Below, one piece after another: positions 1 through 64,000 of a DNA stretch of 64,000 nucleotides. The notes beneath the pieces were generated by a model that was given only the letters and a program-made list of their open reading frames with translations, was not told where the DNA came from and did not search any database. The DNA lies in the NCBI GenBank assembly GCA_965203965.1, contig CBDBDR010000017.1, positions 278,440-342,439 of the forward strand, in the 5' to 3' direction. Numbering within the stretch: the first letter of the stretch is position 1; every line of letters begins with the position of its first letter. Source of the DNA: Thermodesulfobacteriota bacterium. GTDB lineage: Bacteria > Desulfobacterota_D > UBA1144 > Nemesobacterales > JAJCZQ01. A program made the translations under genes and the position numbers.

Positions 1-78
1 TGATAGAGTGGTCTTTCCAACTCCGTGAGGACCTATTATAGCAATGTTGCGTATTTGCTCTGCGGCGATTTCTGACAT
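1..78 (-). CDS. N-terminal fragment (start codon at 78, continues off the left edge) of a P-loop NTPase; the fragment reads MSEIAAEQIRNIAIIGPHGVGKTTLS
   Basis: Reverse-complement translation gives a start codon followed by a GxxGxGKT Walker-A motif. Family cannot be assigned from 26 aa. Confidence 0.35.
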   Translation of the reverse strand, partial: MSEIAAEQIRNIAIIGPHGVGKTTLS

Positions 79-251
79 TTGTAACCCTGTTCTAAAGAGA
101 CCTTGCTCTTATTATAGAATTTGGAGGTGTCTGTTGTAAAGCTATTTTTTAAAATTTTGGTTAAAGCTAAGTTGTAATAGCTTTAACCAAAGTCTAAAGA
201 ACAGTACTATTTAAATCTGGAGCAGTGCGATATAAATCTGGCGATCAAAGA

Positions 252-1148
252 TTATTTCCCAAGTACCGTATCCAGATTTATGAGGGGTACTCCTTCGGCT
301 CCAGAAAATCTTGGCAATACTCCATCCCATTTCTCAGCTATTCTGAGTTGGATAAGTTCGGGGTTGTTTTTAAGTGCTTTTGCCTCTCTGCTGATTGCAT
401 CTGCCCGTGCTTTTGAGCCAACTTCAATCTCATAAGCCTCTGCGTCTGCGGCGAGTTTTCTTTCTGCAGCTCCAGCCTCAGCCTGAGTTACTCTTCTGGT
501 TTTTTCATTTTTTGCTTGTAGGGCTTCCTGTTCTGCTCTTACTTTCAACTCAATTGCCTTGTTGAATTCATCAGAAAAATCAAAATCAGTAATGGCAACA
601 TTTGCAATTCTCAGGGAGTTAGTAACTCCTTTTTCTTCGAGGGTTATGTTAATAAAGTTGTTAATAGCTTCCTGGATTTGCAGTTTTACCTCTGCCCTTT
701 TGGTTACAAGTTGTTCTGCTGTATATTGTGCAGTAATAGCTTTAACGGATTCCTGAATTGCAGGTTCAATAAGCGTTGCTGATACTATATCACGGGTGCC
801 TATTTTCTGGAATGTTAAAGGAGCAATTTCACCCACTAATGAGTATTGAACAGTAACCTGAGTGCTGACAGTTTGCAGGTCTTTTGATGCAGCTCGGGCT
901 TTTGCATTTGCTTTTGTGAGCCTTACATCTATTTGTTCAACTTTATCAATAAATGGTTTTCTAAAATGAAATCCTTCCGGCAATGGTTCAAGTTGCACGG
1001 CTCCAAGTGTTCTGATTACACCCACGTGACCGCTTTCAACGATGACAAATGCGCTTGAGATCATAAAAAACAGTACAATAATGATCATTGGGTATTTAAA
1101 GCTAAAACTTGAAAAAAGATTGTTTACCTTGCTCATAACTACCTCCAA
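252..1148 (-). CDS. SPFH/band-7 (prohibitin/HflK-C-like) membrane protein
   Basis: 298-aa ORF with an N-terminal TM segment followed by an SPFH core and a coiled-coil Ala/Glu/Lys-rich tail (…RAEQEALQAKNEKTRRVTQAEAGAAERK…). Confidence 0.8.
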   Translation of the reverse strand: MEVVMSKVNNLFSSFSFKYPMIIIVLFFMISSAFVIVESGHVGVIRTLGAVQLEPLPEGFHFRKPFIDKVEQIDVRLTKANAKARAASKDLQTVSTQVTVQYSLVGEIAPLTFQKIGTRDIVSATLIEPAIQESVKAITAQYTAEQLVTKRAEVKLQIQEAINNFINITLEEKGVTNSLRIANVAITDFDFSDEFNKAIELKVRAEQEALQAKNEKTRRVTQAEAGAAERKLAADAEAYEIEVGSKARADAISREAKALKNNPELIQLRIAEKWDGVLPRFSGAEGVPLINLDTVLGK

Positions 1149-1259
1149 TTTGCTGAATATTTAGTAAAACTCAACTGACACTGACAGTAAGAACTTAAAA
1201 CCATCCAACTTTTGCTGTGTTATATTTTTATGTAAATTATTAGTTTTATTTTTTCAAAG

Positions 1260-3269
1260 TCAATTTACAGCTATTACTTTCAAGCTAAGTCTTTTCCTCA
1301 AAGGATTAACTTTTTCAACGCTCAATGTAACTTCATCGTATTCTTTCAGATTTTTTATTGAATTATTTACGACAGGCATTTCTCTAAAAAAATCAGGTAG
1401 GTAAACAGATAGGTTTGTCTCATTTGCATAGCTGACAATTCCCTTAATACTTTGCCCAATATTGTTTTCTAAATACTTGTATAGCCAGTATCTCTGCCTG
1501 TTTTTCTGGAGAGGTCTTCTTTCTCTGAAACTTTCTGTTACGGTCGTTATTATTTCAGAAAGTTCCTTGTCATCGTAAGTCCACTCATTACCTTCCAATA
1601 TGCCTATGATTTGTCGCTGGACAACCAGATCAAAATATCTTCTTATGGGTGAAGTAACTTGCACGTATGAGTCAAGTCCGAGTGACCTATGGGGTCCGGG
1701 ATTGGTGCTAGTAATAGATGGTCTCAAATATTTGACGACTTTTATGGAATACAGAGGGTCATTTTCAGATAGCTGTTTTCCCTCCTGTGGTATCTCTTTA
1801 TGCTGAACCCTGAATATTGAAGGCACTTTATGCTCTTTTATGAATTTGGCTGCCAGTTTGTTGGTAAGGATCATAAGCTCGGTGATAATAACATGGGGTA
1901 GGGAGTTCATGTAGTTTTTATAAGTGTTTACATTGCCTTTTTTGTCAATTATGAGCTTGAGTTCAGGTAGATGTAGAATAAAGGCTCCCTTAATGAGTCT
2001 TTTTTTCCTGAGAGAGATTGCTATGTTGGCGAGTTCTCTACCTTCTTTTTCTTTAAGAAGCTCATTTGCCACCTCCATGTATGAAAGATTTTTTGAGATT
2101 GAAATTACTGATTGTATAAACCTGTATTTTTTTATTTCATAAGTTTGCTTATCAAATTCCAGTATAAGAGAAAGTGCCAGTTTTGGCTCTTCTGCAAAAA
2201 GGCTGAATTTTTTTCTTATCAGATCCTGTGGGAATATATCAATGTGTTTATCGGGTATATAGACTGTTTCGCCTTTGGTGCATGCCTCAATATCCAGACT
2301 TGAGCCTTTTTTTATGTAATGGGCAACATTGCAAATGTGAATACCAAGCTCAATTATCTCTTTTTTTATCTCAATGGATATTGCGTCGTCAATATCTTCG
2401 GTATTTTCATCATCAATTGTAAATATTTCTTTGGACGTTAGATCAACGAGATCGTCTTTTTCCAAAGATGTAGACATTATATTCTCGGCTTCATCTAAAG
2501 ATATTTTTGAGAACTTACCAATTTCTTCCAGTTTTTTCAGATCAGGATTTGCATCGGCATCCCATTCACCTAACTTGATCATAAGCTCGGTCGCGTCTTC
2601 AATTGTGCTTATTCCAAGTTGATGAACAAACGATCTCGCTTCCCTGTTTTTCTTATTACCACGGTGTTTTGTAAGAACGTAATGACTTATGAGTTCGTTA
2701 AAGTAAGTTTTGTCAAACTCTGGTTTTTTTATGGATTCAATATCATTATCTTTGATAAAATTTTTAAAATATTTCACCACCGCTGATGTTTCTTCCTTTT
2801 TTCTTTTCTCTTTTTCAATCTCCCACAACTTGTTGTTTACTTCCGACTCTGCAGAAGGAAAGTATGAGTCCTCAATCTTTTTGAAATAGATCTTGTCTTT
2901 ATTCACAGCCCAGTAAATTTTCAGTTTTTCATTGTCGTCAACAATCCCATTGCCATAATAAATCTCAATGAGATCATTAAATGATATTTTTTCCACCGAT
3001 CCGACGACGCGTTTCCATAAAACTTCCAGATCAACTTCATTGCTGATTTCATTAAGTTTATTCCTGTAACCTCTAAGTGTGGATTTTCTATCGGAATTTA
3101 TAATTATTGAGGTTTTCAGTTTAATTTGGTCGAGGTTTATACTGATTTCTCTTCCATCTTCCGATAGCACAACCATATTGTCGTCATTGGCTGAGCATAC
3201 TAAACCAAGCACCGGTTTGTTTTTTTTGGCAAATACAACTAATTCGTTGGATAAGTAAGTAACGTTCAT
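1260..3269 (-). CDS. rnr: RNB-domain 3'-5' exoribonuclease (RNase II / RNase R family)
   Basis: 669 aa. Conserved RNB catalytic motif (…VQVTSPIRRYFDLVVQRQ…) with a C-terminal S1-like region. Confidence 0.8.
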   Translation of the reverse strand: MNVTYLSNELVVFAKKNKPVLGLVCSANDDNMVVLSEDGREISINLDQIKLKTSIIINSDRKSTLRGYRNKLNEISNEVDLEVLWKRVVGSVEKISFNDLIEIYYGNGIVDDNEKLKIYWAVNKDKIYFKKIEDSYFPSAESEVNNKLWEIEKEKRKKEETSAVVKYFKNFIKDNDIESIKKPEFDKTYFNELISHYVLTKHRGNKKNREARSFVHQLGISTIEDATELMIKLGEWDADANPDLKKLEEIGKFSKISLDEAENIMSTSLEKDDLVDLTSKEIFTIDDENTEDIDDAISIEIKKEIIELGIHICNVAHYIKKGSSLDIEACTKGETVYIPDKHIDIFPQDLIRKKFSLFAEEPKLALSLILEFDKQTYEIKKYRFIQSVISISKNLSYMEVANELLKEKEGRELANIAISLRKKRLIKGAFILHLPELKLIIDKKGNVNTYKNYMNSLPHVIITELMILTNKLAAKFIKEHKVPSIFRVQHKEIPQEGKQLSENDPLYSIKVVKYLRPSITSTNPGPHRSLGLDSYVQVTSPIRRYFDLVVQRQIIGILEGNEWTYDDKELSEIITTVTESFRERRPLQKNRQRYWLYKYLENNIGQSIKGIVSYANETNLSVYLPDFFREMPVVNNSIKNLKEYDEVTLSVEKVNPLRKRLSLKVIAVN

Positions 3270-3272
3270 TAG

Positions 3273-4898
<1,626 letters not shown>

Positions 4899-4918
4899 TC
4901 AGGATTTTTGAATTATAT

Positions 4919-5530
4919 TTAATACTGAGTTTCTTTCAATATTGGCTGTGAATTCAGATAATTTGCCAGCTTTTTAGCGGCTATTGATCTGTGACTTATT
5001 TTATTTTTATCCGCAGGATCAAGTTCTGCCATGGTTTTTTGCATTTCTGGCAGGTAAAAAATTGGATCGTAACCAAAGCCATTATTTCCTCTTTTCTCAT
5101 CTATGATGACCCCTTCACAACTTCCTTCAAACAATTTGGTTGTGCCGCTGGGATTTACAAACGCAATCACGCATACAAATTTAGCTTGCCTGTTTTTTAT
5201 TGCCTTGATATTCTTCAGCAACTTGTTCACATTTTCATCATCTGTGCTGTTATTACCGGCGTATCTTGCTGAATAAATACCCGGTTCTCCGTTCAGAGCT
5301 TTGACGACCAATCCCGAGTCATCGGCGATGGTTATTTTGTTAAAAAAAGCTGAAATTATCTCAGCTTTTTTTAGTGCATTTTCTTCAAACGTACTCCCGT
5401 TTTCAATTATTTTGGGTGCTTGGTCAAAATCCAACAGAGATTTAAAGCTGAAGTAATTGCCAAGTAACTCTGAAAATTCAGCGAGCTTTCCCCTGTTTTT
5501 AGTTGCTATTATTATTTCTTTTGACTCCAT
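4919..5530 (-). CDS. rdgB: Non-canonical purine NTP pyrophosphatase (RdgB/HAM1 ITPase)
   Basis: 203 aa. IIIATKNRGKLAEF… and FGYDPIFY motifs typical of the Ham1 family. Confidence 0.9.
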   Translation of the reverse strand: MESKEIIIATKNRGKLAEFSELLGNYFSFKSLLDFDQAPKIIENGSTFEENALKKAEIISAFFNKITIADDSGLVVKALNGEPGIYSARYAGNNSTDDENVNKLLKNIKAIKNRQAKFVCVIAFVNPSGTTKLFEGSCEGVIIDEKRGNNGFGYDPIFYLPEMQKTMAELDPADKNKISHRSIAAKKLANYLNSQPILKETQY

Positions 5531-5639
5531 GATCCGTGTTTACAACTCACAAGGTATCAAAATTGTTTCAGATAACTGTATGGTTCAATCAATATCTTTA
5601 TCTTTAATTATATTATCTGCATTTTGATGTTTTTTATGT

Positions 5640-8324
5640 ATGCTAATGCCATTCGTAGAAAATAAGGAGGATGGCTTGATGGTAATGCATTGTAAAAAAC
5701 TTTTGTTTATTGTATTTAACTTTTTTGTATTTGTCCCGATAGTTTTTGCTCAGAATACAGATAACTCTGAAAATCAAATATTCAGCTTTGACCCTTTGGT
5801 GATAACGGGAAGTAGAACCATTACTGATGATTCAACTTCTCCCGTACCGGTTGACCGCATAGAAAAGGATGAACTTCTCAAAACTGGACATAATGAACTT
5901 GGCAGGGCAATACAAACGTTGATCCCTTCTTTTAATTTTTCAAGTTCCACAATAAGTGATGGAACAGACTCCGTTCGTCCTGCGACTTTGAGAGGGATGG
6001 GGCCTGACCAAGTGCTTCTGTTGATAAATGGAAAACGTCGACATGGTAGTGCACTTATACACGTAAATACTTCAGTTGGGCGTGGTACAGCGGGCTATGA
6101 CATAAACTCCATACCCATAAGTGCAATTGATCGTGTGGAAGTATTAAGAGATGGAGCTTCTGCTTTGTATGGCTCCGATGCAATAGCTGGTGTCATCAAT
6201 ATAATTTTAAAAACTGACTATGAGGGAGCAGTTTATACTTCTTATGGAGAAACTTATGAGGGAGATGGTGCTCAATTTATAACCAGATTGAACAAAGGGT
6301 TCAGTATTGGTGGGGATGGGGTGCTTCACCTTGCAGCAGAGTTTCGTGATAGGCAGAGAACCAACCGTGCTGGGTTGTCAGGAACAATACAATATCCAGA
6401 CTCTACAAGTTTCCCTCTGGATGATAATGATGACAATAACTTTGACCCAGTTTTGAATACCAATCTCATTAATGAGGGATTTAGACCGGGGACAATCGTT
6501 CTGTTGAATGATCCAGACGGTAAAGAAGCGAGTTTTAACCGCCGTAATTTCCGCATTGGGGATGCTGATGCAGAGTATGTAAGCGGTGTGTATAACTTTG
6601 AAAAACCGATCAGTATTGGCTCAGGTGCAAATATATATTCATTTGGTTCTATTTCACGGAAGGAAAGCACAAGTGGAGGTTTTTACAGAAGAGCAAACGA
6701 TGCCCGGAATCCGGGGGCAAGCTATCCGGATGGATTTCTTCCTCTGATTGAAACTACGGTATGGGATTTTTCACTGAATATGGGTGTAGATTATGAATTT
6801 GATAGTGGTCTCAAAGTTGATCTTGGAGTTACACATGGAGGAAATACCTTTAACTTCGGTGTGAAAAACTCCCATAATGCCTCATGGGTCTATCGTAAAC
6901 TCAATCCCGATACCGATTTCACGTTTGGAACCGCCGCGTTTAGAACTGGTACAGATCCTTTCTCAGAAACGGATTTTTCTGGCTCAATTCCAACCTCCGC
7001 AGACTCGGGGGAACTCGCATTATATCTCACCACAGTAAATCTGGATTTTGTAATGCCTATACAGGATTGGCTTAAACTGGCTTGGGGAGGAGAGTACAAA
7101 AGGGACAACTACAAGATAGAAGCAGGGGATCCTTATTCTTATGAGGATTATGATGGAATTACAGAAAGTGGGGCTCCAGGAGGGATACAGGTTTTTCCAG
7201 GATTTCAACCTGAAAACGAAGTAGATGAATCAAGACATGCTTTTGCTCTTTACACTGAAGCAAGTGTAACTCCTTATGAATCATTACTGATAAGTCCTGC
7301 CGTGCGTTACGAAAGATACAGTGATTTTGGTAACAGTTTGAATGGCAAGATAGCGGCAAAGTTAGACGCTTTTGAAATTATTACTTTCAGAGGTTCACTA
7401 AGCAGTGGGTTCAGGGCACCTTCAATGCAGCAGCTTTACTTCAACAACGTAAGCACTCAATTTCTTCCCGTGGGTAACGATCAGGTTCCTTTTGAGGTTG
7501 GAACTTTCAGAAACGACAGTGAAATAGCCAATGCAATTGGGATCCCTGATCTTGATGAAGAAACTTCTGTAAACTGGAGCGGTGGTTTTTTATTTAAACC
7601 CTTTTCTAATTTCTCCATTACCACGGATTTTTACTACATAACCGTAGATAATAGAATTATCCTAAGCGGTCCATTGGAGCCGGGTAATGAGGCTCTTTCA
7701 CAAACCGCGAGAGAGTTTTTTATTGCTAGAGGCATTGGAAGAGCTCAGTTTTTTATGAACGCGGCTGATACAAGGACAAAAGGTGTGGATATAATTTCCG
7801 CTTGGCAAGTCCCGTTTGTTTCCAAAGGGTCATTGAAACTCAAATTTGCTGGGACAATATCAGACACAAAGATCACTTCAGTGAACCTCCCAGTTGGACT
7901 TCCCGATTCGCTTTACACTGATCGGGATCGTTCCATTTTGGAAGAGTGGCAACCAGATAGTAAATTCACACTTTCAGGTAACTACGATATTAATAGATTT
8001 TCATTTTGGTTAGCATTTCATCGTTATGGTGAATACAGAATAACAAATGGGGGTAGACAACAGACTTACGGTGCTAAATATCTGACCGATGCACAAATGA
8101 GCATTGATCTCGGAAGGTTAGGAGCAATAAAATTCGGAGCTAATAACCTATTTGACGTGACGCCTGATAGGAACGAGATAACTATTTCAAACAGAGGCAC
8201 TATAATAGACCCAGAAGGTAACGTAATTGTGGATTCACCCGGTGTTTTCACTTACTCAAGAGGGTCTGCTCCATTTGGATTTAACGGTGGATTTTATTAT
8301 GTCGCTTTTGAGAGAAGTCTGTAA
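5640..8324 (+). CDS. TonB-dependent outer-membrane receptor. The likely true start is the internal Met near 5679 (MVMHCKK…, signal peptide).
   Basis: Signal peptide, plug-domain motifs (…VITGSRT…, …RGMGPDQVLLLINGKR…) and a long beta-barrel with a C-terminal aromatic-rich end. Confidence 0.85.
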   Translation: MLMPFVENKEDGLMVMHCKKLLFIVFNFFVFVPIVFAQNTDNSENQIFSFDPLVITGSRTITDDSTSPVPVDRIEKDELLKTGHNELGRAIQTLIPSFNFSSSTISDGTDSVRPATLRGMGPDQVLLLINGKRRHGSALIHVNTSVGRGTAGYDINSIPISAIDRVEVLRDGASALYGSDAIAGVINIILKTDYEGAVYTSYGETYEGDGAQFITRLNKGFSIGGDGVLHLAAEFRDRQRTNRAGLSGTIQYPDSTSFPLDDNDDNNFDPVLNTNLINEGFRPGTIVLLNDPDGKEASFNRRNFRIGDADAEYVSGVYNFEKPISIGSGANIYSFGSISRKESTSGGFYRRANDARNPGASYPDGFLPLIETTVWDFSLNMGVDYEFDSGLKVDLGVTHGGNTFNFGVKNSHNASWVYRKLNPDTDFTFGTAAFRTGTDPFSETDFSGSIPTSADSGELALYLTTVNLDFVMPIQDWLKLAWGGEYKRDNYKIEAGDPYSYEDYDGITESGAPGGIQVFPGFQPENEVDESRHAFALYTEASVTPYESLLISPAVRYERYSDFGNSLNGKIAAKLDAFEIITFRGSLSSGFRAPSMQQLYFNNVSTQFLPVGNDQVPFEVGTFRNDSEIANAIGIPDLDEETSVNWSGGFLFKPFSNFSITTDFYYITVDNRIILSGPLEPGNEALSQTAREFFIARGIGRAQFFMNAADTRTKGVDIISAWQVPFVSKGSLKLKFAGTISDTKITSVNLPVGLPDSLYTDRDRSILEEWQPDSKFTLSGNYDINRFSFWLAFHRYGEYRITNGGRQQTYGAKYLTDAQMSIDLGRLGAIKFGANNLFDVTPDRNEITISNRGTIIDPEGNVIVDSPGVFTYSRGSAPFGFNGGFYYVAFERSL

Positions 8325-8405
8325 AGGCAGGTAAGGTTTACGGGTCAAAATCCGCACCGTATTTCAGCCTCCACTCAAATTATTTGTTTAGGGTTATAAT
8401 AAAAA

Positions 8406-8437
8406 GGACACACGAGCTAATTGTGTGTCCTTTTAGT
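8406..8437 (+). terminator. Rho-independent terminator after the TonB-dependent receptor gene
   Basis: ggacacac-N9-gtgtgtcc stem followed by ttttagtttt. Confidence 0.5.
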
Positions 8438-8567
8438 TTTTCCTGTGGGTGGGTAAAAAAGTGCGGTGGTGAGGGTGGGTCGGTAAGAATCATATCTGCA
8501 TAATTATCTGAAAACCGTAAAATCTTTATTCTTCCTTGCGAAATTGCGTTCTGATTTCTTTAACATT

Positions 8568-9215
8568 TTATGCTTTTTCAATTTTTTTGTCGGTTCTCAA
8601 GTCAAGGAAATACCAATCATTTATCTTCTCCCATTCAAATTGATAAGAGTTATGTAAAGTCACTCTAATATTTTCTCGCCCTTTGCTGTCATACCAAAAT
8701 TCTTTCCCTTTTTCAGTTATAAATCCATCGTGTGTAGCGAAAACAGTCCCAACACCTTTTTTTGATTGTTTGATATATGGTGTACTATTAGTAATCATAT
8801 AAAATCTTCCAAGTTTAAATTGTCCTTTGGTAATAACCAATTCAAGGGCTTCAATATCAACGTAAGCATCAATTCTTCCATGGTCTTGCGCCCCTTGTTT
8901 TGCTGTCTTAAATTTTAATTCAATAGCGCATTTTATTTGGTCAACGAATTCGCAAGAAATGTCAATGTACTTTGATTTTCCTTTTATGTTGTCACATTTA
9001 GTTTCCAAATCCACTTTGAAAAGGTCTTTTTCAGCGATTGAGTATAGATTTCCAACGTTTCTTATTATTTGGGCGAAATGATGTTGAAAAGGTGCTTCTT
9101 TACTGATTTCGTGTCTGCTGTGAATAAACTGAGATTTAAAGATTTTCCACGACAAGTCTAAAACTTCATTTAGTCGTTTTGGATATTCAAATTCTATAAT
9201 CTCTTCTTCTTTCAT
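8568..9215 (-). CDS. Hypothetical protein with a possible PD-(D/E)xK-like motif (…YIDISCEFVDQIKCAIELKFK…)
   Basis: 215-aa ORF, AT-rich, with no recognisable family. Lies between the receptor terminator and the tmRNA 3' flank. Confidence 0.45.
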   Translation of the reverse strand: MKEEEIIEFEYPKRLNEVLDLSWKIFKSQFIHSRHEISKEAPFQHHFAQIIRNVGNLYSIAEKDLFKVDLETKCDNIKGKSKYIDISCEFVDQIKCAIELKFKTAKQGAQDHGRIDAYVDIEALELVITKGQFKLGRFYMITNSTPYIKQSKKGVGTVFATHDGFITEKGKEFWYDSKGRENIRVTLHNSYQFEWEKINDWYFLDLRTDKKIEKA

Positions 9216-9579
9216 TTTTTACGGCTTGTGCTATCCCCTTCACTAACAGGGACAATATGGGAGGCATCAATTAATTTAAGTTGCGAGTCACATTATAACG
9301 GAATAACTAAAATGGCACAATGGGATAAAAAACTGAAAACTGACTGACCGAGAATTTAAGTAATCTAATCAATTTTTACCTTTTTTCTGCCATAACTTTC
9401 CCTAATTATTATACTTTTTATTTTTGCAGTTTTTGACGCTTATTGCATCTAATTTCTGAACTTGCGGACATTTTAACAAAAAAATCAATGTTAAAATGTT
9501 AAAGGGGAGTTAGGAACTCGTTAAGTATCAACACTATCGCTGTTTTCGGTCATTTTTTGTAAGTGGGAAAATAATCGTT

Positions 9580-9623
9580 TGTTAAACACCGTTTAAATCC
9601 CGTTTAATCCCCATTTAAACTGT
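9580..9623. repeat. Four tandem 11-bp-phased TTTAAA-core repeats (gTTAAAcacc / gTTTAAAtcc / cgTTTAATcc / ccaTTTAAAc)
   Basis: Direct reading of the sequence shows TTAAA cores at 11-bp intervals. A related array lies at 50869-50923. Confidence 0.6.
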
Positions 9624-9708
9624 CAATAATTCCGCCAAAAGACCTCTCTAATCCGCGTTTCTCTGGGGTTTATACTGGAACTTATTTGCTCTTTGCGAGT
9701 GGGGTGGA

Positions 9709-9750
9709 AGGGAAGGGAAAAGGAAAACCCTGCCAATTTTGAGCAGGGTT
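9709..9750 (-). terminator. Rho-independent terminator of ssrA (tmRNA)
   Basis: aaccctgc-N9-gcagggtt hairpin, followed on the minus strand by a T-rich tract (tttccttttcccttccc). Confidence 0.55.
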
Positions 9751-9779
9751 CTAAAGTGGTTGCTACCGAAAGTAGCTTT

Positions 9780-10132
9780 TGGTGGAGGCGCTGGGAATCG
9801 AACCCAGGTCCGCTAAAGAGCCTCACTTAGCTTCTACATGCTTATCCTGCTTATTAAATTTCACAAGGCAAATACCAACAGGCGGGTCTAGCCTTGCAAT
9901 CCCGGTTTTAATCTCGCTGCTTTACCAACCGAGCAAAGTAAATCAGCCAGCCCGTTTTTATTACGCCTCATCAAGAACCACGGGCATGATCCCTGAGAGA
10001 CGTCACAGCATTATTTATGCTGCGAGTGCATTAATTGGTTCGGCACTTATTGTGCGCAATCAGTTTTACGAGTTAATCAGCTCGACATGCAGCTTAAGTT
10101 GTCTCGTTTACCGTCGAAGCCAATACGCCCCC
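9780..10132 (-). ncRNA. ssrA: tmRNA (SsrA), ~353 nt
   Basis: 5' end GGGGGCGUAUUGGCUUCGACGG… and 3' tRNA-like end …GGGUUCGAUUCCCAGCGCCUCCACCA. An internal reading frame ends …NALAA-UAA (candidate tag ~AEPINALAA). It sits immediately downstream of smpB. Confidence 0.9.
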
Positions 10133-10143
10133 TTGTCAAAGAT

Positions 10144-10593
10144 CTATTTTCTACCTATTTTTATTGCTTTTTCCATATCTCGCTTTGCTTCTTTTCTTTT
10201 TATGTCTTCGCGTTTGTCATGCTTTTTTTTGCCTTTTGCCAACCCTATCTCTAATTTTGCTCTTCCGTTGGTAAAATATATTTTTGTAGGTATTAAAGTA
10301 TAACCACGAGTATTTACTTTTCCTATCAGCTTGTTTATCTCCCTTCTGTGTAAAAGGAGTTTTCTCTCCCTTTTTGTATCATGGTTAAAGATATTAGCGC
10401 CGAGGTAAGGTGCAATATAGCTGTTTAATAAAAACACCTCGCCTTTGCGTACCAAACCAAAACTCTCTTTTATGCTCGCACTTCCATTACGAAGAGATTT
10501 AACTTCTGACCCTTTTAGAGCCAATCCTGCTTCAAATTTCTCTTCAAATATGTAATCCCTATGTGCAGTGGGATGTTTGCTGACTATTTTCAT
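10144..10593 (-). CDS. smpB: SsrA-binding protein SmpB
   Basis: 149 aa. Conserved SmpB features with a basic C-terminal tail (KGKKKHDKRED…). Confidence 0.9.
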   Translation of the reverse strand: MKIVSKHPTAHRDYIFEEKFEAGLALKGSEVKSLRNGSASIKESFGLVRKGEVFLLNSYIAPYLGANIFNHDTKRERKLLLHRREINKLIGKVNTRGYTLIPTKIYFTNGRAKLEIGLAKGKKKHDKREDIKRKEAKRDMEKAIKIGRK

Positions 10594-10772
10594 CTTGTTA
10601 ATATAATACCAATGCTTAATTAAACCAGCAGTTCAGTGTGTTCGTATTGGATTAACGGAATTATGGGAAAGGATATTGTTAATTCTGATCTTAATAAAAA
10701 CTTGTCACCATTGCCTGTATGGGACAAACAATGGTGACAATAAATATTTTAAAACTCTAATACTTCATTCAG

Positions 10773-12041
10773 CTATAAGATGTTAATATCAAAGTCATAT
10801 CGTAAGCCGAGACTGAAAGTATTGGAAGTATCTGCATCTTCCATTTCAAAGTCAGTCAATACCCATTCTGCAAAGACTTTAGTGCTTGGATGCAGTTGCT
10901 TGATCAAAGTCAAATTGACGCCTTGTCGACCTTGGTTTCTATCGTCATCGTGCATAAAATAGCCCGCAATAGTCGTAACCCCGCTGTTGCCAAGATCTAG
11001 GGAAGTTACCACGTCCAAAGTATAAGGGTTTAACTCTTCTCCGTTAGACTCAACGGATTCATCAATATATTGATAAGTGGCGGCGATATAGAGAGCTTCT
11101 GTCACGTTAAAACTACCACCAATACCATAGAAATCCCTCTTATCTATATCATCGAGACCTTCAAGATTTTGCCTCAAGTAGGATATACCAAGATAGGCAG
11201 GTCCGTAACGGTAGCTTATCCCTACGCTGACTGCGTCTACATTGTCGGGAGCAGTGCTTACGCCGCTATTAGTGCGGAAAACCCTATCTTCGCCGGAACC
11301 AGTTTCCAACTCCCCGTTTACCTGCATACCAGCATCTATACTGAAACCCATGAAACTGTGTGCGTATCTTACTAAGTTATCGGTACGGAAAGGACCTTCA
11401 TTGTCATAGCCAAAAGGACTTGCTCGGTGGTAGTAAATGTCGGTTACCTCGGCAATGAGGTTATAGTATGGATCCCATTGCTTACCGATGGCAACAAGCC
11501 CGAACTGGTTGCTTTTCAAGCCCACATAAGCCTGCCTCGCATCACCAAAATCACCGTTGGCTTCAATGTCAACATCCCATTCTCCTTTTATCACAGCCGT
11601 CAAGTCCTCGCTTATCTTGGTACTGGCAGATATACCGACTCGGGACAGTGCATCAGTAATATCAAGGGATGAATCATTGTCGTTTTTGTAGGTCAGTCTG
11701 GGCCAAAACCTACCATAGATGGAGACGTCAACATTATCTTTCATTTTGGACATCATGGTGTCTTCTTCCATCATGGTGTCCATAGTGTCCTCTTCCATCA
11801 TTTCCTGTTCCTGAGCATCCTTTTGCTTCTGCATCATTGTCGGTTCCATTTTTTCCACGATCTGCTGAAGCCTTATTCTTTCCTCTTGCTCTTTTTTCAG
11901 TGCCTCTTCAAGTCTCATAATGCGGTCTTCTAACTTATTCATAGGGCTAGAGGATCCTGCATTGGCAAAACTCGGAAGCAACACTCCACAAATGACAACT
12001 CCAAGGAGAATTGTCAAAGTCTTATTGATATGGTTACTCAT
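10773..12041 (-). CDS. Putative outer-membrane beta-barrel porin with an N-terminal coiled-coil, Met/Glu/Asp-rich segment
   Basis: Signal peptide (…LLPSFANA), an acidic repeat (MMEEDTMDTMMEEDTMM), then alternating-hydrophobic beta strands to the C-terminus. Confidence 0.5.
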   Translation of the reverse strand: MSNHINKTLTILLGVVICGVLLPSFANAGSSSPMNKLEDRIMRLEEALKKEQEERIRLQQIVEKMEPTMMQKQKDAQEQEMMEEDTMDTMMEEDTMMSKMKDNVDVSIYGRFWPRLTYKNDNDSSLDITDALSRVGISASTKISEDLTAVIKGEWDVDIEANGDFGDARQAYVGLKSNQFGLVAIGKQWDPYYNLIAEVTDIYYHRASPFGYDNEGPFRTDNLVRYAHSFMGFSIDAGMQVNGELETGSGEDRVFRTNSGVSTAPDNVDAVSVGISYRYGPAYLGISYLRQNLEGLDDIDKRDFYGIGGSFNVTEALYIAATYQYIDESVESNGEELNPYTLDVVTSLDLGNSGVTTIAGYFMHDDDRNQGRQGVNLTLIKQLHPSTKVFAEWVLTDFEMEDADTSNTFSLGLRYDFDINIL

Positions 12042-12239
12042 AGCTAACCTCCTTATTATTTTTGAAATTGATTTATTAAAACTGCATTAAATTAATATTA
12101 AAATACTTTTGACCCGATATTTCAAGTTATTTATTTTTTCACGCGAAATTAATGCAAGTTAATTTGTTCATTGTGTCTCTTTGTGCGTTGGCAAATTTCA
12201 TTGAAACTGAAGGTGATCTTGTATAACATAGTTTCTCAT

Positions 12240-13324
12240 ATGTTTAGAAAATCCAGACGGATCTCAATTGGAGGGGTGGATGTAGGAGGAGGAGCCGCGG
12301 TGTCAGTTCAATCAATGACAATAACTGATACGCGGGACGTTGAAGCTACTGTTGGTGAAATAAAAAGACTTGAAAATGCAGGTTGTGATATAGTGCGCGT
12401 TGCCGTTCCGGATATGGATGCATGTAAGGCAATAGGGAAGATAAAAAAGCAGATAAAAATACCCATAATATCAGATATACATTTTGATTATCGTCTTGCA
12501 CTTGAAGCCGTCAGGCAGGGTGTTGATGGCATGAGGATCAACCCTGGCAACATAGGTGCCAAATATAAAATAAAAGCCGTAGTGGATGCAGTAAAAGAAA
12601 GAGACATTCCTATCAGGATTGGTGTTAATTCCGGTTCACTTGAAAAAGATATACTCAAAAAGCACGGAAATCCTACGGCAGAGGCTTTGGTGGAAAGTGC
12701 TATCAGGCATGTTCATATTCTGGAAGATTTTGATTTTTACGACATTAAAATATCGGTCAAGTCAACCGATGTAAAAAAAATGATAAAGGCATACAGGCTG
12801 CTTGCAGAAAAGACCGAATATCCTCTTCACCTTGGGGTAACTGAAGCCGGAACACCAAAAATGGGAGTTGTAAAGTCATCAATTGGTATAGGAAGCCTTT
12901 TGGCAGATGGGATAGGTGATACGATCAGAGTTTCATTGACCGGCGACCCGGTTAACGAGGTGATAACTGGGATAAACGTCCTTAGATCTCTTGGAATGAG
13001 GAACAACGGTATTGAGCTTATATCATGTCCTGGTTGTGGTAGGCTGGAGATTGATCTTATAAAATTGGTCAATGACGTTGAGGAAAGAGTGGGTGGGATT
13101 GAACTGCCCAGACCTGTTAAGGTGGCAATCCTTGGCTGCGTGGTGAATGGTCCTGGTGAGGCATCAGAAGCTGACATAGGAATAGCGGGAGGTAAGGGTA
13201 AAGGTATGCTTTACAAAGATGGAAAACTTATACGTTCTTTTAAGGAAGAGGATATTGTGGATGAACTTGTTAAGGAGATAGAGATTTTCGCTGACTGCCC
13301 CTCAACGATTTCTGCCGAACATCA

Positions 13325-13346
<22 letters not shown>
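12240..13346 (+). CDS. ispG: 4-hydroxy-3-methylbut-2-enyl diphosphate synthase (IspG/GcpE)
   Basis: …ISIGGVDVGGGAAVSVQSMT… plus a C-terminal [4Fe-4S] cysteine region (CPGCGR…GCVVNGPGE). Start chosen at the internal Met (MFRKS…); the ORF opens at 12171. Confidence 0.9.
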
Positions 13347-13401
<55 letters not shown>

Positions 13402-13461
13402 CCAGGTAACTGAGTAGTGTATTAAAACCTGAATACATGTCAAGTTGTGCTCTAAAACATC

Positions 13462-15273
13462 TCAATTTATTTGTGATAATTCCACGGTTTCTTGAACCAT
13501 GTCCTTTAGAAGATCCAACCCCCCTTGCCAGAAATTGGGATCGTTGATGTTTACCCCTACCTTTTTAATAAGAAGTTCAGGTGGTTCACTGCCACCAGCG
13601 GATAGCATGTCAAGGTATTTGGGAACAAATGATCTTCCATCTTGCAGATATTTCTGATAAAGTGCCAGAACAAGCAGTTCACCGAATGAATAGGCATAGC
13701 AGTAAAAAGGGGAATGAATAAAATGCGGTATATACATCCACCAGATTTTGTAGTTTTCCGTTAGCTCAACCGATTTGCCAAACATAGTTTTGTTCACTTC
13801 CATCCAAAGCTCATTGATTCTTTCTTTCACAAGTTCGCCTTCTTTGCGTCTGGCTGTGTGGAGAGCATGCTCAAACTTGGTCATAACCACCTGTCTGAAA
13901 ACCGTGGCGAAAGCGTCTTCAAGTTTTCCACACATAAGAGCCAGTTTTGCTTCCCTGTTTTTCTCGTTTTTTATTAGCTTGTCAAAGACAAGCATTTCCG
14001 CAAAGACACTGGCAGTTTCCGCTGTGGTAAGTGGAGTATTTGCCTGTAAATGCCCCTGTTTTTTTGAGAGGTATTGATGAATGCCGTGTCCCAATTCATG
14101 GGCTACCGTCATAACGTCTCTCATTTTTCCAGAGTAATTAACAAGCACATAAGGGTGAGCACTGGGGACGGTGCCATGGCTGAATGCCCCGCCTCTTTTG
14201 CCTTCTCTAAGCTCTGCGTCTATCCAGTTTTTATCAAAGAACATTGTGGCTATTTTTGCCATCTTTACCGAGAAATCACCGAACGCCTCCAAGATGATTC
14301 TTTTTGCCTCATCATAATTTACCGTTTTGTCCCCTGATAATACCGGTGCATATCTGTCATAATCATACATTTTTCCCAGCTTGAGAACTGTTTTCTTCAG
14401 CTTGTAGTATTTTTCAACAATGTTGTAGTTTTTTACGCATGATTCGAGCAAAGTGGTTACAGTTTGTTCATCAATCTCATTGTCGAGATTTCTGTGTGAC
14501 ATTGCATGGGGGTATGCTCGTAAACGGTCGTTGATTGAGTGATCATTTACAATTGTGTTAAATATGTAGGTTATAACGTGAGAATTCTGGTCAAGCCCTT
14601 TTGTAAGACTCACAGAAGCGGCTTTTCTTACTTTTCTATCTGGGTCATAAAGGAGTGAGAGGATCTCTGTTTCCGTTAGATTTTGAATTTTACCCTTTAA
14701 CTTGATTTGAAATTTGATGTTATTTATTAATTCATCAAACAGCCTGATAAACGCCCTTGAACCCGTGTTGGCTTTTTCAGCAAGAATTTTTTCCTCTGCT
14801 TCAGAAAGTGTGTGGGGTTTATATTTTCTCTGGTGCTTCAAGATATGGGCATAGTCTGAAAGTTGATTGTCTTTCAGCAGTTTGTTTGCAGTTTTGTCTG
14901 AAAGCTCAACCCATTCAAGCTCAAAAAAGATCAGCGTTTTTCTTATCTCAGTAGTTTTTTCCTGAATTGATTGCAAAAAAGCACCATACTCAGGGTTTCT
15001 GGTATCGCCGGCAAAGAGCAAATAGGCAAAGGACAGCAGTTTATCAATGGATTCCGATATTGTTTCCAGTTCTTTGACTGCTTTTAACAACTTAGAACTG
15101 TTTAGTTTGTCGGATCTTATTTTATTCCTGTATTTTTTCTCAAAACGTTGAGCGTCTTGACGTGTTTTACCTATATCACGTTCTATGTTTTTGTCGTCTA
15201 ATCCTTTATAAAGGTCATTTAAGTTCCACCTTACACCTTCGGCTCCAGTTCGGTTCTTTTCTGCTCTACTCAT
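13462..15273 (-). CDS. pepF: Oligoendopeptidase F (M3B family)
   Basis: 603 aa with the HEXXH zinc motif (VAHELGHGIH). Confidence 0.85.
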   Translation of the reverse strand: MSRAEKNRTGAEGVRWNLNDLYKGLDDKNIERDIGKTRQDAQRFEKKYRNKIRSDKLNSSKLLKAVKELETISESIDKLLSFAYLLFAGDTRNPEYGAFLQSIQEKTTEIRKTLIFFELEWVELSDKTANKLLKDNQLSDYAHILKHQRKYKPHTLSEAEEKILAEKANTGSRAFIRLFDELINNIKFQIKLKGKIQNLTETEILSLLYDPDRKVRKAASVSLTKGLDQNSHVITYIFNTIVNDHSINDRLRAYPHAMSHRNLDNEIDEQTVTTLLESCVKNYNIVEKYYKLKKTVLKLGKMYDYDRYAPVLSGDKTVNYDEAKRIILEAFGDFSVKMAKIATMFFDKNWIDAELREGKRGGAFSHGTVPSAHPYVLVNYSGKMRDVMTVAHELGHGIHQYLSKKQGHLQANTPLTTAETASVFAEMLVFDKLIKNEKNREAKLALMCGKLEDAFATVFRQVVMTKFEHALHTARRKEGELVKERINELWMEVNKTMFGKSVELTENYKIWWMYIPHFIHSPFYCYAYSFGELLVLALYQKYLQDGRSFVPKYLDMLSAGGSEPPELLIKKVGVNINDPNFWQGGLDLLKDMVQETVELSQIN

Positions 15274-15282
15274 TGTCCTCTC

Positions 15283-15750
15283 TTATCCTTTCTGGTTGTT
15301 TTCCAGTTTCTGAAGTTCTCTTCTTACAATCTGGTTTATTAATTTACCGTCCGCTTTTCCCTTGAGATGTGGCATAACTAGTTTCATAACGGTTCCCAAG
15401 TCCTTGATTCCACCGACATCACTTCCCGCGATGATCTCCAGAACTTTACCGGTGATTTCATTTTCAGAAAACTGCTCAGGCATATATTTCATCAATATAT
15501 CCATTTCTTGCTTTTCTATGTCCGCAGCGTCTTTACGGTCTACTTTGATATATTCTTCTGCAGCCTCTCTTCTTTTTTTGATCTCGCTTGATACCACTTG
15601 GATAACCTGTTTGTCGTCCAGTTTATTCTTGTTTTCAATCTCCTTATTTTTTATGGATGCCTGAAGCATTCTTAGAACGTTAAGCTCAAGTGATCTCTTC
15701 TCACGTAGGGCGGATTTTAAATCTTCTGGTATTTGATCTCTTAATCCCAT
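15283..15750 (-). CDS. GatB/YqeY-domain protein
   Basis: 155 aa. …IPEDLKSALREKRSLELNVLRMLQASIKN… is typical of YqeY. Confidence 0.7.
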   Translation of the reverse strand: MGLRDQIPEDLKSALREKRSLELNVLRMLQASIKNKEIENKNKLDDKQVIQVVSSEIKKRREAAEEYIKVDRKDAADIEKQEMDILMKYMPEQFSENEITGKVLEIIAGSDVGGIKDLGTVMKLVMPHLKGKADGKLINQIVRRELQKLENNQKG

Positions 15751-15751
15751 A

Positions 15752-16282
15752 TTACTCTCCTTTGACGCTCAACTCATATATCCCATTCAGATTTCTACCC
15801 CATCCATTGTAGTCCATTCCATAACCAACAAGGAACCCCCCATCAACATCAAATACTTTGTAGTCTGCTGATATGCCAATTTCACGTCTTTCTTTTTTAT
15901 CAATTAAGGTGCACGTTTTCAAACTTTTGGGTTTATGTCTGCCAAGGTATTTCTTTAAGTAAGCGAGCGATTTTCCAGTGTCAATAATGTCTTCCACTAT
16001 TATCACTGCTCTTTCAGAAATATCAGTTGATAGATCATTGATGAGTGAAATCTCTCTTGCCGTCCTGCCTTTCGGGTAGCTTGAAATTTTAATGAAATCA
16101 ATTTCATGGTTTATTTTGATGCTTCTTGCCAGATCAGATAGAAACATGCAACTACCGTTCAAAACCCCTATCAAGATAGGATCCAGATTTCTATAATCTT
16201 TGGATATTATAGTTCCGAGTTGTCTTACTTTTTCGTTAATCTGGCTTGCGCTGAATATAGGTTTCAATGAGGCTTTATTCAT
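15752..16282 (-). CDS. hpt: Hypoxanthine(-guanine) phosphoribosyltransferase
   Basis: PRPP-binding motif VIIVEDIIDTGKSL. 176 aa. Confidence 0.85.
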   Translation of the reverse strand: MNKASLKPIFSASQINEKVRQLGTIISKDYRNLDPILIGVLNGSCMFLSDLARSIKINHEIDFIKISSYPKGRTAREISLINDLSTDISERAVIIVEDIIDTGKSLAYLKKYLGRHKPKSLKTCTLIDKKERREIGISADYKVFDVDGGFLVGYGMDYNGWGRNLNGIYELSVKGE

Positions 16283-16300
16283 AGGTTATAGGAAAACTTG

Positions 16301-16699
16301 TCAGAATTTAAAATTCGGTATCAATTCAAGAATTGAATCTCTTAAAAAATTTCGTGAATATACATTGGGGTCAACTACCCGGTCATTCCATACTAATATA
16401 TCAAGATCTATGGTTCTCGGTCTATTTTTTATTGTTGTTTTTTTTCTCCCAAGTTTTATCTCAATATCCTTTAAAATTTTATCAATACCGGTTTCATCGT
16501 GTTCAGTCTCTATAAGAAAAGCCCCATTCAGGAAATCATCCTGATTTTCGTATCCGATAGGTTTTGTGAAAATAAATTTTGAAGAATTTAAAATCTTTAA
16601 CTTCAAAGAGACTTTCTCCATCGCGAGCTTGATATTGTCTTTGGGGTTAATGTTTGAACCTGCCCCGATAACTGCGGTGTTTGTTTTAACTCTGCTCAA
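16301..16699 (-). CDS. folK: 2-amino-4-hydroxy-6-hydroxymethyldihydropteridine pyrophosphokinase (HPPK)
   Basis: 132 aa. AVIGAGSNI… and …IDLDILVW… motifs. Confidence 0.8.
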   Translation of the reverse strand: MSRVKTNTAVIGAGSNINPKDNIKLAMEKVSLKLKILNSSKFIFTKPIGYENQDDFLNGAFLIETEHDETGIDKILKDIEIKLGRKKTTIKNRPRTIDLDILVWNDRVVDPNVYSRNFLRDSILELIPNFKF

Positions 16700-17036
16700 T
16701 TGTGTGTGTTACTGAAACGGAATCTGCAAATCTTAAAGCACCCGGCTTGTCAACTCTGACTATTGCTTTTTTTATTTTTTTATCTTCCATTATAATGCTG
16801 CCAATAGAGACGACCATTTTTTCCAGAAGATTAAAACTTTCTTTTTCCACATAGTTTATGATTTTTTTGTTTAGGGATTTATAGTCAACAGTATCCTCAA
16901 TCCTGTCATTTTTTCCTGCCATTGTACCATCAAACTCCAATTCAATATTAATGTTTACGTCCTGTTTTTTCTCTTTTTCCCAGTCAAACACTCCTATAAT
17001 TGTTCTCAGCTTTAAATTTTCTATCTTTATTATCAT
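16686..17036 (-). CDS. folB: Dihydroneopterin aldolase
   Basis: 116 aa. Conserved MIIKIENLKLRTIIGVFDWEKEKKQDV… Overlaps folK by 14 nt. Confidence 0.8.
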   Translation of the reverse strand: MIIKIENLKLRTIIGVFDWEKEKKQDVNINIELEFDGTMAGKNDRIEDTVDYKSLNKKIINYVEKESFNLLEKMVVSIGSIIMEDKKIKKAIVRVDKPGALRFADSVSVTHTIEQS

Positions 17037-17038
17037 TT

Positions 17039-17749
17039 TTACAAGTGTTGACCACCATCTATAAACATGGTTTCCCCAGTGATGAACTCGTTGGTTATTA
17101 AATACCTGACGGCTTGGTTAATATAGCTTGTATTGCCAACTTTTTTCAAGGGTGTTTTCAAGGCAATTTTCTTGAGTTTTTTCATATCATCTCCTTGTGC
17201 AGGCATTATGGGACCGGGACAAATGGCATTTACCCTGATTTTTGGAGCAAGCTCTTTAGCAAGCATTAGTGTGAGTTGATGAAGTAGTTTTTTACTCAGA
17301 TTGTAAACAAAGTGTGCATTGTGGACCTTGGAAATTCTTGAATCAAGCATATTTATGATCATTCCACTTGAGATGTTTTTTGCAAAATTCTGGGAAAGAA
17401 AAAAAGGGGATTTGAAATTTATATTGAAGTCAGCGTCAAAGCTTTTCTCAGTCACATCGGCAAACCTTATTTCTCTAAATATTGAAGCGTTGTTAATAAG
17501 GATTTTAAGGCCGGGGAATTTTGTTATTACTTTACTTATTAAAGCTGAACTTGCAGAGGGGTCAGACAGATCAGCCTTGAAAATTTCACATTTAACGCCG
17601 AGTTTTTGAATATCTAATTTTGTTCTATCTGCTTCCTCACTTGACAAATTATAATGAATTGCCACGTCATACCCCATACCGGCGAGCTCCATTGAGAGTG
17701 ATCTTCCTATTCTTATAGATCCACCTGTTATAAGTGCTGCATTTGCCAT
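17039..17749 (-). CDS. Short-chain dehydrogenase/reductase, probably a pteridine reductase (FolM/PTR1-like) given its place in the operon
   Basis: Rossmann motif TGGSIRIGR plus the YxxxK catalytic motif (YNLSK). It sits directly upstream of folB-folK. Confidence 0.65.
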   Translation of the reverse strand: MANAALITGGSIRIGRSLSMELAGMGYDVAIHYNLSSEEADRTKLDIQKLGVKCEIFKADLSDPSASSALISKVITKFPGLKILINNASIFREIRFADVTEKSFDADFNINFKSPFFLSQNFAKNISSGMIINMLDSRISKVHNAHFVYNLSKKLLHQLTLMLAKELAPKIRVNAICPGPIMPAQGDDMKKLKKIALKTPLKKVGNTSYINQAVRYLITNEFITGETMFIDGGQHL

Positions 17750-17955
17750 TTTTTATTGTTACAGTTTTTCCTTATCTCGTATTATACTAATGAAGAGCAA
17801 ATCTTTGTTTTTACCAAAAGTCGTTTTACTTCCTGTATTAAAAGTATTAGTTTATCTGATAATTTTCTGGCCAGAAAATATTTGACTTACTTGATAGATT
17901 GTTTATGTTCAATGGTCAAATTAATATTTACAGAGATTGTTGAAGGGGGTTATTC

Positions 17956-18975
17956 ATGAGAGCAATAACTTTATTATTTATGGCTGTTATTTTTCCTCTA
18001 CTTGTGAACACGGTTCAAGGTGGAACACTTGAAAAGGTCAAGCAGCAGGGCAAGTTGGACTGCATTATTTCATCCGGATTGGCAGGGTTTTCCTCAACGG
18101 ATGCAAAAGGCAACTGGCAGGGTTTTGACGTAGATTTTTGTAGAGCTGTTGCTGCTGCCGTTTTGGGTAGTGGTGACAAAGTAAAATTTATTCCTTCCAC
18201 GAATGAGGAGCGTTTTACCAAGCTAAATTCCGGCGAAGGCGACATTTTGTTCCGTAACACCACTGAAACGTTCAGTCGTGATACTGATCTGAAATTAACT
18301 TTTCTACCCGTTAATTACTACGATGGTCAGGGTTTTCTAATCCGCAAAGATCTTGGTGTGAAATCCGTAATGGAATTGGAGGGAGCTTCTATATGTATTC
18401 AGACGGGAACTACCACTGAATTGAATCTGGCTGATTATTTCCGTTCCAATAATATTAAATATGAGCCGGTTAATACTAAAACCAATGAAGAAAGCATTAA
18501 GAATTATGAGAGTAAGAGGTGCGACGCATATACAACTGACACATCTGGATTGGCTGCTACGCGTGCGGTGCTGAAAAATCCTTCGGATCACATTATTCTT
18601 CCTGAGATAATTTCAAAAGAACCTCTTGCCGGTGCTGTGCGTCAAGGCGACGACCAGTGGGCAGATATAGGTAAGTGGGTTGTTAATGCAATAATAATTG
18701 CTGAAGAGTTGGGAATTAACTCAAAGAACGTATTAAAACATGCATCTGCACCGGGTAAAGATCCAAAAATTAATCGTCTTTTGGGTACTGCAGGTAATAT
18801 GGGTGCAAAACTTGGGCTTGATAAAGAATGGGCGGTTCGCGCAATTTCAGCCGTGGGTAACTATGGTGAGATATTTGATTCAAATATTGGTTCCAAAACA
18901 CCTATCAACTTAGAAAGGGGTTTAAATGCTCTCTGGAAAAACGGCGGGATATTGTATGCAGCCCCTATACGTTGA
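17956..18975 (+). CDS. Periplasmic substrate-binding protein of a polar/general L-amino-acid ABC transporter (AapJ/BztA-like)
   Basis: Signal peptide, 339 aa, SBP family 3 features. Operon with two permeases and an ATPase. Confidence 0.8.
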   Translation: MRAITLLFMAVIFPLLVNTVQGGTLEKVKQQGKLDCIISSGLAGFSSTDAKGNWQGFDVDFCRAVAAAVLGSGDKVKFIPSTNEERFTKLNSGEGDILFRNTTETFSRDTDLKLTFLPVNYYDGQGFLIRKDLGVKSVMELEGASICIQTGTTTELNLADYFRSNNIKYEPVNTKTNEESIKNYESKRCDAYTTDTSGLAATRAVLKNPSDHIILPEIISKEPLAGAVRQGDDQWADIGKWVVNAIIIAEELGINSKNVLKHASAPGKDPKINRLLGTAGNMGAKLGLDKEWAVRAISAVGNYGEIFDSNIGSKTPINLERGLNALWKNGGILYAAPIR

Positions 18976-19006
18976 TCAGGTATTGCCTCGGTAAGATGTC
19001 CTAACA

Positions 19007-20212
19007 ATGGACAAAGGAACCGAAATTTCCAATCGAACTGGATCTTCACAAAGAATCCTGTCCCGGCTGTGGAATGATGAAGCATCCAGATCGGTTATAA
19101 TCCAAATAATTGCGTTTGCACTGATATTCGGATTATTAATATACTTTATAAGAAATGTTGTTGTTAATCTTGAGGCAATAGGAAAGGGTTTCAGTTTTAA
19201 CTATTTATGGGAACCTGCAGGTTATGATATAAATCAGCGCCTGATAGAATATACCTCTCATTCCACTCACTTCCGGGCTATGGTAGTGGGGATACTCAAT
19301 ACGTTATTGGTGGCGATTAGTGGGATTATTTTGTCAACTATACTGGGTTTTTTCCTCGGTGTTTTGCGATTATCAAAAAACTGGCTGACAAGTAAATTAG
19401 CCTATGTTTATGTTGAATACGTCAGGAATGTTCCTGTGTTGCTCCATATATTTTTGGTATATGGCATCATGGTTAATACACTGCCGGTGCCAAGAGAGGC
19501 ACAAAGTCTGGGAGATATTGCTTTTCTGACTAATCGTGGTTTTTTTCTTCCAAAACCGCTTTTTGAACCTCTGTTCTGGGTGGTATCATTACTGTTTATT
19601 GCAGGTGTTGTTTTTGTTATATTGTTCCGCAGGCACGCACGTAAAATACAACATAAAACTGGAAAGCAATACCCGACTTTCTTAATATCAATGTTAGTGG
19701 TATTGGTCGTTCCGTTTGTGGCTTATTTTCTGACAGGTAGTCCAATCGCTTGGGATATACCAAAATTCAAGGGATTTAATTTTGCGGGGGGTATTGTGAT
19801 CAGACCTGAATTCATTGCGCTTTGGCTTGCTCTGTCCTTATATACCGCGTCTTTCATTAGTGAGATTGTCAGGGCAGGAATTATAGCTATTGATCGTGGA
19901 CAGACTGAGGCTTCTCTATCTCTTGGCATAAGTCGGAGCAAAACACTTGATTTGGTTATTATACCCCAGGCACTCAGGGTGATCGTGCCGCCTCTTACTT
20001 CCCAGTATCTTAACATTACCAAAAATTCATCTCTTGCTGTTGCAATCGGTTATATGGATATTGTTGCAACTATTGGTGGTATTTCACTGAATCAAACGGG
20101 CAGGGAAGTGGAGTGTATGCTTATTGTATTATCCTTATATCTGGTTTTATCCCTGTTAATATCGTCGGCTATGAATATATACAACAAACGGATTAAATTG
20201 GTTGAACGTTAG
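19007..20212 (+). CDS. ABC amino-acid permease (AapQ/BztB-like)
   Basis: Multi-TM ORF with the EAA-like permease loop (…ASLSLGISRSKTLDLVIIPQALRVIVPPL…). Confidence 0.8.
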   Translation: MDKGTEISNRTGSSQRILSRLWNDEASRSVIIQIIAFALIFGLLIYFIRNVVVNLEAIGKGFSFNYLWEPAGYDINQRLIEYTSHSTHFRAMVVGILNTLLVAISGIILSTILGFFLGVLRLSKNWLTSKLAYVYVEYVRNVPVLLHIFLVYGIMVNTLPVPREAQSLGDIAFLTNRGFFLPKPLFEPLFWVVSLLFIAGVVFVILFRRHARKIQHKTGKQYPTFLISMLVVLVVPFVAYFLTGSPIAWDIPKFKGFNFAGGIVIRPEFIALWLALSLYTASFISEIVRAGIIAIDRGQTEASLSLGISRSKTLDLVIIPQALRVIVPPLTSQYLNITKNSSLAVAIGYMDIVATIGGISLNQTGREVECMLIVLSLYLVLSLLISSAMNIYNKRIKLVER

Positions 20213-20281
20213 GAAGGTGCAGTCATAAGTAAGCAAAACTATAAAATTGGAGAACACCCTGATCTTCCACCACCACCTGGT

Positions 20282-21334
20282 GTGATAGGCCCCTACGCTT
20301 GGGTAAGGGAAAATCTTTTATCGTCTCCCGCTAATATAGTGATGACTATACTCACATGCTGGCTATTGTTTGAGATCATACCTCCTTTAATGAATTGGCT
20401 ATTTCTTGATGCTGCCTATACGGGAGAGAGTCGAGATGAGTGTCGTGCCGTCGCCAGTGGGGCATGCTGGGCTTTTATCGGAGAGCGTCTTAGCCTGTTC
20501 ACTTATGGTTTTTATCCTGTTGCTGAACGTTGGAGAGTTAATCTGTCCTTTATTCTGCTAATAATTGCCATTGTCCCAATCCTGTATGACAAGGTGCCTT
20601 ATCGTAAATATGGGTTTTATTTTGCAGCCGCTTTCCCTTTTATTGCCGGTTGGCTTTTAATTGGAGGGTTCGGACTAACGCCAGTTGAAACCGATAGATT
20701 TGGTGGTTTTATGCTGACTTTGGTCATTGGTATTACTGGTATAGCATTTTCACTTCCGATTGGAATACTGCTTGCCCTTGGCCGCCGGTCCTCAATGAGA
20801 GTTATTCGTTTATCTTCAATTTGCTTTATAGAGTTCATTCGTGGGGTACCTCTGATTGCTTTACTGTTTGTGGCTTCAACAATGCTTAACTATTTTCTTC
20901 CCCCGGGACTGACTTTTGATCTCTTGCTACGGGTGTTGATCATGGTTACGTTGTTCGCGTCGGCTTATATGGCTGAAGTTGTTCGGGGCGGATTGCAGGC
21001 AATACCCAAAGGGCAATCTGAAGCGGCAGACGCACTGGGTCTCAAATACTGGTCTACTGAACGATTGATAATTCTTCCGCAGGCATTGAAGATATCCATA
21101 CCAGGTATAGTAAACACCTTTATCGGATTATATAAGGATACAACCCTGGTAATTATTATCGGTTTATTGGATCCACTGGGTATTGGCAGAGCATCTTTGG
21201 CAGATACAAAATGGACAGGGCTTTCCAGTGAAGTTTACTTATTTGTAGCTATATTCTTTTTTATTTCCTGTTTTGGTATGTCCAGATATTCATTATATCT
21301 AGAGAATAAGCTGAAAACTGACCACAAAAAGTAA
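20282..21334 (+). CDS. ABC amino-acid permease (AapM/BztC-like)
   Basis: Multi-TM ORF with the permease loop (…[27 protein letters not shown]…). Confidence 0.8.
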
Positions 21335-21348
21335 GGAGCGCATCTGTA

Positions 21349-22134
21349 ATGAAGAGGCAAAAAAAATCAATCCAAGAAAACATGAGTTCAAACTCGGAGA
21401 GTTACGCGATTGTAATTCAGGAAATGCACAAATGGTACGGTCAGTTTCACGTCTTAAAAAATATTAATCTTAAAATTAGGCACGGCGAGAAGATCGTTGT
21501 ATGCGGCCCATCTGGTTCGGGTAAATCAACTGTGATCAGATGTATTAACCGTCTTGAGGAGTATCAAAGGGGAAAGATAGTGGTTGATGGAATAGAATTG
21601 ACCCGTGATCTGAAAAACATTGAGGTTATCCGGCGTGAAGTAGGGATGGTTTTTCAACATTTCAATCTGTTTCCGCACTTAACTGTTTTGGAAAACTGTA
21701 CTCTTGCCCCCATCTGGGTTCGCAAAATGCCTCTTGTCAAGGCAAAAGAAATAGCAATGCAGTATTTGGAGAGAGTTAAAATACCGGAGCAGGCAAATAA
21801 ATACCCCGGACAACTGTCCGGCGGTCAGCAACAACGAGTTGCAATTGCTAGAAGTCTCTGTATGAATCCCCGCATCATGCTGTTTGATGAACCTACATCC
21901 GCCTTGGATCCTGAAATGATAAAAGAAGTGCTGGAGGTAATGATTCAGCTAGCTGGTGAAGGTATCACAATGATATGTGTAACCCATGAAATGGGATTTG
22001 CGAGAAAAGTTGCCGACCGTGTCATATTTATGGATGGTGGAGAAATAATTGAGGAAAATAATCCTGAGGATTTTTTCCTCAATCCCCAGCATGAAAGAAC
22101 CAAACTGTTTCTCAGCCAGATACTGAATCATTAG
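21349..22134 (+). CDS. ABC transporter ATP-binding protein (polar amino-acid type, AapP/GlnQ-like)
   Basis: Walker [10 protein letters not shown], signature [13 protein letters not shown], Walker [11 protein letters not shown]. Confidence 0.9.
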
Positions 22135-22249
22135 TGCCGAAGCGTTGAAACTGTTTTTGCAATAATTTCTATTTATGTGTATTGCCTATTCAAATTAAAT
22201 TATTTATCATTTTTACCCTTTATTCTGCTTAAGGCAAACAAGGATTAAA

Positions 22250-24271
22250 ATGAGCACCCCGGACTTGGAAAGATCAGTTATCAGTTGTATAAGAGCATTG
22301 TCAATGGATGCGGTTCAAAAGGCAAATTCAGGTCATCCGGGCACACCTATGTCTCTTGCTCCCGTTGCATTCAAGTTGTGGGACAAGTTTATTGTGCATA
22401 ATCCCGCAAATCCAGATTGGGCAAACAGGGATCGTTTTGTTTTATCAGCCGGTCATGCTTCAATGCTGCTTTACAGTATTTTGCATATATATGGTTATGG
22501 CGTGAACCTCCAAGATATAAAAAATTTCAGACAACTGCACAGCAGATGTGCAGGTCATCCTGAACTCGGGCTTATTCCCGGGATTGAAACTACAACTGGC
22601 CCGCTTGGTCAGGGTGCTTCTGTGTCAGTAGGTATGGCTATTGCAGAAAAGTGGCTCGCGAGCTACTTTAACAAACCCGATTATGAGATCATAAATTACC
22701 ACGTATATTCCATACTCAGTGACGGGGATATTATGGAAGGTGTTACGTCCGAAGCTGCTTCTTTGGCGGGTCACCTTGGGCTTGGCAACGTTATCTGGAT
22801 ATATGACAACAACAATATCACGATTGAAGGTGATACAAAACTCGCTTTTTCAGAAGATGTTGAAAAGAGATTCCAATCATATAACTGGCACACACAACAT
22901 GTTGATGATGCAAATGATCTACAAAAACTGGAAAGTACAATAAGTCTGGCTAGAAAAGAAAAAGAGCATCCATCAATTATTATAATTGATAGTCAGATCG
23001 CTTATGGAAGTCCGAATAAGCAAGGTAAGTGTGAATCCCACGGGGCGCCGCTGGGAGAGGAAGAGGTAAGACTAGCTAAAGAGTTTTACGGATTGGATCC
23101 TGATAAGGTTTTTTACGTTGCAGATGAAGTTAAACAGTATGGAAATGAGGTTGCCAATAATGGTAGGGAATTGGAGCAACGTTGGAAAGATCTGTTTGAT
23201 GAGTATTCAGGTAAATATCCAGAACTTGCCCATGAGTTTGAACTTGTTCAAAGAGGGGAGCTTCCTGAAAATTGGGACAGTGAATTACCAGTTTTTTCGC
23301 CTGATCAGAAAAACGTACCTACCAGAAAAGCTAATAACAAAGTCATGAACGCGGTAGGAAAACGTGTGAAGTGGATGCTGGGAGGTGCTGCTGACGTTGG
23401 TTCTTCCACGAATACCTATCTGGATGGTACTAATAGCAATTCAAAAGACGAGCCCGGCGGACGGAATTTTCACTTTGGTATCAGAGAGCACGCCATGGCA
23501 GCGATTGCAAACGGTATGGCACTCAGCAAACTTCGTCCTTATGCTTCAACGTACTTTATATTTTCGGATTACTTAAAGCCGGCGCTGCGATTATCTGCAC
23601 TAATGAATCTTCCCGTTATCTATATTTTTACCCATGACAGTATTGGACTGGGTGAGGATGGTCCAACTCACCAGCCTGTTGAGCATTTACCTTCATTGCG
23701 ATCCACGCCTAACTTGGACGTTATCAGGCCTGCCGATCCTAATGAGCTCTCAGTCCTCTGGAAACACGCAATGATCACAAAGGATCATACAGTGGTTTTT
23801 GTTCTTACTCGTCAGGGTGTCCCCGTGATTGACAGACAAAAGTATTTGTCTGCCGAAGGTGCTTTGAAAGGGGGGTATGTAATAGCAGATTCAGACGGAG
23901 AGCCTGAAATAATTATTATTTCCACGGGTTCTGAGGTAAGTATTTGTCTCGGTGTCTATGAAAAACTGAAAGAAGAAGGGATAGGCTCCCGGGTGGTAAG
24001 TCTGCCTTGCTGGGATATTTTTGAAAGACAATCAAAACAATACAGAGAGAGCATATTACCTTCAAACATCACAAGGAGATTGTCTGTTGAAGCAGGCTCA
24101 ACTTTTGGTTGGGAGCGATACGTTGGTTACAACGGCAAGGGAAGGGCTTTCGGCATTGACCGCTTTGGCGAATCCGCTCCCGGTGGTGATTTAATGAAGG
24201 AATTTGGCTTCACAGTTGATAACCTTTATAAGGAAGCAAGAAAGATAATTTCTGATGGGTCAAAAGACTAA
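22250..24271 (+). CDS. tkt: Transketolase
   Basis: 673 aa. ThDP-binding GHPG…, …GDGDIMEG…, and a C-terminal transketolase domain. Confidence 0.9.
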   Translation: MSTPDLERSVISCIRALSMDAVQKANSGHPGTPMSLAPVAFKLWDKFIVHNPANPDWANRDRFVLSAGHASMLLYSILHIYGYGVNLQDIKNFRQLHSRCAGHPELGLIPGIETTTGPLGQGASVSVGMAIAEKWLASYFNKPDYEIINYHVYSILSDGDIMEGVTSEAASLAGHLGLGNVIWIYDNNNITIEGDTKLAFSEDVEKRFQSYNWHTQHVDDANDLQKLESTISLARKEKEHPSIIIIDSQIAYGSPNKQGKCESHGAPLGEEEVRLAKEFYGLDPDKVFYVADEVKQYGNEVANNGRELEQRWKDLFDEYSGKYPELAHEFELVQRGELPENWDSELPVFSPDQKNVPTRKANNKVMNAVGKRVKWMLGGAADVGSSTNTYLDGTNSNSKDEPGGRNFHFGIREHAMAAIANGMALSKLRPYASTYFIFSDYLKPALRLSALMNLPVIYIFTHDSIGLGEDGPTHQPVEHLPSLRSTPNLDVIRPADPNELSVLWKHAMITKDHTVVFVLTRQGVPVIDRQKYLSAEGALKGGYVIADSDGEPEIIIISTGSEVSICLGVYEKLKEEGIGSRVVSLPCWDIFERQSKQYRESILPSNITRRLSVEAGSTFGWERYVGYNGKGRAFGIDRFGESAPGGDLMKEFGFTVDNLYKEARKIISDGSKD

Positions 24272-25967
24272 TGCCTCTTTTTTACGTGATGGATATTGTG
24301 AGTATTTAACTATTCACAAAGATCCATTTAACGACAAGTTGTCTGATCCATTTACACTGGAACTGTCCAAGGGTATATGGTCAAAAAGCTACAAATTGTG
24401 GCAAGATAAGCCGGATGAGATTTCTAACAGGCTTGGGTGGTTAGAACTTCCAGATTTTATGACTTCCGTCACGGATTCTATTGACGAGTTTTCCCACCAA
24501 ATAGTAAGTAGTGGTTTTACTGATGTTCTTGTTATTGGTATGGGAGGGTCAAGTCTTGCATCTGAATTTTTTGAAAAGACTTTTTCATTGGAAAGAAAAC
24601 TATCTCTTACTGTAGTTGACACAACTGATCCAGAGGCAATAAGAGCTTTTGTAGGCTCTGTCAATCCTGAAAAAACCTTGATCGTTGTTTCTACAAAATC
24701 AGGGACGACGGCGGAGACAATTTCTTTAATGAGATATTTCTACCGTAAATTCTGTGAAAAACTGGGTGAAGATAGAGCAGGTGATAATTTTGTTGCAATT
24801 ACTGACCCCGGATCAGGTTTGGAAAAGATCGCAAAAATGTTGGATTTTAGAAGAATATTTCTTGGACTTCCTGATGTGGGAGGACGTTTTTCTGCACTTT
24901 CTCCTTTTGGTCTTGTTCCTGCTTCATTGATAGGTATGAACGTGAAAAAATTGCTGAAAGCAGCAAAGGGATGTGCCGAATTAACTAAATTAAATGATAT
25001 AAATAAAAACTTTCCTCTTAGACTTGGTTTGCTGATGGGATATTTTGTGGAACAAAAAATAGATAAGATGACTATTGTTGCTTCAAAGAACGCTAGATAT
25101 TTTGCCTACTGGGTGGAGCAACTTGTGGCTGAGAGCATCGGCAAAGAAGGGATTGGGATATTGCCAGTAATACAAGAAAGTATTTACGATAACGTGGAAT
25201 ACGGTGAGGACAGATTTTTCGTATTTTTGAAAATGAAAGGGGATGAAGATCTGCAAACAGAAGTGGAGTTGGCTTTAGACAAGAATATTCCAACTGTTTG
25301 CATGGAGATAGACGGCTTGTATGGTTTTGGCGATCAGCTTTTTGGTTGGGAGTTTGCAACGGCAGTATGTGGCGCAGCATTAAAAATAAATCCATTTGAC
25401 CAACCTGACGTTGAATACTCAAAAAAACATGCAAGAAATTTTGTAAATGAATACTTAAAGAGCAAATCCATGCCTGAATTGGATCCTTTGTTTGAATACG
25501 ATTGTCTCCGTTTTTTCTGCAACTCCAGTTTCAGAGATGTTAAAGGTTTTAGAGAATGGCTTTTTCAAAAAGCCAGCAAGGGTAAATACGTTGCAATTCA
25601 GGCATTTCTTACACCTTCGGATGAGAATGAAAAGATACTAAAAGATATGGTGGAGAATCTGTCTGCTAAACTCAGAGTTCCAGTAACTTTTGGTTTTGGT
25701 CCTAGGTATCTTCACTCAACTGGTCAGATGCATAAAGGTGACAGTGGAAATGGTGTTTTTATCCAACTTGTATCAAAGTCTATAAATGACGTTCCTATTC
25801 CTGATGATCCGTTTTCCGATAAGTCATCACTTGGTTTTGGGGTTTTAAAAAATGCTCAATCCCTTGGAGATTATCTTGCTTTGAAAGACAAAGGACGAGA
25901 CATTGCAAGGATAGATCTTGGTGACCATACGAGAGAAGGTTTAACAATACTTACAGGATTTATATAA
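24255..25967 (+). CDS. pgi: Glucose-6-phosphate isomerase (PGI family)
   Basis: …VLVIGMGGSSLASEFF… and PGI signature …LPDVGGRFSALSPFGLVPA… Overlaps tkt by 17 nt. Confidence 0.75.
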   Translation: MGQKTNASFLRDGYCEYLTIHKDPFNDKLSDPFTLELSKGIWSKSYKLWQDKPDEISNRLGWLELPDFMTSVTDSIDEFSHQIVSSGFTDVLVIGMGGSSLASEFFEKTFSLERKLSLTVVDTTDPEAIRAFVGSVNPEKTLIVVSTKSGTTAETISLMRYFYRKFCEKLGEDRAGDNFVAITDPGSGLEKIAKMLDFRRIFLGLPDVGGRFSALSPFGLVPASLIGMNVKKLLKAAKGCAELTKLNDINKNFPLRLGLLMGYFVEQKIDKMTIVASKNARYFAYWVEQLVAESIGKEGIGILPVIQESIYDNVEYGEDRFFVFLKMKGDEDLQTEVELALDKNIPTVCMEIDGLYGFGDQLFGWEFATAVCGAALKINPFDQPDVEYSKKHARNFVNEYLKSKSMPELDPLFEYDCLRFFCNSSFRDVKGFREWLFQKASKGKYVAIQAFLTPSDENEKILKDMVENLSAKLRVPVTFGFGPRYLHSTGQMHKGDSGNGVFIQLVSKSINDVPIPDDPFSDKSSLGFGVLKNAQSLGDYLALKDKGRDIARIDLGDHTREGLTILTGFI

Positions 25968-26020
25968 AGTCCTTTCAACTAAATTGATAGCAGTTTCACA
26001 CTCAAGTAAGCTAACCTTTC

Positions 26021-26722
26021 ATGTTGCGAAACGGCTTTGCAGAGATTAAGAGGAGAGCGGCAAATTTTGCGGTTGACTTTATAAAATCAGGAATGGTTGT
26101 AGGACTTGGCACGGGTAGCACTGCGCAGTGCGTGATCATGGAGATAGCCGAAAGGTTAGATCGGAAAGAGTTACACAGTCTCATTTTTATTCCAAGCTCG
26201 CTCAAAACAGCAAACTTTGCTTCCGATTTGGGTATTGAGTTGTCTGGTATTGATAAGGTTCAGAGAATTGACATAAATATAGATGGTGCTGATGAAGTTG
26301 ATGCAAGTGGCAACTTGATCAAAGGTGGGGGCGGTGCTCTTCTCAGGGAAAAAATCATTGCACAGAGCAGTAGGAGGAACGTTATTGTTGTTGATCAAAG
26401 TAAGATATCTACTGAATTGGGTGAAAATTGGCATCTGCCGGTTGAGGTTCTGCCATTTGGATATCGCTTAGAGATCTCATACATTGCTTCTCTGGGGGCA
26501 AAGCCTGAGATTAGAAAATGTGTTGAAGGGAAAAATTTTAAAACCGATCAAGGGAATTATATACTTGACTGTGACTTCGGTTTAATATCTGATCCACAGT
26601 GGCTTTCATCTAAATTAGAACAGAGGGCAGGTATTATAGAGCATGGGTTATTTGTTCAAACCACAAATGACCTGATTATTGGAAGACCTGATTCAGTTGA
26701 GCACAGGCATATTACTGGATAG
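26021..26722 (+). CDS. rpiA: Ribose-5-phosphate isomerase A
   Basis: Motifs GLGTGSTA and …DGADEVD…. Confidence 0.85.
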   Translation: MLRNGFAEIKRRAANFAVDFIKSGMVVGLGTGSTAQCVIMEIAERLDRKELHSLIFIPSSLKTANFASDLGIELSGIDKVQRIDINIDGADEVDASGNLIKGGGGALLREKIIAQSSRRNVIVVDQSKISTELGENWHLPVEVLPFGYRLEISYIASLGAKPEIRKCVEGKNFKTDQGNYILDCDFGLISDPQWLSSKLEQRAGIIEHGLFVQTTNDLIIGRPDSVEHRHITG

Positions 26723-27481
26723 ATGGAAATTTCAGGGATTATCGGGGTTGTAGTACTTTTTTTTACAGGCATTTTTGCTGCTTTCTTGAACGTTACGGCT
26801 GGTGGTGGTTCAAGTATTACCTTGCCCGTATTGATCTTTCTTGGTGTGGATCCAGTAATGGCTAATGGCACAAACCGTCTGGCTATAATGCTTCAAAATG
26901 CCTCTGCTTCTGCTTCTTTCAGAAATGAAAAAATTTACCAGAGTAAATACACTCTTATCTATGCCTTGCTAACTATCCCGGGGTCTATACTTGGTTCAAT
27001 ATATGCAACTGGGATTAGCAACGAGGCTTTTAAGAATGCGCTAGGTATAGTCCTAATAGGTGTTATGATCACAGTTATTCTGCCAAGGTCTAAGCAGGTT
27101 ATTGAGGGAGTTTCTCTCAGAAATAGGTTTTCTTGGCTTATATATCCCGGGTTTTTTATTCTTGGATTTTACGGGGGATTTATACAGGTTGGCATTGGTT
27201 TTATGATAATTGCTCTTATCCAACACACACTCCAAATTGATATGTTAAAAACCAATATGCACAAGACGTTTACAATTATGGTAATTAACATCCCAGCTTT
27301 GATAATATTTATTGCTACTGGCAATATGAACTGGGTTTTTGGAGTTGCACTTGCCATAGGTACTATGACAGGAGCATGGTGGGCGGCAAAGATTTCTGTG
27401 AGAAAAGGGGATGGGTTCATAAGATACTTTTTTGCACTTGGGTTAGTTGCGATATCAATGAGGCTTTTCGGGTTGATCTAG
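26723..27481 (+). CDS. TauE/SafE-family (DUF81) membrane exporter
   Basis: 252 aa, polytopic, with two internal repeats each carrying a GGGSS/GGF-type motif (…TAGGGSSITLPVLIFLGV…). Confidence 0.7.
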   Translation: MEISGIIGVVVLFFTGIFAAFLNVTAGGGSSITLPVLIFLGVDPVMANGTNRLAIMLQNASASASFRNEKIYQSKYTLIYALLTIPGSILGSIYATGISNEAFKNALGIVLIGVMITVILPRSKQVIEGVSLRNRFSWLIYPGFFILGFYGGFIQVGIGFMIIALIQHTLQIDMLKTNMHKTFTIMVINIPALIIFIATGNMNWVFGVALAIGTMTGAWWAAKISVRKGDGFIRYFFALGLVAISMRLFGLI

Positions 27482-29538
27482 CCGTCCGTAGCTGAAGAAA
27501 CTTTCCAAACCTCCTTCTGGTAATTGTTAAGGTTGTAGTATATTCCCCTGTTTTCCAAAAGTTCATGGTGAGTTCCTGTTTCCACTATACTGCCCTTGTG
27601 AATTACTATTATCCTGTCGGCATGGCGAACATTTGATAGCCTGTGAGCTATTATGAGGCGGGCTTTTTCATCCTGACTTCTTATAGATTTCTGTATGTTC
27701 TTTTCAATTTTAGCATCTATGTTTGAGGTTGCTTCATCCATGATCAGGAGAGTTGATTTCTTGTTCAGAGCCTTTATAAAGGACACCACCTGAATTTCAC
27801 CAGATGATAGCGTGCTTTTTTGGGTACTGATCTTTCTGTCTTCTCCTAAAAGGGATTTGATTTTTTCATAGTCCAATGGCTCGTCTAAAATATCTTTGCC
27901 AAAAAGGAACAAGTCTTGAAAGATCGCTGTTATGCTTGCCCTCAGAAAATTGTTGTCAACATCGTTTATGTTTACACCGTTAAAGAGAATCTCACCTCTT
28001 TGCACTTTATAGAATTTGAGAATCAAGTTCACCACTGTTGTCTTTCCCGACCCTGTAAGTCCGACCAGTGCCACCGTATCTCCGGGACATATCTTAAAAG
28101 ACACGTCTTTCAACGTCCAATCCCTGTCGTTATAGGAAAACCACACTTTCCTGAATTCTATTATTGTGGAAGAATAGGAGGGTTTTTTATTGCCACTTTT
28201 TTCGATCGGTTCATGGATCAGGTCATAGAGGTTTTCCGATGCAGCTACGGCAGATTGGAAGATATTGTATCGCTCGGATAGCTGTTGTATGGGGTTGAAC
28301 AACATTCTGACGTAATACAGGAAGGCTATGAGCCCGCCTATAGTGAGGTCGTGATTTATCACGCCGCGTCCTCCTTGCCAGAGTATCAATCCTACTCCGA
28401 GTATGCTGACGTATTCAATGAATGGTCTGAACATTGCATAAGTCCAGAGTTGTGACATATTTGCCGAGTAATTTTCTCTGTTTATGCTGTTAAATCTCTT
28501 AAAATTTTCATACTCTTTGTTGTATAGCTTTATAAGGGTTATTCCCTGAATGCTTTCCTGCACAAATGAATTGAGCTTCCCTATTGTAATGCGTATATTC
28601 CTGAACGCGGTTTTCAATCTCATCCTAAACAGCGCCGCTGCAAAAACGAGAAACAGAGTGAGGCAAAGTATTATCAGAGTCAACTTTGCATTCATTGTAA
28701 ACATGATTGAAATAATTCCTATAATGACCAGAATGTCCTTGATAAACTGAACAAGCACGGAGGTATACATTTCATTGATAGCATTTACGTCGTTTGTTAC
28801 CCTTGTGGTTATTCTTCCCACGGGGTTTTTGTCAAAAAAAGACTGAGGAAGCCGAAGGATGTAGGAGAATGCATTGTGTCTTATACTGTGCATTATCTTG
28901 TGTCCCGAATAAAACAAGGAATAGGTAAATGCTGAAGTAAAGATAAATACACCGAGCAATCCCAGAGAGATAAAAACAAAGTATTTTACAAGAAATTTGT
29001 AATTGTTAGAGCGTAAAAACTGTATCTCGTTCCGTTCCAATAATTCAAGATCATTGAGTTTGGCGTAGTATATCGTCCGTTCGGCTTTGTAAAATACGTT
29101 CTCGTTGCGGTTAAAAATGTCCAGAAATTGAGTTCTTTCTCTATTATCTATTCCAGATATATTGAAGACCATATATCTCGCATCAGTTATTGAGCCACTT
29201 TTTTCAAGGTTTGTACTATCCACCCGGTCAATTCTGGAGATATTAACAAGGTAGCTGCCGTCTTCCAACCTTATAACCTGTTCGGGATATTTGTTGATAA
29301 GTTGATCTGTATTTTTTATGCTTCCATCTGATCTGACCCAAGTGGGGTATATATAATTATCAACGGCATATTTAGTCAGATAAGGGATTGACACTTCCAA
29401 CGCTGCCGTAAGTATCATAAGAAGCAAGGAAAGTATGAAAAGTGGTCTGTGAGGTTTCACATAGCTTAGAAGCCATTTTATGATCTTGAGGTCGTATGTC
29501 CTTGTTCTCTTTTTCTCTTCAGATTGAAATGTGCTCAT
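27478..29538 (-). CDS. ABC exporter with fused transmembrane domain and nucleotide-binding domain, a large extracytoplasmic insertion (~130 aa) between TM1 and TM2, and a degenerate signature motif (LSSGE)
   Basis: Walker A GLTGSGKTT, Walker B LLIMDEATSNID, signature LSSGEIQV (non-canonical). 686 aa. Confidence 0.8.
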   Translation of the reverse strand: MSTFQSEEKKRTRTYDLKIIKWLLSYVKPHRPLFILSLLLMILTAALEVSIPYLTKYAVDNYIYPTWVRSDGSIKNTDQLINKYPEQVIRLEDGSYLVNISRIDRVDSTNLEKSGSITDARYMVFNISGIDNRERTQFLDIFNRNENVFYKAERTIYYAKLNDLELLERNEIQFLRSNNYKFLVKYFVFISLGLLGVFIFTSAFTYSLFYSGHKIMHSIRHNAFSYILRLPQSFFDKNPVGRITTRVTNDVNAINEMYTSVLVQFIKDILVIIGIISIMFTMNAKLTLIILCLTLFLVFAAALFRMRLKTAFRNIRITIGKLNSFVQESIQGITLIKLYNKEYENFKRFNSINRENYSANMSQLWTYAMFRPFIEYVSILGVGLILWQGGRGVINHDLTIGGLIAFLYYVRMLFNPIQQLSERYNIFQSAVAASENLYDLIHEPIEKSGNKKPSYSSTIIEFRKVWFSYNDRDWTLKDVSFKICPGDTVALVGLTGSGKTTVVNLILKFYKVQRGEILFNGVNINDVDNNFLRASITAIFQDLFLFGKDILDEPLDYEKIKSLLGEDRKISTQKSTLSSGEIQVVSFIKALNKKSTLLIMDEATSNIDAKIEKNIQKSIRSQDEKARLIIAHRLSNVRHADRIIVIHKGSIVETGTHHELLENRGIYYNLNNYQKEVWKVSSATDG

Positions 29539-29553
29539 TGAATTAGGCTATTA

Positions 29554-31281
29554 CTATACTGTCTGTATTTTATAGGTGCTTGAGTATATGCCGTCGGTTT
29601 TCATAAGCTCTTCATGGTTTCCGATCTCAACTACATTGCCGTTCTCAAAAACTGCGATTTTGTCAAAACTGCTTATTCTGGACGATATCCTGCTTGAGAT
29701 AACAATAAGGGTATTCCCTTTCATTATTTTGATAATGTTCTGCAAAACTAGGCTCTCTGTTTGCATATCAAGAGATGAGAGCACGTCGTCAAGTATGAGG
29801 ACTTTTGGTTTCAAGAGTATCGCCCGGGCAATTGCTATTCTCTGCCTCTGTCCCCCTGAAAGACTAAGTCCTCTTTCACCTACAACTGTGTTAAATCCTT
29901 CCGGAAATTCAATGATCTCGTTATAAATTGCTGCCATACTTGTTGCCTCTTCTATCTCCTGCTCGGTGATGTTCGGGTTCATAAATGTAATATTATTTTT
30001 TATTGAGCCGCTGAAGATAGTTGTGTTCTGTGGCACACACACTACTGATCTATTTATTATTTCTCTCGGTATTCTTGTTATATCTACCTCATCAATGAAT
30101 ATATGATTTTCCTCAGTGTCATAGACCTTCATCAACAGGTTTATAAGTGTTGTCTTTCCCGACCCGGTTCTCCCTGTAATTGCAAATGATGACCCACTTG
30201 GTATTTCAAAATTTATTTTGTTTAAAGCGGGTTGGCTTCTCTCGTTGTAAATAAACTCCAGATTATTGAACCTGATATTTCCATTTAGTGGCTGCTCGTA
30301 TGCGTTTTTTATGTTCTCCTTTTTCGGTTGAACTTCAAATATTGCATTTAGCCTGTTTATAGAAGCATTCCCTCTTTTAATTATGTCCACAGACCACCCC
30401 ATTGCCATCATAGGCCAGACTAGCATGGAGATGTAGAACAGCATAGCCGCGAATTTTCCAAGTGAGATTTCCAGATTGATCGTGCTGATACCTCCCACTA
30501 AAATGAATATTGCTGCTGAACTTCCCGCCATGAAAGTTATCAGAGGTTGATAGACCCCCCAGATCCTCACAAGATTTATATTCCTGTCCAAATAGTCAAT
30601 GCTTGCTTTTTCAAAGTCTTTAAGCTCAGGTTTTTCCCTGTTGAATGCTTTTACAACTTTTATCCCAGATATTGATTGTCTTGCACTTTCAGTAAGTTCA
30701 GAAAATGAATCCTGAGTTTTTTGAAACCTTTTTTCAATCTGGTTTCCGAACTTATACATGAAAAACCCGAGTAAAGGGAAAGGAATAAATGCGTAGAGAG
30801 TTAGCTCTGGTGAAACGAAAAGCATTGCTATGAATATAAAGCAGAAGAGAAAAATTCCATCGTATGCAACAAGTACACCCAAACCACATGAGAATTTCAG
30901 AGTTTCAATGTCACTGACGGTATGTGCCATCAGATCCCCGACTTTACGGGAAGAGAAGAAATCAAAATTCAGACTTTGTATATGTTTGAAGAAATCGTTT
31001 CTGAGAGAATTTTCTATTTTTCTTGCTGATCCCATTATGAAATATCTCCAGCCAAGTCTGAAAACCGCCATGAAAAATCCCAGTCCGAGTATGTAGAGGC
31101 TATATCTTGTTATAAGGGCAGTATCCAGTTGATCCGGCTCTGTAAGGGTGTCAATTATCCACTGGATGATCTTTGGAACGGCAAGCTGGGCAATATCAAC
31201 AAGAGACAGGCATACAACACCAGCCAGAAAAGAGTATTTGTATTGAAATAGAAGGGATTTGATACTTTTTTTCTTGAACAA
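29554..31281 (-). CDS. ABC exporter (fused transmembrane and nucleotide-binding domains), the partner half of a heterodimeric exporter. Its Walker B has DD instead of DE.
   Basis: Walker A GRTGSGKTT, signature LSGGQRQRIAIARA, Walker B VLILDDVLSSLD. 575 aa. Confidence 0.8.
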   Translation of the reverse strand: MFKKKSIKSLLFQYKYSFLAGVVCLSLVDIAQLAVPKIIQWIIDTLTEPDQLDTALITRYSLYILGLGFFMAVFRLGWRYFIMGSARKIENSLRNDFFKHIQSLNFDFFSSRKVGDLMAHTVSDIETLKFSCGLGVLVAYDGIFLFCFIFIAMLFVSPELTLYAFIPFPLLGFFMYKFGNQIEKRFQKTQDSFSELTESARQSISGIKVVKAFNREKPELKDFEKASIDYLDRNINLVRIWGVYQPLITFMAGSSAAIFILVGGISTINLEISLGKFAAMLFYISMLVWPMMAMGWSVDIIKRGNASINRLNAIFEVQPKKENIKNAYEQPLNGNIRFNNLEFIYNERSQPALNKINFEIPSGSSFAITGRTGSGKTTLINLLMKVYDTEENHIFIDEVDITRIPREIINRSVVCVPQNTTIFSGSIKNNITFMNPNITEQEIEEATSMAAIYNEIIEFPEGFNTVVGERGLSLSGGQRQRIAIARAILLKPKVLILDDVLSSLDMQTESLVLQNIIKIMKGNTLIVISSRISSRISSFDKIAVFENGNVVEIGNHEELMKTDGIYSSTYKIQTV

Positions 31282-31441
31282 AAAAAACGACCTTTGGAAA
31301 TCGGGATTTTGAACTTTGTCAGGGTATAATATACCCGTGTAATTGTTAATTGATTTGCTACGATGTTAAATGGTAATAAATATAATGTTGCAGAAAATGT
31401 AAAAACAAAGAAATCCTTCTCTGCTTTCAACTAAAAATTTA

Positions 31442-31470
31442 TTGAAAATGATCAGTAAATCTGGTATTAT
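31442..31470 (+). promoter_or_regulatory. Sigma70-like promoter for gltA (-35 TTGAAA, 17-bp spacer, -10 TATTAT)
   Basis: Read directly from the sequence; a strong AAGGAGG RBS sits upstream of the gltA ATG. Confidence 0.35.
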
Positions 31471-31533
31471 CCATAAGCAGTTTTAGTTAGATATTATTAA
31501 AACCTATTCGTAACCACTCCAAGGAGGTTTTTT

Positions 31534-32826
31534 ATGGAAAAGAAAAAGGACACACTTACTATAACAGACAATAGAAACGGTAAGGTTTACGAAATTCCAA
31601 TAGAAAATGAAACTATTAGGGCAACGGACCTGAGGCAGATCAAACTGAAAGACGAAGATTTTGGAATGATGAGCTACGACCCTGCTTTTGGTAACACGGC
31701 ATCTTGTAAAAGCAAAGTTACTTTCATTGATGGTGAAAAAGGTATCTTACGCTACAGGGGCTATTCAATTGATGAGCTTGCTAAAAAAAGTTCTTTTCTT
31801 GAGGTTTCATACTTACTGCTTTATGGGGAGCTACCTACAAAAAAGCAGCTTGATGGTTTTACGCATGACATAATCCATCACACATACCTACATGAAAATA
31901 TTAAAAAGTTAGTTGATAGTTTCAGATATGATGCGCACCCGATGGGAATGCTCATGGGCACTGTTGCCGCACTTTCAACTTTCTATCCTGAAGCAAAAAA
32001 TATTTTTGACACTGAAAACAATGAACTTCAGATAAAACGGTTGATAGCAAAACTGCCAACCATCGCAGCGTTTTCCTACAGGCATATAATGGGACTCCCT
32101 TACATATACCCTGATAACGATCTCAGCTATACCGGGAATTTTCTCAATATGATGTTTAGAATGGCAGAGTTGAAATATGAACCAAACAAAGCTATTGAGA
32201 AAGCCATTGACGTTTTATTTATACTCCATGCAGATCATGAACAAAATTGCAGTGCAAGCGCAATGAGAAGTGTGGGAAGTTCTCAACCCGATCCCTATAC
32301 GTCAACCGCATCCGCTATAGGTGCTTTATACGGCCCATTGCATGGTGGTGCGAATGAAGCCGTTCTTCAAATGCTTCAGGAAATAGGATCAAAGGACAAG
32401 ATCCCCGAATATATTGAACGGGCTAAACGCGGTGAATTTAGACTTATGGGTTTTGGTCACAGGGTTTATAAAGCCTATGATCCAAGAGCCAAGATAATAA
32501 AAGATGCAGCACACGAGGTATTTGAAGAGACGGGGAAAAACCCTCTTCTTGAAATTGCACTTGAGCTTGAAAGAATAGCTCTTGAAGATGACTACTTCGT
32601 AAAACGCCGCTTATATCCAAATGTAGATTTCTATTCTGGGTTGATATATCAGAGTATGGGCCTGCCAACAAGCATGTTTACAGTGCTTTTTGCGATTGGA
32701 AGAACTCCCGGTTGGCTTGCACAATGGAAGGAGATGTTAGAAGACCCAGAAACAAGGATTGCAAGACCGCGGCAGGTTTATCTCGGATATGATCTAAGAG
32801 ATTATTCACCAAAATCCAAAAGATAG
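31534..32826 (+). CDS. gltA: Citrate synthase (type II)
   Basis: 430 aa. …GFGHRVYKAYDPRA… and other citrate synthase signatures. Confidence 0.9.
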   Translation: MEKKKDTLTITDNRNGKVYEIPIENETIRATDLRQIKLKDEDFGMMSYDPAFGNTASCKSKVTFIDGEKGILRYRGYSIDELAKKSSFLEVSYLLLYGELPTKKQLDGFTHDIIHHTYLHENIKKLVDSFRYDAHPMGMLMGTVAALSTFYPEAKNIFDTENNELQIKRLIAKLPTIAAFSYRHIMGLPYIYPDNDLSYTGNFLNMMFRMAELKYEPNKAIEKAIDVLFILHADHEQNCSASAMRSVGSSQPDPYTSTASAIGALYGPLHGGANEAVLQMLQEIGSKDKIPEYIERAKRGEFRLMGFGHRVYKAYDPRAKIIKDAAHEVFEETGKNPLLEIALELERIALEDDYFVKRRLYPNVDFYSGLIYQSMGLPTSMFTVLFAIGRTPGWLAQWKEMLEDPETRIARPRQVYLGYDLRDYSPKSKR

Positions 32827-32843
32827 AAAAGACAGTTTTAATA

Positions 32844-32880
32844 AAGATAAGCAGGGTTTTGTTGATCCCCTGCTTATCTT
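32844..32880. terminator. Perfect 13-bp-stem hairpin (aagataagcaggg-N11-ccctgcttatctt). A bidirectional terminator between gltA and the GC-rich RM island.
   Basis: Read directly. A/T-rich flanks on both sides. Confidence 0.5.
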
Positions 32881-32906
32881 TGGGGATTTATATATGAAAA
32901 TCTCAT

Positions 32907-33092
32907 TCAGGTGCCAGAATCTTTTACGACATTCATGGGTGAAAGTGCAACCCTGACCAGTTCACCGGGTGTAGGTACTGATCCATCCGGGTTTCGAATC
33001 ATGACAATCTCTTCCTTTTCCACCTTTAACGGTTGATAACTATGTGACTTGACCCGAACAGTCGGACGGTCATCAAGGTTTCGCTGTGTCAT
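32907..33092 (-). CDS. Small (61 aa) GC-rich ORF tightly coupled downstream of the Type IIG RM gene; function unknown
   Basis: AAAGGAG RBS 7 nt before its ATG and only 16 nt after the RM stop. Same GC-rich composition as the RM gene. Confidence 0.4.
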   Translation of the reverse strand: MTQRNLDDRPTVRVKSHSYQPLKVEKEEIVMIRNPDGSVPTPGELVRVALSPMNVVKDSGT

Positions 33093-33108
33093 GTCTCATC
33101 TCCTTTCG

Positions 33109-36100
33109 TTAAACATCATTTTCCGCAGTATTTAGCGTCATCGTGATTGTCTTCATGATTTGGTCAGTCTCGGACAGGATTTTGAGGATGCTTTGATAAT
33201 GCTTCACATCCTCGAAGCTGAGAACGCGACCTTTGCGGTATTTGAGCCATTTCTGGGCGGGCTGATAGCCGCCAATGTAGAAATCCCATGATACGGCGGG
33301 CGCGTCGGCAAAATACTGGCTGTCATTGATCCAGACGCAGCCATCCTCGAAACGGAACTTGCCCACCTCGTTGTCACCGTCGCCCGTGAACGGGTAGGGG
33401 GTCGCACCGATTGAGGCAGGTTCCATCAGGTGGAGCTTGCGTAACTCCGCGCCCTTGGCGGACACGTCCCAGAATTCGTCTGGGGTGGTCGGCCACGGGA
33501 TGCGGGGGAAGTCGATTTTCAGGAACTCGGCATAGGTATCGCGATAAGCGGGACAATGCAGCACGCCATAGATGTAATCGAACACCTGCATCTCGTCGGG
33601 TTTGCCATCTTCGGGATGATCAGCCAGTTTTTGAATCTTCTTGTAAAGCTTTGGATCGAAATTCACCCGCTGAGTCTGATCGAGATCTTGTTCGTCGGGG
33701 TAGAGGTAGAGGGGGGCAAAGATTGATCCAGTTGTTGCCTCTCCGCACTTCACATCTGATACATACGTTGAGCAGTAGAAATGATTAACGCCCTTTTTGT
33801 TGCTTCGCGCTGTGATGAGTGAAATATTTGGATGTAACATATGTTTAGAAACATCCATTCTAGGCCATGAAACCAACGCAGGATGCAGAGCGACTTTCCT
33901 GTTATCAAAAGGCCGAAACGCATAGGGAACGATATAATCAAGGATGTTTCCACATGGAATGCGCTGTCTCTCTGCATCAAGCTTCCAATCTCTAGTGTCC
34001 CCCGCTGGAAATTTTTTGGAAGTCTGGGAAAAGAATTTCCTGCGAATAGTTTCTGTCGAGATGCTTTCGTCGCAAATTTCTGAAATTCTCTCCTGAATTT
34101 CTGCGTTGCTTTCTCCCACGGCAACAGGGTCACGAGATGTTTGTATCCCCGTAGTATTCAAAGGGAAAATCTCTACAATTGAGAAACCATTTTGATATGC
34201 AGGAGGAGCACTTACCCCTTTCCCGTTGAAGGTGAAATATGGCTCCGACGGATTCAATTTTTCTGATGAAATGCTGATGCGGTTAAGTGACTGAAGACGC
34301 TCATATTTAAGTTCACAACTTCCCCAAAGTTCAGAGAATGTGACTTCAGAGTTTCTGATCTGAGGTTGAGGCTTCTTCTTGATTGCTATGACTATCGAAA
34401 CACCCTGTTGGATATCGAATACGTTTTCATCCTTGATGCCATTTGGCGAAATTTCACCATGTTTGGAATTTCCATGTAAATCAACGACATGAATTTTGTC
34501 GAACGTCTGCATAAGGTGCCATCTCATTCCTCGAAAAGTCGGGTTGTCGAGGTAGCCATGGTTGGTGATGAAGCCAAGAATGCCTTCGCCGTTCTTTGCG
34601 ATCAGGCTCTCCGACAGGCGGATGAACTTGACGTAGTCATCATGCAAGGAGTGCTTTCGCTCTCCAAAGTGTTTGCCATCAACGTATTTGTAGTCCTCGA
34701 TCAGATTGCTGATCCAATCGCCCATGTTCTGCGAAATCCCAGAGTATGGTGGATTCCCGATCACGCACATGATGGGCATGTCGCGCTTGATTGTGTTCGC
34801 GCCCTTGGCCTCGCGGGATAGCCATTGCGTGAAAGGCAGGGTTTGGTTGGCAGGCTCGCCTTCCTCAAGGCTGTTGGTCAGATAGACTGACAGGCGCGGT
34901 GGGTTTCCCGTGGGCTTATAACCTAGCTCGGTCAGGATCATGTCGAGTTTCATATGGCACATGGCATAGGACGCCATGAGAAGCTCGAAGCCGTGCAGGC
35001 GGGGAATCAGATCGTCCTCGATGTATTTCGACCACATCGCGGGTGCGATGTCCTGAATCTTGGGTGCGATTTGCTTGATCACCTCGGCCAAAAACGTGCC
35101 TGTTCCTGTGGCAGGATCGAGGATTTGAACGCGGTGAACATCCTTCTTGATCGCGACGGGTTTGCCCTTCCTGTCGGTCTTGCCTGTGTCCCAGTCGATG
35201 GTCACTTTCGACGTGTCAGCCAGTCCATCGGGCAGGCTGAATTCCGTCTGCAAGACCTCGTCCACGGCGCGCACGATGAAATTCACAACGGGTTCGGGTG
35301 TGTACCAAACCCCTCGTGCCTTGCGTTTATCGGGGTTATAGGCAGCGAGGAATGTCTCGTAGAAATGAAGGAAGGGATCGTTCCGGCCCGTCAGCTTACC
35401 AAACCCCTCCATCAGCTTTGCCACATCACAGGCTTGGAACACGCGCGCAAGATCATCGATGATCCACGCGATGCGGTCGTCGAGATCATAACCAGCTATG
35501 TAGCTGAATAGCGAGCGCAGAAACGGGTTGGACTTGGGTAGCAGCTCCAATGCCTCCTGGCGGCTGAATGTGTCCAGACTGGTGTCGTGGAGCCGAGCTG
35601 CAAACATCCCATAGGCGATAGTTTCAGCATAAATGTCGGCGAAATCTTCTGCCTCGATGTTGTGGATCAGGTTTTCCCTGAACGCCTCATATTGTCCTAC
35701 AAGTTCTTCTGCATCGTCAGCCAGGGTATTTTGCAGCACATCCTTGATCAGAATGGCTTTACCTGCCATTCGTTCGGCCAGTTCACGGGGGCTGGTGATC
35801 GTTTGGGGCCTCTGGGCAACAAAATCCCGCAGTAGATTTTCGAGTGTCGTGTATTGATCCGGCTTCGGTTGAATGCCCGGAGTGAGGTCGGCGATGCGTA
35901 CCGAGGCGGTCAGTTCGCCGTCACGGTAAAAATCCCAATCAAGGCAGTTGGTATAGATCAGATTGGGTAGTGCAGCGCGGTAGCGTTCCTGTTGTGCCTT
36001 GTTGCTGCCTTTGAGGCCACGAATTCCAACGGGAATATCTTTGGCCTCAACGTGGCCGATCACAATATCACCCTGCGACACGATAAAATCAGGCGCACCA

Positions 36101-36258
36101 CATTCGATCTTTTTGGGTTCGTTCAGGGCTGTCACATCATCCGAAATCGAGGACAACAGATTTTGCAAGGTGGCGCGGTATGAGTGTTCCGTTGCATTGC
36201 CCGTATTATAAATGCTGGTGACTTCTACCAGATACCCTTGAATATTCAATGCCTGCAA
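33109..36258 (-). CDS. Single-chain Type IIG/IIL restriction-modification enzyme (MmeI family): N-terminal PD-(D/E)xK nuclease, gamma-class N6-adenine methyltransferase, target-recognition domain
   Basis: N-terminus …APDFIVSQGDIVIGHVEAKD… (D…EAK). Methyltransferase motif X GVWYTPEPVV, motif I DPATGTGTFL, motif IV GNPPYSG. 1049 aa. GC-rich relative to the genome. Confidence 0.75.
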   Translation of the reverse strand: MQALNIQGYLVEVTSIYNTGNATEHSYRATLQNLLSSISDDVTALNEPKKIECGAPDFIVSQGDIVIGHVEAKDIPVGIRGLKGSNKAQQERYRAALPNLIYTNCLDWDFYRDGELTASVRIADLTPGIQPKPDQYTTLENLLRDFVAQRPQTITSPRELAERMAGKAILIKDVLQNTLADDAEELVGQYEAFRENLIHNIEAEDFADIYAETIAYGMFAARLHDTSLDTFSRQEALELLPKSNPFLRSLFSYIAGYDLDDRIAWIIDDLARVFQACDVAKLMEGFGKLTGRNDPFLHFYETFLAAYNPDKRKARGVWYTPEPVVNFIVRAVDEVLQTEFSLPDGLADTSKVTIDWDTGKTDRKGKPVAIKKDVHRVQILDPATGTGTFLAEVIKQIAPKIQDIAPAMWSKYIEDDLIPRLHGFELLMASYAMCHMKLDMILTELGYKPTGNPPRLSVYLTNSLEEGEPANQTLPFTQWLSREAKGANTIKRDMPIMCVIGNPPYSGISQNMGDWISNLIEDYKYVDGKHFGERKHSLHDDYVKFIRLSESLIAKNGEGILGFITNHGYLDNPTFRGMRWHLMQTFDKIHVVDLHGNSKHGEISPNGIKDENVFDIQQGVSIVIAIKKKPQPQIRNSEVTFSELWGSCELKYERLQSLNRISISSEKLNPSEPYFTFNGKGVSAPPAYQNGFSIVEIFPLNTTGIQTSRDPVAVGESNAEIQERISEICDESISTETIRRKFFSQTSKKFPAGDTRDWKLDAERQRIPCGNILDYIVPYAFRPFDNRKVALHPALVSWPRMDVSKHMLHPNISLITARSNKKGVNHFYCSTYVSDVKCGEATTGSIFAPLYLYPDEQDLDQTQRVNFDPKLYKKIQKLADHPEDGKPDEMQVFDYIYGVLHCPAYRDTYAEFLKIDFPRIPWPTTPDEFWDVSAKGAELRKLHLMEPASIGATPYPFTGDGDNEVGKFRFEDGCVWINDSQYFADAPAVSWDFYIGGYQPAQKWLKYRKGRVLSFEDVKHYQSILKILSETDQIMKTITMTLNTAENDV

Positions 36259-37088
36259 AATCGCGCCCCGCTGCGTTTGTTGCCATCTGTGAACGGATGA
36301 TCCTTGACGATAAAGTACAGAAGATGCGCTGCCTTTTCTTCCAAACTTGGATAAACGTCTTTTCTAAAAGCGGATTGAAACACACCGCCGACGATACCCG
36401 TCACACTCCCGCTTTCTCGCTCCTGCCCGAAAATTTCCGTAGCTTCTTTTTTTCTCACGAATTCTTTTTTTAACACCACCAAAGCCGCTTTGAGATTTTC
36501 CGCCGTAAATGTTATCTGCTTCCTACTTGCCGCCGATTTTGGTAAACTGCCTTTATCATAAGCGTCTAGTGAAAACCAAGTACCCGCAAAAATACTGACA
36601 AGCTCCAAAATGTCCTTTGCTTTGACTTCATCGCTTGCGGGCAGCAAATCTCGTACGTTGGACACTGCTTGCATAAATTTTTTGTAGTTCTTCCCGGCGC
36701 GCTTTTTGTTGATCGAGTAGCCAAGGAGCAAGTGTTGTTTGAGTGTTTGGGTCGCCCAGATACGGAATTGCGTGGCTTGTTTAGAATTTACACGGTAGCC
36801 CGCAGAGAGTATAGCGTCTAAATTGTAATATTCTATTTGACGAGTTACTTGCCTCTTCCCTTCTTTTTGAACTGTTTCCAAAACGGAAACGGTTGATTTT
36901 CTGTTGAGTTCACCTGTCCGATAAATGTTTTTCAAATGCTTTGATATAGCAGGCCTCTGGACGTCAAATAAATCGGCGATTTGTTGTAAAGTCCCCCAGA
37001 TTGTATCCTTTTCAATATCCCCGCGAAACGCTATTTCTCCGTTTTCGGTTTGATACAAAACAATGTTCGGCTTAGTTTTCATGCTCAA
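36246..37088 (-). CDS. RhuM/Fic-DOC-family protein. The ORF ends only 8 aa after the Fic motif HPFTDGNKR, so it is probably C-terminally truncated.
   Basis: Fic motif HPFTDGNKRSG at the extreme C-terminus. The ORF overlaps the RM gene start by 13 nt. Confidence 0.55.
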   Translation of the reverse strand: MSMKTKPNIVLYQTENGEIAFRGDIEKDTIWGTLQQIADLFDVQRPAISKHLKNIYRTGELNRKSTVSVLETVQKEGKRQVTRQIEYYNLDAILSAGYRVNSKQATQFRIWATQTLKQHLLLGYSINKKRAGKNYKKFMQAVSNVRDLLPASDEVKAKDILELVSIFAGTWFSLDAYDKGSLPKSAASRKQITFTAENLKAALVVLKKEFVRKKEATEIFGQERESGSVTGIVGGVFQSAFRKDVYPSLEEKAAHLLYFIVKDHPFTDGNKRSGARFCRH

Positions 37089-37338
37089 CCCCGCTCAAAT
37101 TCTTCAAAATTCGCTTATTTAATTCCGCTTCTTCCTTGATCTGTTCCTCAAACTCATCTTTTATATCTTCTTCTCTAAATATATCCCTAAAACTCGCACC
37201 CTCTGCACTACTACCTATGGGTGATGTAAATACTTTGTTCTTATTAAACGGAGGATCTAAGTCAATACAGTCAGAGTTTATTCCTTCTAATACTTCAAGA
37301 TTGTCATGACAGAATATAGTTCTATTACTTACATTCAT
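37072..37338 (-). pseudogene. N-terminal fragment (88 aa) of a beta-class amino-methyltransferase (N4-C/N6-A) with a DPPF motif
   Basis: …IFCHDNLEVLEGINSDCIDLDPPFN… matches methyltransferase N-termini of the PF01555 type. Full-length enzymes are more than 250 aa. Confidence 0.5.
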
Positions 37339-37339
37339 C

Positions 37340-37364
37340 TAATAATTTCAGTAATTTGGTTCAT
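37340..37364. repeat. 25-bp exact direct repeat (taataatttcagtaatttggttcat), copy 1. On the minus strand it encodes MNQITEII, matching a piece of the IS1595 transposase C-terminal region.
   Basis: Identical 25-mer at 41936-41960, inside the IS1595 transposase fragment ORF. Confidence 0.7.
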
Positions 37365-37402
37365 CATTCTCACCGCACTATTGTATATAATTCCTTGTTT
37401 TT

Positions 37403-37753
37403 TTAAGTGCTTGAAAACTGTTTGCTTATAATACTGTTGTAGTAAAAGTCAATTGTATGCTCTATTGATTTCAAGAACAGATCAATGATTTCTTTCTGAC
37501 CTTCTTCTGATTTTATAAAGTTTGATACGTCTGTTTCTTTTTTTAGTCTGAGATTCAGAACTTCGGAGAATGATTCTGTAATGGTTTGCCGATCATCTTC
37601 AAGCATTGTTTCTATCAATGCCTGATCTTGGACGTCATATTTTTTGTTTGCAATTGCAGTTGAGAGGTTGTCTATAAATTCAGGAACTACCAGTTTAGGA
37701 TGGCTTTCTTTTACAATGGACTCAAAGGTTTTTATGAGGTCTTGAGAGTACAT
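37403..37753 (-). CDS. Hypothetical acidic protein (116 aa)
   Basis: ORF only; no recognisable motifs. Confidence 0.35.
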   Translation of the reverse strand: MYSQDLIKTFESIVKESHPKLVVPEFIDNLSTAIANKKYDVQDQALIETMLEDDRQTITESFSEVLNLRLKKETDVSNFIKSEEGQKEIIDLFLKSIEHTIDFYYNSIISKQFSST

Positions 37754-37795
37754 ATTATTGAATTTCTTATTCTATAATTCAGTCTATAAAGAACT

Positions 37796-38821
37796 TCAGT
37801 TTTTAAAGCCGTCAATATTTTCCAGAAGAGCAGTGATAAGTTTGATCGTGTTTTTTATATCTTCTTTGTATGCAATGGAACTTGGGCTATGCAAATATCT
37901 GGTGGGTACTGATATTACTGCGGCACGGCTTCCCTTTCCTGTTACCTGCATTGCGGTGGCGTTCGTTCCACCTGCCTTTTTGACCGTGATCTGGGTTGGT
38001 ATATCTTTCTTTTCTGCAAGTTCATTTATATCAAAAGAAAATTTTCTATCTGCCACCAAATACCTATCGGACAGCCTTATTTCGGGTCCTTTACCAACAT
38101 TTGCAAGAGATTTGTCTGCAGGTATACCCGGGACGTCCATTGCCACGGTGCCTTCCAGAGCAACAACAAAATCAGGTTCAACAACAGGGGTTATAAGCCT
38201 TGCCCCTCTTAATCCCGTTTCTTCCTGAACCGTTGCCGTAACAAAAAGATCACATTTTATATTAGGGTTTTTACTCAATGCTTCAATTATGATGAACAAG
38301 CCCATTCTATCATCCAATGCCTTTGAAATTACCGCGTCTTCAGTTTCTGTGAACTTGGTGTCAAATGATGCAAAATCTCCAACTTTGACCAAACTCTTAA
38401 CTTTTTCAGCCGATAATCCAACGTCAACCACGCAGTCCTCAATTTCCGGAACTTCTTTGTTATTGCTGCCTTTGCTTACGTGGGGAGGAATAGCTGCTAC
38501 CATACCGACAAGCTGGGTTTTACCCCACACTACTAACCTTTGAGCGTAATAAACCCGTGGATCTATGCCACCGAGAGGGGTCAATCTTATAAAACCGTTG
38601 TCATCTATATGGTGAACCATAAATCCGACTTCATCCGTATGAGCGTCAAGGACGACCCTGGGACCCTGTCCTTTTATATGTGCAATGATATTTCCCATTG
38701 CATCCTTGGAAATATCTTTTGTGAACTTTTTCAATTCATCAGTAACAACGTCACTTATGAGGTCTTCTCCGCCTGGCATGCCCGGGGTGTTGCATAATAT
38801 TTTCAACAACTCTATGTTCAT
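37796..38821 (-). CDS. M42-family metallo-aminopeptidase (FrvX/CelM-like)
   Basis: 341 aa with M42 family features (…VLDAHTDEVGFMV…, …DDRMGLFIIIEAL…). Confidence 0.85.
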   Translation of the reverse strand: MNIELLKILCNTPGMPGGEDLISDVVTDELKKFTKDISKDAMGNIIAHIKGQGPRVVLDAHTDEVGFMVHHIDDNGFIRLTPLGGIDPRVYYAQRLVVWGKTQLVGMVAAIPPHVSKGSNNKEVPEIEDCVVDVGLSAEKVKSLVKVGDFASFDTKFTETEDAVISKALDDRMGLFIIIEALSKNPNIKCDLFVTATVQEETGLRGARLITPVVEPDFVVALEGTVAMDVPGIPADKSLANVGKGPEIRLSDRYLVADRKFSFDINELAEKKDIPTQITVKKAGGTNATAMQVTGKGSRAAVISVPTRYLHSPSSIAYKEDIKNTIKLITALLENIDGFKN

Positions 38822-38902
38822 AGTTTTTTGATTATAGTCTAAAACCCATTATTTTCCAGATTTTAATTGATTTGATGGGCTGAAAATTCTAATATTTACA
38901 TT

Positions 38903-40261
38903 ATGGATGAGAAACTATATCCCGCTAACAATCCTCCCCTGTTTGTCCAGCCAGAGTCTACCAAACCCCTTGCCGAAAGACTGAGGCCACAAAGACTGGA
39001 AGACGTCGTTGGTCAAGATCATTTATTGGGAGAACAAGGGATGATAAAAAAGATGATAGAAGCAGGTGCACTTCAACCCATGATTTTCTGGGGCCCTCCA
39101 GGGACTGGCAAAACGACCCTTGCCCAGATCATAGCAGATAAGATCAATGCCATTGTATACTCTATAAATGCAATATCCTCAGGTGTTAAAGACCTACGGG
39201 AAGTAATTGAAAAGGCAAAAGAGTCTATACTGACGGGTAAAAAAACAGTTTTATTTGTGGATGAAATTCACAGGTTCAACAAAGCACAGCAGTCAGCTCT
39301 TTTGAAAAGCGTGGAAGATGGAACGGTTGTGCTTATCGGTACCACCACTGAAAACCCTTCTTTTGAAGTTATTGCTCCTCTTTTGTCACGGTCTCAGGTC
39401 TACACTTTAAATTCACTCAATGAAGATGACCTGAATGAAATTTTGAGACGTGCTTTGGAAAACATCCCAACCCTTGATACAAAGAACAAAGGTTCTCATC
39501 TAAAAATTAATATAGATAACAAAGCCAGAAGTGAGTTGATCAGGTTGGCAGGTGGGGATGCGAGAGTTATGCTTAACGCTCTGGAAACTGCAATTCATAC
39601 CACTTCTCCCGTTAATAATGGAATAACAATAGATATAAACACGGTAAAGCAAGCATACCAGACCAGCAGATACAGGTATGATCAATCTGGGGAAGATCAT
39701 TACAACACCATTTCAGCTTTTATCAAGAGTGTGAGGGGCAGTGATCCCGATGCTTCAGTTTACTATCTGGCAAAGATGATAGAAGCAGGTGAAGATGTTA
39801 AGTTCATTGCAAGGAGACTTATAATACTTGCTTCGGAAGATATAGGGAACGCGGAGCCTTATGCACTTACTCTGTCAACAAGTTGCTTTACAGCTGTAAA
39901 TTACGTTGGTTTACCGGAAGCGGGGTTGATACTTGCACAGACTGCAACCTATCTTGCAAGTTGTCCAAAGAGCAATGCCTCTTACTTAGCACTTGGTAAA
40001 GCAGTTGAAGATGTTAGGTCAAAGCCAAATCTTGAAGTGCCAATGCATTTGAGAAATGCACCGACAAAACTTATGAAGGAACTTGGATACGGTAAAAACT
40101 ACAAATATTCACATAACTATGATGAGCATTTTGTAGATCAGGACTTTCTGCCTAAAGGATTGAGGGATAAAATATATTACAAACCAAATGAAATAGGGCG
40201 TGAAGTCTCGCTCAAAAAATACCTTGAAACCAAGTGGAAAAAGAGGCAAAAAAAGGATTAA
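38903..40261 (+). CDS. rarA: Replication-associated recombination protein A (AAA+ ATPase RarA/MgsA)
   Basis: Walker [14 protein letters not shown], Walker [13 protein letters not shown]-terminal MgsA domains. Confidence 0.9.
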
Positions 40262-40641
40262 TCTTTTCTTTCTATCAATTCCACCTTGTAACCATCTGGG
40301 TCTTCAAAGAACGCAATAACGGTGTTTCCGTGCTTCATTGGGCCAGGAGGTCTTGTCAGCCTACCACCGAGTTTTTCTATTTTTTCGCAAGCCAGATATA
40401 TATCTTCAACCCCAAAAGCTATGTGTCCATAGCCATTACCCAGATCATATTTGGAAGTATCCCAGTTATGTGTCAACTCTAAAAATGGTTCAGTATCGTC
40501 CCCGTAACCCAGAAATGCGAGGCTGAATTTTCCATCGGGATACTGTGTAGTCCTATGATGTTTGAGTCCCAATGATTCCGTGTAGAATTTTATTGATCTT
40601 TCAAGATCACCGACCCGTATCATTGTATGAAGGTATTTCAT
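40258..40641 (-). CDS. gloA: Lactoylglutathione lyase (glyoxalase I)
   Basis: 127 aa. [27 protein letters not shown]… is classic GloA. Confidence 0.85.
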
Positions 40642-41017
40642 TTTTAGGCTCCTACTCTAAAGTTTGGGGGTTATATACCTACTTACCCGAACTGATATAA
40701 CTACTTATACTATGATTAAGTTTTATCTTTTGTTGGTTTGTAGTTTATATTGGGGATTGTTTTATCAGTAGGTTGTAAGTCATTTTGAGGTAGATTTCTC
40801 TTTTGAGTATCCGTTTTCTTTTTAGCGAATGTAGCATCTACGACTTCTTCCATAGTTGCTCTTATCGGTGGTATGATTTTTTGTTTTCTACCCATTTTTG
40901 ATATTTACCTGTTTTAACGTCTTTACCTACTTTGCACTAACGTTTATTATACCTACTGATTTATACACTTATGTATTAAGAGCTAAGAAATACGTATTTT
41001 ATAACAAATAAAGTTAC

Positions 41018-41305
41018 TTATACTGACATTAGTATAGTTGGAATTAATATTACTCTCGCTATCCATTTTATGGTGTTAATACCACCATATAACTTATTTA
41101 ACTTTTTTGTATCTTTCCTTACTTTTTTCATATCCTTTCTTACTTCACCTATATCTTCTCTCATATCATTTCTTAATTCGGTGAATTGAGTATTCATCAA
41201 GTTAATGATATCTGTATTTGTAGGTATATCTTGCATAAAAACTAAACTCCTTTCTAATGTAGTTTTTTTCTCACTGGTAATATCATATTCACCATCCATA
41301 TTCAC
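41018..41305 (-). CDS. Small coiled-coil protein with a C-terminal TM segment (XhlA-like/phage-associated)
   Basis: 95 aa. Lys/Arg/Asp-rich coiled-coil …ELRNDMREDIGEVRKDMKKVRKD… and C-terminal hydrophobic helix IKWIARVILIPTILMSV. Confidence 0.3.
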   Translation of the reverse strand: MNMDGEYDITSEKKTTLERSLVFMQDIPTNTDIINLMNTQFTELRNDMREDIGEVRKDMKKVRKDTKKLNKLYGGINTIKWIARVILIPTILMSV

Positions 41306-41466
41306 ATTTATACATTAGTTTTTAGCAAGAATTTAGCAACCCTGACTTTGGGACTTCCTAGTAAGTGGGTATGAATGAATTTCACCTCACACTTTTACCC
41401 ATTGTTAGGGTTGCTACTTTTTTTACTGTGATTGTTTAATATATAAGTAAATCATAAAAAACTACT

Positions 41467-41661
41467 ATGAAAGTCAGAGAAATAATAAAATTAATAAAAG
41501 ATGATGGGTGGTATCTAGATAAACACAAAGCAACAAGTCATAGGCAATTCAAACATCCATCTAAGCCAGGTAAAGTAACAGTAGCTGGAAATTTAGGAAA
41601 GGAATTAAAGAAAGGAACAGAACATAGTATAATTAAACAAGCAGGAATACAATTACATTAA
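41467..41661 (+). CDS. hicA: HicA-family toxin (mRNA interferase) of a type II toxin-antitoxin system
   Basis: 64 aa. …LIKDDGWYLDKHKATSHRQFKHPSKPGKVTVAG… (YcfA/HicA signature). Confidence 0.8.
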   Translation: MKVREIIKLIKDDGWYLDKHKATSHRQFKHPSKPGKVTVAGNLGKELKKGTEHSIIKQAGIQLH

Positions 41662-41670
41662 AAACGGAGG

Positions 41671-41892
41671 TTGATAACAATGAAAAACAAATATCTTATT
41701 ATAATTGAAAAAACAGGCAATGGTTATAGTGCTTATGCTCCTGATCTTCCAGGATGTATAGCTGCTGCGGACACCCTTGAAGAAACCAGACAACTTATGT
41801 CTGAAGCCATTGAATTTCATATAGAGGGACTAAAAGAAGATAACTATGCCGTACCTCAACCAATAAGTGTTGCCGGATATGTTACCTGCTAA
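41671..41892 (+). CDS. hicB: HicB-family antitoxin (UPF0150)
   Basis: 73 aa. …YLIIIEKTGNGYSAYAPDLPGCIAAADTLEE…. Confidence 0.7.
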   Translation: MITMKNKYLIIIEKTGNGYSAYAPDLPGCIAAADTLEETRQLMSEAIEFHIEGLKEDNYAVPQPISVAGYVTC

Positions 41893-42290
41893 CCCACCAA
41901 TTCTTTATAACTTAGTTTTTTTCCGAGCAAGTCGTTAATAATTTCAGTAATTTGGTTCATAGTATCCAGAGGTCTCAAATTATGCCGACCCACGTACTCA
42001 TCAATATATCTTTGTAGATGCTTAACCGACATTTTATGATACACACCAATATAACCTCTTTTTAACATACTCCAGAAAGACTCAATACCATTAGTATGAG
42101 CTTTATCGTTTATATACTCACCAACGCTATGATTTACCGCAGTATGATCAAACCCCTTTTTACTCAACCCTTTATATCCCCTATGCTGAATTGCTTTTAT
42201 CAAGTAGTTTATAGTAAATTCTTTAGCAAGAAATATTTTTGTGTAATTGGGTATATAACCCCCCTTAATATACAATGTTAGTTCATTCAA
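41889..42290 (-). mobile_element. C-terminal fragment of an IS1595-family (ISXO2-like) transposase; an IS remnant with no N-terminal half
   Basis: …HTNGIESFWSMLKRGYIGVYHKMSVKHLQRYIDEY… matches the DDE_Tnp_IS1595 C-terminal region. Full transposases are ~300 aa. Confidence 0.6.
41936..41960. repeat. 25-bp exact direct repeat, copy 2 (identical to 37340-37364)
   Basis: Exact match read from the sequence. Confidence 0.7.
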
Positions 42291-42304
42291 TCGTGTAAAG
42301 AGAT

Positions 42305-43321
42305 ATGAAAGTAGGTGTTACCGGAGCAACTGGTTTTATAGGTGGAAAATTATTAAGAAGATTGCTGGGTGAAGGTCACGAGGTTAAATGTCTTGTAAGA
42401 GACCCGCAAAAAGCTAAATCTATTCAAGAACTTGGAGTAGAGTTATACGTAGGAGATTTAGCTGACCCAGAAAGTTTAGATGATTTTCCGCGGGATTGTG
42501 AATACGTCTACCATGTTGCCGCATTTGTATCTGACTGGGGCAGCAAACATGATTTTTATAAAAGCAACGTTCAAGCCACCAGATCCTTACTTGAGGCTTC
42601 TGAAAATCATAATGTGAAGAGGTTTATTTTCGTTAGTTCATCCACCGTTATCTGGAACGTGAGCTTCTGGAGAATGCACAATCTTGAAAACATAGATGAG
42701 ACGTATCCATACCCACGAGAATACACTGACTCATATAACGAATCCAAAAGTATGGCAGAAAAGCTGGTGCTTTGTTTTCACCGTAAAAGCAAACTGGAAA
42801 CGGTTGTAATAAGACCTTCAAATGTATGGGGGGCAGGTGATACAGTAATTTTGCCAAGAATTATCAAGGTGGCAAAAAAGGGAGTTTTGATACCTATGGG
42901 TTCCAGAGAAAACATCATAACGCCCTGCCACGTTAATAATCTTATTGAGAGCCTTATTTCAGTAACAACAAGCGATAACGTGGCGGGAAAGATTTATTTC
43001 ATCAATGACGGAAATAAAGTTAAATACTACGATTTTTTGCGGGATCAAATGAGTGCAGCCGGAATAAGTTGGGATCCCAAATACGCAATACCATATAAAC
43101 TGGGATACCTTGTTGCCTTGCTCTTGGAGCTAACTTACAAGTCCATTCGTTCAAAAACCCCACCCGTTCTGACAAGATTTGCCGTTGCGGCGCTATCTGG
43201 CACGCGGATCTACAGTATTTCAAATGCGGAGAGGGATTTCGGTTATAAAAGCGTTATTAGCTATTCGGAAGGAATGGAAAAACTCAGAGAATGGGTTGCC
43301 AATAAAGGTTTAGGAGATTAG
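42305..43321 (+). CDS. NAD-dependent epimerase/dehydratase (SDR superfamily)
   Basis: N-terminal GATGFIGGKLLRRL and a YxxxK motif (YNESK). Confidence 0.8.
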   Translation: MKVGVTGATGFIGGKLLRRLLGEGHEVKCLVRDPQKAKSIQELGVELYVGDLADPESLDDFPRDCEYVYHVAAFVSDWGSKHDFYKSNVQATRSLLEASENHNVKRFIFVSSSTVIWNVSFWRMHNLENIDETYPYPREYTDSYNESKSMAEKLVLCFHRKSKLETVVIRPSNVWGAGDTVILPRIIKVAKKGVLIPMGSRENIITPCHVNNLIESLISVTTSDNVAGKIYFINDGNKVKYYDFLRDQMSAAGISWDPKYAIPYKLGYLVALLLELTYKSIRSKTPPVLTRFAVAALSGTRIYSISNAERDFGYKSVISYSEGMEKLREWVANKGLGD

Positions 43322-44014
43322 GTGAGTAGAGACACTGCTGTCCGAGTGGGTGGATTGACCAAGTTTTACGGTTCCTCAAAGGTTTTGAACAATGTAGATT
43401 TGGAGTTGAAAAAGGGGGAATTTGCGACTTTTTTTGGTCCAAACGGTGCCGGTAAAACAACTTTAATAAAGATACTCTCAACTTTGGTAAGCCCCGATAA
43501 AGGAGAGGTCTATATAAACGGATGCAATTTGAAAAAAGAGCCAAGGGAAATAAGAAAAGTGGTCGGGGTTGTTTCCCACGAGCATTTTTTGTATCACAAC
43601 CTTACGGTGGCGGAAAACATGAGATTTTTTGGTGAACTTTACGGGATTTGCGATCTGTCTGAAAAAATAACCTTTAATCTTCAAAAATTAGGTATTTACT
43701 CTAAAAAGAAAGAGTTTGTGAGAAATCTTTCAAATGGAATGAAACAGAGGGTAGCAATAGCACGGTCTGTACTGCATGAACCTCTGGTTTTATTATTTGA
43801 CGAACCATTTGTGGGGTTGGATAAAGAGGGTATTTCTCTACTTATGGATATTTTTAAAGAATTCAAGCAGGATAACAAAACCGTAATTATTACAACGCAT
43901 AACGCAAGACTCGGGTTAAAAAACTGCGACACGGTTTTTATGTTAAATAAAGGCAGTGTGGAGTATACAAAACCCGCGAATGAAGTTGCAGTGGGTGATG
44001 TTGAAGGTAAATAA
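43322..44014 (+). CDS. ccmA: Heme exporter ATP-binding protein CcmA
   Basis: ABC ATPase (GPNGAGKTT, LSNGMKQRVAIAR) immediately upstream of ccmB/ccmC. Confidence 0.8.
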   Translation: MSRDTAVRVGGLTKFYGSSKVLNNVDLELKKGEFATFFGPNGAGKTTLIKILSTLVSPDKGEVYINGCNLKKEPREIRKVVGVVSHEHFLYHNLTVAENMRFFGELYGICDLSEKITFNLQKLGIYSKKKEFVRNLSNGMKQRVAIARSVLHEPLVLLFDEPFVGLDKEGISLLMDIFKEFKQDNKTVIITTHNARLGLKNCDTVFMLNKGSVEYTKPANEVAVGDVEGK

Positions 44015-44184
44015 TAGAGAAAGGTAGGGAGTAGCAAAGGATTGGCGATCAAGATTAATCCATACCAAACAAGCGACCCAGAACGTGCTTTCAAATCTGC
44101 ATTGCACTTTTAAAAATAAAAGCTAAATTAAATGTCATATATTTTACTTTAAACCCCTTTGTTTCTTTCACTTTTGTATAAAGC

Positions 44185-44856
44185 ATGAACAGTATTAAAA
44201 CCATTCTATGGAAAGATGTTATATGCGAGTTGCGAACAAGAGAGATGCTTTTCTCAATGGGAGCATTCTCGGTTGTGATAACTGTGCTTTTTAGCTTCAG
44301 TCTGACGGTAACAAGAGAAAATGCCGTTTTTATTGTTCCTTCTCTGTTATGGGTATCAACGATATTTGTTGGCACTTTAGGTTTGGGCAGAGCGTTTGCA
44401 ATGGAAAAAGAAAACAGCGCCTTTACGGGTATTCTGTTAAGTCCTGTTGACAGGAGTTTGTTGTATTTTGCAAAAGTTTTAAGCAATTTTCTGTATGTTT
44501 TTATAATACAGCTACTTCTGACCTTATTCTTTGTTCTATTTTTCAATATGGAGATCAAGGGTAGCTTTTTGAACTTGCTTATTGCATTCATTCTTGGAGG
44601 TATAGGTTTTTCATCGCTGGGAACACTTTTTTCCACAATGTCCGTAAACACTCGTCTGAGAGAAGTAATTCTCCCAATTATACTATTTCCCTTGCTTCTT
44701 CCCCTTCTAGTGAATGCTATAAATATAACCTCAGTTGTATTAGCAGGCGGTGCTTTTGGCGAAGTGATCCCTTCTATAAAAATATTGATCTGTTTTGATA
44801 TAATCTTTCTTGCTGCAAGTGCACTTGTTTATGAATACGTAGTGGAGGAAACATAG
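44185..44856 (+). CDS. ccmB: Heme exporter protein CcmB
   Basis: 223-aa polytopic membrane protein between ccmA and ccmC. Confidence 0.75.
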   Translation: MNSIKTILWKDVICELRTREMLFSMGAFSVVITVLFSFSLTVTRENAVFIVPSLLWVSTIFVGTLGLGRAFAMEKENSAFTGILLSPVDRSLLYFAKVLSNFLYVFIIQLLLTLFFVLFFNMEIKGSFLNLLIAFILGGIGFSSLGTLFSTMSVNTRLREVILPIILFPLLLPLLVNAINITSVVLAGGAFGEVIPSIKILICFDIIFLAASALVYEYVVEET

Positions 44857-44861
44857 ATCAG

Positions 44862-45527
44862 ATGGTGAGAATAACTCTGTATATATTGGCTTTGATACTT
44901 ATGCTCGCATCCACTTATGCGGCGTTTCTGTATGCTCCGACTGAATTAGTAATGGGAGATATACAGAGAATATTCTATTTTCATCTTGGCTCGGTTTGGG
45001 TGGCAACAATTGCTTTTACGATCGTGTTTATCTCAAGCATTGCCTATTTGGTAAACAGGGAACGGAAATGGGATATTATGGCTTATTCGTCTGCCGAAAT
45101 AGGTGTTTTGTTTATCACAATAACGATAGTAACGGGGAGCATCTGGGCAAAGCCTATATGGGGCACTTGGTGGACGTGGGATCCTCAACTTACCGCGACT
45201 TTTATATTGTGGATACTATACGTTGTTTACCTGCTGATACGTGCAAATTCAGATTATGATGAAAAAAGGGCTAAATACTCAGCTGTTTTTGCCATTATTG
45301 CGTTCATAGACCTTCCTCTGGTTTATATATCAGCAAGGGTAATGAAAGGTATTTCCCCGGTTGTATTTGGTCCCGGAGGGGGTGGGATTGAACCTAAAAT
45401 GATGCACACGCTCTTATTGACCTTGCTGGCTTTTACATTCTTATTTCTTGTTTTAATAGTAGAGCGGGTAAGAATAGAAAATATGAGATACAGAATTGAC
45501 TTATTGCGTAACAAGGAGGTTTCGTAA
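44862..45527 (+). CDS. ccmC: Heme exporter protein CcmC
   Basis: WWD-domain motif (WGTWWTWDPQLT) with flanking His residues. Confidence 0.85.
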   Translation: MVRITLYILALILMLASTYAAFLYAPTELVMGDIQRIFYFHLGSVWVATIAFTIVFISSIAYLVNRERKWDIMAYSSAEIGVLFITITIVTGSIWAKPIWGTWWTWDPQLTATFILWILYVVYLLIRANSDYDEKRAKYSAVFAIIAFIDLPLVYISARVMKGISPVVFGPGGGGIEPKMMHTLLLTLLAFTFLFLVLIVERVRIENMRYRIDLLRNKEVS

Positions 45528-45643
45528 TGGCATATCTTTTCTGGGGTCATGTAATAACTTGGATAATGGTAATTTTTTACGTGGTTTATTTGAAAATTAA
45601 GACAAAAAAACTTGAGCGTGAATTAGAAGATATTCAGGGATGA
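45527..45643 (+). CDS. ccmD: Heme exporter protein CcmD (38 aa, single TM). Not in the supplied ORF track; found by hand.
   Basis: ATG overlaps the ccmC stop (taATGg). Translation MAYLFWGHVITWIMVIFYVVYLKIKTKKLERELEDIQG. The size and position are typical of CcmD. Confidence 0.6.
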   Translation: MAYLFWGHVITWIMVIFYVVYLKIKTKKLERELEDIQG

Positions 45644-45655
45644 CAATATAAAGTA

Positions 45656-46075
45656 ATGTTAAAGAACCAGTTGAAATTTATTGTTGCGATCGTGATCATA
45701 GTGGGTGCTTTAAGCTACCTTGTATTTGCAGGCGTCAAGGAAACTATGGTTTATTACCTGACCGTAAGCGAGCTTGAATCAAAAACCCCTTCTATTTACG
45801 GTACAAGGGTAAGGGTTTCCGGTGTGGTAGTTCCGAACACGATTGAAAAGGGGATAGACGGCAGCATCAAGTTCCAGATAGCCGGTGGTAACCGTAGCAT
45901 CAACGTTTTTTACGACGGTATAATTCCGGACATTTTTAGAGATGAAGTTGAGGCGGTTGTGGAAGGGAAATATTTCAGCAACGGGGAGTTTCAAGCGGAC
46001 GTGCTTCTGGCAAAATGCCCGACAAAGTATGAGTCGGACGATCAGTTTTACGATCCGAGCAGGAAAAGCAACTGA
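45656..46075 (+). CDS. ccmE: Cytochrome c-type biogenesis heme chaperone CcmE, CXXXY variant
   Basis: N-terminal TM anchor and OB-fold. The heme-binding region reads …LLAKCPTKYES… (Cys in place of the canonical His of HXXXY). Confidence 0.8.
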   Translation: MLKNQLKFIVAIVIIVGALSYLVFAGVKETMVYYLTVSELESKTPSIYGTRVRVSGVVVPNTIEKGIDGSIKFQIAGGNRSINVFYDGIIPDIFRDEVEAVVEGKYFSNGEFQADVLLAKCPTKYESDDQFYDPSRKSN

Positions 46076-48051
46076 TGTGGCAAATAGGCAATGCCGCCCT
46101 TTATTTTGCTTTTTTCCTTTCTCTTTACACTGTTGTAGCATCACTTATAGGTATTCGGTTTAAGAACGGTAATATAATTGAAAGTGGCAAGAACTCCGCC
46201 TTATCAATTTTTATCCTCCTTTTTATATCCTGCGGTGCGCTTGTCTATGAACTGATAGATCTAAATTTTTCATTAAGATACGTTGTTCTGAATACAAGCA
46301 CGGATCTCCCGATAATATACAGATTTACGGCACTCTGGGCAGGTCAGGCAGGCTCGCTTTTACTCTGGGGATTTATTCTATCGGCTTATTCGGCTATAGC
46401 TGTTTTTAAGTTTGGCAAAAGAGGCTCGCTGTTTAATTCCCACTTTGCCGTGGTGGCATTTTCTATCCTCGCGTTCTTTTTATATTTGGTCACCTTTGTT
46501 GAAAATCCTTTTCAAAAAGCTCCTTTCACTCTTGATGAAGGAAGGGGACTTAATCCCATATTGCAGAACGGCTATATGGCTATTCATCCAGTTACCCTTT
46601 ATCTGGGTTACGTTGGATTAACAATTCCTTTTGCTTTTGGTATGGCAGCTCTAATGAGCGGAAAACTTGATGATACGTGGATAAGGAACTCAAGAAAGTG
46701 GACACTTTTTGCTTGGACGTTTCTCAGCATTGGTCTGGTACTTGGTGCAAGATGGGCATATCTTGAACTTGGATGGGGAGGTTACTGGGCGTGGGATCCC
46801 GTTGAGAATGCAGCTTTTATGCCGTGGTTATCCGCAACTGCTTTCCTGCACTCCGTTATGATACAGGAGAGAAGGGGAATGCTGAAGAAGTGGAACATGG
46901 TATTGCTTATAATTACGTTTTTTTTGACCTTGTTTGGAACTTTTATTACACGGAGCGGTATAATCTCGTCAGTTCATTCCTTTGCACAGTCTGATATAGG
47001 TCTCCCGTTTCTTTGCTTTATAGCATTTGTGCTTATTTTTTCATTTGCAGCTTTTACCTACAGACTGAAAGACCTTGATAGTGAAGAGAGTTTTGACTCT
47101 ATTCTTTCAAGAGAAAGTGCCTTTATATTCAACAACCTTCTGTTTCTCGGTGCTGCTTTTACGGTGTTTATTGGAACTCTGTTCCCAATTATTTCTGAGG
47201 CATTGGCAGGGGAGAAGATCCTTGTGGGGCCACCATACTTCAACAAGGTCAACGTGCCAATAGGACTTGTTCTCATATTCTTAATGGGAATTGGTCCGCT
47301 TATCCCTTGGAGGAAAGCATCATCGGATAGCTTGAAGAAAAACTTCTTGTTGCCGATCATAGCAGGAGTGTCAACGGGTGTGATCTTGTTTGTTTTAAAT
47401 ATTAGGGACGTGGTTGCGTTGGCTACGTTCAGTATTTGTGGTTTTGTTGTTTGCACCGTTGTGGTTGAGTTTTATAAAGGAGTTTCGGTAAGAATGAGCA
47501 GAAAAGAGAACGTGTTTACCGCATTTACAAAGCTGATCTCTAAAAATAAAAGAAGGTATGGAGGATATATAGTGCATATTGGTATTGTCTTGATAGTGAT
47601 AGGCATAACCTCATCATCAACCTTCAACGAGGAAAGGAAAGTAATTTTAAGCATAGATGAGAAGACTGAAGTCGGAAAGTATGAGTTGCAGTTCAAAGGT
47701 ATTGAGACTTATAATAACGATGCAAAAAATGGCACAAGGGCAAATCTGGAACTAAGCCATGGAGGTAACAGGATTGGAATGCTTTACCCTGAAAAAAATA
47801 TCTACAAATATGAAGGTAACAGGGAAATAAATCAGGAAACTGAAGTTGCACTGCGGTCAACGCTCACCGATGACCTTTATGTAATACTGTCTGATGTCAA
47901 CAACGATGGCAGCGTAACTATACGTGTTTTTATAAACCCGATGGTAAGTTGGATATGGGCTGGTGGAATGGTCGTGTTACTTGGTGCGATCACGACAATG
48001 CTTCCCGGCTTAAAAAGGAAAAGGGGAAATGTCTTGAAGCAGGGTGCTTGA
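46075..48051 (+). CDS. ccmF: Cytochrome c-type biogenesis protein CcmF (heme lyase subunit)
   Basis: 658-aa polytopic protein with a WWD-like region (…GWGGYWAWDPVENAAFMPW…). ATG overlaps the ccmE stop. Confidence 0.85.
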   Translation: MWQIGNAALYFAFFLSLYTVVASLIGIRFKNGNIIESGKNSALSIFILLFISCGALVYELIDLNFSLRYVVLNTSTDLPIIYRFTALWAGQAGSLLLWGFILSAYSAIAVFKFGKRGSLFNSHFAVVAFSILAFFLYLVTFVENPFQKAPFTLDEGRGLNPILQNGYMAIHPVTLYLGYVGLTIPFAFGMAALMSGKLDDTWIRNSRKWTLFAWTFLSIGLVLGARWAYLELGWGGYWAWDPVENAAFMPWLSATAFLHSVMIQERRGMLKKWNMVLLIITFFLTLFGTFITRSGIISSVHSFAQSDIGLPFLCFIAFVLIFSFAAFTYRLKDLDSEESFDSILSRESAFIFNNLLFLGAAFTVFIGTLFPIISEALAGEKILVGPPYFNKVNVPIGLVLIFLMGIGPLIPWRKASSDSLKKNFLLPIIAGVSTGVILFVLNIRDVVALATFSICGFVVCTVVVEFYKGVSVRMSRKENVFTAFTKLISKNKRRYGGYIVHIGIVLIVIGITSSSTFNEERKVILSIDEKTEVGKYELQFKGIETYNNDAKNGTRANLELSHGGNRIGMLYPEKNIYKYEGNREINQETEVALRSTLTDDLYVILSDVNNDGSVTIRVFINPMVSWIWAGGMVVLLGAITTMLPGLKRKRGNVLKQGA

Positions 48052-48080
48052 ACGCAGGGTGTTTAAACAAAGGGGGCTTT

Positions 48081-48374
48081 ATGTATACGATCGTAATATC
48101 GCTGATGTCCATTGTGATTTCACTTTACGTTATCCTACCTCTTGTAAGGGGTGGTATTTCACGCAGAGAAGATATATCGGTGGATGGTAAAGATAGTAAA
48201 AGGCTTTCCGAGTTGTTGAATAAAAAGGAAGTTATCATGAATGAGATCGCAGACGTTGATTTTGATCATGGACTGGGCAAGTTGAACCACGGAGACTACA
48301 AAGAAATAAAAAGTAGATATATGCAAAAGGCAGCAGAGATATTAAAGCAGATTGAAAAGATCAAAAAAGTGTAA
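48081..48374 (+). CDS. Small membrane protein (97 aa) downstream of ccmF; function unknown
   Basis: N-terminal TM helix (MYTIVISLMSIVISLYVILPLV) followed by a charged helical tail. No CXXC motif, so it is not CcmH/CcmG. Confidence 0.35.
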   Translation: MYTIVISLMSIVISLYVILPLVRGGISRREDISVDGKDSKRLSELLNKKEVIMNEIADVDFDHGLGKLNHGDYKEIKSRYMQKAAEILKQIEKIKKV

Positions 48375-48418
48375 TTTCACATAGAAATTAAACCCCGGTT
48401 CAATTTGAACTGAACATA

Positions 48419-49678
48419 ATGACAAAAAAAATATTCATAAACGGTATTCTGCTCTTACTTGCTTCATTTTTGCCTGTAAATGCCTATGCAGATGAATTGA
48501 GCGGCAAAAAGTTATTTGAGGAGAGACGTTGTTCAAGGTGTCACACTATAGGCAAGGGAATATTCGTTGGTCCAGACCTATATGGTGTAAGCGATAGATA
48601 CAGTGAACAGGAGATCATGGACTGGATCACTGGGCCGGAGACAATTTACCAAAAATTTGGTAGATCACCTGTAAACAAAGGTTACCCACCTATGCCCAAT
48701 TTGAATGTCTCGGTGGATGAGGCATCTAAAATAACCGAGTTTTTAATTGGCAATCAAATCGAGAAAGACAATAAAACGAGTGGAACGATAAAGGGCAAAG
48801 TCATCAATAAAACAGTGGGTGGGGGAGTTGAGGGTGTTGATGTGTATCTCAGGTTGTTCATGGGCGATAGGAAAATGGACGAAAAGCTGTCTATTTCCGA
48901 CAAAACAGGCGGGTTCATATTTGAAAACCTACCTTGGAACAGAAGCTACGGCATAGTAATAAGATCGGATGGCATTGAATACGAGACTGCAAGAATGGTT
49001 TTTCCATCGGACAAGACAGTGATTGACCTTGATCTACCGATCTTTAATGCAGGAAATGATGATTCAAATATAGTAATAAATGTCAATCATTACGTTATGG
49101 ATATTGAAGATGAACATATTGCCGTTGCCGAGATATATGAGTTTGAGAATGCAGGCGATACCATTTTCACGGGATTGAAGCAGGATCAACGAGACGACTT
49201 CAAAGGGACAATTAAGTTAAACGTGCCGAAAGAGGCAGAAGATCTGGCATTCAGGGAAGGTATCAGCCAAGAAAATTCCGTAAGAAAGGGTGAAGTGGTC
49301 TATGATACTGCCAGTTTTTCTCCAGGGAACAAAAGGTTAGTGTTTACCTATAAGCTGCCTTTGAAACTTGGAAGGAATCAGATGAAAAAAACCTTTTACT
49401 ATGATACAAGGTCTGCAGTTGTATTGGTGTCTGGATCAGAGAAAGTGCAAATAAGTGGTATGGAAGAGATGAAACCTATTTCATTCGGTGATCAGACCTA
49501 CCGTAGATGGTTTATCAGGGATATAAAACCAAGAGAAAACAACATAACAATAAGTTACTTCAACACCCACCTGCAATTTAAGAGAGTAGAGCTTTATCCA
49601 GTGATAATATTTGCACTCATAATTCTGTTGTTCTATCTATTCAGCCTGAGAGGTAAGAGGAAAAAGACGGACATATAA
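48419..49678 (+). CDS. Membrane-anchored mono-heme c-type cytochrome with a large beta-rich middle domain
   Basis: Signal peptide, one CxxCH (CSRCHTIG), C-terminal TM helix (LYPVIIFALIILLFYLF), 419 aa. Located next to the ccm operon. Confidence 0.7.
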   Translation: MTKKIFINGILLLLASFLPVNAYADELSGKKLFEERRCSRCHTIGKGIFVGPDLYGVSDRYSEQEIMDWITGPETIYQKFGRSPVNKGYPPMPNLNVSVDEASKITEFLIGNQIEKDNKTSGTIKGKVINKTVGGGVEGVDVYLRLFMGDRKMDEKLSISDKTGGFIFENLPWNRSYGIVIRSDGIEYETARMVFPSDKTVIDLDLPIFNAGNDDSNIVINVNHYVMDIEDEHIAVAEIYEFENAGDTIFTGLKQDQRDDFKGTIKLNVPKEAEDLAFREGISQENSVRKGEVVYDTASFSPGNKRLVFTYKLPLKLGRNQMKKTFYYDTRSAVVLVSGSEKVQISGMEEMKPISFGDQTYRRWFIRDIKPRENNITISYFNTHLQFKRVELYPVIIFALIILLFYLFSLRGKRKKTDI

Positions 49679-49712
49679 CGAAGGAAAGACTTTTTACGCT
49701 CAGTTTATTGTG

Positions 49713-50438
49713 TTAAATATCCCCGAGGCAGAATTGAATTATGGAAACAGAGGCTATTGATGCCGTTTCAGTCCTTAATGTTCTTGGACCCAGACTGACT
49801 ATTTTTATCCCCTGATCTTCTGACGCTTTTATCTCATCTTTTGAAAAACCACCTTCCGGTCCAATTATTAAACTTACAGTTGTGATCTTTTTATCAAAAG
49901 ATCCCAGAACTTTTTTCAGTTCAATATCACCGTTTTGTTTATCAAAAAGCAGGTTTAAGGCTTTTCTCGGCAGGTTATTGATAGTATCATCGTAACTTTT
50001 TGGTTCATTGATCTTGACTGGCAAACCTCTTCCTGACTGCTTGCATGATTCCATTGCGATCTTTATCCATCTTTTCATTTTATCCGTATGGCGGACAACC
50101 GTTCTTTCCGTGTATATCGGGGTAATGGATTTTACTCCAAGTTCACAACATTTCTGAACTATAATATCCATTTTGTTTCCTTTGATAATGGATTGAAACA
50201 AGTTGATATCCAAGTTGGATTCATTCTCTAATTTGAAAGAGTTATAAATTTCAACAGTTAATTTTTTACTTAAAATAATTTTGATAATTGCCTGATATAT
50301 AATGGAATTTTCATCAAATAATTCTATTTTCTGTCCTTCTTTAAACCTCAATACTTTTACAATGTGTCTATGGTTCTCTCCTGAGAGATCTACCAGTTTT
50401 CCCTTCACTTGTTTGCTTGATACTAAAAATTTAGGCAT
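49713..50438 (-). CDS. rsmE: 16S rRNA (uracil1498-N3)-methyltransferase RsmE
   Basis: 241 aa. N-terminal PUA-like region (MPKFLVSS…ENHRHIVKVLRFKEGQ) and a SPOUT C-terminus (…LIIGPEGGFS…). Confidence 0.85.
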   Translation of the reverse strand: MPKFLVSSKQVKGKLVDLSGENHRHIVKVLRFKEGQKIELFDENSIIYQAIIKIILSKKLTVEIYNSFKLENESNLDINLFQSIIKGNKMDIIVQKCCELGVKSITPIYTERTVVRHTDKMKRWIKIAMESCKQSGRGLPVKINEPKSYDDTINNLPRKALNLLFDKQNGDIELKKVLGSFDKKITTVSLIIGPEGGFSKDEIKASEDQGIKIVSLGPRTLRTETASIASVSIIQFCLGDI

Positions 50439-50581
50439 CTGGAATTTAGAGCATTTTAACTTTTGATACTGTAGTTAAAGCTGTTTGTTAGTATTACTTT
50501 AACTATTTTTCTTATTGTTTTAACTCATCAGAAAAAATTCGTGAGGAAAATTCCCCTCCTATGGAGGGGTGGCAGGCAGAG

Positions 50582-50615
50582 CCTGACGGGGTGGTATAAG
50601 AAAACAACACAAGCA
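50582..50615 (+). repeat. 35-nt element copy 1 (cctgacggggtggtataagaaaacaacacaagca), preceded by the ccccTCC-tat-GGAgggg hairpin
   Basis: Near-identical copy at 50815-50849 in the same orientation. Confidence 0.55.
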
Positions 50616-50814
50616 CTATGTTGAGTTTTTTGGAGGTAGTGGGCAGTGTTGCTCAACAAATTTTTGAACATTTTCAATAGATGCCGGTGTATTTCTGTTC
50701 TCTTTGTCTTCTTAAATTTGTTTGCCATTTTGTATTGTGGAGTGTCTAAGGATATTTAAGAATGTTTAAAGTAGTATTAAAAATGTCTAGTTTCTAAAAA
50801 CTACCCTGTCATTT

Positions 50815-50849
50815 CCTGACGGGGTGGTAAGAGAGAAACAACACAAGCA
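50815..50849 (+). repeat. 35-nt element copy 2 (cctgacggggtggtaagagagaaacaacacaagca)
   Basis: See copy 1. Both lie in a 590-bp gene-free region. Confidence 0.55.
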
Positions 50850-50868
50850 GAATATCTACAAATTGACA

Positions 50869-50923
50869 CTTTAAATGGGGTTTAAACGGCATTTAAACAG
50901 CATTTAAATATAGTTTAACTCAA
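50869..50923. repeat. Five tandem 11-bp-phased TTTAAA-core repeats (cTTTAAAtggg / gTTTAAAcggc / aTTTAAAcagc / aTTTAAAtata / gTTTAActcaa)
   Basis: Read directly from the sequence. Related to the array at 9580-9623. Confidence 0.6.
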
Positions 50924-51026
50924 TAGTTGATTTTTAAGTTTTTGATCTAAAATTTATAATAATATCAGTAAATAAAGAACATAAGTTATAGTTATTTATT
51001 CATTTTTACTTTCAAGCCATTGAGGT

Positions 51027-52574
51027 TTAAGAGGCATAATATTTCAGCATTTCGGATACAAGTCCTTCAATAGTGTGCTTTGATGCTGTGATCTCGGGTT
51101 TAAATCCATTGGAGATCAGCGTGTCGGAAGTTATTGGGCCTATGGAAGCACAGTTTGTGTTGTGCAGATATTTAGAGTTTTTGTCTAGGATCTTTAGCAT
51201 GTTGATCACAGTTGATGAACTTGTGAAAGCAATAAGGTCAATTCCACCTGATCTCAATTTGTCTATGAACTCTTTTTTTAATGAAGGTTTTATTTTTGGT
51301 ATTACAGTTTCATAGCAACTTGCGATAGTAACTTTACCTTTCATCTCTTTCAAAGTTTTGGGCAATGTGTCTCTTGCAACTTTTGCTCTTGGTATTAAAA
51401 ATCGCCGTCCCTTTATTTCACTTGGTTTAAGGCTCTCAATTATGCCTTCTGCAGTGTAGTTGTGGGGGATAATATCGGCTGATAATCCGTAGCTTTTTAG
51501 TTCAGAACCAGTTTTTTCTCCAATTACCACTATTTTCTTTTCGGAAAATATCCTTGAATCCAGACCTTTACTGAATATCCTTGAAAAAAAGTATTTAACA
51601 CCGTTGACGCTGGTAAATATCACGTAGTCAAACTTGCTTATAGATTTTATGGTCTTGTCAACTTGTTCCCATGAACTTGTCGGAATTGTCTCTATCGTTG
51701 GAAACTCAATTACATTGGCACCATAGGAACTTAGCAGGTCATAGAATGCCGAAGACTGATCTTCAGCTCTTGTAATAACTATGTTCTTTCCAAAGAGAGG
51801 CTTCTTTTCATACCAACTCACTTGCTTTTTCAGATTTACTATTTTTCCCACTAATATAATTGCTGGAGATTTTATAGCAGGGTCCGAGCGTATAAGTCCC
51901 GCTATACTGTCAATCGTGCCTTTAACTGATCTTTGCGTTGGTATTGTCCCCTGTGAGATCACCATCGCAGGTGTGTTTTTGGGTATTTTTTCCTCTATTA
52001 GCTTTTTCATAATGAGGTGGATGTTTTTCAGGGACATTAAAAAGATCAGGGTTTCTTGTTCTGATATTGCTTTCCAGTTCAGCTTGGGATCTGATTTAAA
52101 TGGATTTTCATGCCCTGTGATCACAGTAAAAGAGGAGTTGTATTCTCTATGAGTAAGTGGCACACCTGAATAAGCTGGAACAGAACTGACGGAACTGACG
52201 CCGGGAACTATCTCTATCACTATATTGGCTTTAACCAGTGCTTCTGCTTCTTCTCCCCCGCGACCGAATATGAAGGGGTCTCCTCCCTTTAACCTCACTA
52301 CGGTTTTCTTTCTTCTGGCATGGTATATGAGTTTTTTATTTATCTCATTCTGAGTGCTTTCTTTCTGACCGGGGGTTTTTCCCACGTAGATCAGTTTTGC
52401 CGACTTTTTACAGAAATTTAACAGTCTTTTGTTTATAAGCGCATCGTATATGACAACGTCAGCGTATCGTAGTATTTTCTTGCCCTTTAAGGTCAGCAGT
52501 TCAGGATCACCGGGTCCGGCGCCCACGAGATAAACGACTGGCTCCATTATGTTTGAAAAAGAAACCGCAGGCAC
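51027..52574 (-). CDS. Uroporphyrinogen-III C-methyltransferase / uroporphyrinogen-III synthase fusion (CobA-HemD)
   Basis: N-terminal SUMT motifs (VGAGPGDPELLTLKG, VVRLKGGDPFIFGRGGEE) and a C-terminal HEM4-like half. 515 aa. Confidence 0.85.
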   Translation of the reverse strand: MPAVSFSNIMEPVVYLVGAGPGDPELLTLKGKKILRYADVVIYDALINKRLLNFCKKSAKLIYVGKTPGQKESTQNEINKKLIYHARRKKTVVRLKGGDPFIFGRGGEEAEALVKANIVIEIVPGVSSVSSVPAYSGVPLTHREYNSSFTVITGHENPFKSDPKLNWKAISEQETLIFLMSLKNIHLIMKKLIEEKIPKNTPAMVISQGTIPTQRSVKGTIDSIAGLIRSDPAIKSPAIILVGKIVNLKKQVSWYEKKPLFGKNIVITRAEDQSSAFYDLLSSYGANVIEFPTIETIPTSSWEQVDKTIKSISKFDYVIFTSVNGVKYFFSRIFSKGLDSRIFSEKKIVVIGEKTGSELKSYGLSADIIPHNYTAEGIIESLKPSEIKGRRFLIPRAKVARDTLPKTLKEMKGKVTIASCYETVIPKIKPSLKKEFIDKLRSGGIDLIAFTSSSTVINMLKILDKNSKYLHNTNCASIGPITSDTLISNGFKPEITASKHTIEGLVSEMLKYYAS

Positions 52575-52722
52575 GCCCCGTTGTCAAGTATGGTAAATTG
52601 CCGAGATGATCTATGACGTTTCAGGTTCTAACAAAATATGGGTTCAGAAAAAATAATACAGTAATAAAGTTTCTACAAATTTTCTCTTGACACACGGTTA
52701 TTTGTGCTTAAATTCTGGAATA

Positions 52723-53310
52723 ATGCAAAAGAAACTCGGTGATATTGCTACTGTTCAAATGGGATTTCCCTTTCGTTCACGTATTGAACCAGACGAGGAT
52801 GGAAATGTCTCTATTATTCAAATGAGCAATTTAGGAGAAAATAGTTTGAAGGCTCATACGGATCTGCTCAAGGTTTACCTAAAGAATATATCTCATAAGC
52901 ACTTAGTGAAACAAAAAGATTTGATCTTTCGTTCAAGGGGAAAAACAATAAATGCAGTGATAATTGATAAAGAAATTGAGCGAGCAGTCGTAGCGGCACC
53001 GTTAATTAGAATAAGAGTTACGGAAAAGGACGTTATTCCGGAATATCTTCTCTGGTTCATGAATCAGCCATTATCTCAAGCATTTTTGCACGGCAGAGCC
53101 ACCGGAACTTCAATGCCTATGATCGGTAAGTCAACTCTTGAAGATCTGCGGATTACTATCCCTGATCTTGAAACTCAAAGGCAAATCGTAATACTTGCTC
53201 ATTTATCGGACAAAGAGCAAAAACTAATGAAACGGTTGGCTAAGGCAAATGGTAGTTTAGTTCAAAAAACTTTGAAACAGTTGGTAACAGATCCTAAGAA
53301 GTCTTATTAG
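52723..53310 (+). CDS. hsdS: Type I RM specificity subunit, half-size (single target-recognition domain plus conserved region)
   Basis: ~195 aa with one target-recognition domain and the conserved helical region …LETQRQIVILAHLSDKEQKLMKRL… It is immediately upstream of hsdM. Confidence 0.7.
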   Translation: MQKKLGDIATVQMGFPFRSRIEPDEDGNVSIIQMSNLGENSLKAHTDLLKVYLKNISHKHLVKQKDLIFRSRGKTINAVIIDKEIERAVVAAPLIRIRVTEKDVIPEYLLWFMNQPLSQAFLHGRATGTSMPMIGKSTLEDLRITIPDLETQRQIVILAHLSDKEQKLMKRLAKANGSLVQKTLKQLVTDPKKSY

Positions 53311-53322
53311 AGGAGCAGAGAA

Positions 53323-54837
53323 ATGACAAATGGGACAATAGATCAAAAAAACATAGACAATGCTGCATGGTCTGCCTGCAACACTTTTCGTGGAGTGATG
53401 GACGCGTCCGTTTACAAGGACTACATACTCGTGATGTTGTTTCTCAAATATGTTTCGGATGTTTGGAAGAGCCATTATGAGAAATACAAAAAGCAATACG
53501 GAGACCACAAAGAGCGCATCAACCGCCTTCTTAAAAATGAGCGGTTTGTTTTGCCTAAAGACAGCAGTTTTTACAACCTGTATGAGAATCGTTCTGCTTC
53601 AAATATCGGTGAACTTATAAACATTGCGTTGACCGCATTTGAAGACGAAAACAAAGAGAAACTGGAGGGTGTTTTCCGCAACATTGACTTCAATAGCGAA
53701 ACAAATTTCGGCAAAACAAAAGACCGCAATCGCCGTCTTAAAACACTACTTGAAGATTTGAACAAACCAGAGTTGGATATGAGTCCAGATAATGTTACAG
53801 AAGACATTATCGGCAATACATACATCTATCTGATAGAGCGTTTTGCGTCCGATGCTGGCAAAAAAGCGGGAGAGTTCTACACACCTCACAAGGTTTCGGA
53901 GTTGGTAGCAAAGTTATGCGACCCCAAGCCCGGAGCACGCATTTGCGACCCTACTTGTGGTTCTGGAGGGCTTCTAATTGAAGCCGCGCGCGAAGTGGGT
54001 GGCGATGATTACTCTCTTTGTGGGATGGAAGTCAACGGAGGTACTTGGGCGCTTTGTCGGATGAATATGTTCCTTCACGGGATGGATTCAGCACGAATTG
54101 AATGGTGCAATACATTAACAGCCCCCGGACTCGTGGAAACCGACCGCCTGATGAGGTTTGACAATATTGTCGCAAATCCACCTTTCTCGTTGGATAAGTG
54201 GGGAGCGGAAGAAGCGGGAAACGACATTTACAAGCGTTTTTGGCGAGGAATTCCTCCCAAGTCTAAGGGGGATTACGCTTTCATCAGTCACATGGTGGAG
54301 GCAGCTCTGGAAAAGAAAGGGCGCATTGCGGTTGTTGTCCCACATGGTGTTTTATTCAGGGGCGCGGCAGAGGGGCGTATCCGTCGCCATTTAATAGAAG
54401 AAAATCTGCTGGATGCCGTCATCGGCTTACCGGGTAATCTTTTTCCAACCACGTCCATTCCGGTTGCTATCTTGGTGTTTGACCGTTCACGCGAGACAGG
54501 TGGTGCAAATGAGAAACTCAAGGATGTGTTGTTCATTGATGCAAGCCGTGAGTATGAGTCCGGAAAAAATCAGAACAAGCTACTGGACAAGCATATAGAA
54601 AAGATCGTTGACACATATAAAAAGCGTAAAAGTGTTGACAAATATGCGCATTTGGCAAAACCAGAAGAGATTGAAGAAAACGATTTCAACCTGAACATCC
54701 CGCGTTATGTGGACACCTTTGAGGAAGAAGAGGAGATAGATATAGACGCGGTGCAGCGAGAAATAGATCAACTGGAAAAAGAACTGTCCAAAGTGCGGAT
54801 GGAGATGGCGAAAAAAATGAAGGAGATTAAAAGATGA
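53323..54837 (+). CDS. hsdM: Type I RM N6-adenine DNA methyltransferase subunit
   Basis: N-terminal HsdM domain, motif I (DPTCGSGGLL), motif IV (NPPF). Confidence 0.9.
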   Translation: MTNGTIDQKNIDNAAWSACNTFRGVMDASVYKDYILVMLFLKYVSDVWKSHYEKYKKQYGDHKERINRLLKNERFVLPKDSSFYNLYENRSASNIGELINIALTAFEDENKEKLEGVFRNIDFNSETNFGKTKDRNRRLKTLLEDLNKPELDMSPDNVTEDIIGNTYIYLIERFASDAGKKAGEFYTPHKVSELVAKLCDPKPGARICDPTCGSGGLLIEAAREVGGDDYSLCGMEVNGGTWALCRMNMFLHGMDSARIEWCNTLTAPGLVETDRLMRFDNIVANPPFSLDKWGAEEAGNDIYKRFWRGIPPKSKGDYAFISHMVEAALEKKGRIAVVVPHGVLFRGAAEGRIRRHLIEENLLDAVIGLPGNLFPTTSIPVAILVFDRSRETGGANEKLKDVLFIDASREYESGKNQNKLLDKHIEKIVDTYKKRKSVDKYAHLAKPEEIEENDFNLNIPRYVDTFEEEEEIDIDAVQREIDQLEKELSKVRMEMAKKMKEIKR

Positions 54838-55055
54838 GCAAGATGCCAACAAATAAACATCATCAAACATTTGAGGATGCTTGTCGCCGTACGGAAAACG
54901 GCGCCGAATTTTGGTCTGCACGCGAACTTTTGTCCATTCTCGATTATGGAAGTTGGGATAAATTCAAGGCAGTCATTCATAAGTCTATAAGTGCTTGTGA
55001 GAATTCGGGCATGGTTTCCTCAGACCATTTTTCCCAGATGGGAAAAATGGTCTGA
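54834..55055 (+). pseudogene. DinD-like (DNA-damage-inducible protein D family) N-terminal fragment, 73 aa
   Basis: …HHQTFEDACRRTENGAEFWSARELLSILDYGSWDKFKAVIHKSISACENSG… resembles DinD N-termini. ATGA overlap with the hsdM stop; truncated. Confidence 0.4.
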
Positions 55056-55175
55056 AGGGTTCGGGTCGGAGGTAATGGCTAAACAGGAGAGAAAGGAACA
55101 GGCATTGTTGAAAAGGATAAAAAGGGCATAAAATAGGTATTTTTTGCCTATATCTACAACGACATATACACAAAA

Positions 55176-55745
55176 TTGAATTTTATGTACACATTAAGCA
55201 AACATATACATAATTTTGAGAGCATTCACCCGTTCCCTGACGGCAATGGTCGCATTGGTCGCGTGCTGAACGTGCTGTATCTGACGCACAAGGGGCTTTT
55301 AGACGCTCCCATCCTTTATTTGAGCCGAGCGATCAACCGCACAAAGCCAGACTACTACCGCTTATTGCAAGCCGTGCGTGAAGAGGGCGCATGGGAAGAA
55401 TGGATCATCTACATACTGAGTGCCGTTACAGAAACGGCAAAATCAACCTTGCAACTTGTATCGGGTATTCGGGAACTGATGGCTGAACACAAAAAACTTA
55501 TACGAGATGAACTGCCGAAAATCTACTCTCAGGACTTGTTGAATAATCTGTTTCGCAACCCCTATACGCGTATTGACTACGTGGCGAAAGACCTAACGGT
55601 TGACCGCAGAACAGCACGCAAGTATCTCAAACAATTAACTGAAAAGGGGATTGTGGAGGAAGTAAAGGCGGGGAGGAACAACTACTACATAAACAAAAAA
55701 CTGGTTGACCTGTTTGTCAGTGTCTCGGTGGAAGGGGATCAGTGA
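55176..55745 (+). pseudogene. Fic-family protein lacking the N-terminal half (begins just before the HPFPDGNGRIGR motif)
   Basis: Canonical Fic motif HPFPDGNGRIGR at residues 18-29, followed by a C-terminal wHTH-like region. A functional Fic fold needs ~100 aa upstream of the motif. Confidence 0.55.
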
Positions 55746-57895
55746 TGAGTAGGAAAGGGGAAAAGGAACGAGCGTTGCCCGATGGGTGGCAGGAAGTGAG
55801 GCTGGGGGACATAATGGAATTCAAAAATGGATTGAATACAGAGAAAGGAAACTATGGTAAGGGTGTAAAATTTGTGAACGTAATGGATGTTTTCAAGTTT
55901 AACTATCTTTATGAACATAATGTTGTTGGCTCTGTTCAAGTTAGTGAAAAAAACAGAATTGAATATTCAGTTAAATATGGGGATATCTTGTTTAATAGGA
56001 CATCTGAAATACTTAATGAGATTGCTATGTCATCTGTATATCTCGATGAGAAAAAAATAATCTTTGGAGGTTTTGTTATTAGAGGACGCCAAAAAATTAC
56101 TGCTCTTACTCCTCGATTTTCTATTTGTTGTCTTCAATCCAATAAAGTACGAAAAGAATTAATAAGACGAGGGCAAGGTGCCGTCCGAGCGAACATTGGA
56201 CAAAAAGATCTAGCGAAAATTCCTGTTGTTATTCCACCGCTCCCCGAACAAAAAGCCATCACCTCTTTACTGGAAACATGGGACACGGCGATTGAGAAAA
56301 CTGAAGCATTGATTGAGGCAAAGGAAAAGCGGTTCAAGTGGTTGCTGAAAACACTCATCAGCAATCAGCAAGACAATCCTGAATGGCGGGAAGTGAGGTT
56401 GGGGGATGTTACGAAGGTTATTGTAGGCCAGTCTCCAAAAGGGATTTTCTATAATACAGAGGGTGAGGGCATGCCCTTCTATCAAGGTAAATCTGAATTT
56501 GGGAAAATCTACATTAACAATCCTAATATGTGGACTACTCAAACAACTAAAACGGCAGAGAAAGGCGATATTCTTATGTCCATTAGAGCTCCTGTTGGGT
56601 CAATTAACCGTACAAATAACAAAATTTGCATTGGCCGAGGGCTTGCTAGTATTAGGGTTCATAGCATCAAACGAACGTTCTTATTTTTTTACTTGCAGTT
56701 TATCAAAAGCCAAATAATAGGAAATGGTGGCTCTATATTCAATTCGATTACTAAGCGTCAAGTTGAACAAATTCCAATTCTTTGCCCCCCAGTTTCTGAA
56801 CAAAAAGCCATTGCTGCTGTACTAAACACGGTACAACGTGAAATTGATCTACTGGAACAACTCACCCAACAATACCGCACACAAAAGCGCGTGCTGATGC
56901 AGAGATTATTGACAGGAGAATGGAGGACAAAGATGAATCGTTATATTCTGAGAATGGGCACTTACGAGTGTCCTAAAACAGTAATTAAAAAAGAAAGATT
57001 TGAACAATTAAAGGAAGCGAGAAATATCTTGTCAAAAGCATTGGTTTTTGAGGGGAATTACGAGATTATAGTGCATAATTACCTTGAGTTGGAAAAAGAA
57101 TTGATGGGAATTACTATTGAAGATATTGGTAGAACTTATTATAGTTATGATGATTTCTTCAATTATACACTTTCTTCTAATATCAGAGTATCAAACCTTC
57201 TGAATTCGGCAAAATTTTACATTGATACACTTTCGCAAACTCTCGAGAACTGCTTTCAAAATGAGGAAGTTTCTCCTGATATAAAACAAATAATCAAAGA
57301 GGATGAGGGCAACTCGCTTCTTGAATTTGTTTATGAACTAAGGAACTATCTTCAGCATGTTGATTTGCCAGTGCATAACACCTTAATAAATAGAAGATGG
57401 ACAGATGACAATCTTATGGAATATTCCACGCATATCTTTTCTTCAAAGAAATATCTTTCAGAGGATGAAAAGTCAGAATCAATACTTAAAAAAATGGAAG
57501 AACAAAAAATAATGAAAGAAGAAGAAATAAACCTAAACCTTACCATTAGACACTATGTAGAATTCATCAGTAAAATGCATATTCAAACGAGATCTAAGAT
57601 AGAAAAAAGAGTTAATGAGGCAAGAGATTGCATAGAATCTACGATTAAGGAATATTTAGACGAACATAGGATTAAGGAAAAGGAATATTTAGATGAAGAT
57701 GGGAAGTTTATAGGTTTTTTACATGCTTTCCATTTCAACCATAGTGAAATAGAAGAGAAAATTCCTTTGTTTCTGGATTACGACGATGTTCGTCTTAATC
57801 TAATACGTAAGAACAACAAAGAACTGGTTAATCTACATAAACGATATGTTACAACACGAGTTGATTCAGTAAATAAGAAGGAAATATCTAAATAA
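55742..57895 (+). CDS. hsdS: Type I RM specificity subunit HsdS (two target-recognition domains, aa ~1-395) fused in-frame to a ~320-aa Lys/Glu-rich C-terminal domain with an Rx4H (HEPN-like) motif; a candidate Abi_2-like abortive-infection domain
   Basis: Conserved HsdS central and C-terminal regions (…YRTQKRVLMQRLLTGEWRTK). There is no stop where the downstream repeat copies of this region carry their TGA, and the frame continues into MNRYIL… The motif ELRNYLQH sits at 57341-57358. Confidence 0.7.
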   Translation: MMSRKGEKERALPDGWQEVRLGDIMEFKNGLNTEKGNYGKGVKFVNVMDVFKFNYLYEHNVVGSVQVSEKNRIEYSVKYGDILFNRTSEILNEIAMSSVYLDEKKIIFGGFVIRGRQKITALTPRFSICCLQSNKVRKELIRRGQGAVRANIGQKDLAKIPVVIPPLPEQKAITSLLETWDTAIEKTEALIEAKEKRFKWLLKTLISNQQDNPEWREVRLGDVTKVIVGQSPKGIFYNTEGEGMPFYQGKSEFGKIYINNPNMWTTQTTKTAEKGDILMSIRAPVGSINRTNNKICIGRGLASIRVHSIKRTFLFFYLQFIKSQIIGNGGSIFNSITKRQVEQIPILCPPVSEQKAIAAVLNTVQREIDLLEQLTQQYRTQKRVLMQRLLTGEWRTKMNRYILRMGTYECPKTVIKKERFEQLKEARNILSKALVFEGNYEIIVHNYLELEKELMGITIEDIGRTYYSYDDFFNYTLSSNIRVSNLLNSAKFYIDTLSQTLENCFQNEEVSPDIKQIIKEDEGNSLLEFVYELRNYLQHVDLPVHNTLINRRWTDDNLMEYSTHIFSSKKYLSEDEKSESILKKMEEQKIMKEEEINLNLTIRHYVEFISKMHIQTRSKIEKRVNEARDCIESTIKEYLDEHRIKEKEYLDEDGKFIGFLHAFHFNHSEIEEKIPLFLDYDDVRLNLIRKNNKELVNLHKRYVTTRVDSVNKKEISK

Positions 57896-58030
57896 TAAAT
57901 GACTTCATCTCAATTATTATAAGATTGAACAAAATTGTTTGATCTTATAAATTCTTGAGGTCTATGAAAAGCCTTGGAATTAACAAGACCACAGGCTACC
58001 GAATTGGCTCAACGGCTCAAAAAGAAATAA

Positions 58031-58355
58031 ACTTGCTCAAACAATTATCTGAACAATACCGCACTCAAAAACGCGGGCTGATGCAGAAGTTGCTGACTGG
58101 AGAATGGAGGGTAAAGATATGATTACAAAAATCACGATGAACAATGTTACCAGTTTTAAAGAGAAAACCAGATTCATCTTTAACCGCTTGGGTTATGAAT
58201 TTTCTAATGCGGTTCAAACGCCCATTAAAGGCAGAGTTAGCCCTTCTACGTAAGGTCAAAGTTCTGGTTGGATCAGTGCGTCTTCTTTCTGCCATTATGG
58301 GTTTTACCTTTGAGCTTCATCCAAGCCACAAAACGTGGTAATGTAGTATAATTTT
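58031..58355 (+). repeat. Direct repeat R1 core (325 bp): an hsdS 3'-end copy (…QYRTQKRGLMQKLLTGEWRVKI*) plus a 45-codon 5' stub of an AAA_15/RloA-like ATPase gene (MITKITMNNVTSFKEKTRFIF…)
   Basis: ~93% identical to 59816-60140. A further homologous stretch (58440-58700 vs 60230-60480) extends each copy to ~650 bp. Confidence 0.8.
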
Positions 58356-58794
58356 CATTTACTAATAGTATAGTTTTTTCTGTATAATAATTTTCAGCAA
58401 TTCAGTATAGAAATAACGTTTTCTACATGATGAAACAAAGTTTGATCATTTGGAATTATACTGTTCCATGATCAGGTCTATAAAGAGTTTTACAATGGGT
58501 GAAGCCATTCCTCAGACTCAGTCGGCGGAGTTGTATTGGCGGTTACGAGAGCCAAGCGGGCAAAACCACGCTGGCGTATCGTACGAAAATGTTCAATACA
58601 TTGAACAAAATTGTTTGATCTGATAAATTCTTGAGGTCTATGAAAAGCCTTGGAATTAACAAGACCACAGGCTACTGAACTGGCTCAACAGCTCAAAAAG
58701 AAATAGACTTGCTCAAACAATTAGCAGAACGATACCGCACTCAAAAGCGCGGGCTGATGCAGAAGTTGCTGACTGGGGAGTGGAGAGTGAAGAG

Positions 58795-59742
58795 ATGAGC
58801 ACATCTTTTAAAATATTAAGCATAGATGGTGGAGGAGTGCGAGGAATTCTTCCCGCCAAGATACTGAAGCTCATGGAAGCCGAGCTCGGCATAGACGTAC
58901 ATGAAACCTTTGATCTCATTGTTGGCACTAGCACTGGTAGTATCATAGCTGGGGCAATCGCCGTAAAGTACAAATTGGCTAAATTAGTAAGTGATTACAA
59001 TGAAAATGCTCCGAAAGTTTTCAAGAAAAGATGGAATTTCATGGGGCTTTACAGATCTAAATACAGTTCAGCCTTCCTTGAAAGTTTTCTTCGTAAAATA
59101 TTTGGTGAGGTTACATTGGGAGAAATAGAAAAACCGCTCATTCTTAATGCTACAAATATCAGCGATGGTAATCTTCATGTTTTCAAGTCATCGTATCAAA
59201 AAAAACAACGAGAGGGGGAAGAGGAGCAGGTTTATAACAGGGATGGAGGAGTACCTTTGTACAAAGCAACTCTAGCCTCTTGTTCGGCACCAATTTATTT
59301 TGATCCGGTGAAGATAATATTTGATCCGGTGGATAAAGAAGAAAAACTTATTTGTGACGGGGGTATTTGGGCTAATAATCCTTCCTTGGTTGGATACAGT
59401 GACGCTATCAGGAATTTCAAGAATGTTGGAACCGATAATGTCAAGATCTTGTCTTTGGGAACTGGACAAACCAAGCAAATTTACCAACCAGCAAAAGCAT
59501 GGGGATACTTAACGGGATGGAAACATACGAAATTGATAGACTTCTCCATATCATGTCAGACAGAGTTTCCTAAAAATGTTTTGGAACTTATTGATTTAGA
59601 TAAAATTCTCAGGATCAACCCTTCTATTGATAATTACGAGATTGACAATTACCAAAGCATCCCAAAGTTAATGGAACTGGCTAAAAAGGAATTCAATAGT
59701 AGCAGTGAAAAAATTTCAAATTTTCTTAACATAAGAAGATAG
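58795..59742 (+). CDS. Patatin-like phospholipase (PNPLA family)
   Basis: Oxyanion hole SIDGGGVRGI, nucleophile elbow GTSTG (GxSxG), catalytic Asp motif CDGGIWANNP. ~316 aa. The start codon (GTG) overlaps the last hsdS 3'-end copy (copy B). Confidence 0.8.
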   Translation: MSTSFKILSIDGGGVRGILPAKILKLMEAELGIDVHETFDLIVGTSTGSIIAGAIAVKYKLAKLVSDYNENAPKVFKKRWNFMGLYRSKYSSAFLESFLRKIFGEVTLGEIEKPLILNATNISDGNLHVFKSSYQKKQREGEEEQVYNRDGGVPLYKATLASCSAPIYFDPVKIIFDPVDKEEKLICDGGIWANNPSLVGYSDAIRNFKNVGTDNVKILSLGTGQTKQIYQPAKAWGYLTGWKHTKLIDFSISCQTEFPKNVLELIDLDKILRINPSIDNYEIDNYQSIPKLMELAKKEFNSSSEKISNFLNIRR

Positions 59743-59815
59743 GAGACAAAAATTACAGTTTACGAGGAAAAATTTGTTCTCTTTTCTGATAGGTATTCCT
59801 GTCAAAAAGAAATGG

Positions 59816-60140
59816 ACTTGCTCAAACAATTAGCAGAACGATACCGCACTCAAAAACGCGGTTTGATGCAGAGGTTGTTGACTGGAGAATGGAGGGTGAA
59901 GATATGATCACAAAGATCACGATGAACAACATCACCAGTTTTAAAGAGAAAAGCAGATTCATCTTTAACCGCTTGGGTTATGAATTTTCTAATGAGGTTC
60001 AAACGCCCATTAAAGGCAGAGTTAGCCCTTCTACGTAAGGTTAAAGTTCTGGTTAGATCAGTGCGTCTTCTTTCTGCCATTATGCGTCTTACCTTTGAGC
60101 TTCATCCAAGCCACAAAACGTGGTAATGTAGTATAATTTT
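59816..60140 (+). repeat. Direct repeat R2 core (325 bp), copy of R1: hsdS 3' end (…LLTGEWRVKI*) plus the ATPase 5' stub
   Basis: See R1. Together R1 and R2 bracket the patatin gene. Confidence 0.8.
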
Positions 60141-60408
60141 TTCCACCCAATATGGAGAAAAAACTGTATAGAAATTTTTACTGATTGTTGTATAAAAATA
60201 GAATTATAAGGCTGAATTTTCGGCATTATATTGCTCCATGATCAGGTCTATAAAGAGTTTTACAATGAGTGAAGCCATTCCTCAGACTCAGTCGGCGGAG
60301 TTGTATTGGCGGTTACGAAAGCCAAGCAGGCAAGACCACGCTGGCGTACCGTACGAAAATGTTCAGTACATTGAACAAAATTGTTTCATCTGATAAACTT
60401 TCACATCT

Positions 60409-60687
60409 ATGAAAAGCCTGGAATTAACAAGACCACAGGCTACCGAACTGGCTCAACGGCTCAAAAAGCCTTGCCGGTTTATTCAGTCCATATCGGGGGC
60501 GAAGCAGAAAAGAAAAGTCGCTTTGCTGATATTGGGTGAGGTGCAGAAGTTTCCACACTGGTCAGCGATTGTAAAATATCTTTGGGATGAAGATAGTCGC
60601 ATGAAAAGAATGGTGGCGGCAAAGTGCCTGTTTCGTTTCCCAGATTGGACGTTTTTTGCAAAATATTCAAAACTGCTCAGCAGTTGA
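60409..60687 (+). pseudogene. Degenerate copy of the DUF4143 AAA ATPase gene (61018-62223) with two large internal deletions; the Walker A region is lost
   Basis: N-terminus MKSLELTRPQATELAQRLKKPCRFIQSISGAKQ matches the intact gene, then jumps to …KRKVALLILGEVQKFPHW…SRMKRMV…FPDWTFFAKYSKLL. Confidence 0.6.
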
Positions 60688-60726
60688 TCGTTTCCTGTCA
60701 ACGCCTGCGGAACATTGGTTAAATTG

Positions 60727-60897
60727 ATGCCTGATTTTCTATTTGACGAAAAAAGCCTCTCCCAGATCCCAGCTTTACAGCAGTTGATCAATCCAGTGCA
60801 ACAATTGGTTTTTGGGATGAATGGAAGAAAGAAAAGGATGGACAAAGGAATAAAAGAATCTATTGAAACATTAAGAAAACAGAGTAAATCTCAATGA
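60727..60897 (+). pseudogene. Duplicated 5' fragment of hsdR (first ~21 codons, MPDFLFDEKSLSQIPALQQLI) followed by unrelated sequence
   Basis: Near-identical to the hsdR start at 62223 (MPDFLSDEKCLSQIPALQQLI). The preceding ~60 nt also match the 3' end of the intact ATPase gene. Confidence 0.5.
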
Positions 60898-60946
60898 AAA
60901 TAACACTAAAACAGGGGAAGCAAGCACTGCTTTTAAATAACAAAAA

Positions 60947-60986
60947 TGTTCAATACATTGAACATTTTTGTTCAATGTATTGAACA
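60947..60986. promoter_or_regulatory. Two tandem operator-like palindromes (TGTTCAAT-ac-ATTGAACA and TGTTCAAT-gt-ATTGAACA, centres 22 bp apart) 32 bp upstream of the ATPase gene
   Basis: Perfect 8-bp inverted arms. Single copies or remnants precede each ATPase 5' fragment (58595-58612, 60362-60379, partial at 57927-57945). Confidence 0.4.
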
Positions 60987-61017
60987 AAATTGTTCAGTCT
61001 GATAATCTTTTTAGGCG

Positions 61018-62223
61018 ATGAAAAGTCCGAAATTCATAAGACCTCAAGCCACCGAATTATTGCGACGACTCAAAGAGCCTCGCCGGTTTATTCAATCCAT
61101 ATCGGGGGCGAGGCAGATCGGCAAAACAACCCTTGCCCTACAAGTGGCAGAGCAAAGCCGATTGCCTTATCACTTTGCAAGTGCTGATAGGCCGACGCTT
61201 CGCGCCGGTGATGGATGGATCGTGTCGCAATGGAAGGAGGCGCGACATCTGGCGGAACAATCAAAAAGGAAAGGCGCTTTGCTGATATTGGATGAGGTGC
61301 ATAAGGTTCCACACTGGCCAGCGACTGTAAAAGGTCTTTGGGATGAAGATACTCGCATGAAAAGAATGGTGAAGGTGGTGCTGCTCGGTTCAGCACCGCT
61401 GTTGATCGGGCGAGGACTTACGGAAAGCCTCGCCGGGCGTTTTGAAACCGTGTATCTGCCACATTGGAGTTTTCCCGAGATGCGAGATGCCTTCGGATGG
61501 GATTTGCAACAATATCTTTTTTACGGTGCCTATCCGGGAGCCTCACCCTTCATAAAACAGCCGGCGCGCTGGTCGCGCTACATAAAGAACTCTCTTATAG
61601 AAACAACCATTTCCCGCGATGTGCTTTTATTTTCCCCTGTGGACAAACCGGCTTTGCTTAGGCAATTGTTCGAGATGGGTTGTTCCTATTCGGGGCAGGT
61701 ACTCTCTTACAGAAAACTTGCAGGACTGCTTCAGGATAAAGGTAACGTTACCACCCTTGCGCATTACCTTGACTTGCTCGCCGGAGTCGGCACGGTTGCC
61801 GGGTTGCAAAAATATGCGGGTAGCTTCGGGGCACGCCGGCGTTCCATACCCAAACTTCAAGTCTTCAACACTGCCCTGATCACCGCGCAATCTGGGATGA
61901 CCTGGCAGGAGGTGTTCAAAGATGGACGACTGCTGGGGCGGCTTACGGAGTCGGCCGTGGGAGCTCATCTGCTCAATGCAGCCACTGGCGGGGAGTGTGA
62001 ATTATTCTATTGGCGAGATAACAATCGCGAAGTAGATTTTGTTTTGCGCAGAGGAAAGAAGCTTGTTGCCATAGAAGTAAAAAGCGGTAAAATGCCTGTT
62101 TCGTTTCCCGGATTGGATGCTTTTTCCAAAATATTCAAAACTGCTCAGCAGTTGATTGTTGGTGAAGGCGGAATTCCCATTGATCGTTTCCTGTCAACAC
62201 CTGCGGAACATTGGTTAAATTGA
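61018..62223 (+). CDS. AAA+ ATPase of the AAA_14/DUF4143 family
   Basis: Walker A SGARQIGKTTLA, Walker B LLILDEVHK, C-terminal DUF4143-like region. Strongly GC-rich compared with its surroundings. Its stop overlaps the hsdR ATG. Confidence 0.8.
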   Translation: MKSPKFIRPQATELLRRLKEPRRFIQSISGARQIGKTTLALQVAEQSRLPYHFASADRPTLRAGDGWIVSQWKEARHLAEQSKRKGALLILDEVHKVPHWPATVKGLWDEDTRMKRMVKVVLLGSAPLLIGRGLTESLAGRFETVYLPHWSFPEMRDAFGWDLQQYLFYGAYPGASPFIKQPARWSRYIKNSLIETTISRDVLLFSPVDKPALLRQLFEMGCSYSGQVLSYRKLAGLLQDKGNVTTLAHYLDLLAGVGTVAGLQKYAGSFGARRRSIPKLQVFNTALITAQSGMTWQEVFKDGRLLGRLTESAVGAHLLNAATGGECELFYWRDNNREVDFVLRRGKKLVAIEVKSGKMPVSFPGLDAFSKIFKTAQQLIVGEGGIPIDRFLSTPAEHWLN

Positions 62224-64000
62224 TGCCTGATTTTCTATCTGACGAAAAATGCCTCTCCCAGATCCCAGCTTTACAGCAACTGATAAATCTGGGCTATGAG
62301 TATCTGCCACCTGAACAGGCGTTTCAGGAACGCAATAGCAAATACGGCAATGTTTTGCTGGAAAACATACTGCGAGACCAACTCAAAAAAATAAACCGCA
62401 TTAATTATAGAGGCAGAGAATACCTTTTCAGTGAGGAGAACATTCAGTCTGCCATTGAGAAGATCAAAAACATTCCATATGACGGTTTGATAAAAACAAA
62501 TGAAAAGATCTACGATCTTTTGACGCTTGGCACGTCGCTTAAGCAGACCATTGAGGGCGATTCCAAAAGTCACACACTTCGCTATATTGACTGGGAAAAT
62601 ACGAATGCAAATGTTTTTCACGCCACTGCGGAGTTTTCGGTTGAACGTTCCCGGAGTTCTGAAACTGTAAGACCGGACATTGTGCTGTTTGTAAACGGCA
62701 TTCCTCTTGTTGTGATTGAGTGCAAAACGTCCGGAGTTGCCGTGGATGAAGGCGTTTCTCAGATGATCCGCAATCAGGGAGAGGATCATATTCCTCGCCT
62801 TTTTACTTATGTGCAGTTGGTAATGGCTGTAAATAAGAATGAGGCAAAATACGCGACCGCCGGAACTTCAAAGAAATTCTGGAGCGTCTGGAAAGAGTTA
62901 GAAGATCACGAAGATGAAACAAAAACCATTGTGGATCAACCGCTTTCAGATGAGAACAAGAATGTTCTTTTTTCTTCCAATGAATTTGCTTATGCCCGTG
63001 CGCATTTTGATAAAATTGAGAGCCAAGGTGGACGTCTTGTTACGGAACAAGATAAAGCAGTTCATAGCCTGTGCCGTCCTGAGCGCCTGCTTGAGATCGT
63101 TTACGGGTTTACAATTTTTGATAGTAAAACAAAAAAAATTGCCAGATACCAACAGTTCTTTCTTGTTCGCTCGGCAATTAAAAACATCAAAACAAAAAAC
63201 AGTGAGGGTGTGAGAAAAGGTGGGATCGTGTGGCACACGCAAGGTTCTGGTAAATCCATAACAATGGTTATGCTCACGCGAGCCCTTGTGATGGATCCGG
63301 AACTGAAAAACACGCGGATCATTCTTGTTACAGACCGCAAAGATCTGGACGAACAACTCGGCAACACCTTTGCTGCTTGCGGTTTGAACAAAGAACGCGC
63401 CACTTCGGGACGTGATCTGGTCAAGCATATAAAACGCAAGACGGACATTATCACCACGTTGATAAACAAATTTGAAACGGCATCTGCTGCCGAAAAATAC
63501 GTAGATGATTCACCTGATATTATCGCTCTTGTGGACGAGAGCCACCGCACAAATTTCGGGGAATTGTCCGCAAATATGAGGAGGATGCTTCCAAAGGCAT
63601 GCTTTATAGGTTTTACCGGCACTCCGTTGCTAAAAAAAGAGAAAAACAGTTTTGCGCGCTTTGGGGAGTTGATTGAGCCGTCTTATCCGGTCAGAGCAGC
63701 CATAGATGACAAACAGGTTGTCCCTCTGATCTACGAGGGTCGGCATGTGGAGATAAAACAGGATAAAGAAGCCATTGATAAATGGTTTGCCCGTCATACT
63801 GAGGGGCTTTCCGATAAACAGAAAACTGATCTAAAGAAAAAATATTCACGTGCTGCAAAACTGAACAATTCCGATAGGGTCATCTATATGACGGCTTTTG
63901 ACATTAGCGAGCATTTTCGCGCCAATTGGAAAGAGACGGGAGAGATGGGATTTAAGGCTCAACTTGTGGCTCTGAACAAGGCAACTGCTCTTAAATATCA
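62223..64000 (+). CDS. hsdR: Type I restriction enzyme R subunit HsdR, N-terminal ~592 codons; continues beyond the window
   Basis: The reading frame is open to the window end. HsdR N-terminal nuclease region (…IVLFVNGIPLVVIECKTSG…) and SF2 helicase motifs (TQGSGKS, VDESHR). Absent from the ORF track because there is no stop in the window. Confidence 0.85.
   Translation, partial: MPDFLSDEKCLSQIPALQQLINLGYEYLPPEQAFQERNSKYGNVLLENILRDQLKKINRINYRGREYLFSEENIQSAIEKIKNIPYDGLIKTNEKIYDLLTLGTSLKQTIEGDSKSHTLRYIDWENTNANVFHATAEFSVERSRSSETVRPDIVLFVNGIPLVVIECKTSGVAVDEGVSQMIRNQGEDHIPRLFTYVQLVMAVNKNEAKYATAGTSKKFWSVWKELEDHEDETKTIVDQPLSDENKNVLFSSNEFAYARAHFDKIESQGGRLVTEQDKAVHSLCRPERLLEIVYGFTIFDSKTKKIARYQQFFLVRSAIKNIKTKNSEGVRKGGIVWHTQGSGKSITMVMLTRALVMDPELKNTRIILVTDRKDLDEQLGNTFAACGLNKERATSGRDLVKHIKRKTDIITTLINKFETASAAEKYVDDSPDIIALVDESHRTNFGELSANMRRMLPKACFIGFTGTPLLKKEKNSFARFGELIEPSYPVRAAIDDKQVVPLIYEGRHVEIKQDKEAIDKWFARHTEGLSDKQKTDLKKKYSRAAKLNNSDRVIYMTAFDISEHFRANWKETGEMGFKAQLVALNKATALKY

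Follow-up and report, generated by a model that had tools for sequence, protein, structure and literature searches.

A Type I restriction-modification (RM) operon with embedded defence cargo occupies positions 52687-64000 of the window, by which the whole 64,000-nt stretch of DNA analysed is meant. The locus is most probably a horizontally mobile operon with defence genes nested in slots, in which cassettes were stacked through recombination together with the hsdS tails of their donors. That RM operons can harbour nested defence genes is already known; PrrC at EcoprrI and the rlo genes within the hsd loci of Campylobacter jejuni are embedded examples. Such nesting serves as an accepted discovery heuristic (guilt-by-embedding; Payne et al., bioRxiv 10.1101/2024.01.29.577857), and the entry and exit of cargo are rarely visible. 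As in such loci, the foreign genes of the window lie between the hsd genes in the same orientation and differ from strain to strain. In contrast to them, several cassettes are stacked in the window, each with its own hsdS 3′ end, chimeric joints between DUF4143 5′ ends and hsdS 3′ ends are present, and most of the cargo is truncated. These stacked, tail-carrying cassettes are a new structural variant, which suggests how cargo is swapped. In the literature searched, no description of tail-carrying hsdS arrays was found, which is weak evidence, as the searches were not aimed at arrays.

Core genes and the first cargo slot

All the named genes and fragments between 52687 and 64000 were located on the forward strand, in the order half-size hsdS, hsdM, slot 1, hsdS, slot 2, DUF4143 gene and hsdR. 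The first-pass annotation had read a half-size hsdS, hsdM, fragments of DinD and Fic genes and hsdS in succession on one strand, which was borne out by Pfam, PADLOC and NCBIfam, as was its view that the whole is a Type I RM operon in which defence cargo is embedded. The half-size hsdS (52687-53310) encodes a single target-recognition domain (TRD; Pfam Methylase_S, E 5e-14) and matched positions 3-190 out of 208 of PADLOC PDLC03199. Its presence at the head is a conserved trait of the operon family, homologues of 49-59% identity being found upstream of hsdM in loci L016, L022, L023, L025-L027 and L030. It is followed by hsdM (53323-54837), a Type I methyltransferase gene with HsdM_N and N6_Mtase domains (E 3e-100), identified as the HsdM of a Type I RM system also by PADLOC MTase_I (E 7e-130), and sharing 77-80% identity with the hsdM of related loci. 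Between the window and the sister-strain contig L001, dN/dS was 0.17 for the half-size hsdS and 0.21 for hsdM. The full-length hsdS (55742-56932) corresponds to the first 397 codons of a 717-aa ORF and comprises two TRDs and two conserved regions, as expected of a two-TRD HsdS, with Methylase_S matched twice and PADLOC Specificity_I matched over residues 12-399. Finally, hsdR (62223-64000) runs past the window end, so its first 592 codons, with HSDR_N, SWI2_SNF2 and ResIII domains (PADLOC REase_I, E 9e-141), were available; its relatives have 1060-1076 aa, and its C-terminal half lies beyond the window.

Slot 1 holds an N-terminal fragment of 73 codons from a DinD/Bro-N gene (PDC-S13-like; 54834-55055), which matched positions 2-73 out of 288 of NCBIfam DinD and positions 1-73 out of 281 of PADLOC PDC-S13. 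This gene was likewise cut short in the sister-strain contigs L001 and L098, and it was full length (264-281 aa) in L091 and L093. The 3′ fragment of a SoFic-type Fic gene (55176-55745; SoFic positions 187-358 out of 361) retains HPFPDGNGR and the winged-helix C-terminal domain; the motif HxFx(D/E)GNGRxxR is present in the window, although the complete Fic fold (Fic_N and Fic core) is not. The Fic gene of L098 is intact (366 aa), and 590 nt of it are missing from the window, with a 17-nt overlap at the deletion junction. The fragment showed a dN/dS of 0.16 against L001, a value unexpected for debris and based on few substitutions.

Cargo and repeated hsdS tails in slot 2

The 717-aa ORF (55742-57895) consists of a complete HsdS (residues 1-397) and another 320 aa with the motif RNYLQH. 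The latter represent an RNxxQH-family gene (HEPN-like; 56933-57895; about 300 aa), fused in frame to hsdS via a 2-nt deletion that is specific to the window. The gene was separate from hsdS in L001 (325 aa, ATGA overlap), L002 and L030. Of the hsdS-HEPN fusion proposed earlier, the in-frame ORF stands and HEPN holds by motif only, while a designed architecture was not supported, given the 2-nt deletion and the separate protein of about 300 aa in the sister strain and relatives. Annotators should be cautious, as such an HsdS 'fusion' is open to being misread as designed although it stems from a 2-nt indel. The 320-aa C-terminal extension on HsdS might impair the RM system.

The RNxxQH family comprised 2744 cluster representatives, and R136 and H141 were the sole invariant positions in 106 of its sequences, in agreement with the Rx4-6H motif that the family has in common with HEPN-domain ribonuclease toxins. 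The protein had no sequence match in Pfam, PADLOC, PHROG or PDB, and its fold model was confident, yet no significant structural match was obtained, the fold searches not being decisive for HEPN. The term HEPN-like thus refers solely to the invariant Rx4H motif, and the family may be an uncharacterised nuclease effector. Its gene appeared as the only one after hsdS in L002 and outside RM loci in L003-L007.

About 105 nt of the hsdS 3′ end were found in four copies in the window (nhmmer profile, E 7e-24 to 2e-29), compared with five in L001 and exactly one in each of 20 other tail-bearing loci. The three copies beyond hsdS itself, as previously noticed, lie at 58012-58118 (R1; nhmmer E 1e-28), 58688-58794 (R2; alignment A1 and blastn against L001) and 59797-59903. 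The last is part of a larger hsdS fragment (R3, 59745-59903) that begins 3 nt past the patatin stop and comprises the end of TRD2 and the 3′ conserved region. Both R1 and R2 are preceded by the palindrome found upstream of DUF4143 and the first ~19 DUF4143 codons, namely remnant 1 (57907-58011; repeat families D1 and D5) and remnant 2 (58583-58687; palindrome TGTTCAATACATTGAACA, from repeats and alignment). The two DUF4143-5′/hsdS-3′ junctions have an identical breakpoint at a CAAAAAG microhomology, and that of remnant 1 reads ...GCTCAAAAAG directly followed by AAATAAAC... in alignment A1. Moreover, R2 of the window is flanked upstream by the sequence that precedes R2 in L001 and downstream by the one that follows R3 there.

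R1 is followed by an ATPase-like N-terminal stub whose start overlaps the R1 stop (58119-58253; ORF list and sequence) and which was found in L001 too, and R3 is followed by a second copy, 93% identical to it (59904-60038; repeat D2). Since the segments 58017-58316 and 59802-60101 are also 93% identical and represent the same stub segment twice, the kinds of cargo after the repeats number two, and the three different ones described at first were not upheld. The stub encodes a generic ATPase-like N-terminus in about 25 codons. No family or database match to it was obtained in Pfam, PADLOC and further searches, and its former label 'RloA-like' could not be substantiated. Another P-loop ATPase fragment, with the Walker A motif GYESQAGKTTLAY (58438-58582; repeat D4), is 92% identical to 60208-60397, where its second copy is joined by palindrome remnant 3 (60208-60398; repeats D4 and D5). 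Furthermore, an internally deleted DUF4143 copy and the first 22 codons of hsdR form a pseudogene pair (60409-60793; repeats D6-D9), which shares 79-95% identity with parts of 60969-62289 and partially matched PADLOC PDC-S01. This pair had been overlooked in the first-pass annotation, as had the palindromes and DUF4143 starts before two of the tails. Apart from the patatin gene, the region 57.9-60.9 kb consists of fragments only and is pseudogene debris; intact genes are those of the RM system (hsdR as far as seen), the fused RNxxQH gene, an orphan patatin and the PDC-S01 ATPase.

The patatin-like phospholipase of CapV type (58795-59742) is intact, keeps the motifs GGGxRG, GxSxG and DGG, and was identified as a CapV effector by NCBIfam CBASS_lipase NF041079 (206.2 bits, cutoff 200) and by the PADLOC CBASS effector model PDLC00758 (E 2.5e-81). 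Its closest relatives (65-75% identity) lay in hsdS-patatin-CD-NTase-SEC-C cassettes, as the first genes of patatin/CD-NTase/SEC-C operons. The effector type, the motifs and these CBASS relatives resemble Type I CBASS, in which a CD-NTase accompanies the effector. In contrast, neither a CD-NTase nor SEC-C was detected in the 64-kb window by tblastn with three CD-NTases and one SEC-C protein from L091-L093, nor was either gene found in L001. The patatin is thus an orphan CBASS effector, and, as an hsdS fragment comes right after its stop, the locus is not a CBASS system. Automated annotation would label it a CBASS effector despite the absent cyclase, which calls for caution.

The intact AAA_14-DUF4143 ATPase (61018-62223; Pfam AAA_14 and DUF4143) matched the PADLOC candidate PDC-S01 over its full length (PDLC04791, positions 2-394 out of 395, E 7.5e-162). 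Its G+C content (0.50 vs. 0.40 in the window) and the one-base overlap of its TGA stop with the hsdR ATG (62223) agree with the earlier description of a GC-rich gene overlapping the hsdR start. Two palindromes (TGTTCAATACATTGAACA and TGTTCAATGTATTGAACA) lie upstream of it (60940-61007) and are likely an operator. A total of four palindrome matches were observed in the window against 0.2 expected, and the palindrome upstream of DUF4143 homologues was conserved or compensatorily changed (TACTCAATAYACTGAGTA) in 22 loci. As a candidate component of an unnamed system the ATPase was rejected, since the name PDC-S01 already exists in PADLOC. The PDC families, candidates defined by embedding and not by experiment, were also matched by the DinD fragment and by Fic/DOC-like neighbours in related loci.

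Variable cargo among strains and related loci

The window was compared with two sister-strain contigs, L001 and L098, from one metagenome assembly, in which at least three strain variants of the locus were present. The flanks of L001 were 99% identical to the window, and it carried an extra cassette of three genes (280-aa protein, KAP-NTPase and 114-aa protein) exactly between two hsdS tails. The divergence between both was mosaic, with per-gene nucleotide identities ranging between 0.89 for the RNxxQH gene and 0.99 for the patatin and the flanks. Furthermore, neither hsdS TRD had a nucleotide match to L001 or could be aligned with it, unlike the central and 3′ conserved regions, which matched. 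These whole-cassette and TRD differences, together with those in Fic, support a variable site. From three strain contigs, we infer that rearrangement within a population may be ongoing.

Homologous operons in metagenome-assembled genomes of several phyla had different cargo in the same slot. Slot 2 was occupied by Avs2 (L015 and L025), a ThsB-like TIR protein (L027), PIN-TPR-GreAB-C proteins (L019), DUF3800 and PDC-S04 (L016), the RNxxQH gene and a Fic/DOC gene (L030) or CBASS (L092 and L093), and it was empty in L023, L029 and L094. In L091, the CBASS cassette was ectopic, lying inside the Fic gene with about 40 nt of hsdS tail still attached. The neighbours of DUF4143 also varied widely, some loci having none. 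The interval is therefore variable and not invariant across relatives, and the differing slot cargo bears out the recombination-driven cargo site suggested from the window alone.

Proposed cargo exchange and alternative explanations

For the mobile operon with stacked cassettes, cargo would pass from strain to strain and from species to species through homologous recombination, in which the left arm would be the conserved 3′ region of hsdS and the right one the 5′ ends of DUF4143 or hsdR. Imprecise joins mediated by microhomology would, in this lineage, have placed several imported cassettes in tandem, every stacked cassette retaining the hsdS tail of its donor, and the resulting direct repeats of ~100 nt would favour further deletions and duplications. 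The cargo would be expressed through coupling to hsdS. The first cargo gene of slot 2 usually begins at the hsdS stop or a few bases from it, and every cargo ATG is preceded at 6-9 nt by a Shine-Dalgarno-like GGAG(G/A) sequence, which falls within codons of the conserved HsdS tail (..LLTGEWR). Promoter and terminator scans of the locus yielded matches at chance level. The gene anatomy, the junctions, the polymorphisms among strains and the varying cargo of relatives were observed directly; translational coupling, transcription as one operon, activity of the cargo and the recombination mechanism itself are all predicted from the sequences compared.

Multiple partial hsdS copies within one locus, TRDs that differ between sister strains and an in-frame HsdS-effector fusion in one strain could also be attributed to a programmed phase-variable system, similar to shufflons or invertons, with the extra hsdS ends as silent copies switching specificity or effector. 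Known hsdS invertons and shufflons, such as SpnD39III (survey PMC7672463), likewise have more than one hsdS-derived segment per Type I locus. Such a reading is very unlikely, however, as all the hsdS copies are direct repeats, with no inverted hsdS repeats found, and Pfam and PADLOC scans of ORFs between 52.7 and 64 kb revealed neither a recombinase nor an invertase domain. Moreover, the copies consist of the conserved tail without a TRD, R3 alone retaining a short piece of the TRD2 end; recombination among them would thus yield no new specificities, only deletion or duplication of cargo. The TRD differences rather resemble allele replacement, silent donor TRDs being absent.

That the HsdS-HEPN fusion, the patatin and the ATPase(s) would act with the RM complex as a functional multi-gene defence system is hardly credible. 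In its favour, the genes share one orientation with little space between them, those of the patatin and the DUF4143 ATPase are intact, and the patatin differs by just 4 residues from that of L001. Against it, relatives have the RNxxQH, patatin and DUF4143 genes independently of one another, the sister strain lacks the fusion, the DNA between the genes is made of fragments, and L001 has a further unrelated cassette in the middle. The unnamed system suspected by the first-pass annotation is thus largely refuted by the comparative context, which points to remnants of unrelated cassettes. A false tandem array, assembled from the co-existing strain variants of the metagenome, would be consistent with short-read contigs ending within the repeats, and is highly improbable too. 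In L001, an independent contig, repeats and cargo follow one another as they do in the window and the chimeric junctions are shared, and the copies are 7-25% diverged from one another. In addition, two short-read assemblies from other runs matched 60713-62229 at 100%, including the DUF4143 gene, and this match spans the join of the pseudo-hsdR remnant, a unique spacer and intact DUF4143.

The scars kept by the locus (tails carried with cargo, microhomology junctions and tail-bounded cassette indels) make the model of cargo turnover by recombination concrete and testable. More tentatively, and with some doubt, the hsdS 3′ end could be a portable cargo adaptor, providing both a homology arm for integrase-free exchange and a ribosome-binding site and coupling signal for the gene that follows. 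Under this reading, Type I RM operons could build up and shuffle cassette arrays in a somewhat integron-like manner, though by general recombination, and the window, L001 and the ectopic insertion of L091 would be snapshots of cassette shuffling. Among the loci compared, hsdS-tail arrays appeared in this lineage only. The stacking of tails may be an isolated accident and not a general mode. Finally, the RNxxQH family and the PDC-S01 ATPase, putatively regulated by the palindromes, are reasonable candidates for defence screens.

Organization of the operon and its repeats

To begin with, every element named in the first-pass annotation was found on the + strand by the ORF list, the translations and the HMM scans. 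A half-size hsdS (52687-53310) is followed by hsdM (53323-54837), a 73-codon N-terminal fragment of a DinD/Bro-N gene (54834-55055), the C-terminal half of a SoFic-type Fic gene (55176-55745) and a 717-codon ORF (55742-57895), codons 1-397 of which encode a complete HsdS with two target-recognition domains (TRDs). Further downstream appear a patatin gene (58795-59742), a GC-rich AAA_14-DUF4143 ATPase gene (61018-62223; G+C content of 0.50 vs. 0.40 for the window) and hsdR, which starts at 62223 and continues past the window end, its C-terminus lying outside. HMM searches of the ORFs against Pfam, PADLOC and NCBIfam identified the named elements, including defence families, and scans for promoters and terminators at the locus gave chance-level results only. 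On the minus strand, the window also carries a tmRNA gene (tag AEPINALAA; 9780-10132) and a tRNA-Met gene (13325-13401), with no relation to the finding.

The three further occurrences of the hsdS 3′ end (~105 nt, hereafter the hsdS tail) were recovered at 58012, 58688 and 59797 (R1, R2 and R3), giving four tails in the window, each with E ≤7e−24 against an nhmmer profile. The two ATPase stubs after R1 and R3 are present, but not as separate cargo, being copies of one segment with 93% identity between 58017-58316 and 59802-60101; in addition, 58438-58627 and 60208-60397 are 92% identical. The stub had no family match in Pfam, PADLOC or PHROGs, and therefore its earlier label as ‘RloA-like’ could not be confirmed; its parent gene was not found in any of the fetched loci. 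Antisense to this module, 76-codon ORFs were observed on the minus strand at 58065-58295 and 59850-60080, the former with a weak PHROG head-morphogenesis match (E 3e−4) that is probably noise and the latter with none. Furthermore, repeat comparison located a second, internally deleted DUF4143 copy together with the first 22 hsdR codons at 60409-60793 (+ strand). The palindrome found upstream of DUF4143 and the first ~19 DUF4143 codons precede two of the extra hsdS tails, both joins occurring at the identical point (...GCTCAAAAAG/AAATA..., the slash marking the join), a microhomology junction. This exact DUF4143-5′/hsdS-3′ junction had no match in a scan of JGI metagenomes, in which a degenerate hsdS-tail pattern appeared in four contigs with one copy each. 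More than one hsdS tail was found only in the window and in the sister-strain contig L001, with exactly one in each of 20 other loci having the same tail.

The cargo slot in homologous operons

The DUF4143 protein matched the PADLOC candidate family PDC-S01 over its full length (E 7.5e−162), and its relatives (67-81% identity) came from MAGs of several phyla, many with sponge-associated names (Poriferihabitaceae, Porifericomitaceae), as well as from Nitrospirales and Latescibacterota. About 14 of these loci were homologous operons, with hsdM and hsdR 74-80% and 61-72% identical to those of the window, respectively. One of them, L030, presents half-hsdS, hsdM, a short DinD gene, a full-length Fic gene, hsdS, a homologue of the gene fused to hsdS in the window (the RNxxQH gene; 41% identical), a Fic/DOC gene, DUF4143 and hsdR, an order that is the architecture of the window without the debris. 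The interval from hsdS to DUF4143 (slot 2) holds Avs2 in L015 and L025, a ThsB-like TIR protein in L027, PIN-TPR-GreAB-C proteins in L019, and DUF3800 with PDC-S04 in L016; it is empty in L023 and L029, and also in the JGI contig L094, where the hsdS stop overlaps the hsdR start. Slot 2 contents thus differ among homologous operons, which makes the site a variable defence-cargo slot, and the earlier proposal to that effect held when the syntenic interval was compared in relatives and sister strains, the cargo differing from locus to locus. Published work has found that Type I RM operons often hold embedded defence genes, with which the variable slot agrees, and the PADLOC PDC families were derived from embedding in such operons; the reading of this locus as a Type I RM operon with a variable cargo site is thus supported, and it corresponds to a known phenomenon.

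Directly upstream of DUF4143 in three Latescibacterota loci, 148-aa ORFs were observed that are absent from the window: that of L019 (9484-9930) matched PDC-M50A (HMM, E 6e−37), and those of L021 (9469-9915) and L027 (9478-9924) were identified by position. This ORF and DUF4143 could form a two-gene unit. In a Poriferihabitaceae MAG (L011), an orphan 60-nt hsdS-tail remnant (8899-8958) and a Fic fragment lie upstream of the DUF4143 gene, with no hsdM, hsdS or hsdR detected within 10 kb, which suggests that this ATPase left an RM operon together with its neighbours.

The palindrome upstream of DUF4143, TGTTCAATAYATTGAACA, has four occurrences in the window vs. 0.2 expected, and it was either conserved or had both arms changed to TACTCAATAYACTGAGTA upstream of the DUF4143 homologues in 22 loci. 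These occurrences suggest a putative operator, and the paired changes look as if the operator and its binding protein had evolved together. From one to five tandem copies were observed upstream of the PDC-S01 genes (60940-61007 in the window; 130 nt before the start in L011-L032), the arms differing between clades (TGTTCAAT..ATTGAACA vs. TACTCAAT..ACTGAGTA), with both arms changed.

The patatin scored 206 against the NCBIfam CBASS cGAMP-activated phospholipase (cutoff 200) and matched the PADLOC CBASS effector model (E 2.5e−81). Outside L001, the proteins closest to it (65-75% identical) are encoded by the first gene of patatin/SMODS CD-NTase/SEC-C cassettes, which in L092 and L093 follow hsdS directly within the same operon family. 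Both the window and L001 have an hsdS fragment (TRD2 end plus tail) that begins 3 nt past the patatin stop, and no CD-NTase or SEC-C homologue was found within the 64-kb window. By this gene content, the patatin is a predicted orphan effector, and a CBASS effector orphaned in this manner is new as a structure. L091 comes from another organism in the same metagenome assembly, and its homologous operon has a Fic gene that is interrupted twice (3816-8533): at Fic codon ~45 by a patatin/CD-NTase/SEC-C cassette with ~40 nt of hsdS tail, and again by a further CD-NTase, upstream of which lies a 3′ remnant of a patatin gene. The tail remnant in the first of these insertions thus shows that cassettes move together with the hsdS tail.

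Sister strains and cargo exchange

L001 (ENA ERZ25068762) was found through the C-terminal 320 aa of the 717-codon ORF. Its flanking housekeeping genes are 99% identical to those of the window, and the stretch from half-hsdS to the Fic fragment is 95.7% identical. In L001, hsdS (392 aa) and the next gene (325 aa) are separate with an ATGA overlap, and a 2-nt deletion in the window (ACTCAAAGATGA to ACAAAGATGA) brings hsdS and the RNxxQH gene in frame. Since this deletion is absent from L001, the HsdS fusion is a strain-specific indel; the fused ORF described initially exists, but not as a designed architecture. Moreover, the divergence between the two strains is mosaic, with a dS of 0.02-0.05 in the flanking genes, 0.09 in hsdM (dN/dS 0.21) and 0.16 in the RNxxQH gene (dN 0.11, dN/dS 0.68), a nucleotide identity of 99.2% in the patatin, and both hsdS TRDs unrelated at the nucleotide level.

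Five hsdS tails were counted in L001, and exactly between two of them lies a cassette that is extra with respect to the window, encoding a coiled-coil protein of 280 aa, a KAP NTPase of 456 aa and a protein of 114 aa. R2 in the window takes its upstream flank from one of these tails and its downstream flank from the other, the combination that would be expected from direct-repeat recombination. In a third strain contig, L098, the Fic gene is intact (366 aa); 590 nt of it are missing from both the window and L001, where the junction shows a 17-nt overlap. The 5′-deleted fragment retains the HPFPDGNGR motif and the winged-helix domain, and its dN/dS against L001 (0.16, with ~19 substitutions behind the figure) is low for a presumed pseudogene. 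Beside the RM locus, a second defence-like insertion polymorphism was observed between rsmE and cobA-hemD (L001 2247-4041 vs. window 50789-50930), where L001 has a 517-aa Schlafen/AlbA_2 and HATPase_c_4 gene, weakly similar in PADLOC to Argonaute-associated proteins, that is missing in the window and L098.

Each cargo start lies 6-9 nt past GGAG(G/A), a sequence found within the codons for GEWR in the HsdS tail, and overlaps or adjoins the stop codon of an hsdS tail; from this we infer that the cargo is translationally coupled to hsdS. Cargo exchange would proceed by homologous recombination, with the conserved hsdS tail on one side and the 5′ end of DUF4143 or hsdR on the other. Partial cassettes may have been stacked in this lineage by imprecise joins at microhomologies, and the direct repeats so formed would lead to further loss, as for the KAP cassette, or duplication, as for the stub module on both sides of the patatin.

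An invertible or shuffling locus (inverton/shufflon) is unlikely, as it needs repeats in inverted orientation, extra copies that include TRDs, and a recombinase, and the repeat search and the HMM scans of ORFs between 52.7 and 64 kb showed none of these. The possibility raised at first of an unnamed multi-gene system combining HEPN, patatin and ATPase did not gain support and is improbable, its components occurring apart from one another in relatives. Nor is the array likely to be an assembly chimera, as its junctions in the window are shared by independent contigs, and two independent short-read contigs, both stopping within a repeat, are 100% identical to 60713-62229 and 60922-62229. What is structurally new at this locus is the array of tail-carrying cassettes with strain-level polymorphism.

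The RNxxQH family

Word-based search gave three homologues of the RNxxQH gene, and profile search gave 2744 cluster representatives of ~300 aa. Among 106 aligned sequences, R136 and H141 were the sole invariant columns, with N137 and Q140 conserved in at least 90%. An AF2 model from a four-sequence alignment (pLDDT 56) was discarded, and that from the 106 sequences reached a pLDDT of 93 and a pTM of 0.90. The confident model had no significant Foldseek match in PDB or BFVD, the family profiles matched no PDB sequence, and the window protein matched no Pfam, PADLOC or PHROG model. The RNxxQH proteins are thus a new, unannotated family without a significant structural match. Of the HEPN-motif domain initially described, the motif (RNYLQH) was found and the HEPN identity was not established by the fold; judged from the motif, a HEPN protein is plausible, and two of the 106 relatives matched HEPN_LA2681 weakly.

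Follow-up and report, generated by a model that had tools for sequence, protein, structure and literature searches.

A Type I operon with embedded genes

The window analysed here, a 64,000-nt stretch of a Thermodesulfobacteriota contig, carries on its forward strand a Type I restriction–modification (R-M) operon in which the specificity gene, hsdS, runs without a stop codon into a second gene. Upstream of hsdM lies a half-size hsdS (52687–53310) that encodes 207 aa with one TRD (Pfam Methylase_S, E 5.3e-14). It is 96% identical in the near-identical strain L001 and 97% identical in strain L020, and is possibly an alternative specificity subunit. The hsdM gene itself (53323–54837; 504 aa) is matched by Pfam N6_Mtase (E 3.3e-100) and HsdM_N (E 4.3e-28) and is 97% identical to its L001 copy. 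Between hsdM and hsdS we found a truncated SoFic (Fic/DOC) remnant (55176–55745; Pfam SoFic-like_C, E 2.2e-26), in which the match to the Fic profile is confined to its final 30 positions and that to PADLOC SoFic to positions 188–358 of 361; an intact copy of 366 aa is present in L020.

The hsdS gene proper (55745–56932), with two TRDs and central and C-terminal conserved helices, has no stop codon of its own and continues into the gene that we call the tail (56933–57895; 320 aa), a member of a family of ~300-aa proteins that lack annotation, normally stand alone from the same ATG and are putative HEPN-like RNases. Downstream of the tail follow cargo cassettes bounded by relics of the hsdS 3' end that are joined to the 5' end of an ATPase gene. 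To the left of relic 2 (58012–58118), and joined to it, lies a copy of the promoter and 5' end of the DUF4143-ATPase gene; on the other side, the relic closes with an ATGA where a decayed cargo gene begins. Relic 3 (58688–58794) precedes a patatin-like phospholipase cassette (CapV-like; 58795–59742; NCBIfam CBASS_lipase, 206 bits at a cutoff of 200; PADLOC phospholipase effector, E 2.5e-81), and relic 4 (59797–59903) stands ahead of a second copy of the decayed cargo. In all three relics a TGA overlaps the next ATG, as an earlier note on this DNA had stated; the ending GEWRVKI* that the note gave for all of them is found in two, whereas the third, before the patatin gene, ends GEWRVKR*. The last embedded gene encodes an AAA_14/DUF4143 ATPase (61018–62223), the PADLOC candidate PDC-S01, and its stop is overlapped by the ATG of hsdR (62223–64000). 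An identical ATPase is found in the read sets SRR23871865 and SRR23871859. Only the 5' part of hsdR is contained in the window (507 codons without a stop; 60–64% identity to HsdR pieces of the relative L002); as the gene runs past the window end, it was absent from the list of open reading frames, and a missing hsdR is ruled out. An internally deleted ATPase copy also lies in the operon. The array is common to two strains, with different cargo, and a promoter and terminator scan from 55 to 62.4 kb gave background level.

With hsdM, hsdS, hsdR, the patatin gene and PDC-S01 all present, the locus is the Type I R-M operon with embedded defence genes that had been proposed. The tail gene sits between hsdS and an intact hsdR, the position of prrC, and shares one operon with Fic/DOC and Bro-N/RhuM-like remnants, the patatin gene and PDC-S01; neighbourhoods of R-M, HEPN and DOC/RhuM genes have been described (PMC3710099). 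The hsdS–hsdR interval is an established hotspot for embedded genes (PMC12255303, PMC11411939). Our locus resembles other embedded defence systems (DarTG2 in EPEC, TgvAB in V. cholerae and PADLOC PDC candidates) in using the same site and in holding several cargo genes, PDC-S01 included. It differs from them in that PADLOC v2, PDC models included, has no entry for the tail family, and in that the cargo is split by repeated relics of the hsdS 3' end and ATPase 5' end.

The hsdS–tail junction and its unfused relatives

The read-through of HsdS into a downstream domain is real in the given sequence, with the frame open from 55745 to 57895 and a tail of 320 aa. A single continuous ORF (55742/55745–57895) encodes 717 aa from a GTG or 716 aa from an ATG and crosses the HsdS/tail border without a stop (...LLTGEWRTK-MNRYILRM... 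in one frame). Residues 1–397 of this frame amount to a full-length HsdS: Pfam gives two Methylase_S TRDs (E 4.9e-35), and PADLOC Specificity_I models are covered over nearly their whole length (E 8.7e-62; for example, residues 12–399 against positions 2–409 of 411). The two TRDs, the conserved helical regions, and hsdM and hsdR in the same operon mark it as a Type I specificity subunit. As the window HsdS is only 38% identical to that of L001, whereas HsdM is 97% identical, the TRDs have been exchanged.

At the junction (56927–56932), two nucleotides are absent between 56928 and 56929 compared with L001 (ACTCAAAGATGA), L002 (ATCTAAAGATGA) and the three hsdS 3'-end copies inside the window itself. 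The gap, seen against 5/5 of these comparators, lies immediately after GGAGGAC and 4 nt upstream of the tail ATG: where the comparison has the stop-bearing ACTCAAAG, the window has ACAAAG. Loss of the two nucleotides removes the hsdS stop and places hsdS and the tail in one frame. The fused form of the junction is spelled GGAGGACAAAGATGAAT (56900–56960 region), also written GGAGGACAAAGATG, and the unfused alternative GGAGGACTCAAAGATG. A slip-strand phase-variable site was ruled out here, as the deleted TC/CT is outside any simple repeat. A Shine-Dalgarno element, GGAGG (56922–56926), is embedded in the codons for the conserved GEWR, with 6 nt between it and the tail ATG downstream, and a GGAGG or GGAGA element precedes the ATG at all six of the six junctions. 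The tail thus has its own ATG and Shine-Dalgarno site, in keeping with its earlier description as a separate functional unit.

In both closest relatives, the tail orthologue is a separate gene (325 aa in L001, 276 aa in L002). L001, whose flanks are 96–99% identical to the window, has a 392-aa HsdS and the tail gene in an ATGA overlap; in L002 the junction reads TAA-AG-ATG, with the ATG right after the hsdS stop. The sequence of L020 stops short of hsdS. The homologues P0001 (77% identity), P0002 (51%) and P0003 (29%) are all separate genes, and the best 150 of 2745 family representatives (215–328 aa) match from about residue 1, without an N-terminal extension. The fused 716-aa protein forms a one-member cluster from one contig, and no second copy of the fusion was found when a 120-aa junction-spanning peptide was searched against 5.8 billion proteins. 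A search of metagenomes for the junction DNA pattern gave 8 matches, all chance Shine-Dalgarno-plus-ATG sites of unrelated genes (for example, clpC-like).

These comparisons speak against a genuine HsdS-HEPN fusion as a designed architecture, one of the two readings offered in the earlier note: the closest orthologues are unfused, the best 150 representatives have no N-terminal extension and the fused protein is a singleton. The other reading, a 'recently decoupled pair', was right about the close coupling of the two genes but has the direction reversed, with separate, translationally coupled genes as the probable ancestral state and the fusion as the derived one. Going by the relatives compared, the fusion is not a conserved or selected architecture; it is derived and seen only in one genome.

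The tail family and its predicted fold

The family of the tail comprises at least 2745 representatives (clusters at 50% identity). A family HMM made from 100 members other than the tail gave it 253 bits and gave the unfused orthologues 256 and 260 bits, and all family-invariant residues are kept in the tail; on this sequence evidence, it is a real, constrained gene. The window tail carries 14 derived substitutions, compared with 21 in the unfused L001 copy. Its dN/dS against L001 is 0.69, with 0.21–0.26 for neighbouring genes, and could reflect relaxed constraint rather than an arms race.

A Type I operon surrounds only the three closest members, those of the window, L001 and L002. Many other members lie among housekeeping genes without other defence genes, and still others adjoin a Type IIG R-M system with an SLFN/AlbA_2 ATPase, or transposases and an HNH endonuclease gene. 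Among the members examined, neighbourhoods varied; no partner gene was conserved across the family, and no antitoxin-like partner was conserved nearby. Searches of phages by tblastn gave one member, a 'hypothetical protein' of Marinobacter phage PS3, and tblastn of the tail against plasmids gave none. Genome contigs yielded none with the single tail protein as query and 7 distant stand-alone members with the family alignment (0/7 adjoining hsdS); metagenome contigs searched with family alignment A1 yielded none.

The earlier note had pointed to ELRNYLQH in the tail, and the motif R137-N-Y-L-Q-H142 maps exactly to 57341–57358. An R-x4-H pattern in one 320-aa protein is not improbable by chance, and it is conservation across the aligned sequences that gives it meaning. 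R137 and H142 were invariant in two separate alignments (53 + 100 = 153 members), most of whose members are 22–46% identical to the reference sequence of their own alignment; N138 and Q141 had no exceptions in a 32-sequence alignment and reached at least 90% conservation in those of 53 and 100 sequences. Two acidic residues are conserved as well. E54 (codon 57092–57094), in predicted helix 1, is invariant in 53 and 32 sequences and at least 90% conserved in 100, and D98 (codon 57224–57226), in predicted helix 2, is nearly invariant (at least 90%) and is a candidate for the HEPN helix-2 acidic residue. An AlphaFold model of the tail (pLDDT 84.3, pTM 0.81) has helices at residues 20–68, 78–108, 128–142 and 201–244 and a short helix (114–123) between helices 2 and 3, and places the motif at the C-terminal end of helix 3 (128–142), followed by a beta-hairpin. 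The family has the R-x4-6-H spacing of HEPN proteins, including a polar residue after the arginine, which is reportedly typical in the HEPN census. HEPN domains are further defined by helical topology and an acidic residue of helix 2 that is near the motif, and inserts between helices 2 and 3 are common among them (PMC3710099); in its predicted structure, the tail has this topology.

Profile searches gave no such agreement. The tail yielded only noise when it and the whole ORF were searched against Pfam, PADLOC, NCBIfam and PHROGs, with no HEPN, Abi, PrrC or RloC model among the matches, and the label 'Abi_2-type' of the earlier note has to be dropped. For Abi_2 (PF07751) in particular, neither the tail nor the full ORF matched at E<=1, nor did two family consensus sequences plus eight members (E<=10) or 153 members (E<=0.1); PADLOC AbiD/AbiF were also absent. 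The proposed profile-HMM check of the tail against Abi_2/HEPN families returned nothing above threshold, and no sequence of the tail family reached significance against a HEPN or Abi family in Pfam, PADLOC or NCBIfam. Family consensus sequences gave no HEPN match in Pfam, and the family profile matched no PDB sequence at E<=10. In the structure prediction that the note had also proposed, the model shows four helices and puts the motif where the third one ends; Foldseek against the PDB returned nothing at E<=0.001. The conserved R-x4-H, the helical protein and the predicted topology fit a HEPN-like domain, but no HEPN model matches the tail.

The sole Pfam family with recurring sub-threshold matches in two independent member sets (3/53 and 2/100, hence 5/153; best E 6.4e-4) was HEPN_LA2681 (PF18733). 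Its likeness to the tail as predicted extends to a four-helix up-down bundle, an R-[polar]-x3-H at the close of the third helix, an insert that separates this helix from the second, and, as a candidate, the conserved acidic residue of helix 2. However, all matches are below the gathering threshold, and the tail-family consensus sequences match none. The matches vanished when 40 trimmed and then 30 full-length members were concatenated to place them relative to the motif. LA2681 proteins are described as partners of TPR proteins, either by fusion or by sharing an operon, whereas no TPR proteins were found near the tail-family members whose neighbourhoods were examined.

Other known systems were compared with the tail. 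Abi_2/AbiD/AbiF resemble it as single-gene HEPN-type candidate abortive-infection effectors, often in R-M neighbourhoods, but their Pfam and PADLOC models are unmatched by the tail at E<=1. HEPN-MNT toxins (SO_3166 5yep, 7ae2 and 8xdj) are only 9–16% identical to the tail, which has no MNT partner gene, is more than twice as long and has extra beta strands. We know of no PrrC covalently fused to HsdS, as the tail is here. PrrC is an anticodon nuclease, an RNA-targeting second line of defence embedded in the Type Ic R-M operon EcoprrI and coupled to the R-M complex (PMC3710099). What the tail has in common with it is an R-x4-H (HEPN-type) gene that separates hsdS from hsdR in a Type I operon and, as we propose, the principle of a second, RNA-targeting defence silenced by or coupled to the R-M complex. 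Unlike PrrC, the tail is a ~300-aa protein with a beta-sheet subdomain and has no ABC/SbcC-like NTPase domain, and most members of its family are found outside R-M operons. Membership in PrrC/RloC (N-terminal ABC/SbcC-like NTPase plus C-terminal HEPN) was rejected, with no P-loop/ABC domain in the tail and no PADLOC PrrC/RloC match. Judged from its motif and model, the tail would most likely be a HEPN-type metal-independent RNase acting as a toxic or abortive-infection effector. In HEPN RNases such activity relies on the R and H, mostly in dimers whose two motifs lie opposite each other at the interface.

Origin and meaning of the fusion

We consider it probable that an R-M-embedded HEPN-like effector was fused accidentally to HsdS, by a real mutation or an assembly error. 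The tail would be a gene of its own rather than an HsdS domain, from a stand-alone ~300-aa family predicted to form a four-helix bundle with R-N-x-x-Q-H ending the third helix, and would head a series of defence genes lodged between hsdS and hsdR, like prrC in EcoprrI. As its ATG in the relatives overlaps the hsdS stop or lies right behind it and GGAGG lies in the last hsdS codons, the tail is expected to be co-transcribed with HsdS and probably translationally coupled to it. A 2-nt deletion, a recent and lineage-specific accident, would then have removed the hsdS stop and welded the two frames, so that every full-length HsdS molecule would carry the tail; as Shine-Dalgarno element and ATG are intact, free tail protein is probably still made from the internal start. 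What we infer for the tail, beyond what the sequences show, is that it cleaves RNA, serves in defence, is coupled to R-M and is expressed from its internal ATG. The PrrC-like coupling to the R-M complex is drawn by analogy and would not be a family trait, because Type I operons are the setting of its three closest members only.

A lesser but real possibility is that the 2-nt gap arose as an error of assembly or consensus calling; the organism would then have an hsdS stop that overlaps the ATG, as L001 does, and would make no fusion protein. The gap is one indel of 2 nt in a metagenome-derived 1.5 Mb contig, related contigs have long-read-style names and low coverage (ctg..._15x_l, _2x_l), and the junction-peptide and metagenome-pattern searches found no second assembly or read set that repeats the gap; moreover, the tail is free of decay, as if nothing had changed biologically. 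However, all remaining indels inside genes compared with L001 (~9 kb aligned) are multiples of 3, and the assemblies do not look indel-noisy; hsdM, hsdR, the ATPase gene and the patatin gene are intact in the window, and the site at which ACTCAAAG became ACAAAG is neither a homopolymer nor a simple repeat, where consensus errors concentrate. The fusion could instead mark the onset of pseudogenisation in a decaying locus that no longer needs the long HsdS and the tail. Such decay is visible in the truncated SoFic, the Bro-N fragment, the internally deleted ATPase copy, the decayed cargo and the hsdS 3' relics of the operon, the tail dN/dS of 0.69 fits it, and the half-size hsdS could make the long one dispensable. 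Nonetheless, 716 codons without a stop or further frameshift, fewer derived substitutions in the window tail than in the unfused L001 copy, equal HMM scores, and intact hsdM and hsdR make this explanation unlikely.

More unlikely still is a fusion that is real and adaptive, with the HEPN-like effector tethered to HsdS as a covalent version of the PrrC-EcoprrI masking, its RNase silent while M2S/R2M2S is intact and freed or activated once a phage anti-restriction factor disrupts the complex. The tail does occupy the prrC position (PMC3710099), the fused copy keeps the invariant residues and the full family HMM score, and the half-size hsdS (52687–53310) could give ordinary specificity while the long S is specialised. 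But the fusion is a singleton, unfused in the closest strain and the next relative; an N-terminal extension is seen in 0/150 of the best of 2745 representatives; no PADLOC Specificity_I model holds a tail-like domain (the tail alone matches none); the R-M fusions of the HEPN census involve only nuclease, helicase or ATPase subunits (PMC3710099); and there is essentially no linker, the last HsdS helix running into the first beta-strand of the tail. A question apart is whether the tail is an RNase at all. That it has another role, for instance in regulation through nucleic-acid or nucleotide binding, in anti-restriction or immunity, or as a scaffold, is a real, if lesser, possibility: no HEPN profile was significant, Foldseek was negative, many members lie amid housekeeping genes without other defence genes, and no antitoxin-like partner is conserved. 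Against this, the (near-)invariant R-N-x-x-Q-H at the modelled terminus of helix 3 and the acidic residue in helix 2 would constitute a HEPN catalytic signature, HEPN_LA2681 matches recur, below threshold, in two independent member sets, and members are also found beside Type IIG R-M with an SLFN/AlbA_2 ATPase, beside transposases and an HNH gene, and in one phage.

Under the accidental origin that we favour, the fusion is a one-off, from which little can be learned unless it is confirmed in reads and turns out to be functional. A functional HsdS-tail, which we regard as very improbable, would anchor a HEPN-like RNase covalently to the specificity subunit, one copy per M2S/R2M2S complex. The condition of the R-M complex would then govern RNase activity directly, for example through dimerisation only on collision of complexes or on their disruption by anti-restriction proteins; it would be the first HEPN fusion to a specificity/modification-side subunit and a natural experiment on PrrC-type latency. 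The surrounding array offers a compact example of cargo build-up at the hsdS–hsdR hotspot, and this locus, together with L001 and L002, gives the tail family a 'guilt-by-embedding' link to Type I R-M. The durable result is the family itself, a large group of ~300-aa proteins with a strict RNxxQH motif and a confidently predicted helical bundle that has no Pfam, NCBIfam, PADLOC or PHROGs model. If its members are HEPN RNases, they would represent an uncatalogued single-gene defence or toxin family missed by current defence finders.

Origin of the hsdS read-through

A single unbroken ORF runs from a GTG at 55742 or an ATG at 55745 to 57895, confirming that hsdS reads through into a downstream domain, as the earlier note had proposed. 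Residues 1 to ~397 correspond to an entire Type I specificity subunit: they contain two Methylase_S target-recognition domains (TRDs) and matched the Specificity_I models of PADLOC nearly full length. Past ...LLTGEWRTK the frame continues into MNRYILRM... for another 320 residues (the tail, 56933-57895). In a word-indexed search, the tail had just three homologues of close or moderate similarity, each a separate gene. The flanks on L001, a contig of a near-identical sister strain, match the window at 96-99% DNA identity, and the gene order rsmE, cobA-hemD, half-hsdS, hsdM, SoFic remnant and hsdS is shared. There, the frame of a 392-aa HsdS closes with ...GEWRTQR-TGA; this stop codon shares bases with the ATG of a gene (ACTCAAAGATGAAT) encoding P0001, a 325-aa protein with 77% identity to the tail. 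The homologue of a second relative, P0002 (51% identity), is encoded directly 3' of an hsdS and upstream of hsdR pieces, with the junction ATCTAAAGATGAAC. In a six-way alignment, the window junction (AC--AAAGATGAAT) lacked the same 2 nt relative to both orthologues and to three internal relics of the hsdS 3' end. Because this gap is identical in all comparisons, the alignment identifies separate, overlapping genes as ancestral and the in-frame fusion as derived.

Is the gap a biological deletion or an artefact? The 716-aa fused protein is a one-member cluster in the protein collection, its source being a single 1.5-Mb contig, and a search for reads or independent assemblies across the junction found none. 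Against a sequencing error, all other indels within the compared genes were multiples of three over ~9 kb aligned to L001, long genes nearby are intact, and the junction site is neither a homopolymer nor a simple repeat. We lean towards a real mutation, with an artefact only somewhat less probable. The genuine HsdS-HEPN fusion, one of two alternatives in the earlier note, was not borne out as a designed architecture, as the orthologues are unfused, the 2-nt gap is unique to the window and the fused protein is a singleton.

The fused tail copy is not visibly decayed. It scored 253 bits against an HMM built only from other family members (unfused orthologues, 256 and 260), and with P0002 as outgroup it carries 14 derived substitutions, compared with 21 in the L001 copy. 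The tail gene is fast-evolving in both strains: its dN/dS (56933-57895 against L001 10001-10978) was 0.69, compared with 0.21-0.26 for hsdM, half-hsdS and the patatin gene, and its Lys/Glu-rich segment differs by an 18-nt in-frame repeat (EEMGEEMG in L001). Full-length HsdS (window 55745-56932, L001 8826-10004) is 38% identical between the strains and HsdM 97%. Because the DNA match between the two hsdS genes is confined to the conserved helices, both TRDs have evidently been exchanged between these otherwise near-identical strains. Upstream of hsdM, all three strains keep a half-size hsdS (52687-53310, 207 aa) with a single TRD; a homodimer of it could serve as the S subunit, which would leave the long hsdS partly redundant.

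An uncatalogued protein family with HEPN-like features

The tail had no match among the models of Pfam, PADLOC, NCBIfam or PHROGs, those for Abi_2, AbiD/F and PrrC/RloC included. When 1.84 billion cluster representatives were searched with a profile, 2745 relatives passed E<=1e-3, and 334 of these passed E<=1e-30. Lengths span 215-328 aa in the best 150, which all align from about residue 1, and no fused member was present among the relatives listed. By sequence, the family is thus large, unannotated and made up of stand-alone proteins of ~300 aa. E54, R137 and H142 (tail numbering) are invariant in an alignment of 53 members (A3), and E54, F132, R137, N138, Q141 and H142 in one of 32 members (A4); in a third alignment of 100 members (A5), the R and H at the positions of R137 and H142 are invariant. 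Conservation is at least 90% across the alignments for N138, Q141, D98, F132 and a few further positions. The ELRNYLQH motif indeed lies where the earlier note had placed it, with R137-H142 at 57341-57358.

An AlphaFold model from the 32-sequence alignment was confident (pLDDT 84.3, pTM 0.81), with long helices at 20-68, 78-108, 128-142 and 201-244 and a beta-sheet formed by the N-terminus, a post-motif hairpin (149-171) and C-terminal strands. The third helix of the bundle has RNYLQH at its C-terminus. The HEPN census (PMC3710099) defines the domain as an up-down bundle of four helices in which R-x4-6-H closes helix 3, helix 2 bears an acidic residue, and inserts separate helices 2 and 3. The predicted model fits this description, with D98 in predicted helix 2 as a candidate for the acidic residue. 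A Foldseek structure search gave nothing significant, and vinculin-tail and FAT-type bundles scored equally well. PF18733 (LA2681-like HEPN) was the only Pfam family whose weak matches recurred, in 3 of 53 members of one set and 2 of 100 of an independent one (best E 6.4e-4); all are sub-threshold and unplaced along the protein. On balance, we favour a HEPN-like assignment. The tail is certainly not Abi_2, as none of the Abi_2 or AbiD/F models matched it. The first reading was partly right in that a HEPN-like effector probably sits in a Type I locus; it is neither Abi_2 nor a designed fusion.

A cassette array downstream of the fused ORF

The cassette array lies outside the main finding, yet helps to explain the fusion. 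The final ~107 nt of hsdS recur three times after the fused ORF (58012-58118, 58688-58794 and 59797-59903). In all three the terminal TGA overlaps the following ATG, as the earlier note had stated; the ending GEWRVKI* held for two, whereas the relic before the patatin gene reads GEWRVKR*. On its left, each relic abuts a copied segment made of a promoter-proximal palindrome and ~60 nt from the start of the DUF4143 ATPase gene, with an identical join each time (...GGCTCAAAAAG|AAATA...). Because of this shared join, the cargo genes are bounded by composite [ATPase-5' + hsdS-3'] repeats (57924-58127, 58600-58803 and 59709-59912; array 57900-61010, L001 counterpart 11000-16100). The cargo comprises the tail, the patatin gene and two copies of a decayed fragment resembling an ATPase N-terminus; the L001 array is the same with an extra cassette (a 280-aa protein, a KAP NTPase and a 114-aa protein). 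The array looks as if cassettes had accumulated in tandem, with recombination running through the conserved sequences at their flanks. In the simplest history, one illegitimate join would have duplicated the hsdS-3' to ATPase-5' interval, cargo would then have been swapped by homologous exchange through the flanks, and unequal crossing-over would have expanded the array. A chimeric leader ORF is open only in the first relic (57955-58122), the second having a stop (TAC TGA).

An AT-rich palindromic element (TGTTCAATACATTGAACA, then AAATTGTT) occurs ~5 times, including 57907-57952, 58583-58628, 60353-60398 and 60940-61007, always immediately 5' of the ATPase start or partial ATPase copies. It is a possible operator or promoter that moves with the cassettes. 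The patatin-like phospholipase (58795-59742), which is 99% identical in L001, matched the NCBIfam CBASS cGAMP-activated lipase (206 bits, cutoff 200). As no CD-NTase or cyclase gene was seen in the operon, it may be an orphan CapV-like effector within a Type I R-M operon. The decayed cargo relic (58120-58340 and 59905-60125; start MITKITMNNVTSFKEKT...) resembles an AAA/ABC-type ATPase N-terminus and loses its frame after ~40 codons. Directly upstream of the intact ATPase-hsdR pair are an ATPase gene copy with an internal deletion (60360-60793) and a duplicate of the ATPase 3' end with the first ~60 codons of hsdR (60715-60897).

Operon context and proposed role of the tail

The operon order is half-hsdS, hsdM, a Bro-N-like fragment (54834-55055, 73 aa), a SoFic (Fic/DOC) remnant (55176-55745), hsdS::tail, cassettes, DUF4143 ATPase (PADLOC PDC-S01) and hsdR, which puts the tail in the position of prrC in EcoprrI. 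hsdR is open, its start (62223) overlapping the ATPase stop; it was absent from the ORF listing because its frame runs off the window end. Only the C-terminal 189 aa of SoFic remain in the window and L001; a third strain (L020, 11930-13030) has an intact 366-aa copy. Such neighbourhoods of R-M, HEPN-like, Fic/DOC and RhuM/Bro-like genes are described in the HEPN census (PMC3710099), and defence genes embedded between hsdS and hsdR include DarTG2 (PMC12255303) and TgvAB (PMC11411939), with further documentation in the 'guilt by embedding' preprint. R-M association is limited to the closest clade of the tail family. Distant members adjoin housekeeping genes, transposases, an HNH endonuclease gene or a Type IIG enzyme, and no partner gene is shared across their neighbourhoods; one member was found in a phage and none on plasmids. 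Elsewhere in the window, a second restriction system lies at 33109-37088 (minus strand), where a Type ISP-like enzyme (1049 aa, N6_Mtase + Type_ISP_C) adjoins a RhuM-Fic gene. L001 carries a 517-aa SLFN/AlbA_2 + HATPase_c_4 protein gene (2381-3934) between rsmE and cobA-hemD that the window lacks, and a related gene lies near a distant family member in L007.

hsdS and the tail gene normally share one orientation, the stop codon of the first overlapping or directly adjoining the start codon of the second. All six junctions keep a ribosome-binding site (GGAGG or GGAGA) ahead of the ATG; in the window it is the GGAGG at 56922-56926, which falls in the conserved GEWR codons of hsdS, 6 nt upstream of the ATG. 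We infer that the tail is co-transcribed and translationally coupled with hsdS and would act as a second, RNA-targeting defence line. The 2-nt loss would place a virtually linker-free tail on every full-length HsdS, and free tail protein should still arise from the intact Shine-Dalgarno site and ATG. A selected, functional tether, a covalent analogue of PrrC masking, seems to us very improbable because the fusion is a singleton and R-M fusions in the HEPN census involve only nuclease, helicase or ATPase subunits. What is new is a candidate singleton fusion allele and an uncatalogued protein family within a kind of system that is already known.

What the first reader, a model, noticed from the sequence alone, without database searches (positions are those of the whole stretch)
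58031..60480. ~650-bp direct repeats bracket the patatin gene; the hsdS 3' end occurs in three extra copies
R1 (58031-58700) and R2 (59816-60480) are ≥90% identical over their core blocks (e.g. 58031-58355 vs 59816-60140, and 58478-58700 vs 60236-60480). Each contains an hsdS C-terminal segment (QYRTQKRGLMQKLLTGEWRVKI), a 45-codon ATPase stub and an ATPase-start module. A third hsdS-tail copy (58700-58795) is fused directly to the patatin start. Direct repeats of this length allow RecA-dependent deletion or amplification of the patatin cassette. The reuse of the hsdS tail as a junction suggests that cargo genes are exchanged by recombination within this conserved segment.
Basis: seen in the sequence. 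Interest (0 to 1): 0.65.

Follow-up and report, generated by a model that had tools for sequence, protein, structure and literature searches.

The report
Recombination scars bounding stacked defence-gene cassettes
The repeats are real: they are leftover pieces of the specificity gene (hsdS) and of an ATPase gene, and they mark where anti-phage genes were stacked one after another inside a type I restriction-modification operon and can be gained or lost by recombination.

Summary
Observation confirmed. R1 (58017-58700) and R2 (59802-60468) are 91% identical overall and 92-94% in the core blocks. The hsdS 3' end occurs four times.

The locus is a type I R-M operon: half-hsdS, hsdM, hsdS, then PDC-S01 ATPase and hsdR. 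Its gene junctions are filled with accessory genes. Between hsdS and the ATPase lies an array of cassettes. Each starts with a ~105-nt hsdS tail (S), and most end with the ATPase's upstream palindrome plus its first ~21 codons (A). R itself is a dead cassette. The patatin is a CBASS-type lipase with no cyclase in the window.

In two other contigs the same patatin sits directly behind a complete hsdS, with an ATGA stop/start overlap, and is followed by its cyclase. A sister strain has the same array plus one extra 3.06-kb KAP-NTPase cassette. That insertion/deletion maps exactly between two S copies.

Best reading: stacked allelic cassettes joined at a microhomology, now substrates for homologous gain and loss. 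This resembles Rhs/CDI and T6SS orphan arrays, but sits in an R-M operon. Embedded defence genes are already known; the scar-bounded stacking is a modest new variant. No integrase-like machinery was found.

The parts
52687..53310 (+). Half-size hsdS (one target-recognition domain), upstream of hsdM
   Evidence: Pfam Methylase_S, E 5e-14. The same gene is present in L003, L005 and L086.
53323..54837 (+). hsdM
   Evidence: Pfam HsdM_N + N6_Mtase, E 3e-100.
54834..55055 (+). Truncated Bro-N/DinD-like gene. This is the displaced cargo at the hsdM/hsdS junction.
   Evidence: Weak Pfam Bro-N hit, E 0.003, below the curated cut-off. tblastn to the full-length Bro-N gene of L086: 48% identity, E 2e-14.
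55088..55131 (+). Orphan hsdM 3' tail remnant (...LLKRIKRA*) in front of the Fic gene
   Evidence: blastn of 55088-55225 to L004 3650-3786, 81%. That stretch overlaps the third hsdM-tail copy of L004, 3630-3693.
55176..55745 (+). 5'-truncated SoFic gene
   Evidence: PADLOC SoFic, E 2e-66, matching only profile positions 188-358 of 361. Full length (366 aa) in strain L005.
55742..56932 (+). Functional hsdS. Its last ~105 nt are the resident tail S0. Here it is fused in frame to cargo1.
   Evidence: Pfam Methylase_S, two stretches. The fusion is seen in the ORF list and by comparison with L003, which has 'GGACTCAAAGATGA' against window 'GGACAAAGATGA'.
56933..57895 (+). cargo1, a 320-aa protein of unknown function
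   Evidence: No hit in Pfam, PADLOC, NCBIfam or PHROGs. A 41% identical homologue lies directly after hsdS in L025.
57924..58025 (+). A1: palindrome half-site plus the first ~21 codons of an AAA_14 ATPase allele (with a +1 frameshift), ending at the A|S joint
   Evidence: Repeat family D1; alignment A1.
58017..58700 (+). R1, a decayed cassette. It comprises S1 tail 58017-58122, stub ORF 58119-58253, a phage-like fragment, an AT-rich spacer 58356-58460, a frameshifted ATPase 5' fragment 58496-58585, palindrome 58590-58607, and A2 (ATG at 58640).
58173..58295 (-). 5' fragment resembling a phage head-morphogenesis gene, inside R1 (weak match)
   Evidence: phrog_758, E 2.7e-4, residues 3-41 of the minus-strand ORF 58065-58295. 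No DNA match in the phage collection.
58692..58798 (+). S2: hsdS tail whose stop overlaps the patatin start
58795..59742 (+). Patatin-like phospholipase of the CBASS effector (CapV) type. No cyclase was found in the window.
   Evidence: Pfam Patatin. NCBIfam CBASS_lipase, 206 bits against a cut-off of 200. PADLOC phospholipase Effector, E 3e-81. No SMODS or SEC-C homologue in the 64-kb window.
59802..60468 (+). R2, the second copy of the decayed cassette. It comprises S3 59802-59907, stub 59904-60038, ATPase 5' fragment about 60266-60355, and palindrome 60360-60377. Its A3 module runs on into the deleted ATPase.
60409..60687 (+). Old ATPase copy with two internal deletions
   Evidence: Segments match the intact ATPase at 79%, 91% and 91% and skip 61118-61263 and 61372-62083 (D6, D8, D9). 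Weak Pfam AAA_14 hit.
60684..60793 (+). Duplicate of the ATPase 3' end plus the first 24 codons of hsdR
   Evidence: 95% identical to 62180-62289 (D7). The junction is confirmed in the short-read contig L001.
60794..60897 (+). 3' fragment of an unidentified gene, joined to the hsdR head
   Evidence: ORF 60715-60897. No family hit.
60947..60986 (.). Pair of 18-nt palindromes TGTTCAATRYATTGAACA upstream of the intact ATPase
   Evidence: Four copies in the window, all in this locus, against 0.04 expected by chance. Also found upstream of ATPase homologues in L012 and L013, with blastn matches in L009 and L015.
61018..62223 (+). Intact AAA_14/DUF4143 ATPase (PADLOC candidate PDC-S01)
   Evidence: Pfam. 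PADLOC PDC-S01, 536 bits.
62223..64000 (+). hsdR (runs off the window)
   Evidence: Pfam HSDR_N, SWI2_SNF2, ResIII.

Best explanation
The repeats are recombination scars that bound stacked gene cassettes inside a type I R-M operon.

In the simple form of this operon, one accessory (defence) unit sits between hsdS and the next conserved gene (the PDC-S01 ATPase or hsdR). Its start codon overlaps the hsdS stop.

In this lineage, several allelic versions of that interval were added one after another instead of replacing each other. Each carries the last ~105 nt of an hsdS and, mostly, the upstream palindrome plus the first ~21 codons of an ATPase. The joint between 'ATPase head' and 'hsdS tail' lies in a shared 9-15-nt microhomology (CAACnnCTCAAAAAG).

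The founding event was therefore an illegitimate join. It could have been homology-facilitated illegitimate recombination of incoming operon DNA anchored in a conserved hsd or ATPase gene, or an unequal sister-strand exchange followed by allelic replacement.

Displaced cassettes then decay:
- R1 and R2 are dead cassettes.
- The patatin has lost its CBASS cyclase.
- The old ATPase carries two internal deletions.
- SoFic and Bro-N are truncated.

Once present, the S, A and R copies are direct repeats. Ordinary homologous recombination can delete, add or convert cassettes across them.

Shown: the anatomy, the native hsdS-patatin arrangement elsewhere, the S-to-S insertion/deletion between strains, and mosaic patches among S copies. 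Inferred: the order of events, the HFIR step and RecA dependence.
For: 1. Anatomy.
2. The S copies are about 90-95% identical to each other but only 70-75% to the resident tail. The A copies are 79% identical to the resident ATPase start. They therefore derive from other alleles rather than from recent copying of the resident genes.
3. L086 and L087 show the unstacked parent arrangement: hsdS, patatin (ATGA overlap), SMODS cyclase, SEC-C, hsdR. L025 has a cargo1 homologue directly after hsdS.
4. Twelve MAG loci share the backbone hsdM...hsdS-[0 to 6.6 kb of variable cargo]-ATPase-hsdR, so this interval is a hotspot.
5. Sister strain L003 has the same array plus a 3058-bp KAP-NTPase cassette exactly between two S copies. 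The window's S2 has the left flank of one copy and the right flank of the other.
6. Gene-conversion patches: a 25-nt stretch of the window's functional tail is identical to a displaced S copy of L003, not to L003's functional tail.
7. The same kind of scar occurs at other junctions. There is an hsdM-tail remnant before Fic. The ATPase-tail/hsdR-head segment is duplicated in the window (D7) and in L010 and L011. L004 has three hsdM tails.
8. No recombinase-like ORF lies between 52.6 and 64 kb.
9. The process has a published precedent in Rhs/CDI orphan arrays and V. cholerae T6SS immunity arrays (PMC5361080).
Against: - Multi-S arrays were found only in this lineage (the window and L003). The twelve homologous operons from other MAGs each show a single hsdS tail at tblastn sensitivity.
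- The exact S-start pattern has no match in the GTDB representative genomes or in the JGI metagenomes.
- J1 and J2 share the same joint and the same +1 frameshift in A. At least some boundaries therefore arose by copying an existing joint rather than by independent integrations.
- R1 and R2 have persisted in both strains, so deletion across them is not frequent.
- No read-level data were available.
- HFIR and sister-strand duplication followed by allelic replacement predict the same structure and cannot be told apart here.
Confidence: 0.7

Rival explanations
1. Purely local history. A single in-situ segmental duplication of R took place, and the patatin gene was later inserted between the two copies. 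No stacking of alleles from other operons was involved.
For: R1 and R2 are 91-94% identical and lie 1785 bp apart. J1 and J2 share the identical joint and the same frameshift in A.
Against: - The unit between the copies is not duplicated: there is one patatin.
- S, A and the ATPase fragments differ by 20-30% from the resident genes.
- Patatin with the same tail overlap exists behind a complete hsdS elsewhere.
- There are several different joint types: A|S, patatin flank|S, hsdR head|X, and Walker-A fragment|palindrome.
Confidence: 0.12
2. The S tails are kept by selection because they work for the cargo. The tail encodes GEWRV. Its GGAG/GGAGG sequence lies 8-14 nt before the ATG of each cargo, and its stop overlaps that ATG. 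It would therefore supply a ribosome-binding site and translational coupling. This reading is compatible with the scar origin.
For: The ATGA or ATATGA overlap is kept at S1, S2 and S3, and in L003, L086 and L087.
Against: - Only about 20 nt would be needed, yet ~105 nt are retained.
- L003 S4 has an in-frame TGA.
- L003 S2 (before the KAP cassette) has lost the overlap and lies about 200 nt from the next gene.
- The cargo behind S1 and S3 is a dead stub.
Confidence: 0.1
3. A dedicated site-specific system (integron-like or shufflon-like) uses the hsdS tail as its recombination site.
For: The array consists of same-strand, single-unit cassettes with a recurring boundary sequence. All S copies share the left edge ACAACTCAAAAAG.
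Against: - No integrase, invertase or transposase ORF lies between 52.6 and 64 kb, and the upstream flank is housekeeping.
- The boundaries are 100-nt coding remnants, not attC-like hairpins.
- The only palindrome belongs to the ATPase upstream region and also occurs outside R-M contexts.
- The insertion/deletion between strains lies within an ~85-nt identical stretch, as expected for homologous exchange.
Confidence: 0.04
4. An assembly artefact, or a chimera of co-existing strains in a metagenome-assembled genome.
For: The source is a metagenome-derived 1.5-Mb contig. Co-existing strain variants exist (L003, L005). The L003 contig ends inside R2.
Against: - The L003 contig (labelled 15x in its record name) independently shows R1, patatin and R2 in the same order.
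- L001 and L002, from two other sequencing runs, match 60713-62229 at 100% and begin or end at repeat copies, as expected for real repeats.
- R1 and R2 differ at 6-9% of sites, so they would not be collapsed or duplicated by an assembler.
Confidence: 0.04

Closest known systems
Defence genes embedded in type I R-M operons: PrrC in EcoprrI; TgvAB in V. cholerae VPI-2 (PMC11411939); rlo/mlo genes of C. jejuni hsd loci (cited in PMC5183652); embedded candidates PDC-S/M of Payne et al. (bioRxiv 10.1101/2024.01.29.577857)
   Same: Accessory genes lie between hsd genes on the same strand. The cargo here includes known or candidate defence proteins: SoFic, a CBASS lipase and PDC-S01.
   Different: Those reports, as far as I read them, describe embedded units and do not address how they get in. 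The word 'recombination' does not occur in the Payne preprint. Here several units are stacked, and each is bounded by duplicated ends of the flanking conserved genes.
Rhs/CDI 'C-terminal displacement' orphan arrays and V. cholerae T6SS orphan immunity arrays (PMC5361080)
   Same: An intact conserved gene is followed by displaced modules. The displaced modules also occur in full context in other genomes, and array content differs between strains. Homology-facilitated illegitimate recombination is the proposed mechanism. From my own knowledge, not checked in a paper here, Rhs/CDI orphan modules likewise keep a piece of the conserved gene's 3' part.
   Different: The conserved gene here is hsdS (and, at other junctions, hsdM or the ATPase), not a toxin. 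The modules are defence genes. The far boundary is the 5' end of the next conserved gene. This locus is an analogue in process, not a member of those families.
Phase-variable type I systems with several hsdS genes (S. pneumoniae SpnIII, PMC4948785; REBASE survey, PMC7394358)
   Same: Several hsdS-derived sequences lie in one type I locus and recombine with one another.
   Different: Those systems have silent hsdS copies that carry target-recognition domains, and the pneumococcal locus switches by DNA inversions. Here the extra copies are direct repeats and lack recognition domains. Recombination changes cargo content, not specificity.
Integron cassette arrays
   Same: An ordered array of same-strand cassettes lies behind a fixed gene, and cassette content differs between strains.
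   Different: There is no integrase and no attC. The boundaries are coding remnants used by general recombination.
CBASS with a patatin (CapV) effector
   Same: The patatin passes the NCBIfam CBASS_lipase cut-off. Its relatives in L004, L086 and L087 are followed by an SMODS cyclase.
   Different: No cyclase is present in the window. The system is incomplete here.

Membership tests
Type I R-M operon with embedded genes | hsdM, hsdS and hsdR on one strand | tested here: met
   Pfam hits for all three.
Type I R-M operon with embedded genes | Non-hsd genes nested between hsd genes in the same orientation | tested here: met
   The Bro-N fragment, SoFic, cargo1, patatin and the PDC-S01 ATPase all lie on the + strand between hsdM and hsdR.
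Displacement-type orphan array (Rhs/CDI/T6SS-like process) | Displaced modules each keep a fragment of the conserved upstream gene | tested here: met
   S1, S2 and S3 precede the stub, the patatin and the second stub. An hsdM-tail remnant precedes Fic.
Displacement-type orphan array (Rhs/CDI/T6SS-like process) | Modules occur in full, unstacked context in other genomes | tested here: met
   Patatin in L086 and L087. cargo1 homologue in L025. No full-context parent was found for the R content.
Displacement-type orphan array (Rhs/CDI/T6SS-like process) | Array content varies between close strains | tested here: met
   A 3058-bp KAP cassette is present in L003 and absent in the window.
Displacement-type orphan array (Rhs/CDI/T6SS-like process) | The locus encodes a polymorphic toxin with immunity genes | tested here: not met
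   The locus is an R-M operon. It is therefore an analogue of the process, not a member of the family.
Phase-variable hsdS shufflon | Additional hsdS copies carrying target-recognition domains | tested here: not met
   The extra copies are only ~105-nt tails. The separate half-hsdS at 52687 lies upstream of hsdM and is conserved in other strains.
Phase-variable hsdS shufflon | Inverted repeats between hsdS copies | tested here: not met
   All S copies are direct repeats. No inverted pair among them was found.
Integron | intI integrase next to the array | tested here: not met
   No such ORF lies between 52.6 and 64 kb. The region beyond hsdR is outside the window.
Integron | attC-type imperfect palindrome at each cassette end | tested here: not met
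   The only recurrent palindrome is the ATPase upstream 18-mer. Cassette ends are gene fragments.
CBASS | CD-NTase (SMODS) cyclase adjacent to the effector | tested here: not met
   tblastn with the L086 and L004 cyclases finds nothing in the window.
CBASS | Effector of a CBASS family | tested here: met
   NF041079, 206 bits against a cut-off of 200.
Simple tandem duplication | Head-to-tail copies of one unit with a single novel joint | tested here: not met
   The R copies are separated by a unique patatin cassette, and at least four different joint types are present.

The most novel reading that the evidence does not exclude
The conserved ends of the operon's backbone genes (hsdM tail, hsdS tail, ATPase head and tail, hsdR head) act as portable homology handles. 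Together they make an integrase-free cassette system. Defence genes that travel with about 100 nt of these ends could then be added, swapped or dropped by general recombination. This could happen even between distantly related symbionts that share the backbone. HsdM is 73-80% and the ATPase 72-81% identical in amino acids across MAGs labelled as several different phyla. Exact nucleotide matches of 25-32 nt exist between the window's S and A modules and Latescibacterota, Oxydemutatoraceae and Thermodesulfobacteriota loci.
Probability: 0.25. Interest if true: 0.7.

Novelty: new variant of a known kind. Interest (0 to 1): 0.45.

Why it matters
Many defence systems are found embedded inside R-M, BREX and similar operons. 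How they get there and how they are exchanged has not been worked out: the survey that defined the embedded candidates does not discuss recombination.

This locus and its sister strain preserve the joints. They show three things:
- Cargo moves together with the 3' end of the preceding hsd gene.
- Allelic cargos can be stacked instead of replaced.
- The resulting direct repeats mediate clean cassette gain or loss.

This gives a concrete, testable model for turnover at embedded hotspots. It also gives a search signature for finding such arrays elsewhere: orphan hsdS or hsdM tails without recognition or catalytic domains.

The locus does not reveal a new molecular machine, and most of the stacked cargo here is decayed.

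Tried and rejected
- **Rfam**, on the locus at lenient E-values and on the whole window at gathering score. It found only a tmRNA and a tRNA far away, and no RNA family in the repeats.
- **Promoter and terminator scan.** Counts equal those in shuffled sequence, so it is uninformative.
- **Exact S-start pattern** TCAAAAAGAAATRRACTTGCTCAAACAA. No hits in the GTDB representative genomes or in the JGI metagenomes.
- **Exact-protein look-ups.** The patatin (two possible starts) and the A1-S1 fusion ORF are not on record.
- **Homologue search with the 44-aa stub.** No candidate, so the 'ATPase stub' label stays unverified. My recollection that MITKI...SF resembles the N-terminus of AAA_13/PrrC-like ATPases is only a lead.
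- **R1 interior.** tblastx and blastn against all fetched loci and the rest of the window found only the palindrome and a 25-nt Walker-A stretch. There was no match in the phage collection.
- **Naming the organism.** Cluster members and a TonB-receptor search returned no names.
- **Repeats in Latescibacterota loci** that at first looked like junction duplications. They turned out to be a different element, the tandem CCCATCTGCG motif, and were set aside.
- **Shufflon, integron and simple tandem-duplication readings.** Rejected on the membership tests.
Full report
**1. Observation**

The window region 52.6-64 kb was read directly, scanned for repeats and listed for ORFs.
A divergent, gapped AT-rich centre lies at about 58355-58460.
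- The two core blocks are 93-94% (58017-58316 vs 59802-60101) and 92% (58438-58627 vs 60208-60397) identical.
- The hsdS 3' end is present four times (family D3).
- The third extra copy ends with its TGA overlapping the patatin ATG at 58795.

Similarity of this length cannot arise by chance.

**2. What the locus is**

Pfam identifies the following genes:
- a half-size hsdS (52687-53310);
- hsdM (53323-54837);
- the C-terminal half of a Fic protein (55176-55745);
- a two-domain hsdS (55742-56932);
- a patatin (58795-59742);
- an AAA_14/DUF4143 ATPase (61018-62223);
- hsdR (62223 to the window end).

PADLOC and NCBIfam refine three of these. The Fic protein is a 5'-truncated SoFic. The ATPase is the defence candidate PDC-S01 (536 bits). 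The patatin passes the curated cut-off of the CBASS cGAMP-activated phospholipase family (206 bits against 200). No CD-NTase or SEC-C homologue exists anywhere in the 64-kb window, so the lipase is an orphan effector here.

The 320-aa protein after hsdS (cargo1, 56933-57895) has no family hit.

**3. Anatomy of the array**

Two boundary modules recur between hsdS and the intact ATPase.
- **S** is the last ~105 nt of an hsdS gene (...TTQKEIDLLKQLAERYRTQKRGLMQKLLTGEWRVKI*).
- **A** is the region upstream of an ATPase gene, with an 18-nt palindrome TGTTCAATRYATTGAACA, plus the first ~21 ATPase codons.

The order of elements is:
1. hsdS (with resident tail S0), cargo1, A1
2. S1, stub, A2 (this block is R1)
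3. S2, patatin, a 58-nt flank
4. S3, stub, A3 (this block is R2), running on into an old ATPase copy with two internal deletions (60409-60687)
5. a duplicate of the ATPase tail plus the first 24 hsdR codons (60684-60793, 95% identical to 62180-62289)
6. a 3' fragment of an unknown gene
7. two palindromes, the intact ATPase, then hsdR

This order rests.

R itself contains the following:
- a 44-codon ORF with no detectable relatives;
- on the minus strand, a weak match to the first ~40 codons of a phage head-morphogenesis family (phrog_758, E 2.7e-4);
- an AT-rich spacer;
- a frameshifted 5' fragment of yet another AAA_14 ATPase, reading IPQTQSAELYWRLREPS...GKTTLA. I recognised this fragment by reading the sequence and the ORFs; a 25-nt Walker-A match supports it.

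R is thus a decayed cassette, not a functional unit.

The palindrome occurs four times in the window, only in this locus, against 0.04 expected by chance. It also lies upstream of ATPase homologues in other genomes. It therefore belongs to the ATPase gene, not to a recombination system.

**4. The joints**

All extra S copies, in the window and in the sister strain, share the left edge ACAACTCAAAAAG. The ATPase 5' end reads GCTCAACGGCTCAAAAAG (AQRLKK), and an hsdS tail reads ...ACAACTCAAAAAGAAATAGAC (TTQKEID). The A|S joint therefore lies in a 9-15-nt microhomology, which is the signature of an illegitimate join.

The extra S copies are about 90-95% identical to each other but only 70-75% to the resident tail. 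The A copies are 79% identical to the resident ATPase start. They are therefore not fresh copies of the resident genes.

J1 and J2 share the joint and a +1 frameshift in A. At least one boundary was therefore copied from another.

**5. Comparative evidence**

*5a. Sister strain L003.* A 99% identical patatin led to L003, a 49.8-kb long-read contig labelled 15x in its record name. It is 95% identical to the window through hsdM. It carries hsdS with unrelated recognition domains, then cargo1, A|S, R, A|S. An extra unit follows: a 280-aa coiled-coil protein, a KAP NTPase and a 114-aa protein. Then come S, patatin, S and R, up to the contig end.

The two strains differ by a 3058-bp segment lying exactly between two S copies. 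The window's S2 has the left flank of the first copy and the right flank of the second. The switch lies inside an ~85-nt nearly identical core. This is what homologous recombination between direct repeats produces.

Six sites pair window-R1 with L003-R1 and window-R2 with L003-R2, against one site for the other pairing. The R duplication is therefore older than the strain split.

Patches of identity between non-orthologous S copies indicate gene conversion. For example, 25 nt of the window's functional tail equal a displaced L003 copy.

*5b. Unstacked parent operons.* L086 and L087 are two contigs from other samples. They carry hsdM, then hsdS, patatin (ATGA overlap), SMODS cyclase, SEC-C, an optional Bro-N, hsdR and a YgjP-like gene; L086 also has the half-hsdS upstream. 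S2+patatin in the window is thus a fragment of such an operon that has lost its cyclase.

*5c. A shared backbone with a variable interval.* A scan of GTDB representative genomes with the ATPase returned 80 loci. The closest (72-81% amino-acid identity) lie in MAGs labelled Poriferihabitaceae, Nitrospirales, Pseudomonadales, Oxydemutatoraceae, Thermodesulfobacteriota, Latescibacterota and Porifericomitaceae. Several of these names suggest sponge symbionts.

Twelve of the loci have the same backbone, with HsdM 73-80% identical where it is intact. Between the hsdS tail and the ATPase they carry 0 to 6.6 kb of unrelated cargo. One of them has a cargo1 homologue directly after hsdS (L025). The interval is therefore a hotspot.

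Each of these loci has only one S tail at the sensitivity used.

*5d. Scars at other junctions.*
- The window has an hsdM-tail remnant at 55088-55131, between a Bro-N fragment and the truncated SoFic.
- L004 has three hsdM tails and a duplicated patatin-end/cyclase block.
- L010 and L011 have insertions flanked by duplicated ATPase-tail/hsdR-head segments, as the window does at 60684-60793.

*5e. Independent confirmation.* Short-read contigs from two other sequencing runs match 60713-62229 at 100%. They start or stop at repeat copies.

**6. Mechanism**

The best-supported reading is as follows. Allelic versions of the hsdS-to-ATPase interval were stacked instead of replaced, through a join at the microhomology. 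Two routes are possible. One is homology-facilitated illegitimate recombination of incoming operon DNA anchored in a conserved gene. The other is an unequal sister-strand exchange followed by allelic replacement. The two routes cannot be separated with the present data.

Displaced units then decayed. The repeated S, A and R modules now serve as substrates for ordinary homologous recombination and conversion.

The same logic has been proposed for Rhs/CDI orphan toxin arrays and for V. cholerae T6SS orphan immunity arrays (PMC5361080).

No recombinase-like ORF lies in 52.6-64 kb. The upstream flank is housekeeping: cobA-hemD, rsmE and ccm genes.

RecA dependence, the direction of growth and the donor identity are inferred, not shown.

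**7. Relation to what is known**

Genes embedded in type I R-M operons are well documented:
- PrrC (reviewed in PMC12707154);
- TgvAB (PMC11411939);
- the C. jejuni rlo/mlo genes (PMC5183652);
- the systematic 'guilt-by-embedding' survey that defined PDC-S01 (bioRxiv 10.1101/2024.01.29.577857).

That survey does not mention recombination. In seven full-text searches I found no paper describing duplicated hsd gene ends as cassette boundaries. This absence is limited to the library searched.

The locus fails the defining tests for a phase-variable hsdS shufflon: the extra copies have no recognition domains and are direct repeats. It also fails those for an integron (no integrase, no attC) and for a complete CBASS (no cyclase).

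**8. Verdict**

The specific prediction about the patatin cassette is untested, and the repeats flanking it have been stable since the two strains split.

The finding is a clear and well-preserved example of scar-bounded cassette stacking in an R-M operon. It is a new variant of a known evolutionary process, not a new system.

Interest is moderate (0.45). It would rise if a wide survey showed that hsd gene ends serve generally as homology handles for exchanging defence genes between distant taxa.

Noticed in passing
window 56920-56940 vs L003 5085-5105: In the window, hsdS is fused in frame to cargo1, giving a 717-aa ORF. The sister strain reads GGACTCAAAGATGA (stop overlapping the next ATG), whereas the window reads GGACAAAGATGA. 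I could not tell whether this 2-nt difference inactivates HsdS, makes a functional fusion, or is a consensus error.
   Followed up: partly
window 55810-56231 and 56410-56839 vs L003 3988-4409 and 4588-5002: Both target-recognition domains of hsdS have no detectable nucleotide similarity between the two strains, which are otherwise 95% identical in this region. The central conserved region (56232-56409) is 91% identical. The strains should have different R-M specificities.
   Followed up: partly
window 60947-60986; also 58590-58607, 60360-60377; L012 9929-9946, L013 9907-9924: An 18-nt palindrome, TGTTCAATRYATTGAACA, lies upstream of PDC-S01 ATPase genes and is paired in front of the intact gene. 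It is conserved in MAGs of other phyla, including loci with no detected hsdM/hsdR homologues. It may be an operator or a hairpin that regulates the ATPase.
   Followed up: partly
window 54834-55745; L005 11512-13030: The hsdM/hsdS junction shows the same stacking: a truncated Bro-N gene, an orphan hsdM tail, then a SoFic gene that is 5'-truncated in the window but full length (366 aa) in a third strain.
   Followed up: partly
window 58173-58295 (minus strand) and its copy in R2: A ~40-codon stretch weakly resembles the N-terminus of a phage head-morphogenesis protein (phrog_758, E 2.7e-4). If real, a scrap of phage DNA was captured inside the R-M operon.
   Followed up: partly
L004 1-8941: A 1x long-read contig from the same metagenome carries another type I operon. 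It has three copies of the hsdM 3' end and a CBASS unit (patatin plus SMODS). It also has a second copy of the patatin-end/SMODS block behind a Fic fragment. The patatin ORF there begins with a Fic N-terminal fragment and a relic of the hsdS tail. The low coverage calls for caution.
   Followed up: partly
L006-L025: The operon backbone occurs in MAGs labelled as at least six different phyla or orders, several with sponge-associated names. HsdM is 73-80% and the ATPase 72-81% identical in amino acids. This points to wide horizontal spread of one type I R-M family.
   Followed up: partly
L018 812-843 and 11218-11248; L019 11201, 14468, 17815; L020; L021: The Latescibacterota loci carry a short tandem motif, (C)CCATCTGCG repeated 3 times, at several intergenic boundaries. 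It looks like a lineage-specific intergenic repeat and is unrelated to the scars described here.
   Followed up: no
window 57001-58000 vs 61001-62000: Base composition is sharply mosaic inside the operon. GC is 0.31 over cargo1 and 0.52 over the ATPase, against about 0.39 for the surrounding chromosome. This is consistent with parts of different origin.
   Followed up: no
window 58340-58420 and 60140-60200: The divergent AT-rich centre of R contains several GTATA(A/G)-type motifs followed by T or A runs, including a TAGTATAAT box at 58343-58352. The R1-type and R2-type spacers are each shared with the corresponding L003 copy. Their function is unknown.
   Followed up: no
window 9780-10132 (minus strand): A tmRNA gene (Rfam, 185 bits). 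There is also a tRNA at 13328-13401. These are ordinary chromosome features.
   Followed up: no
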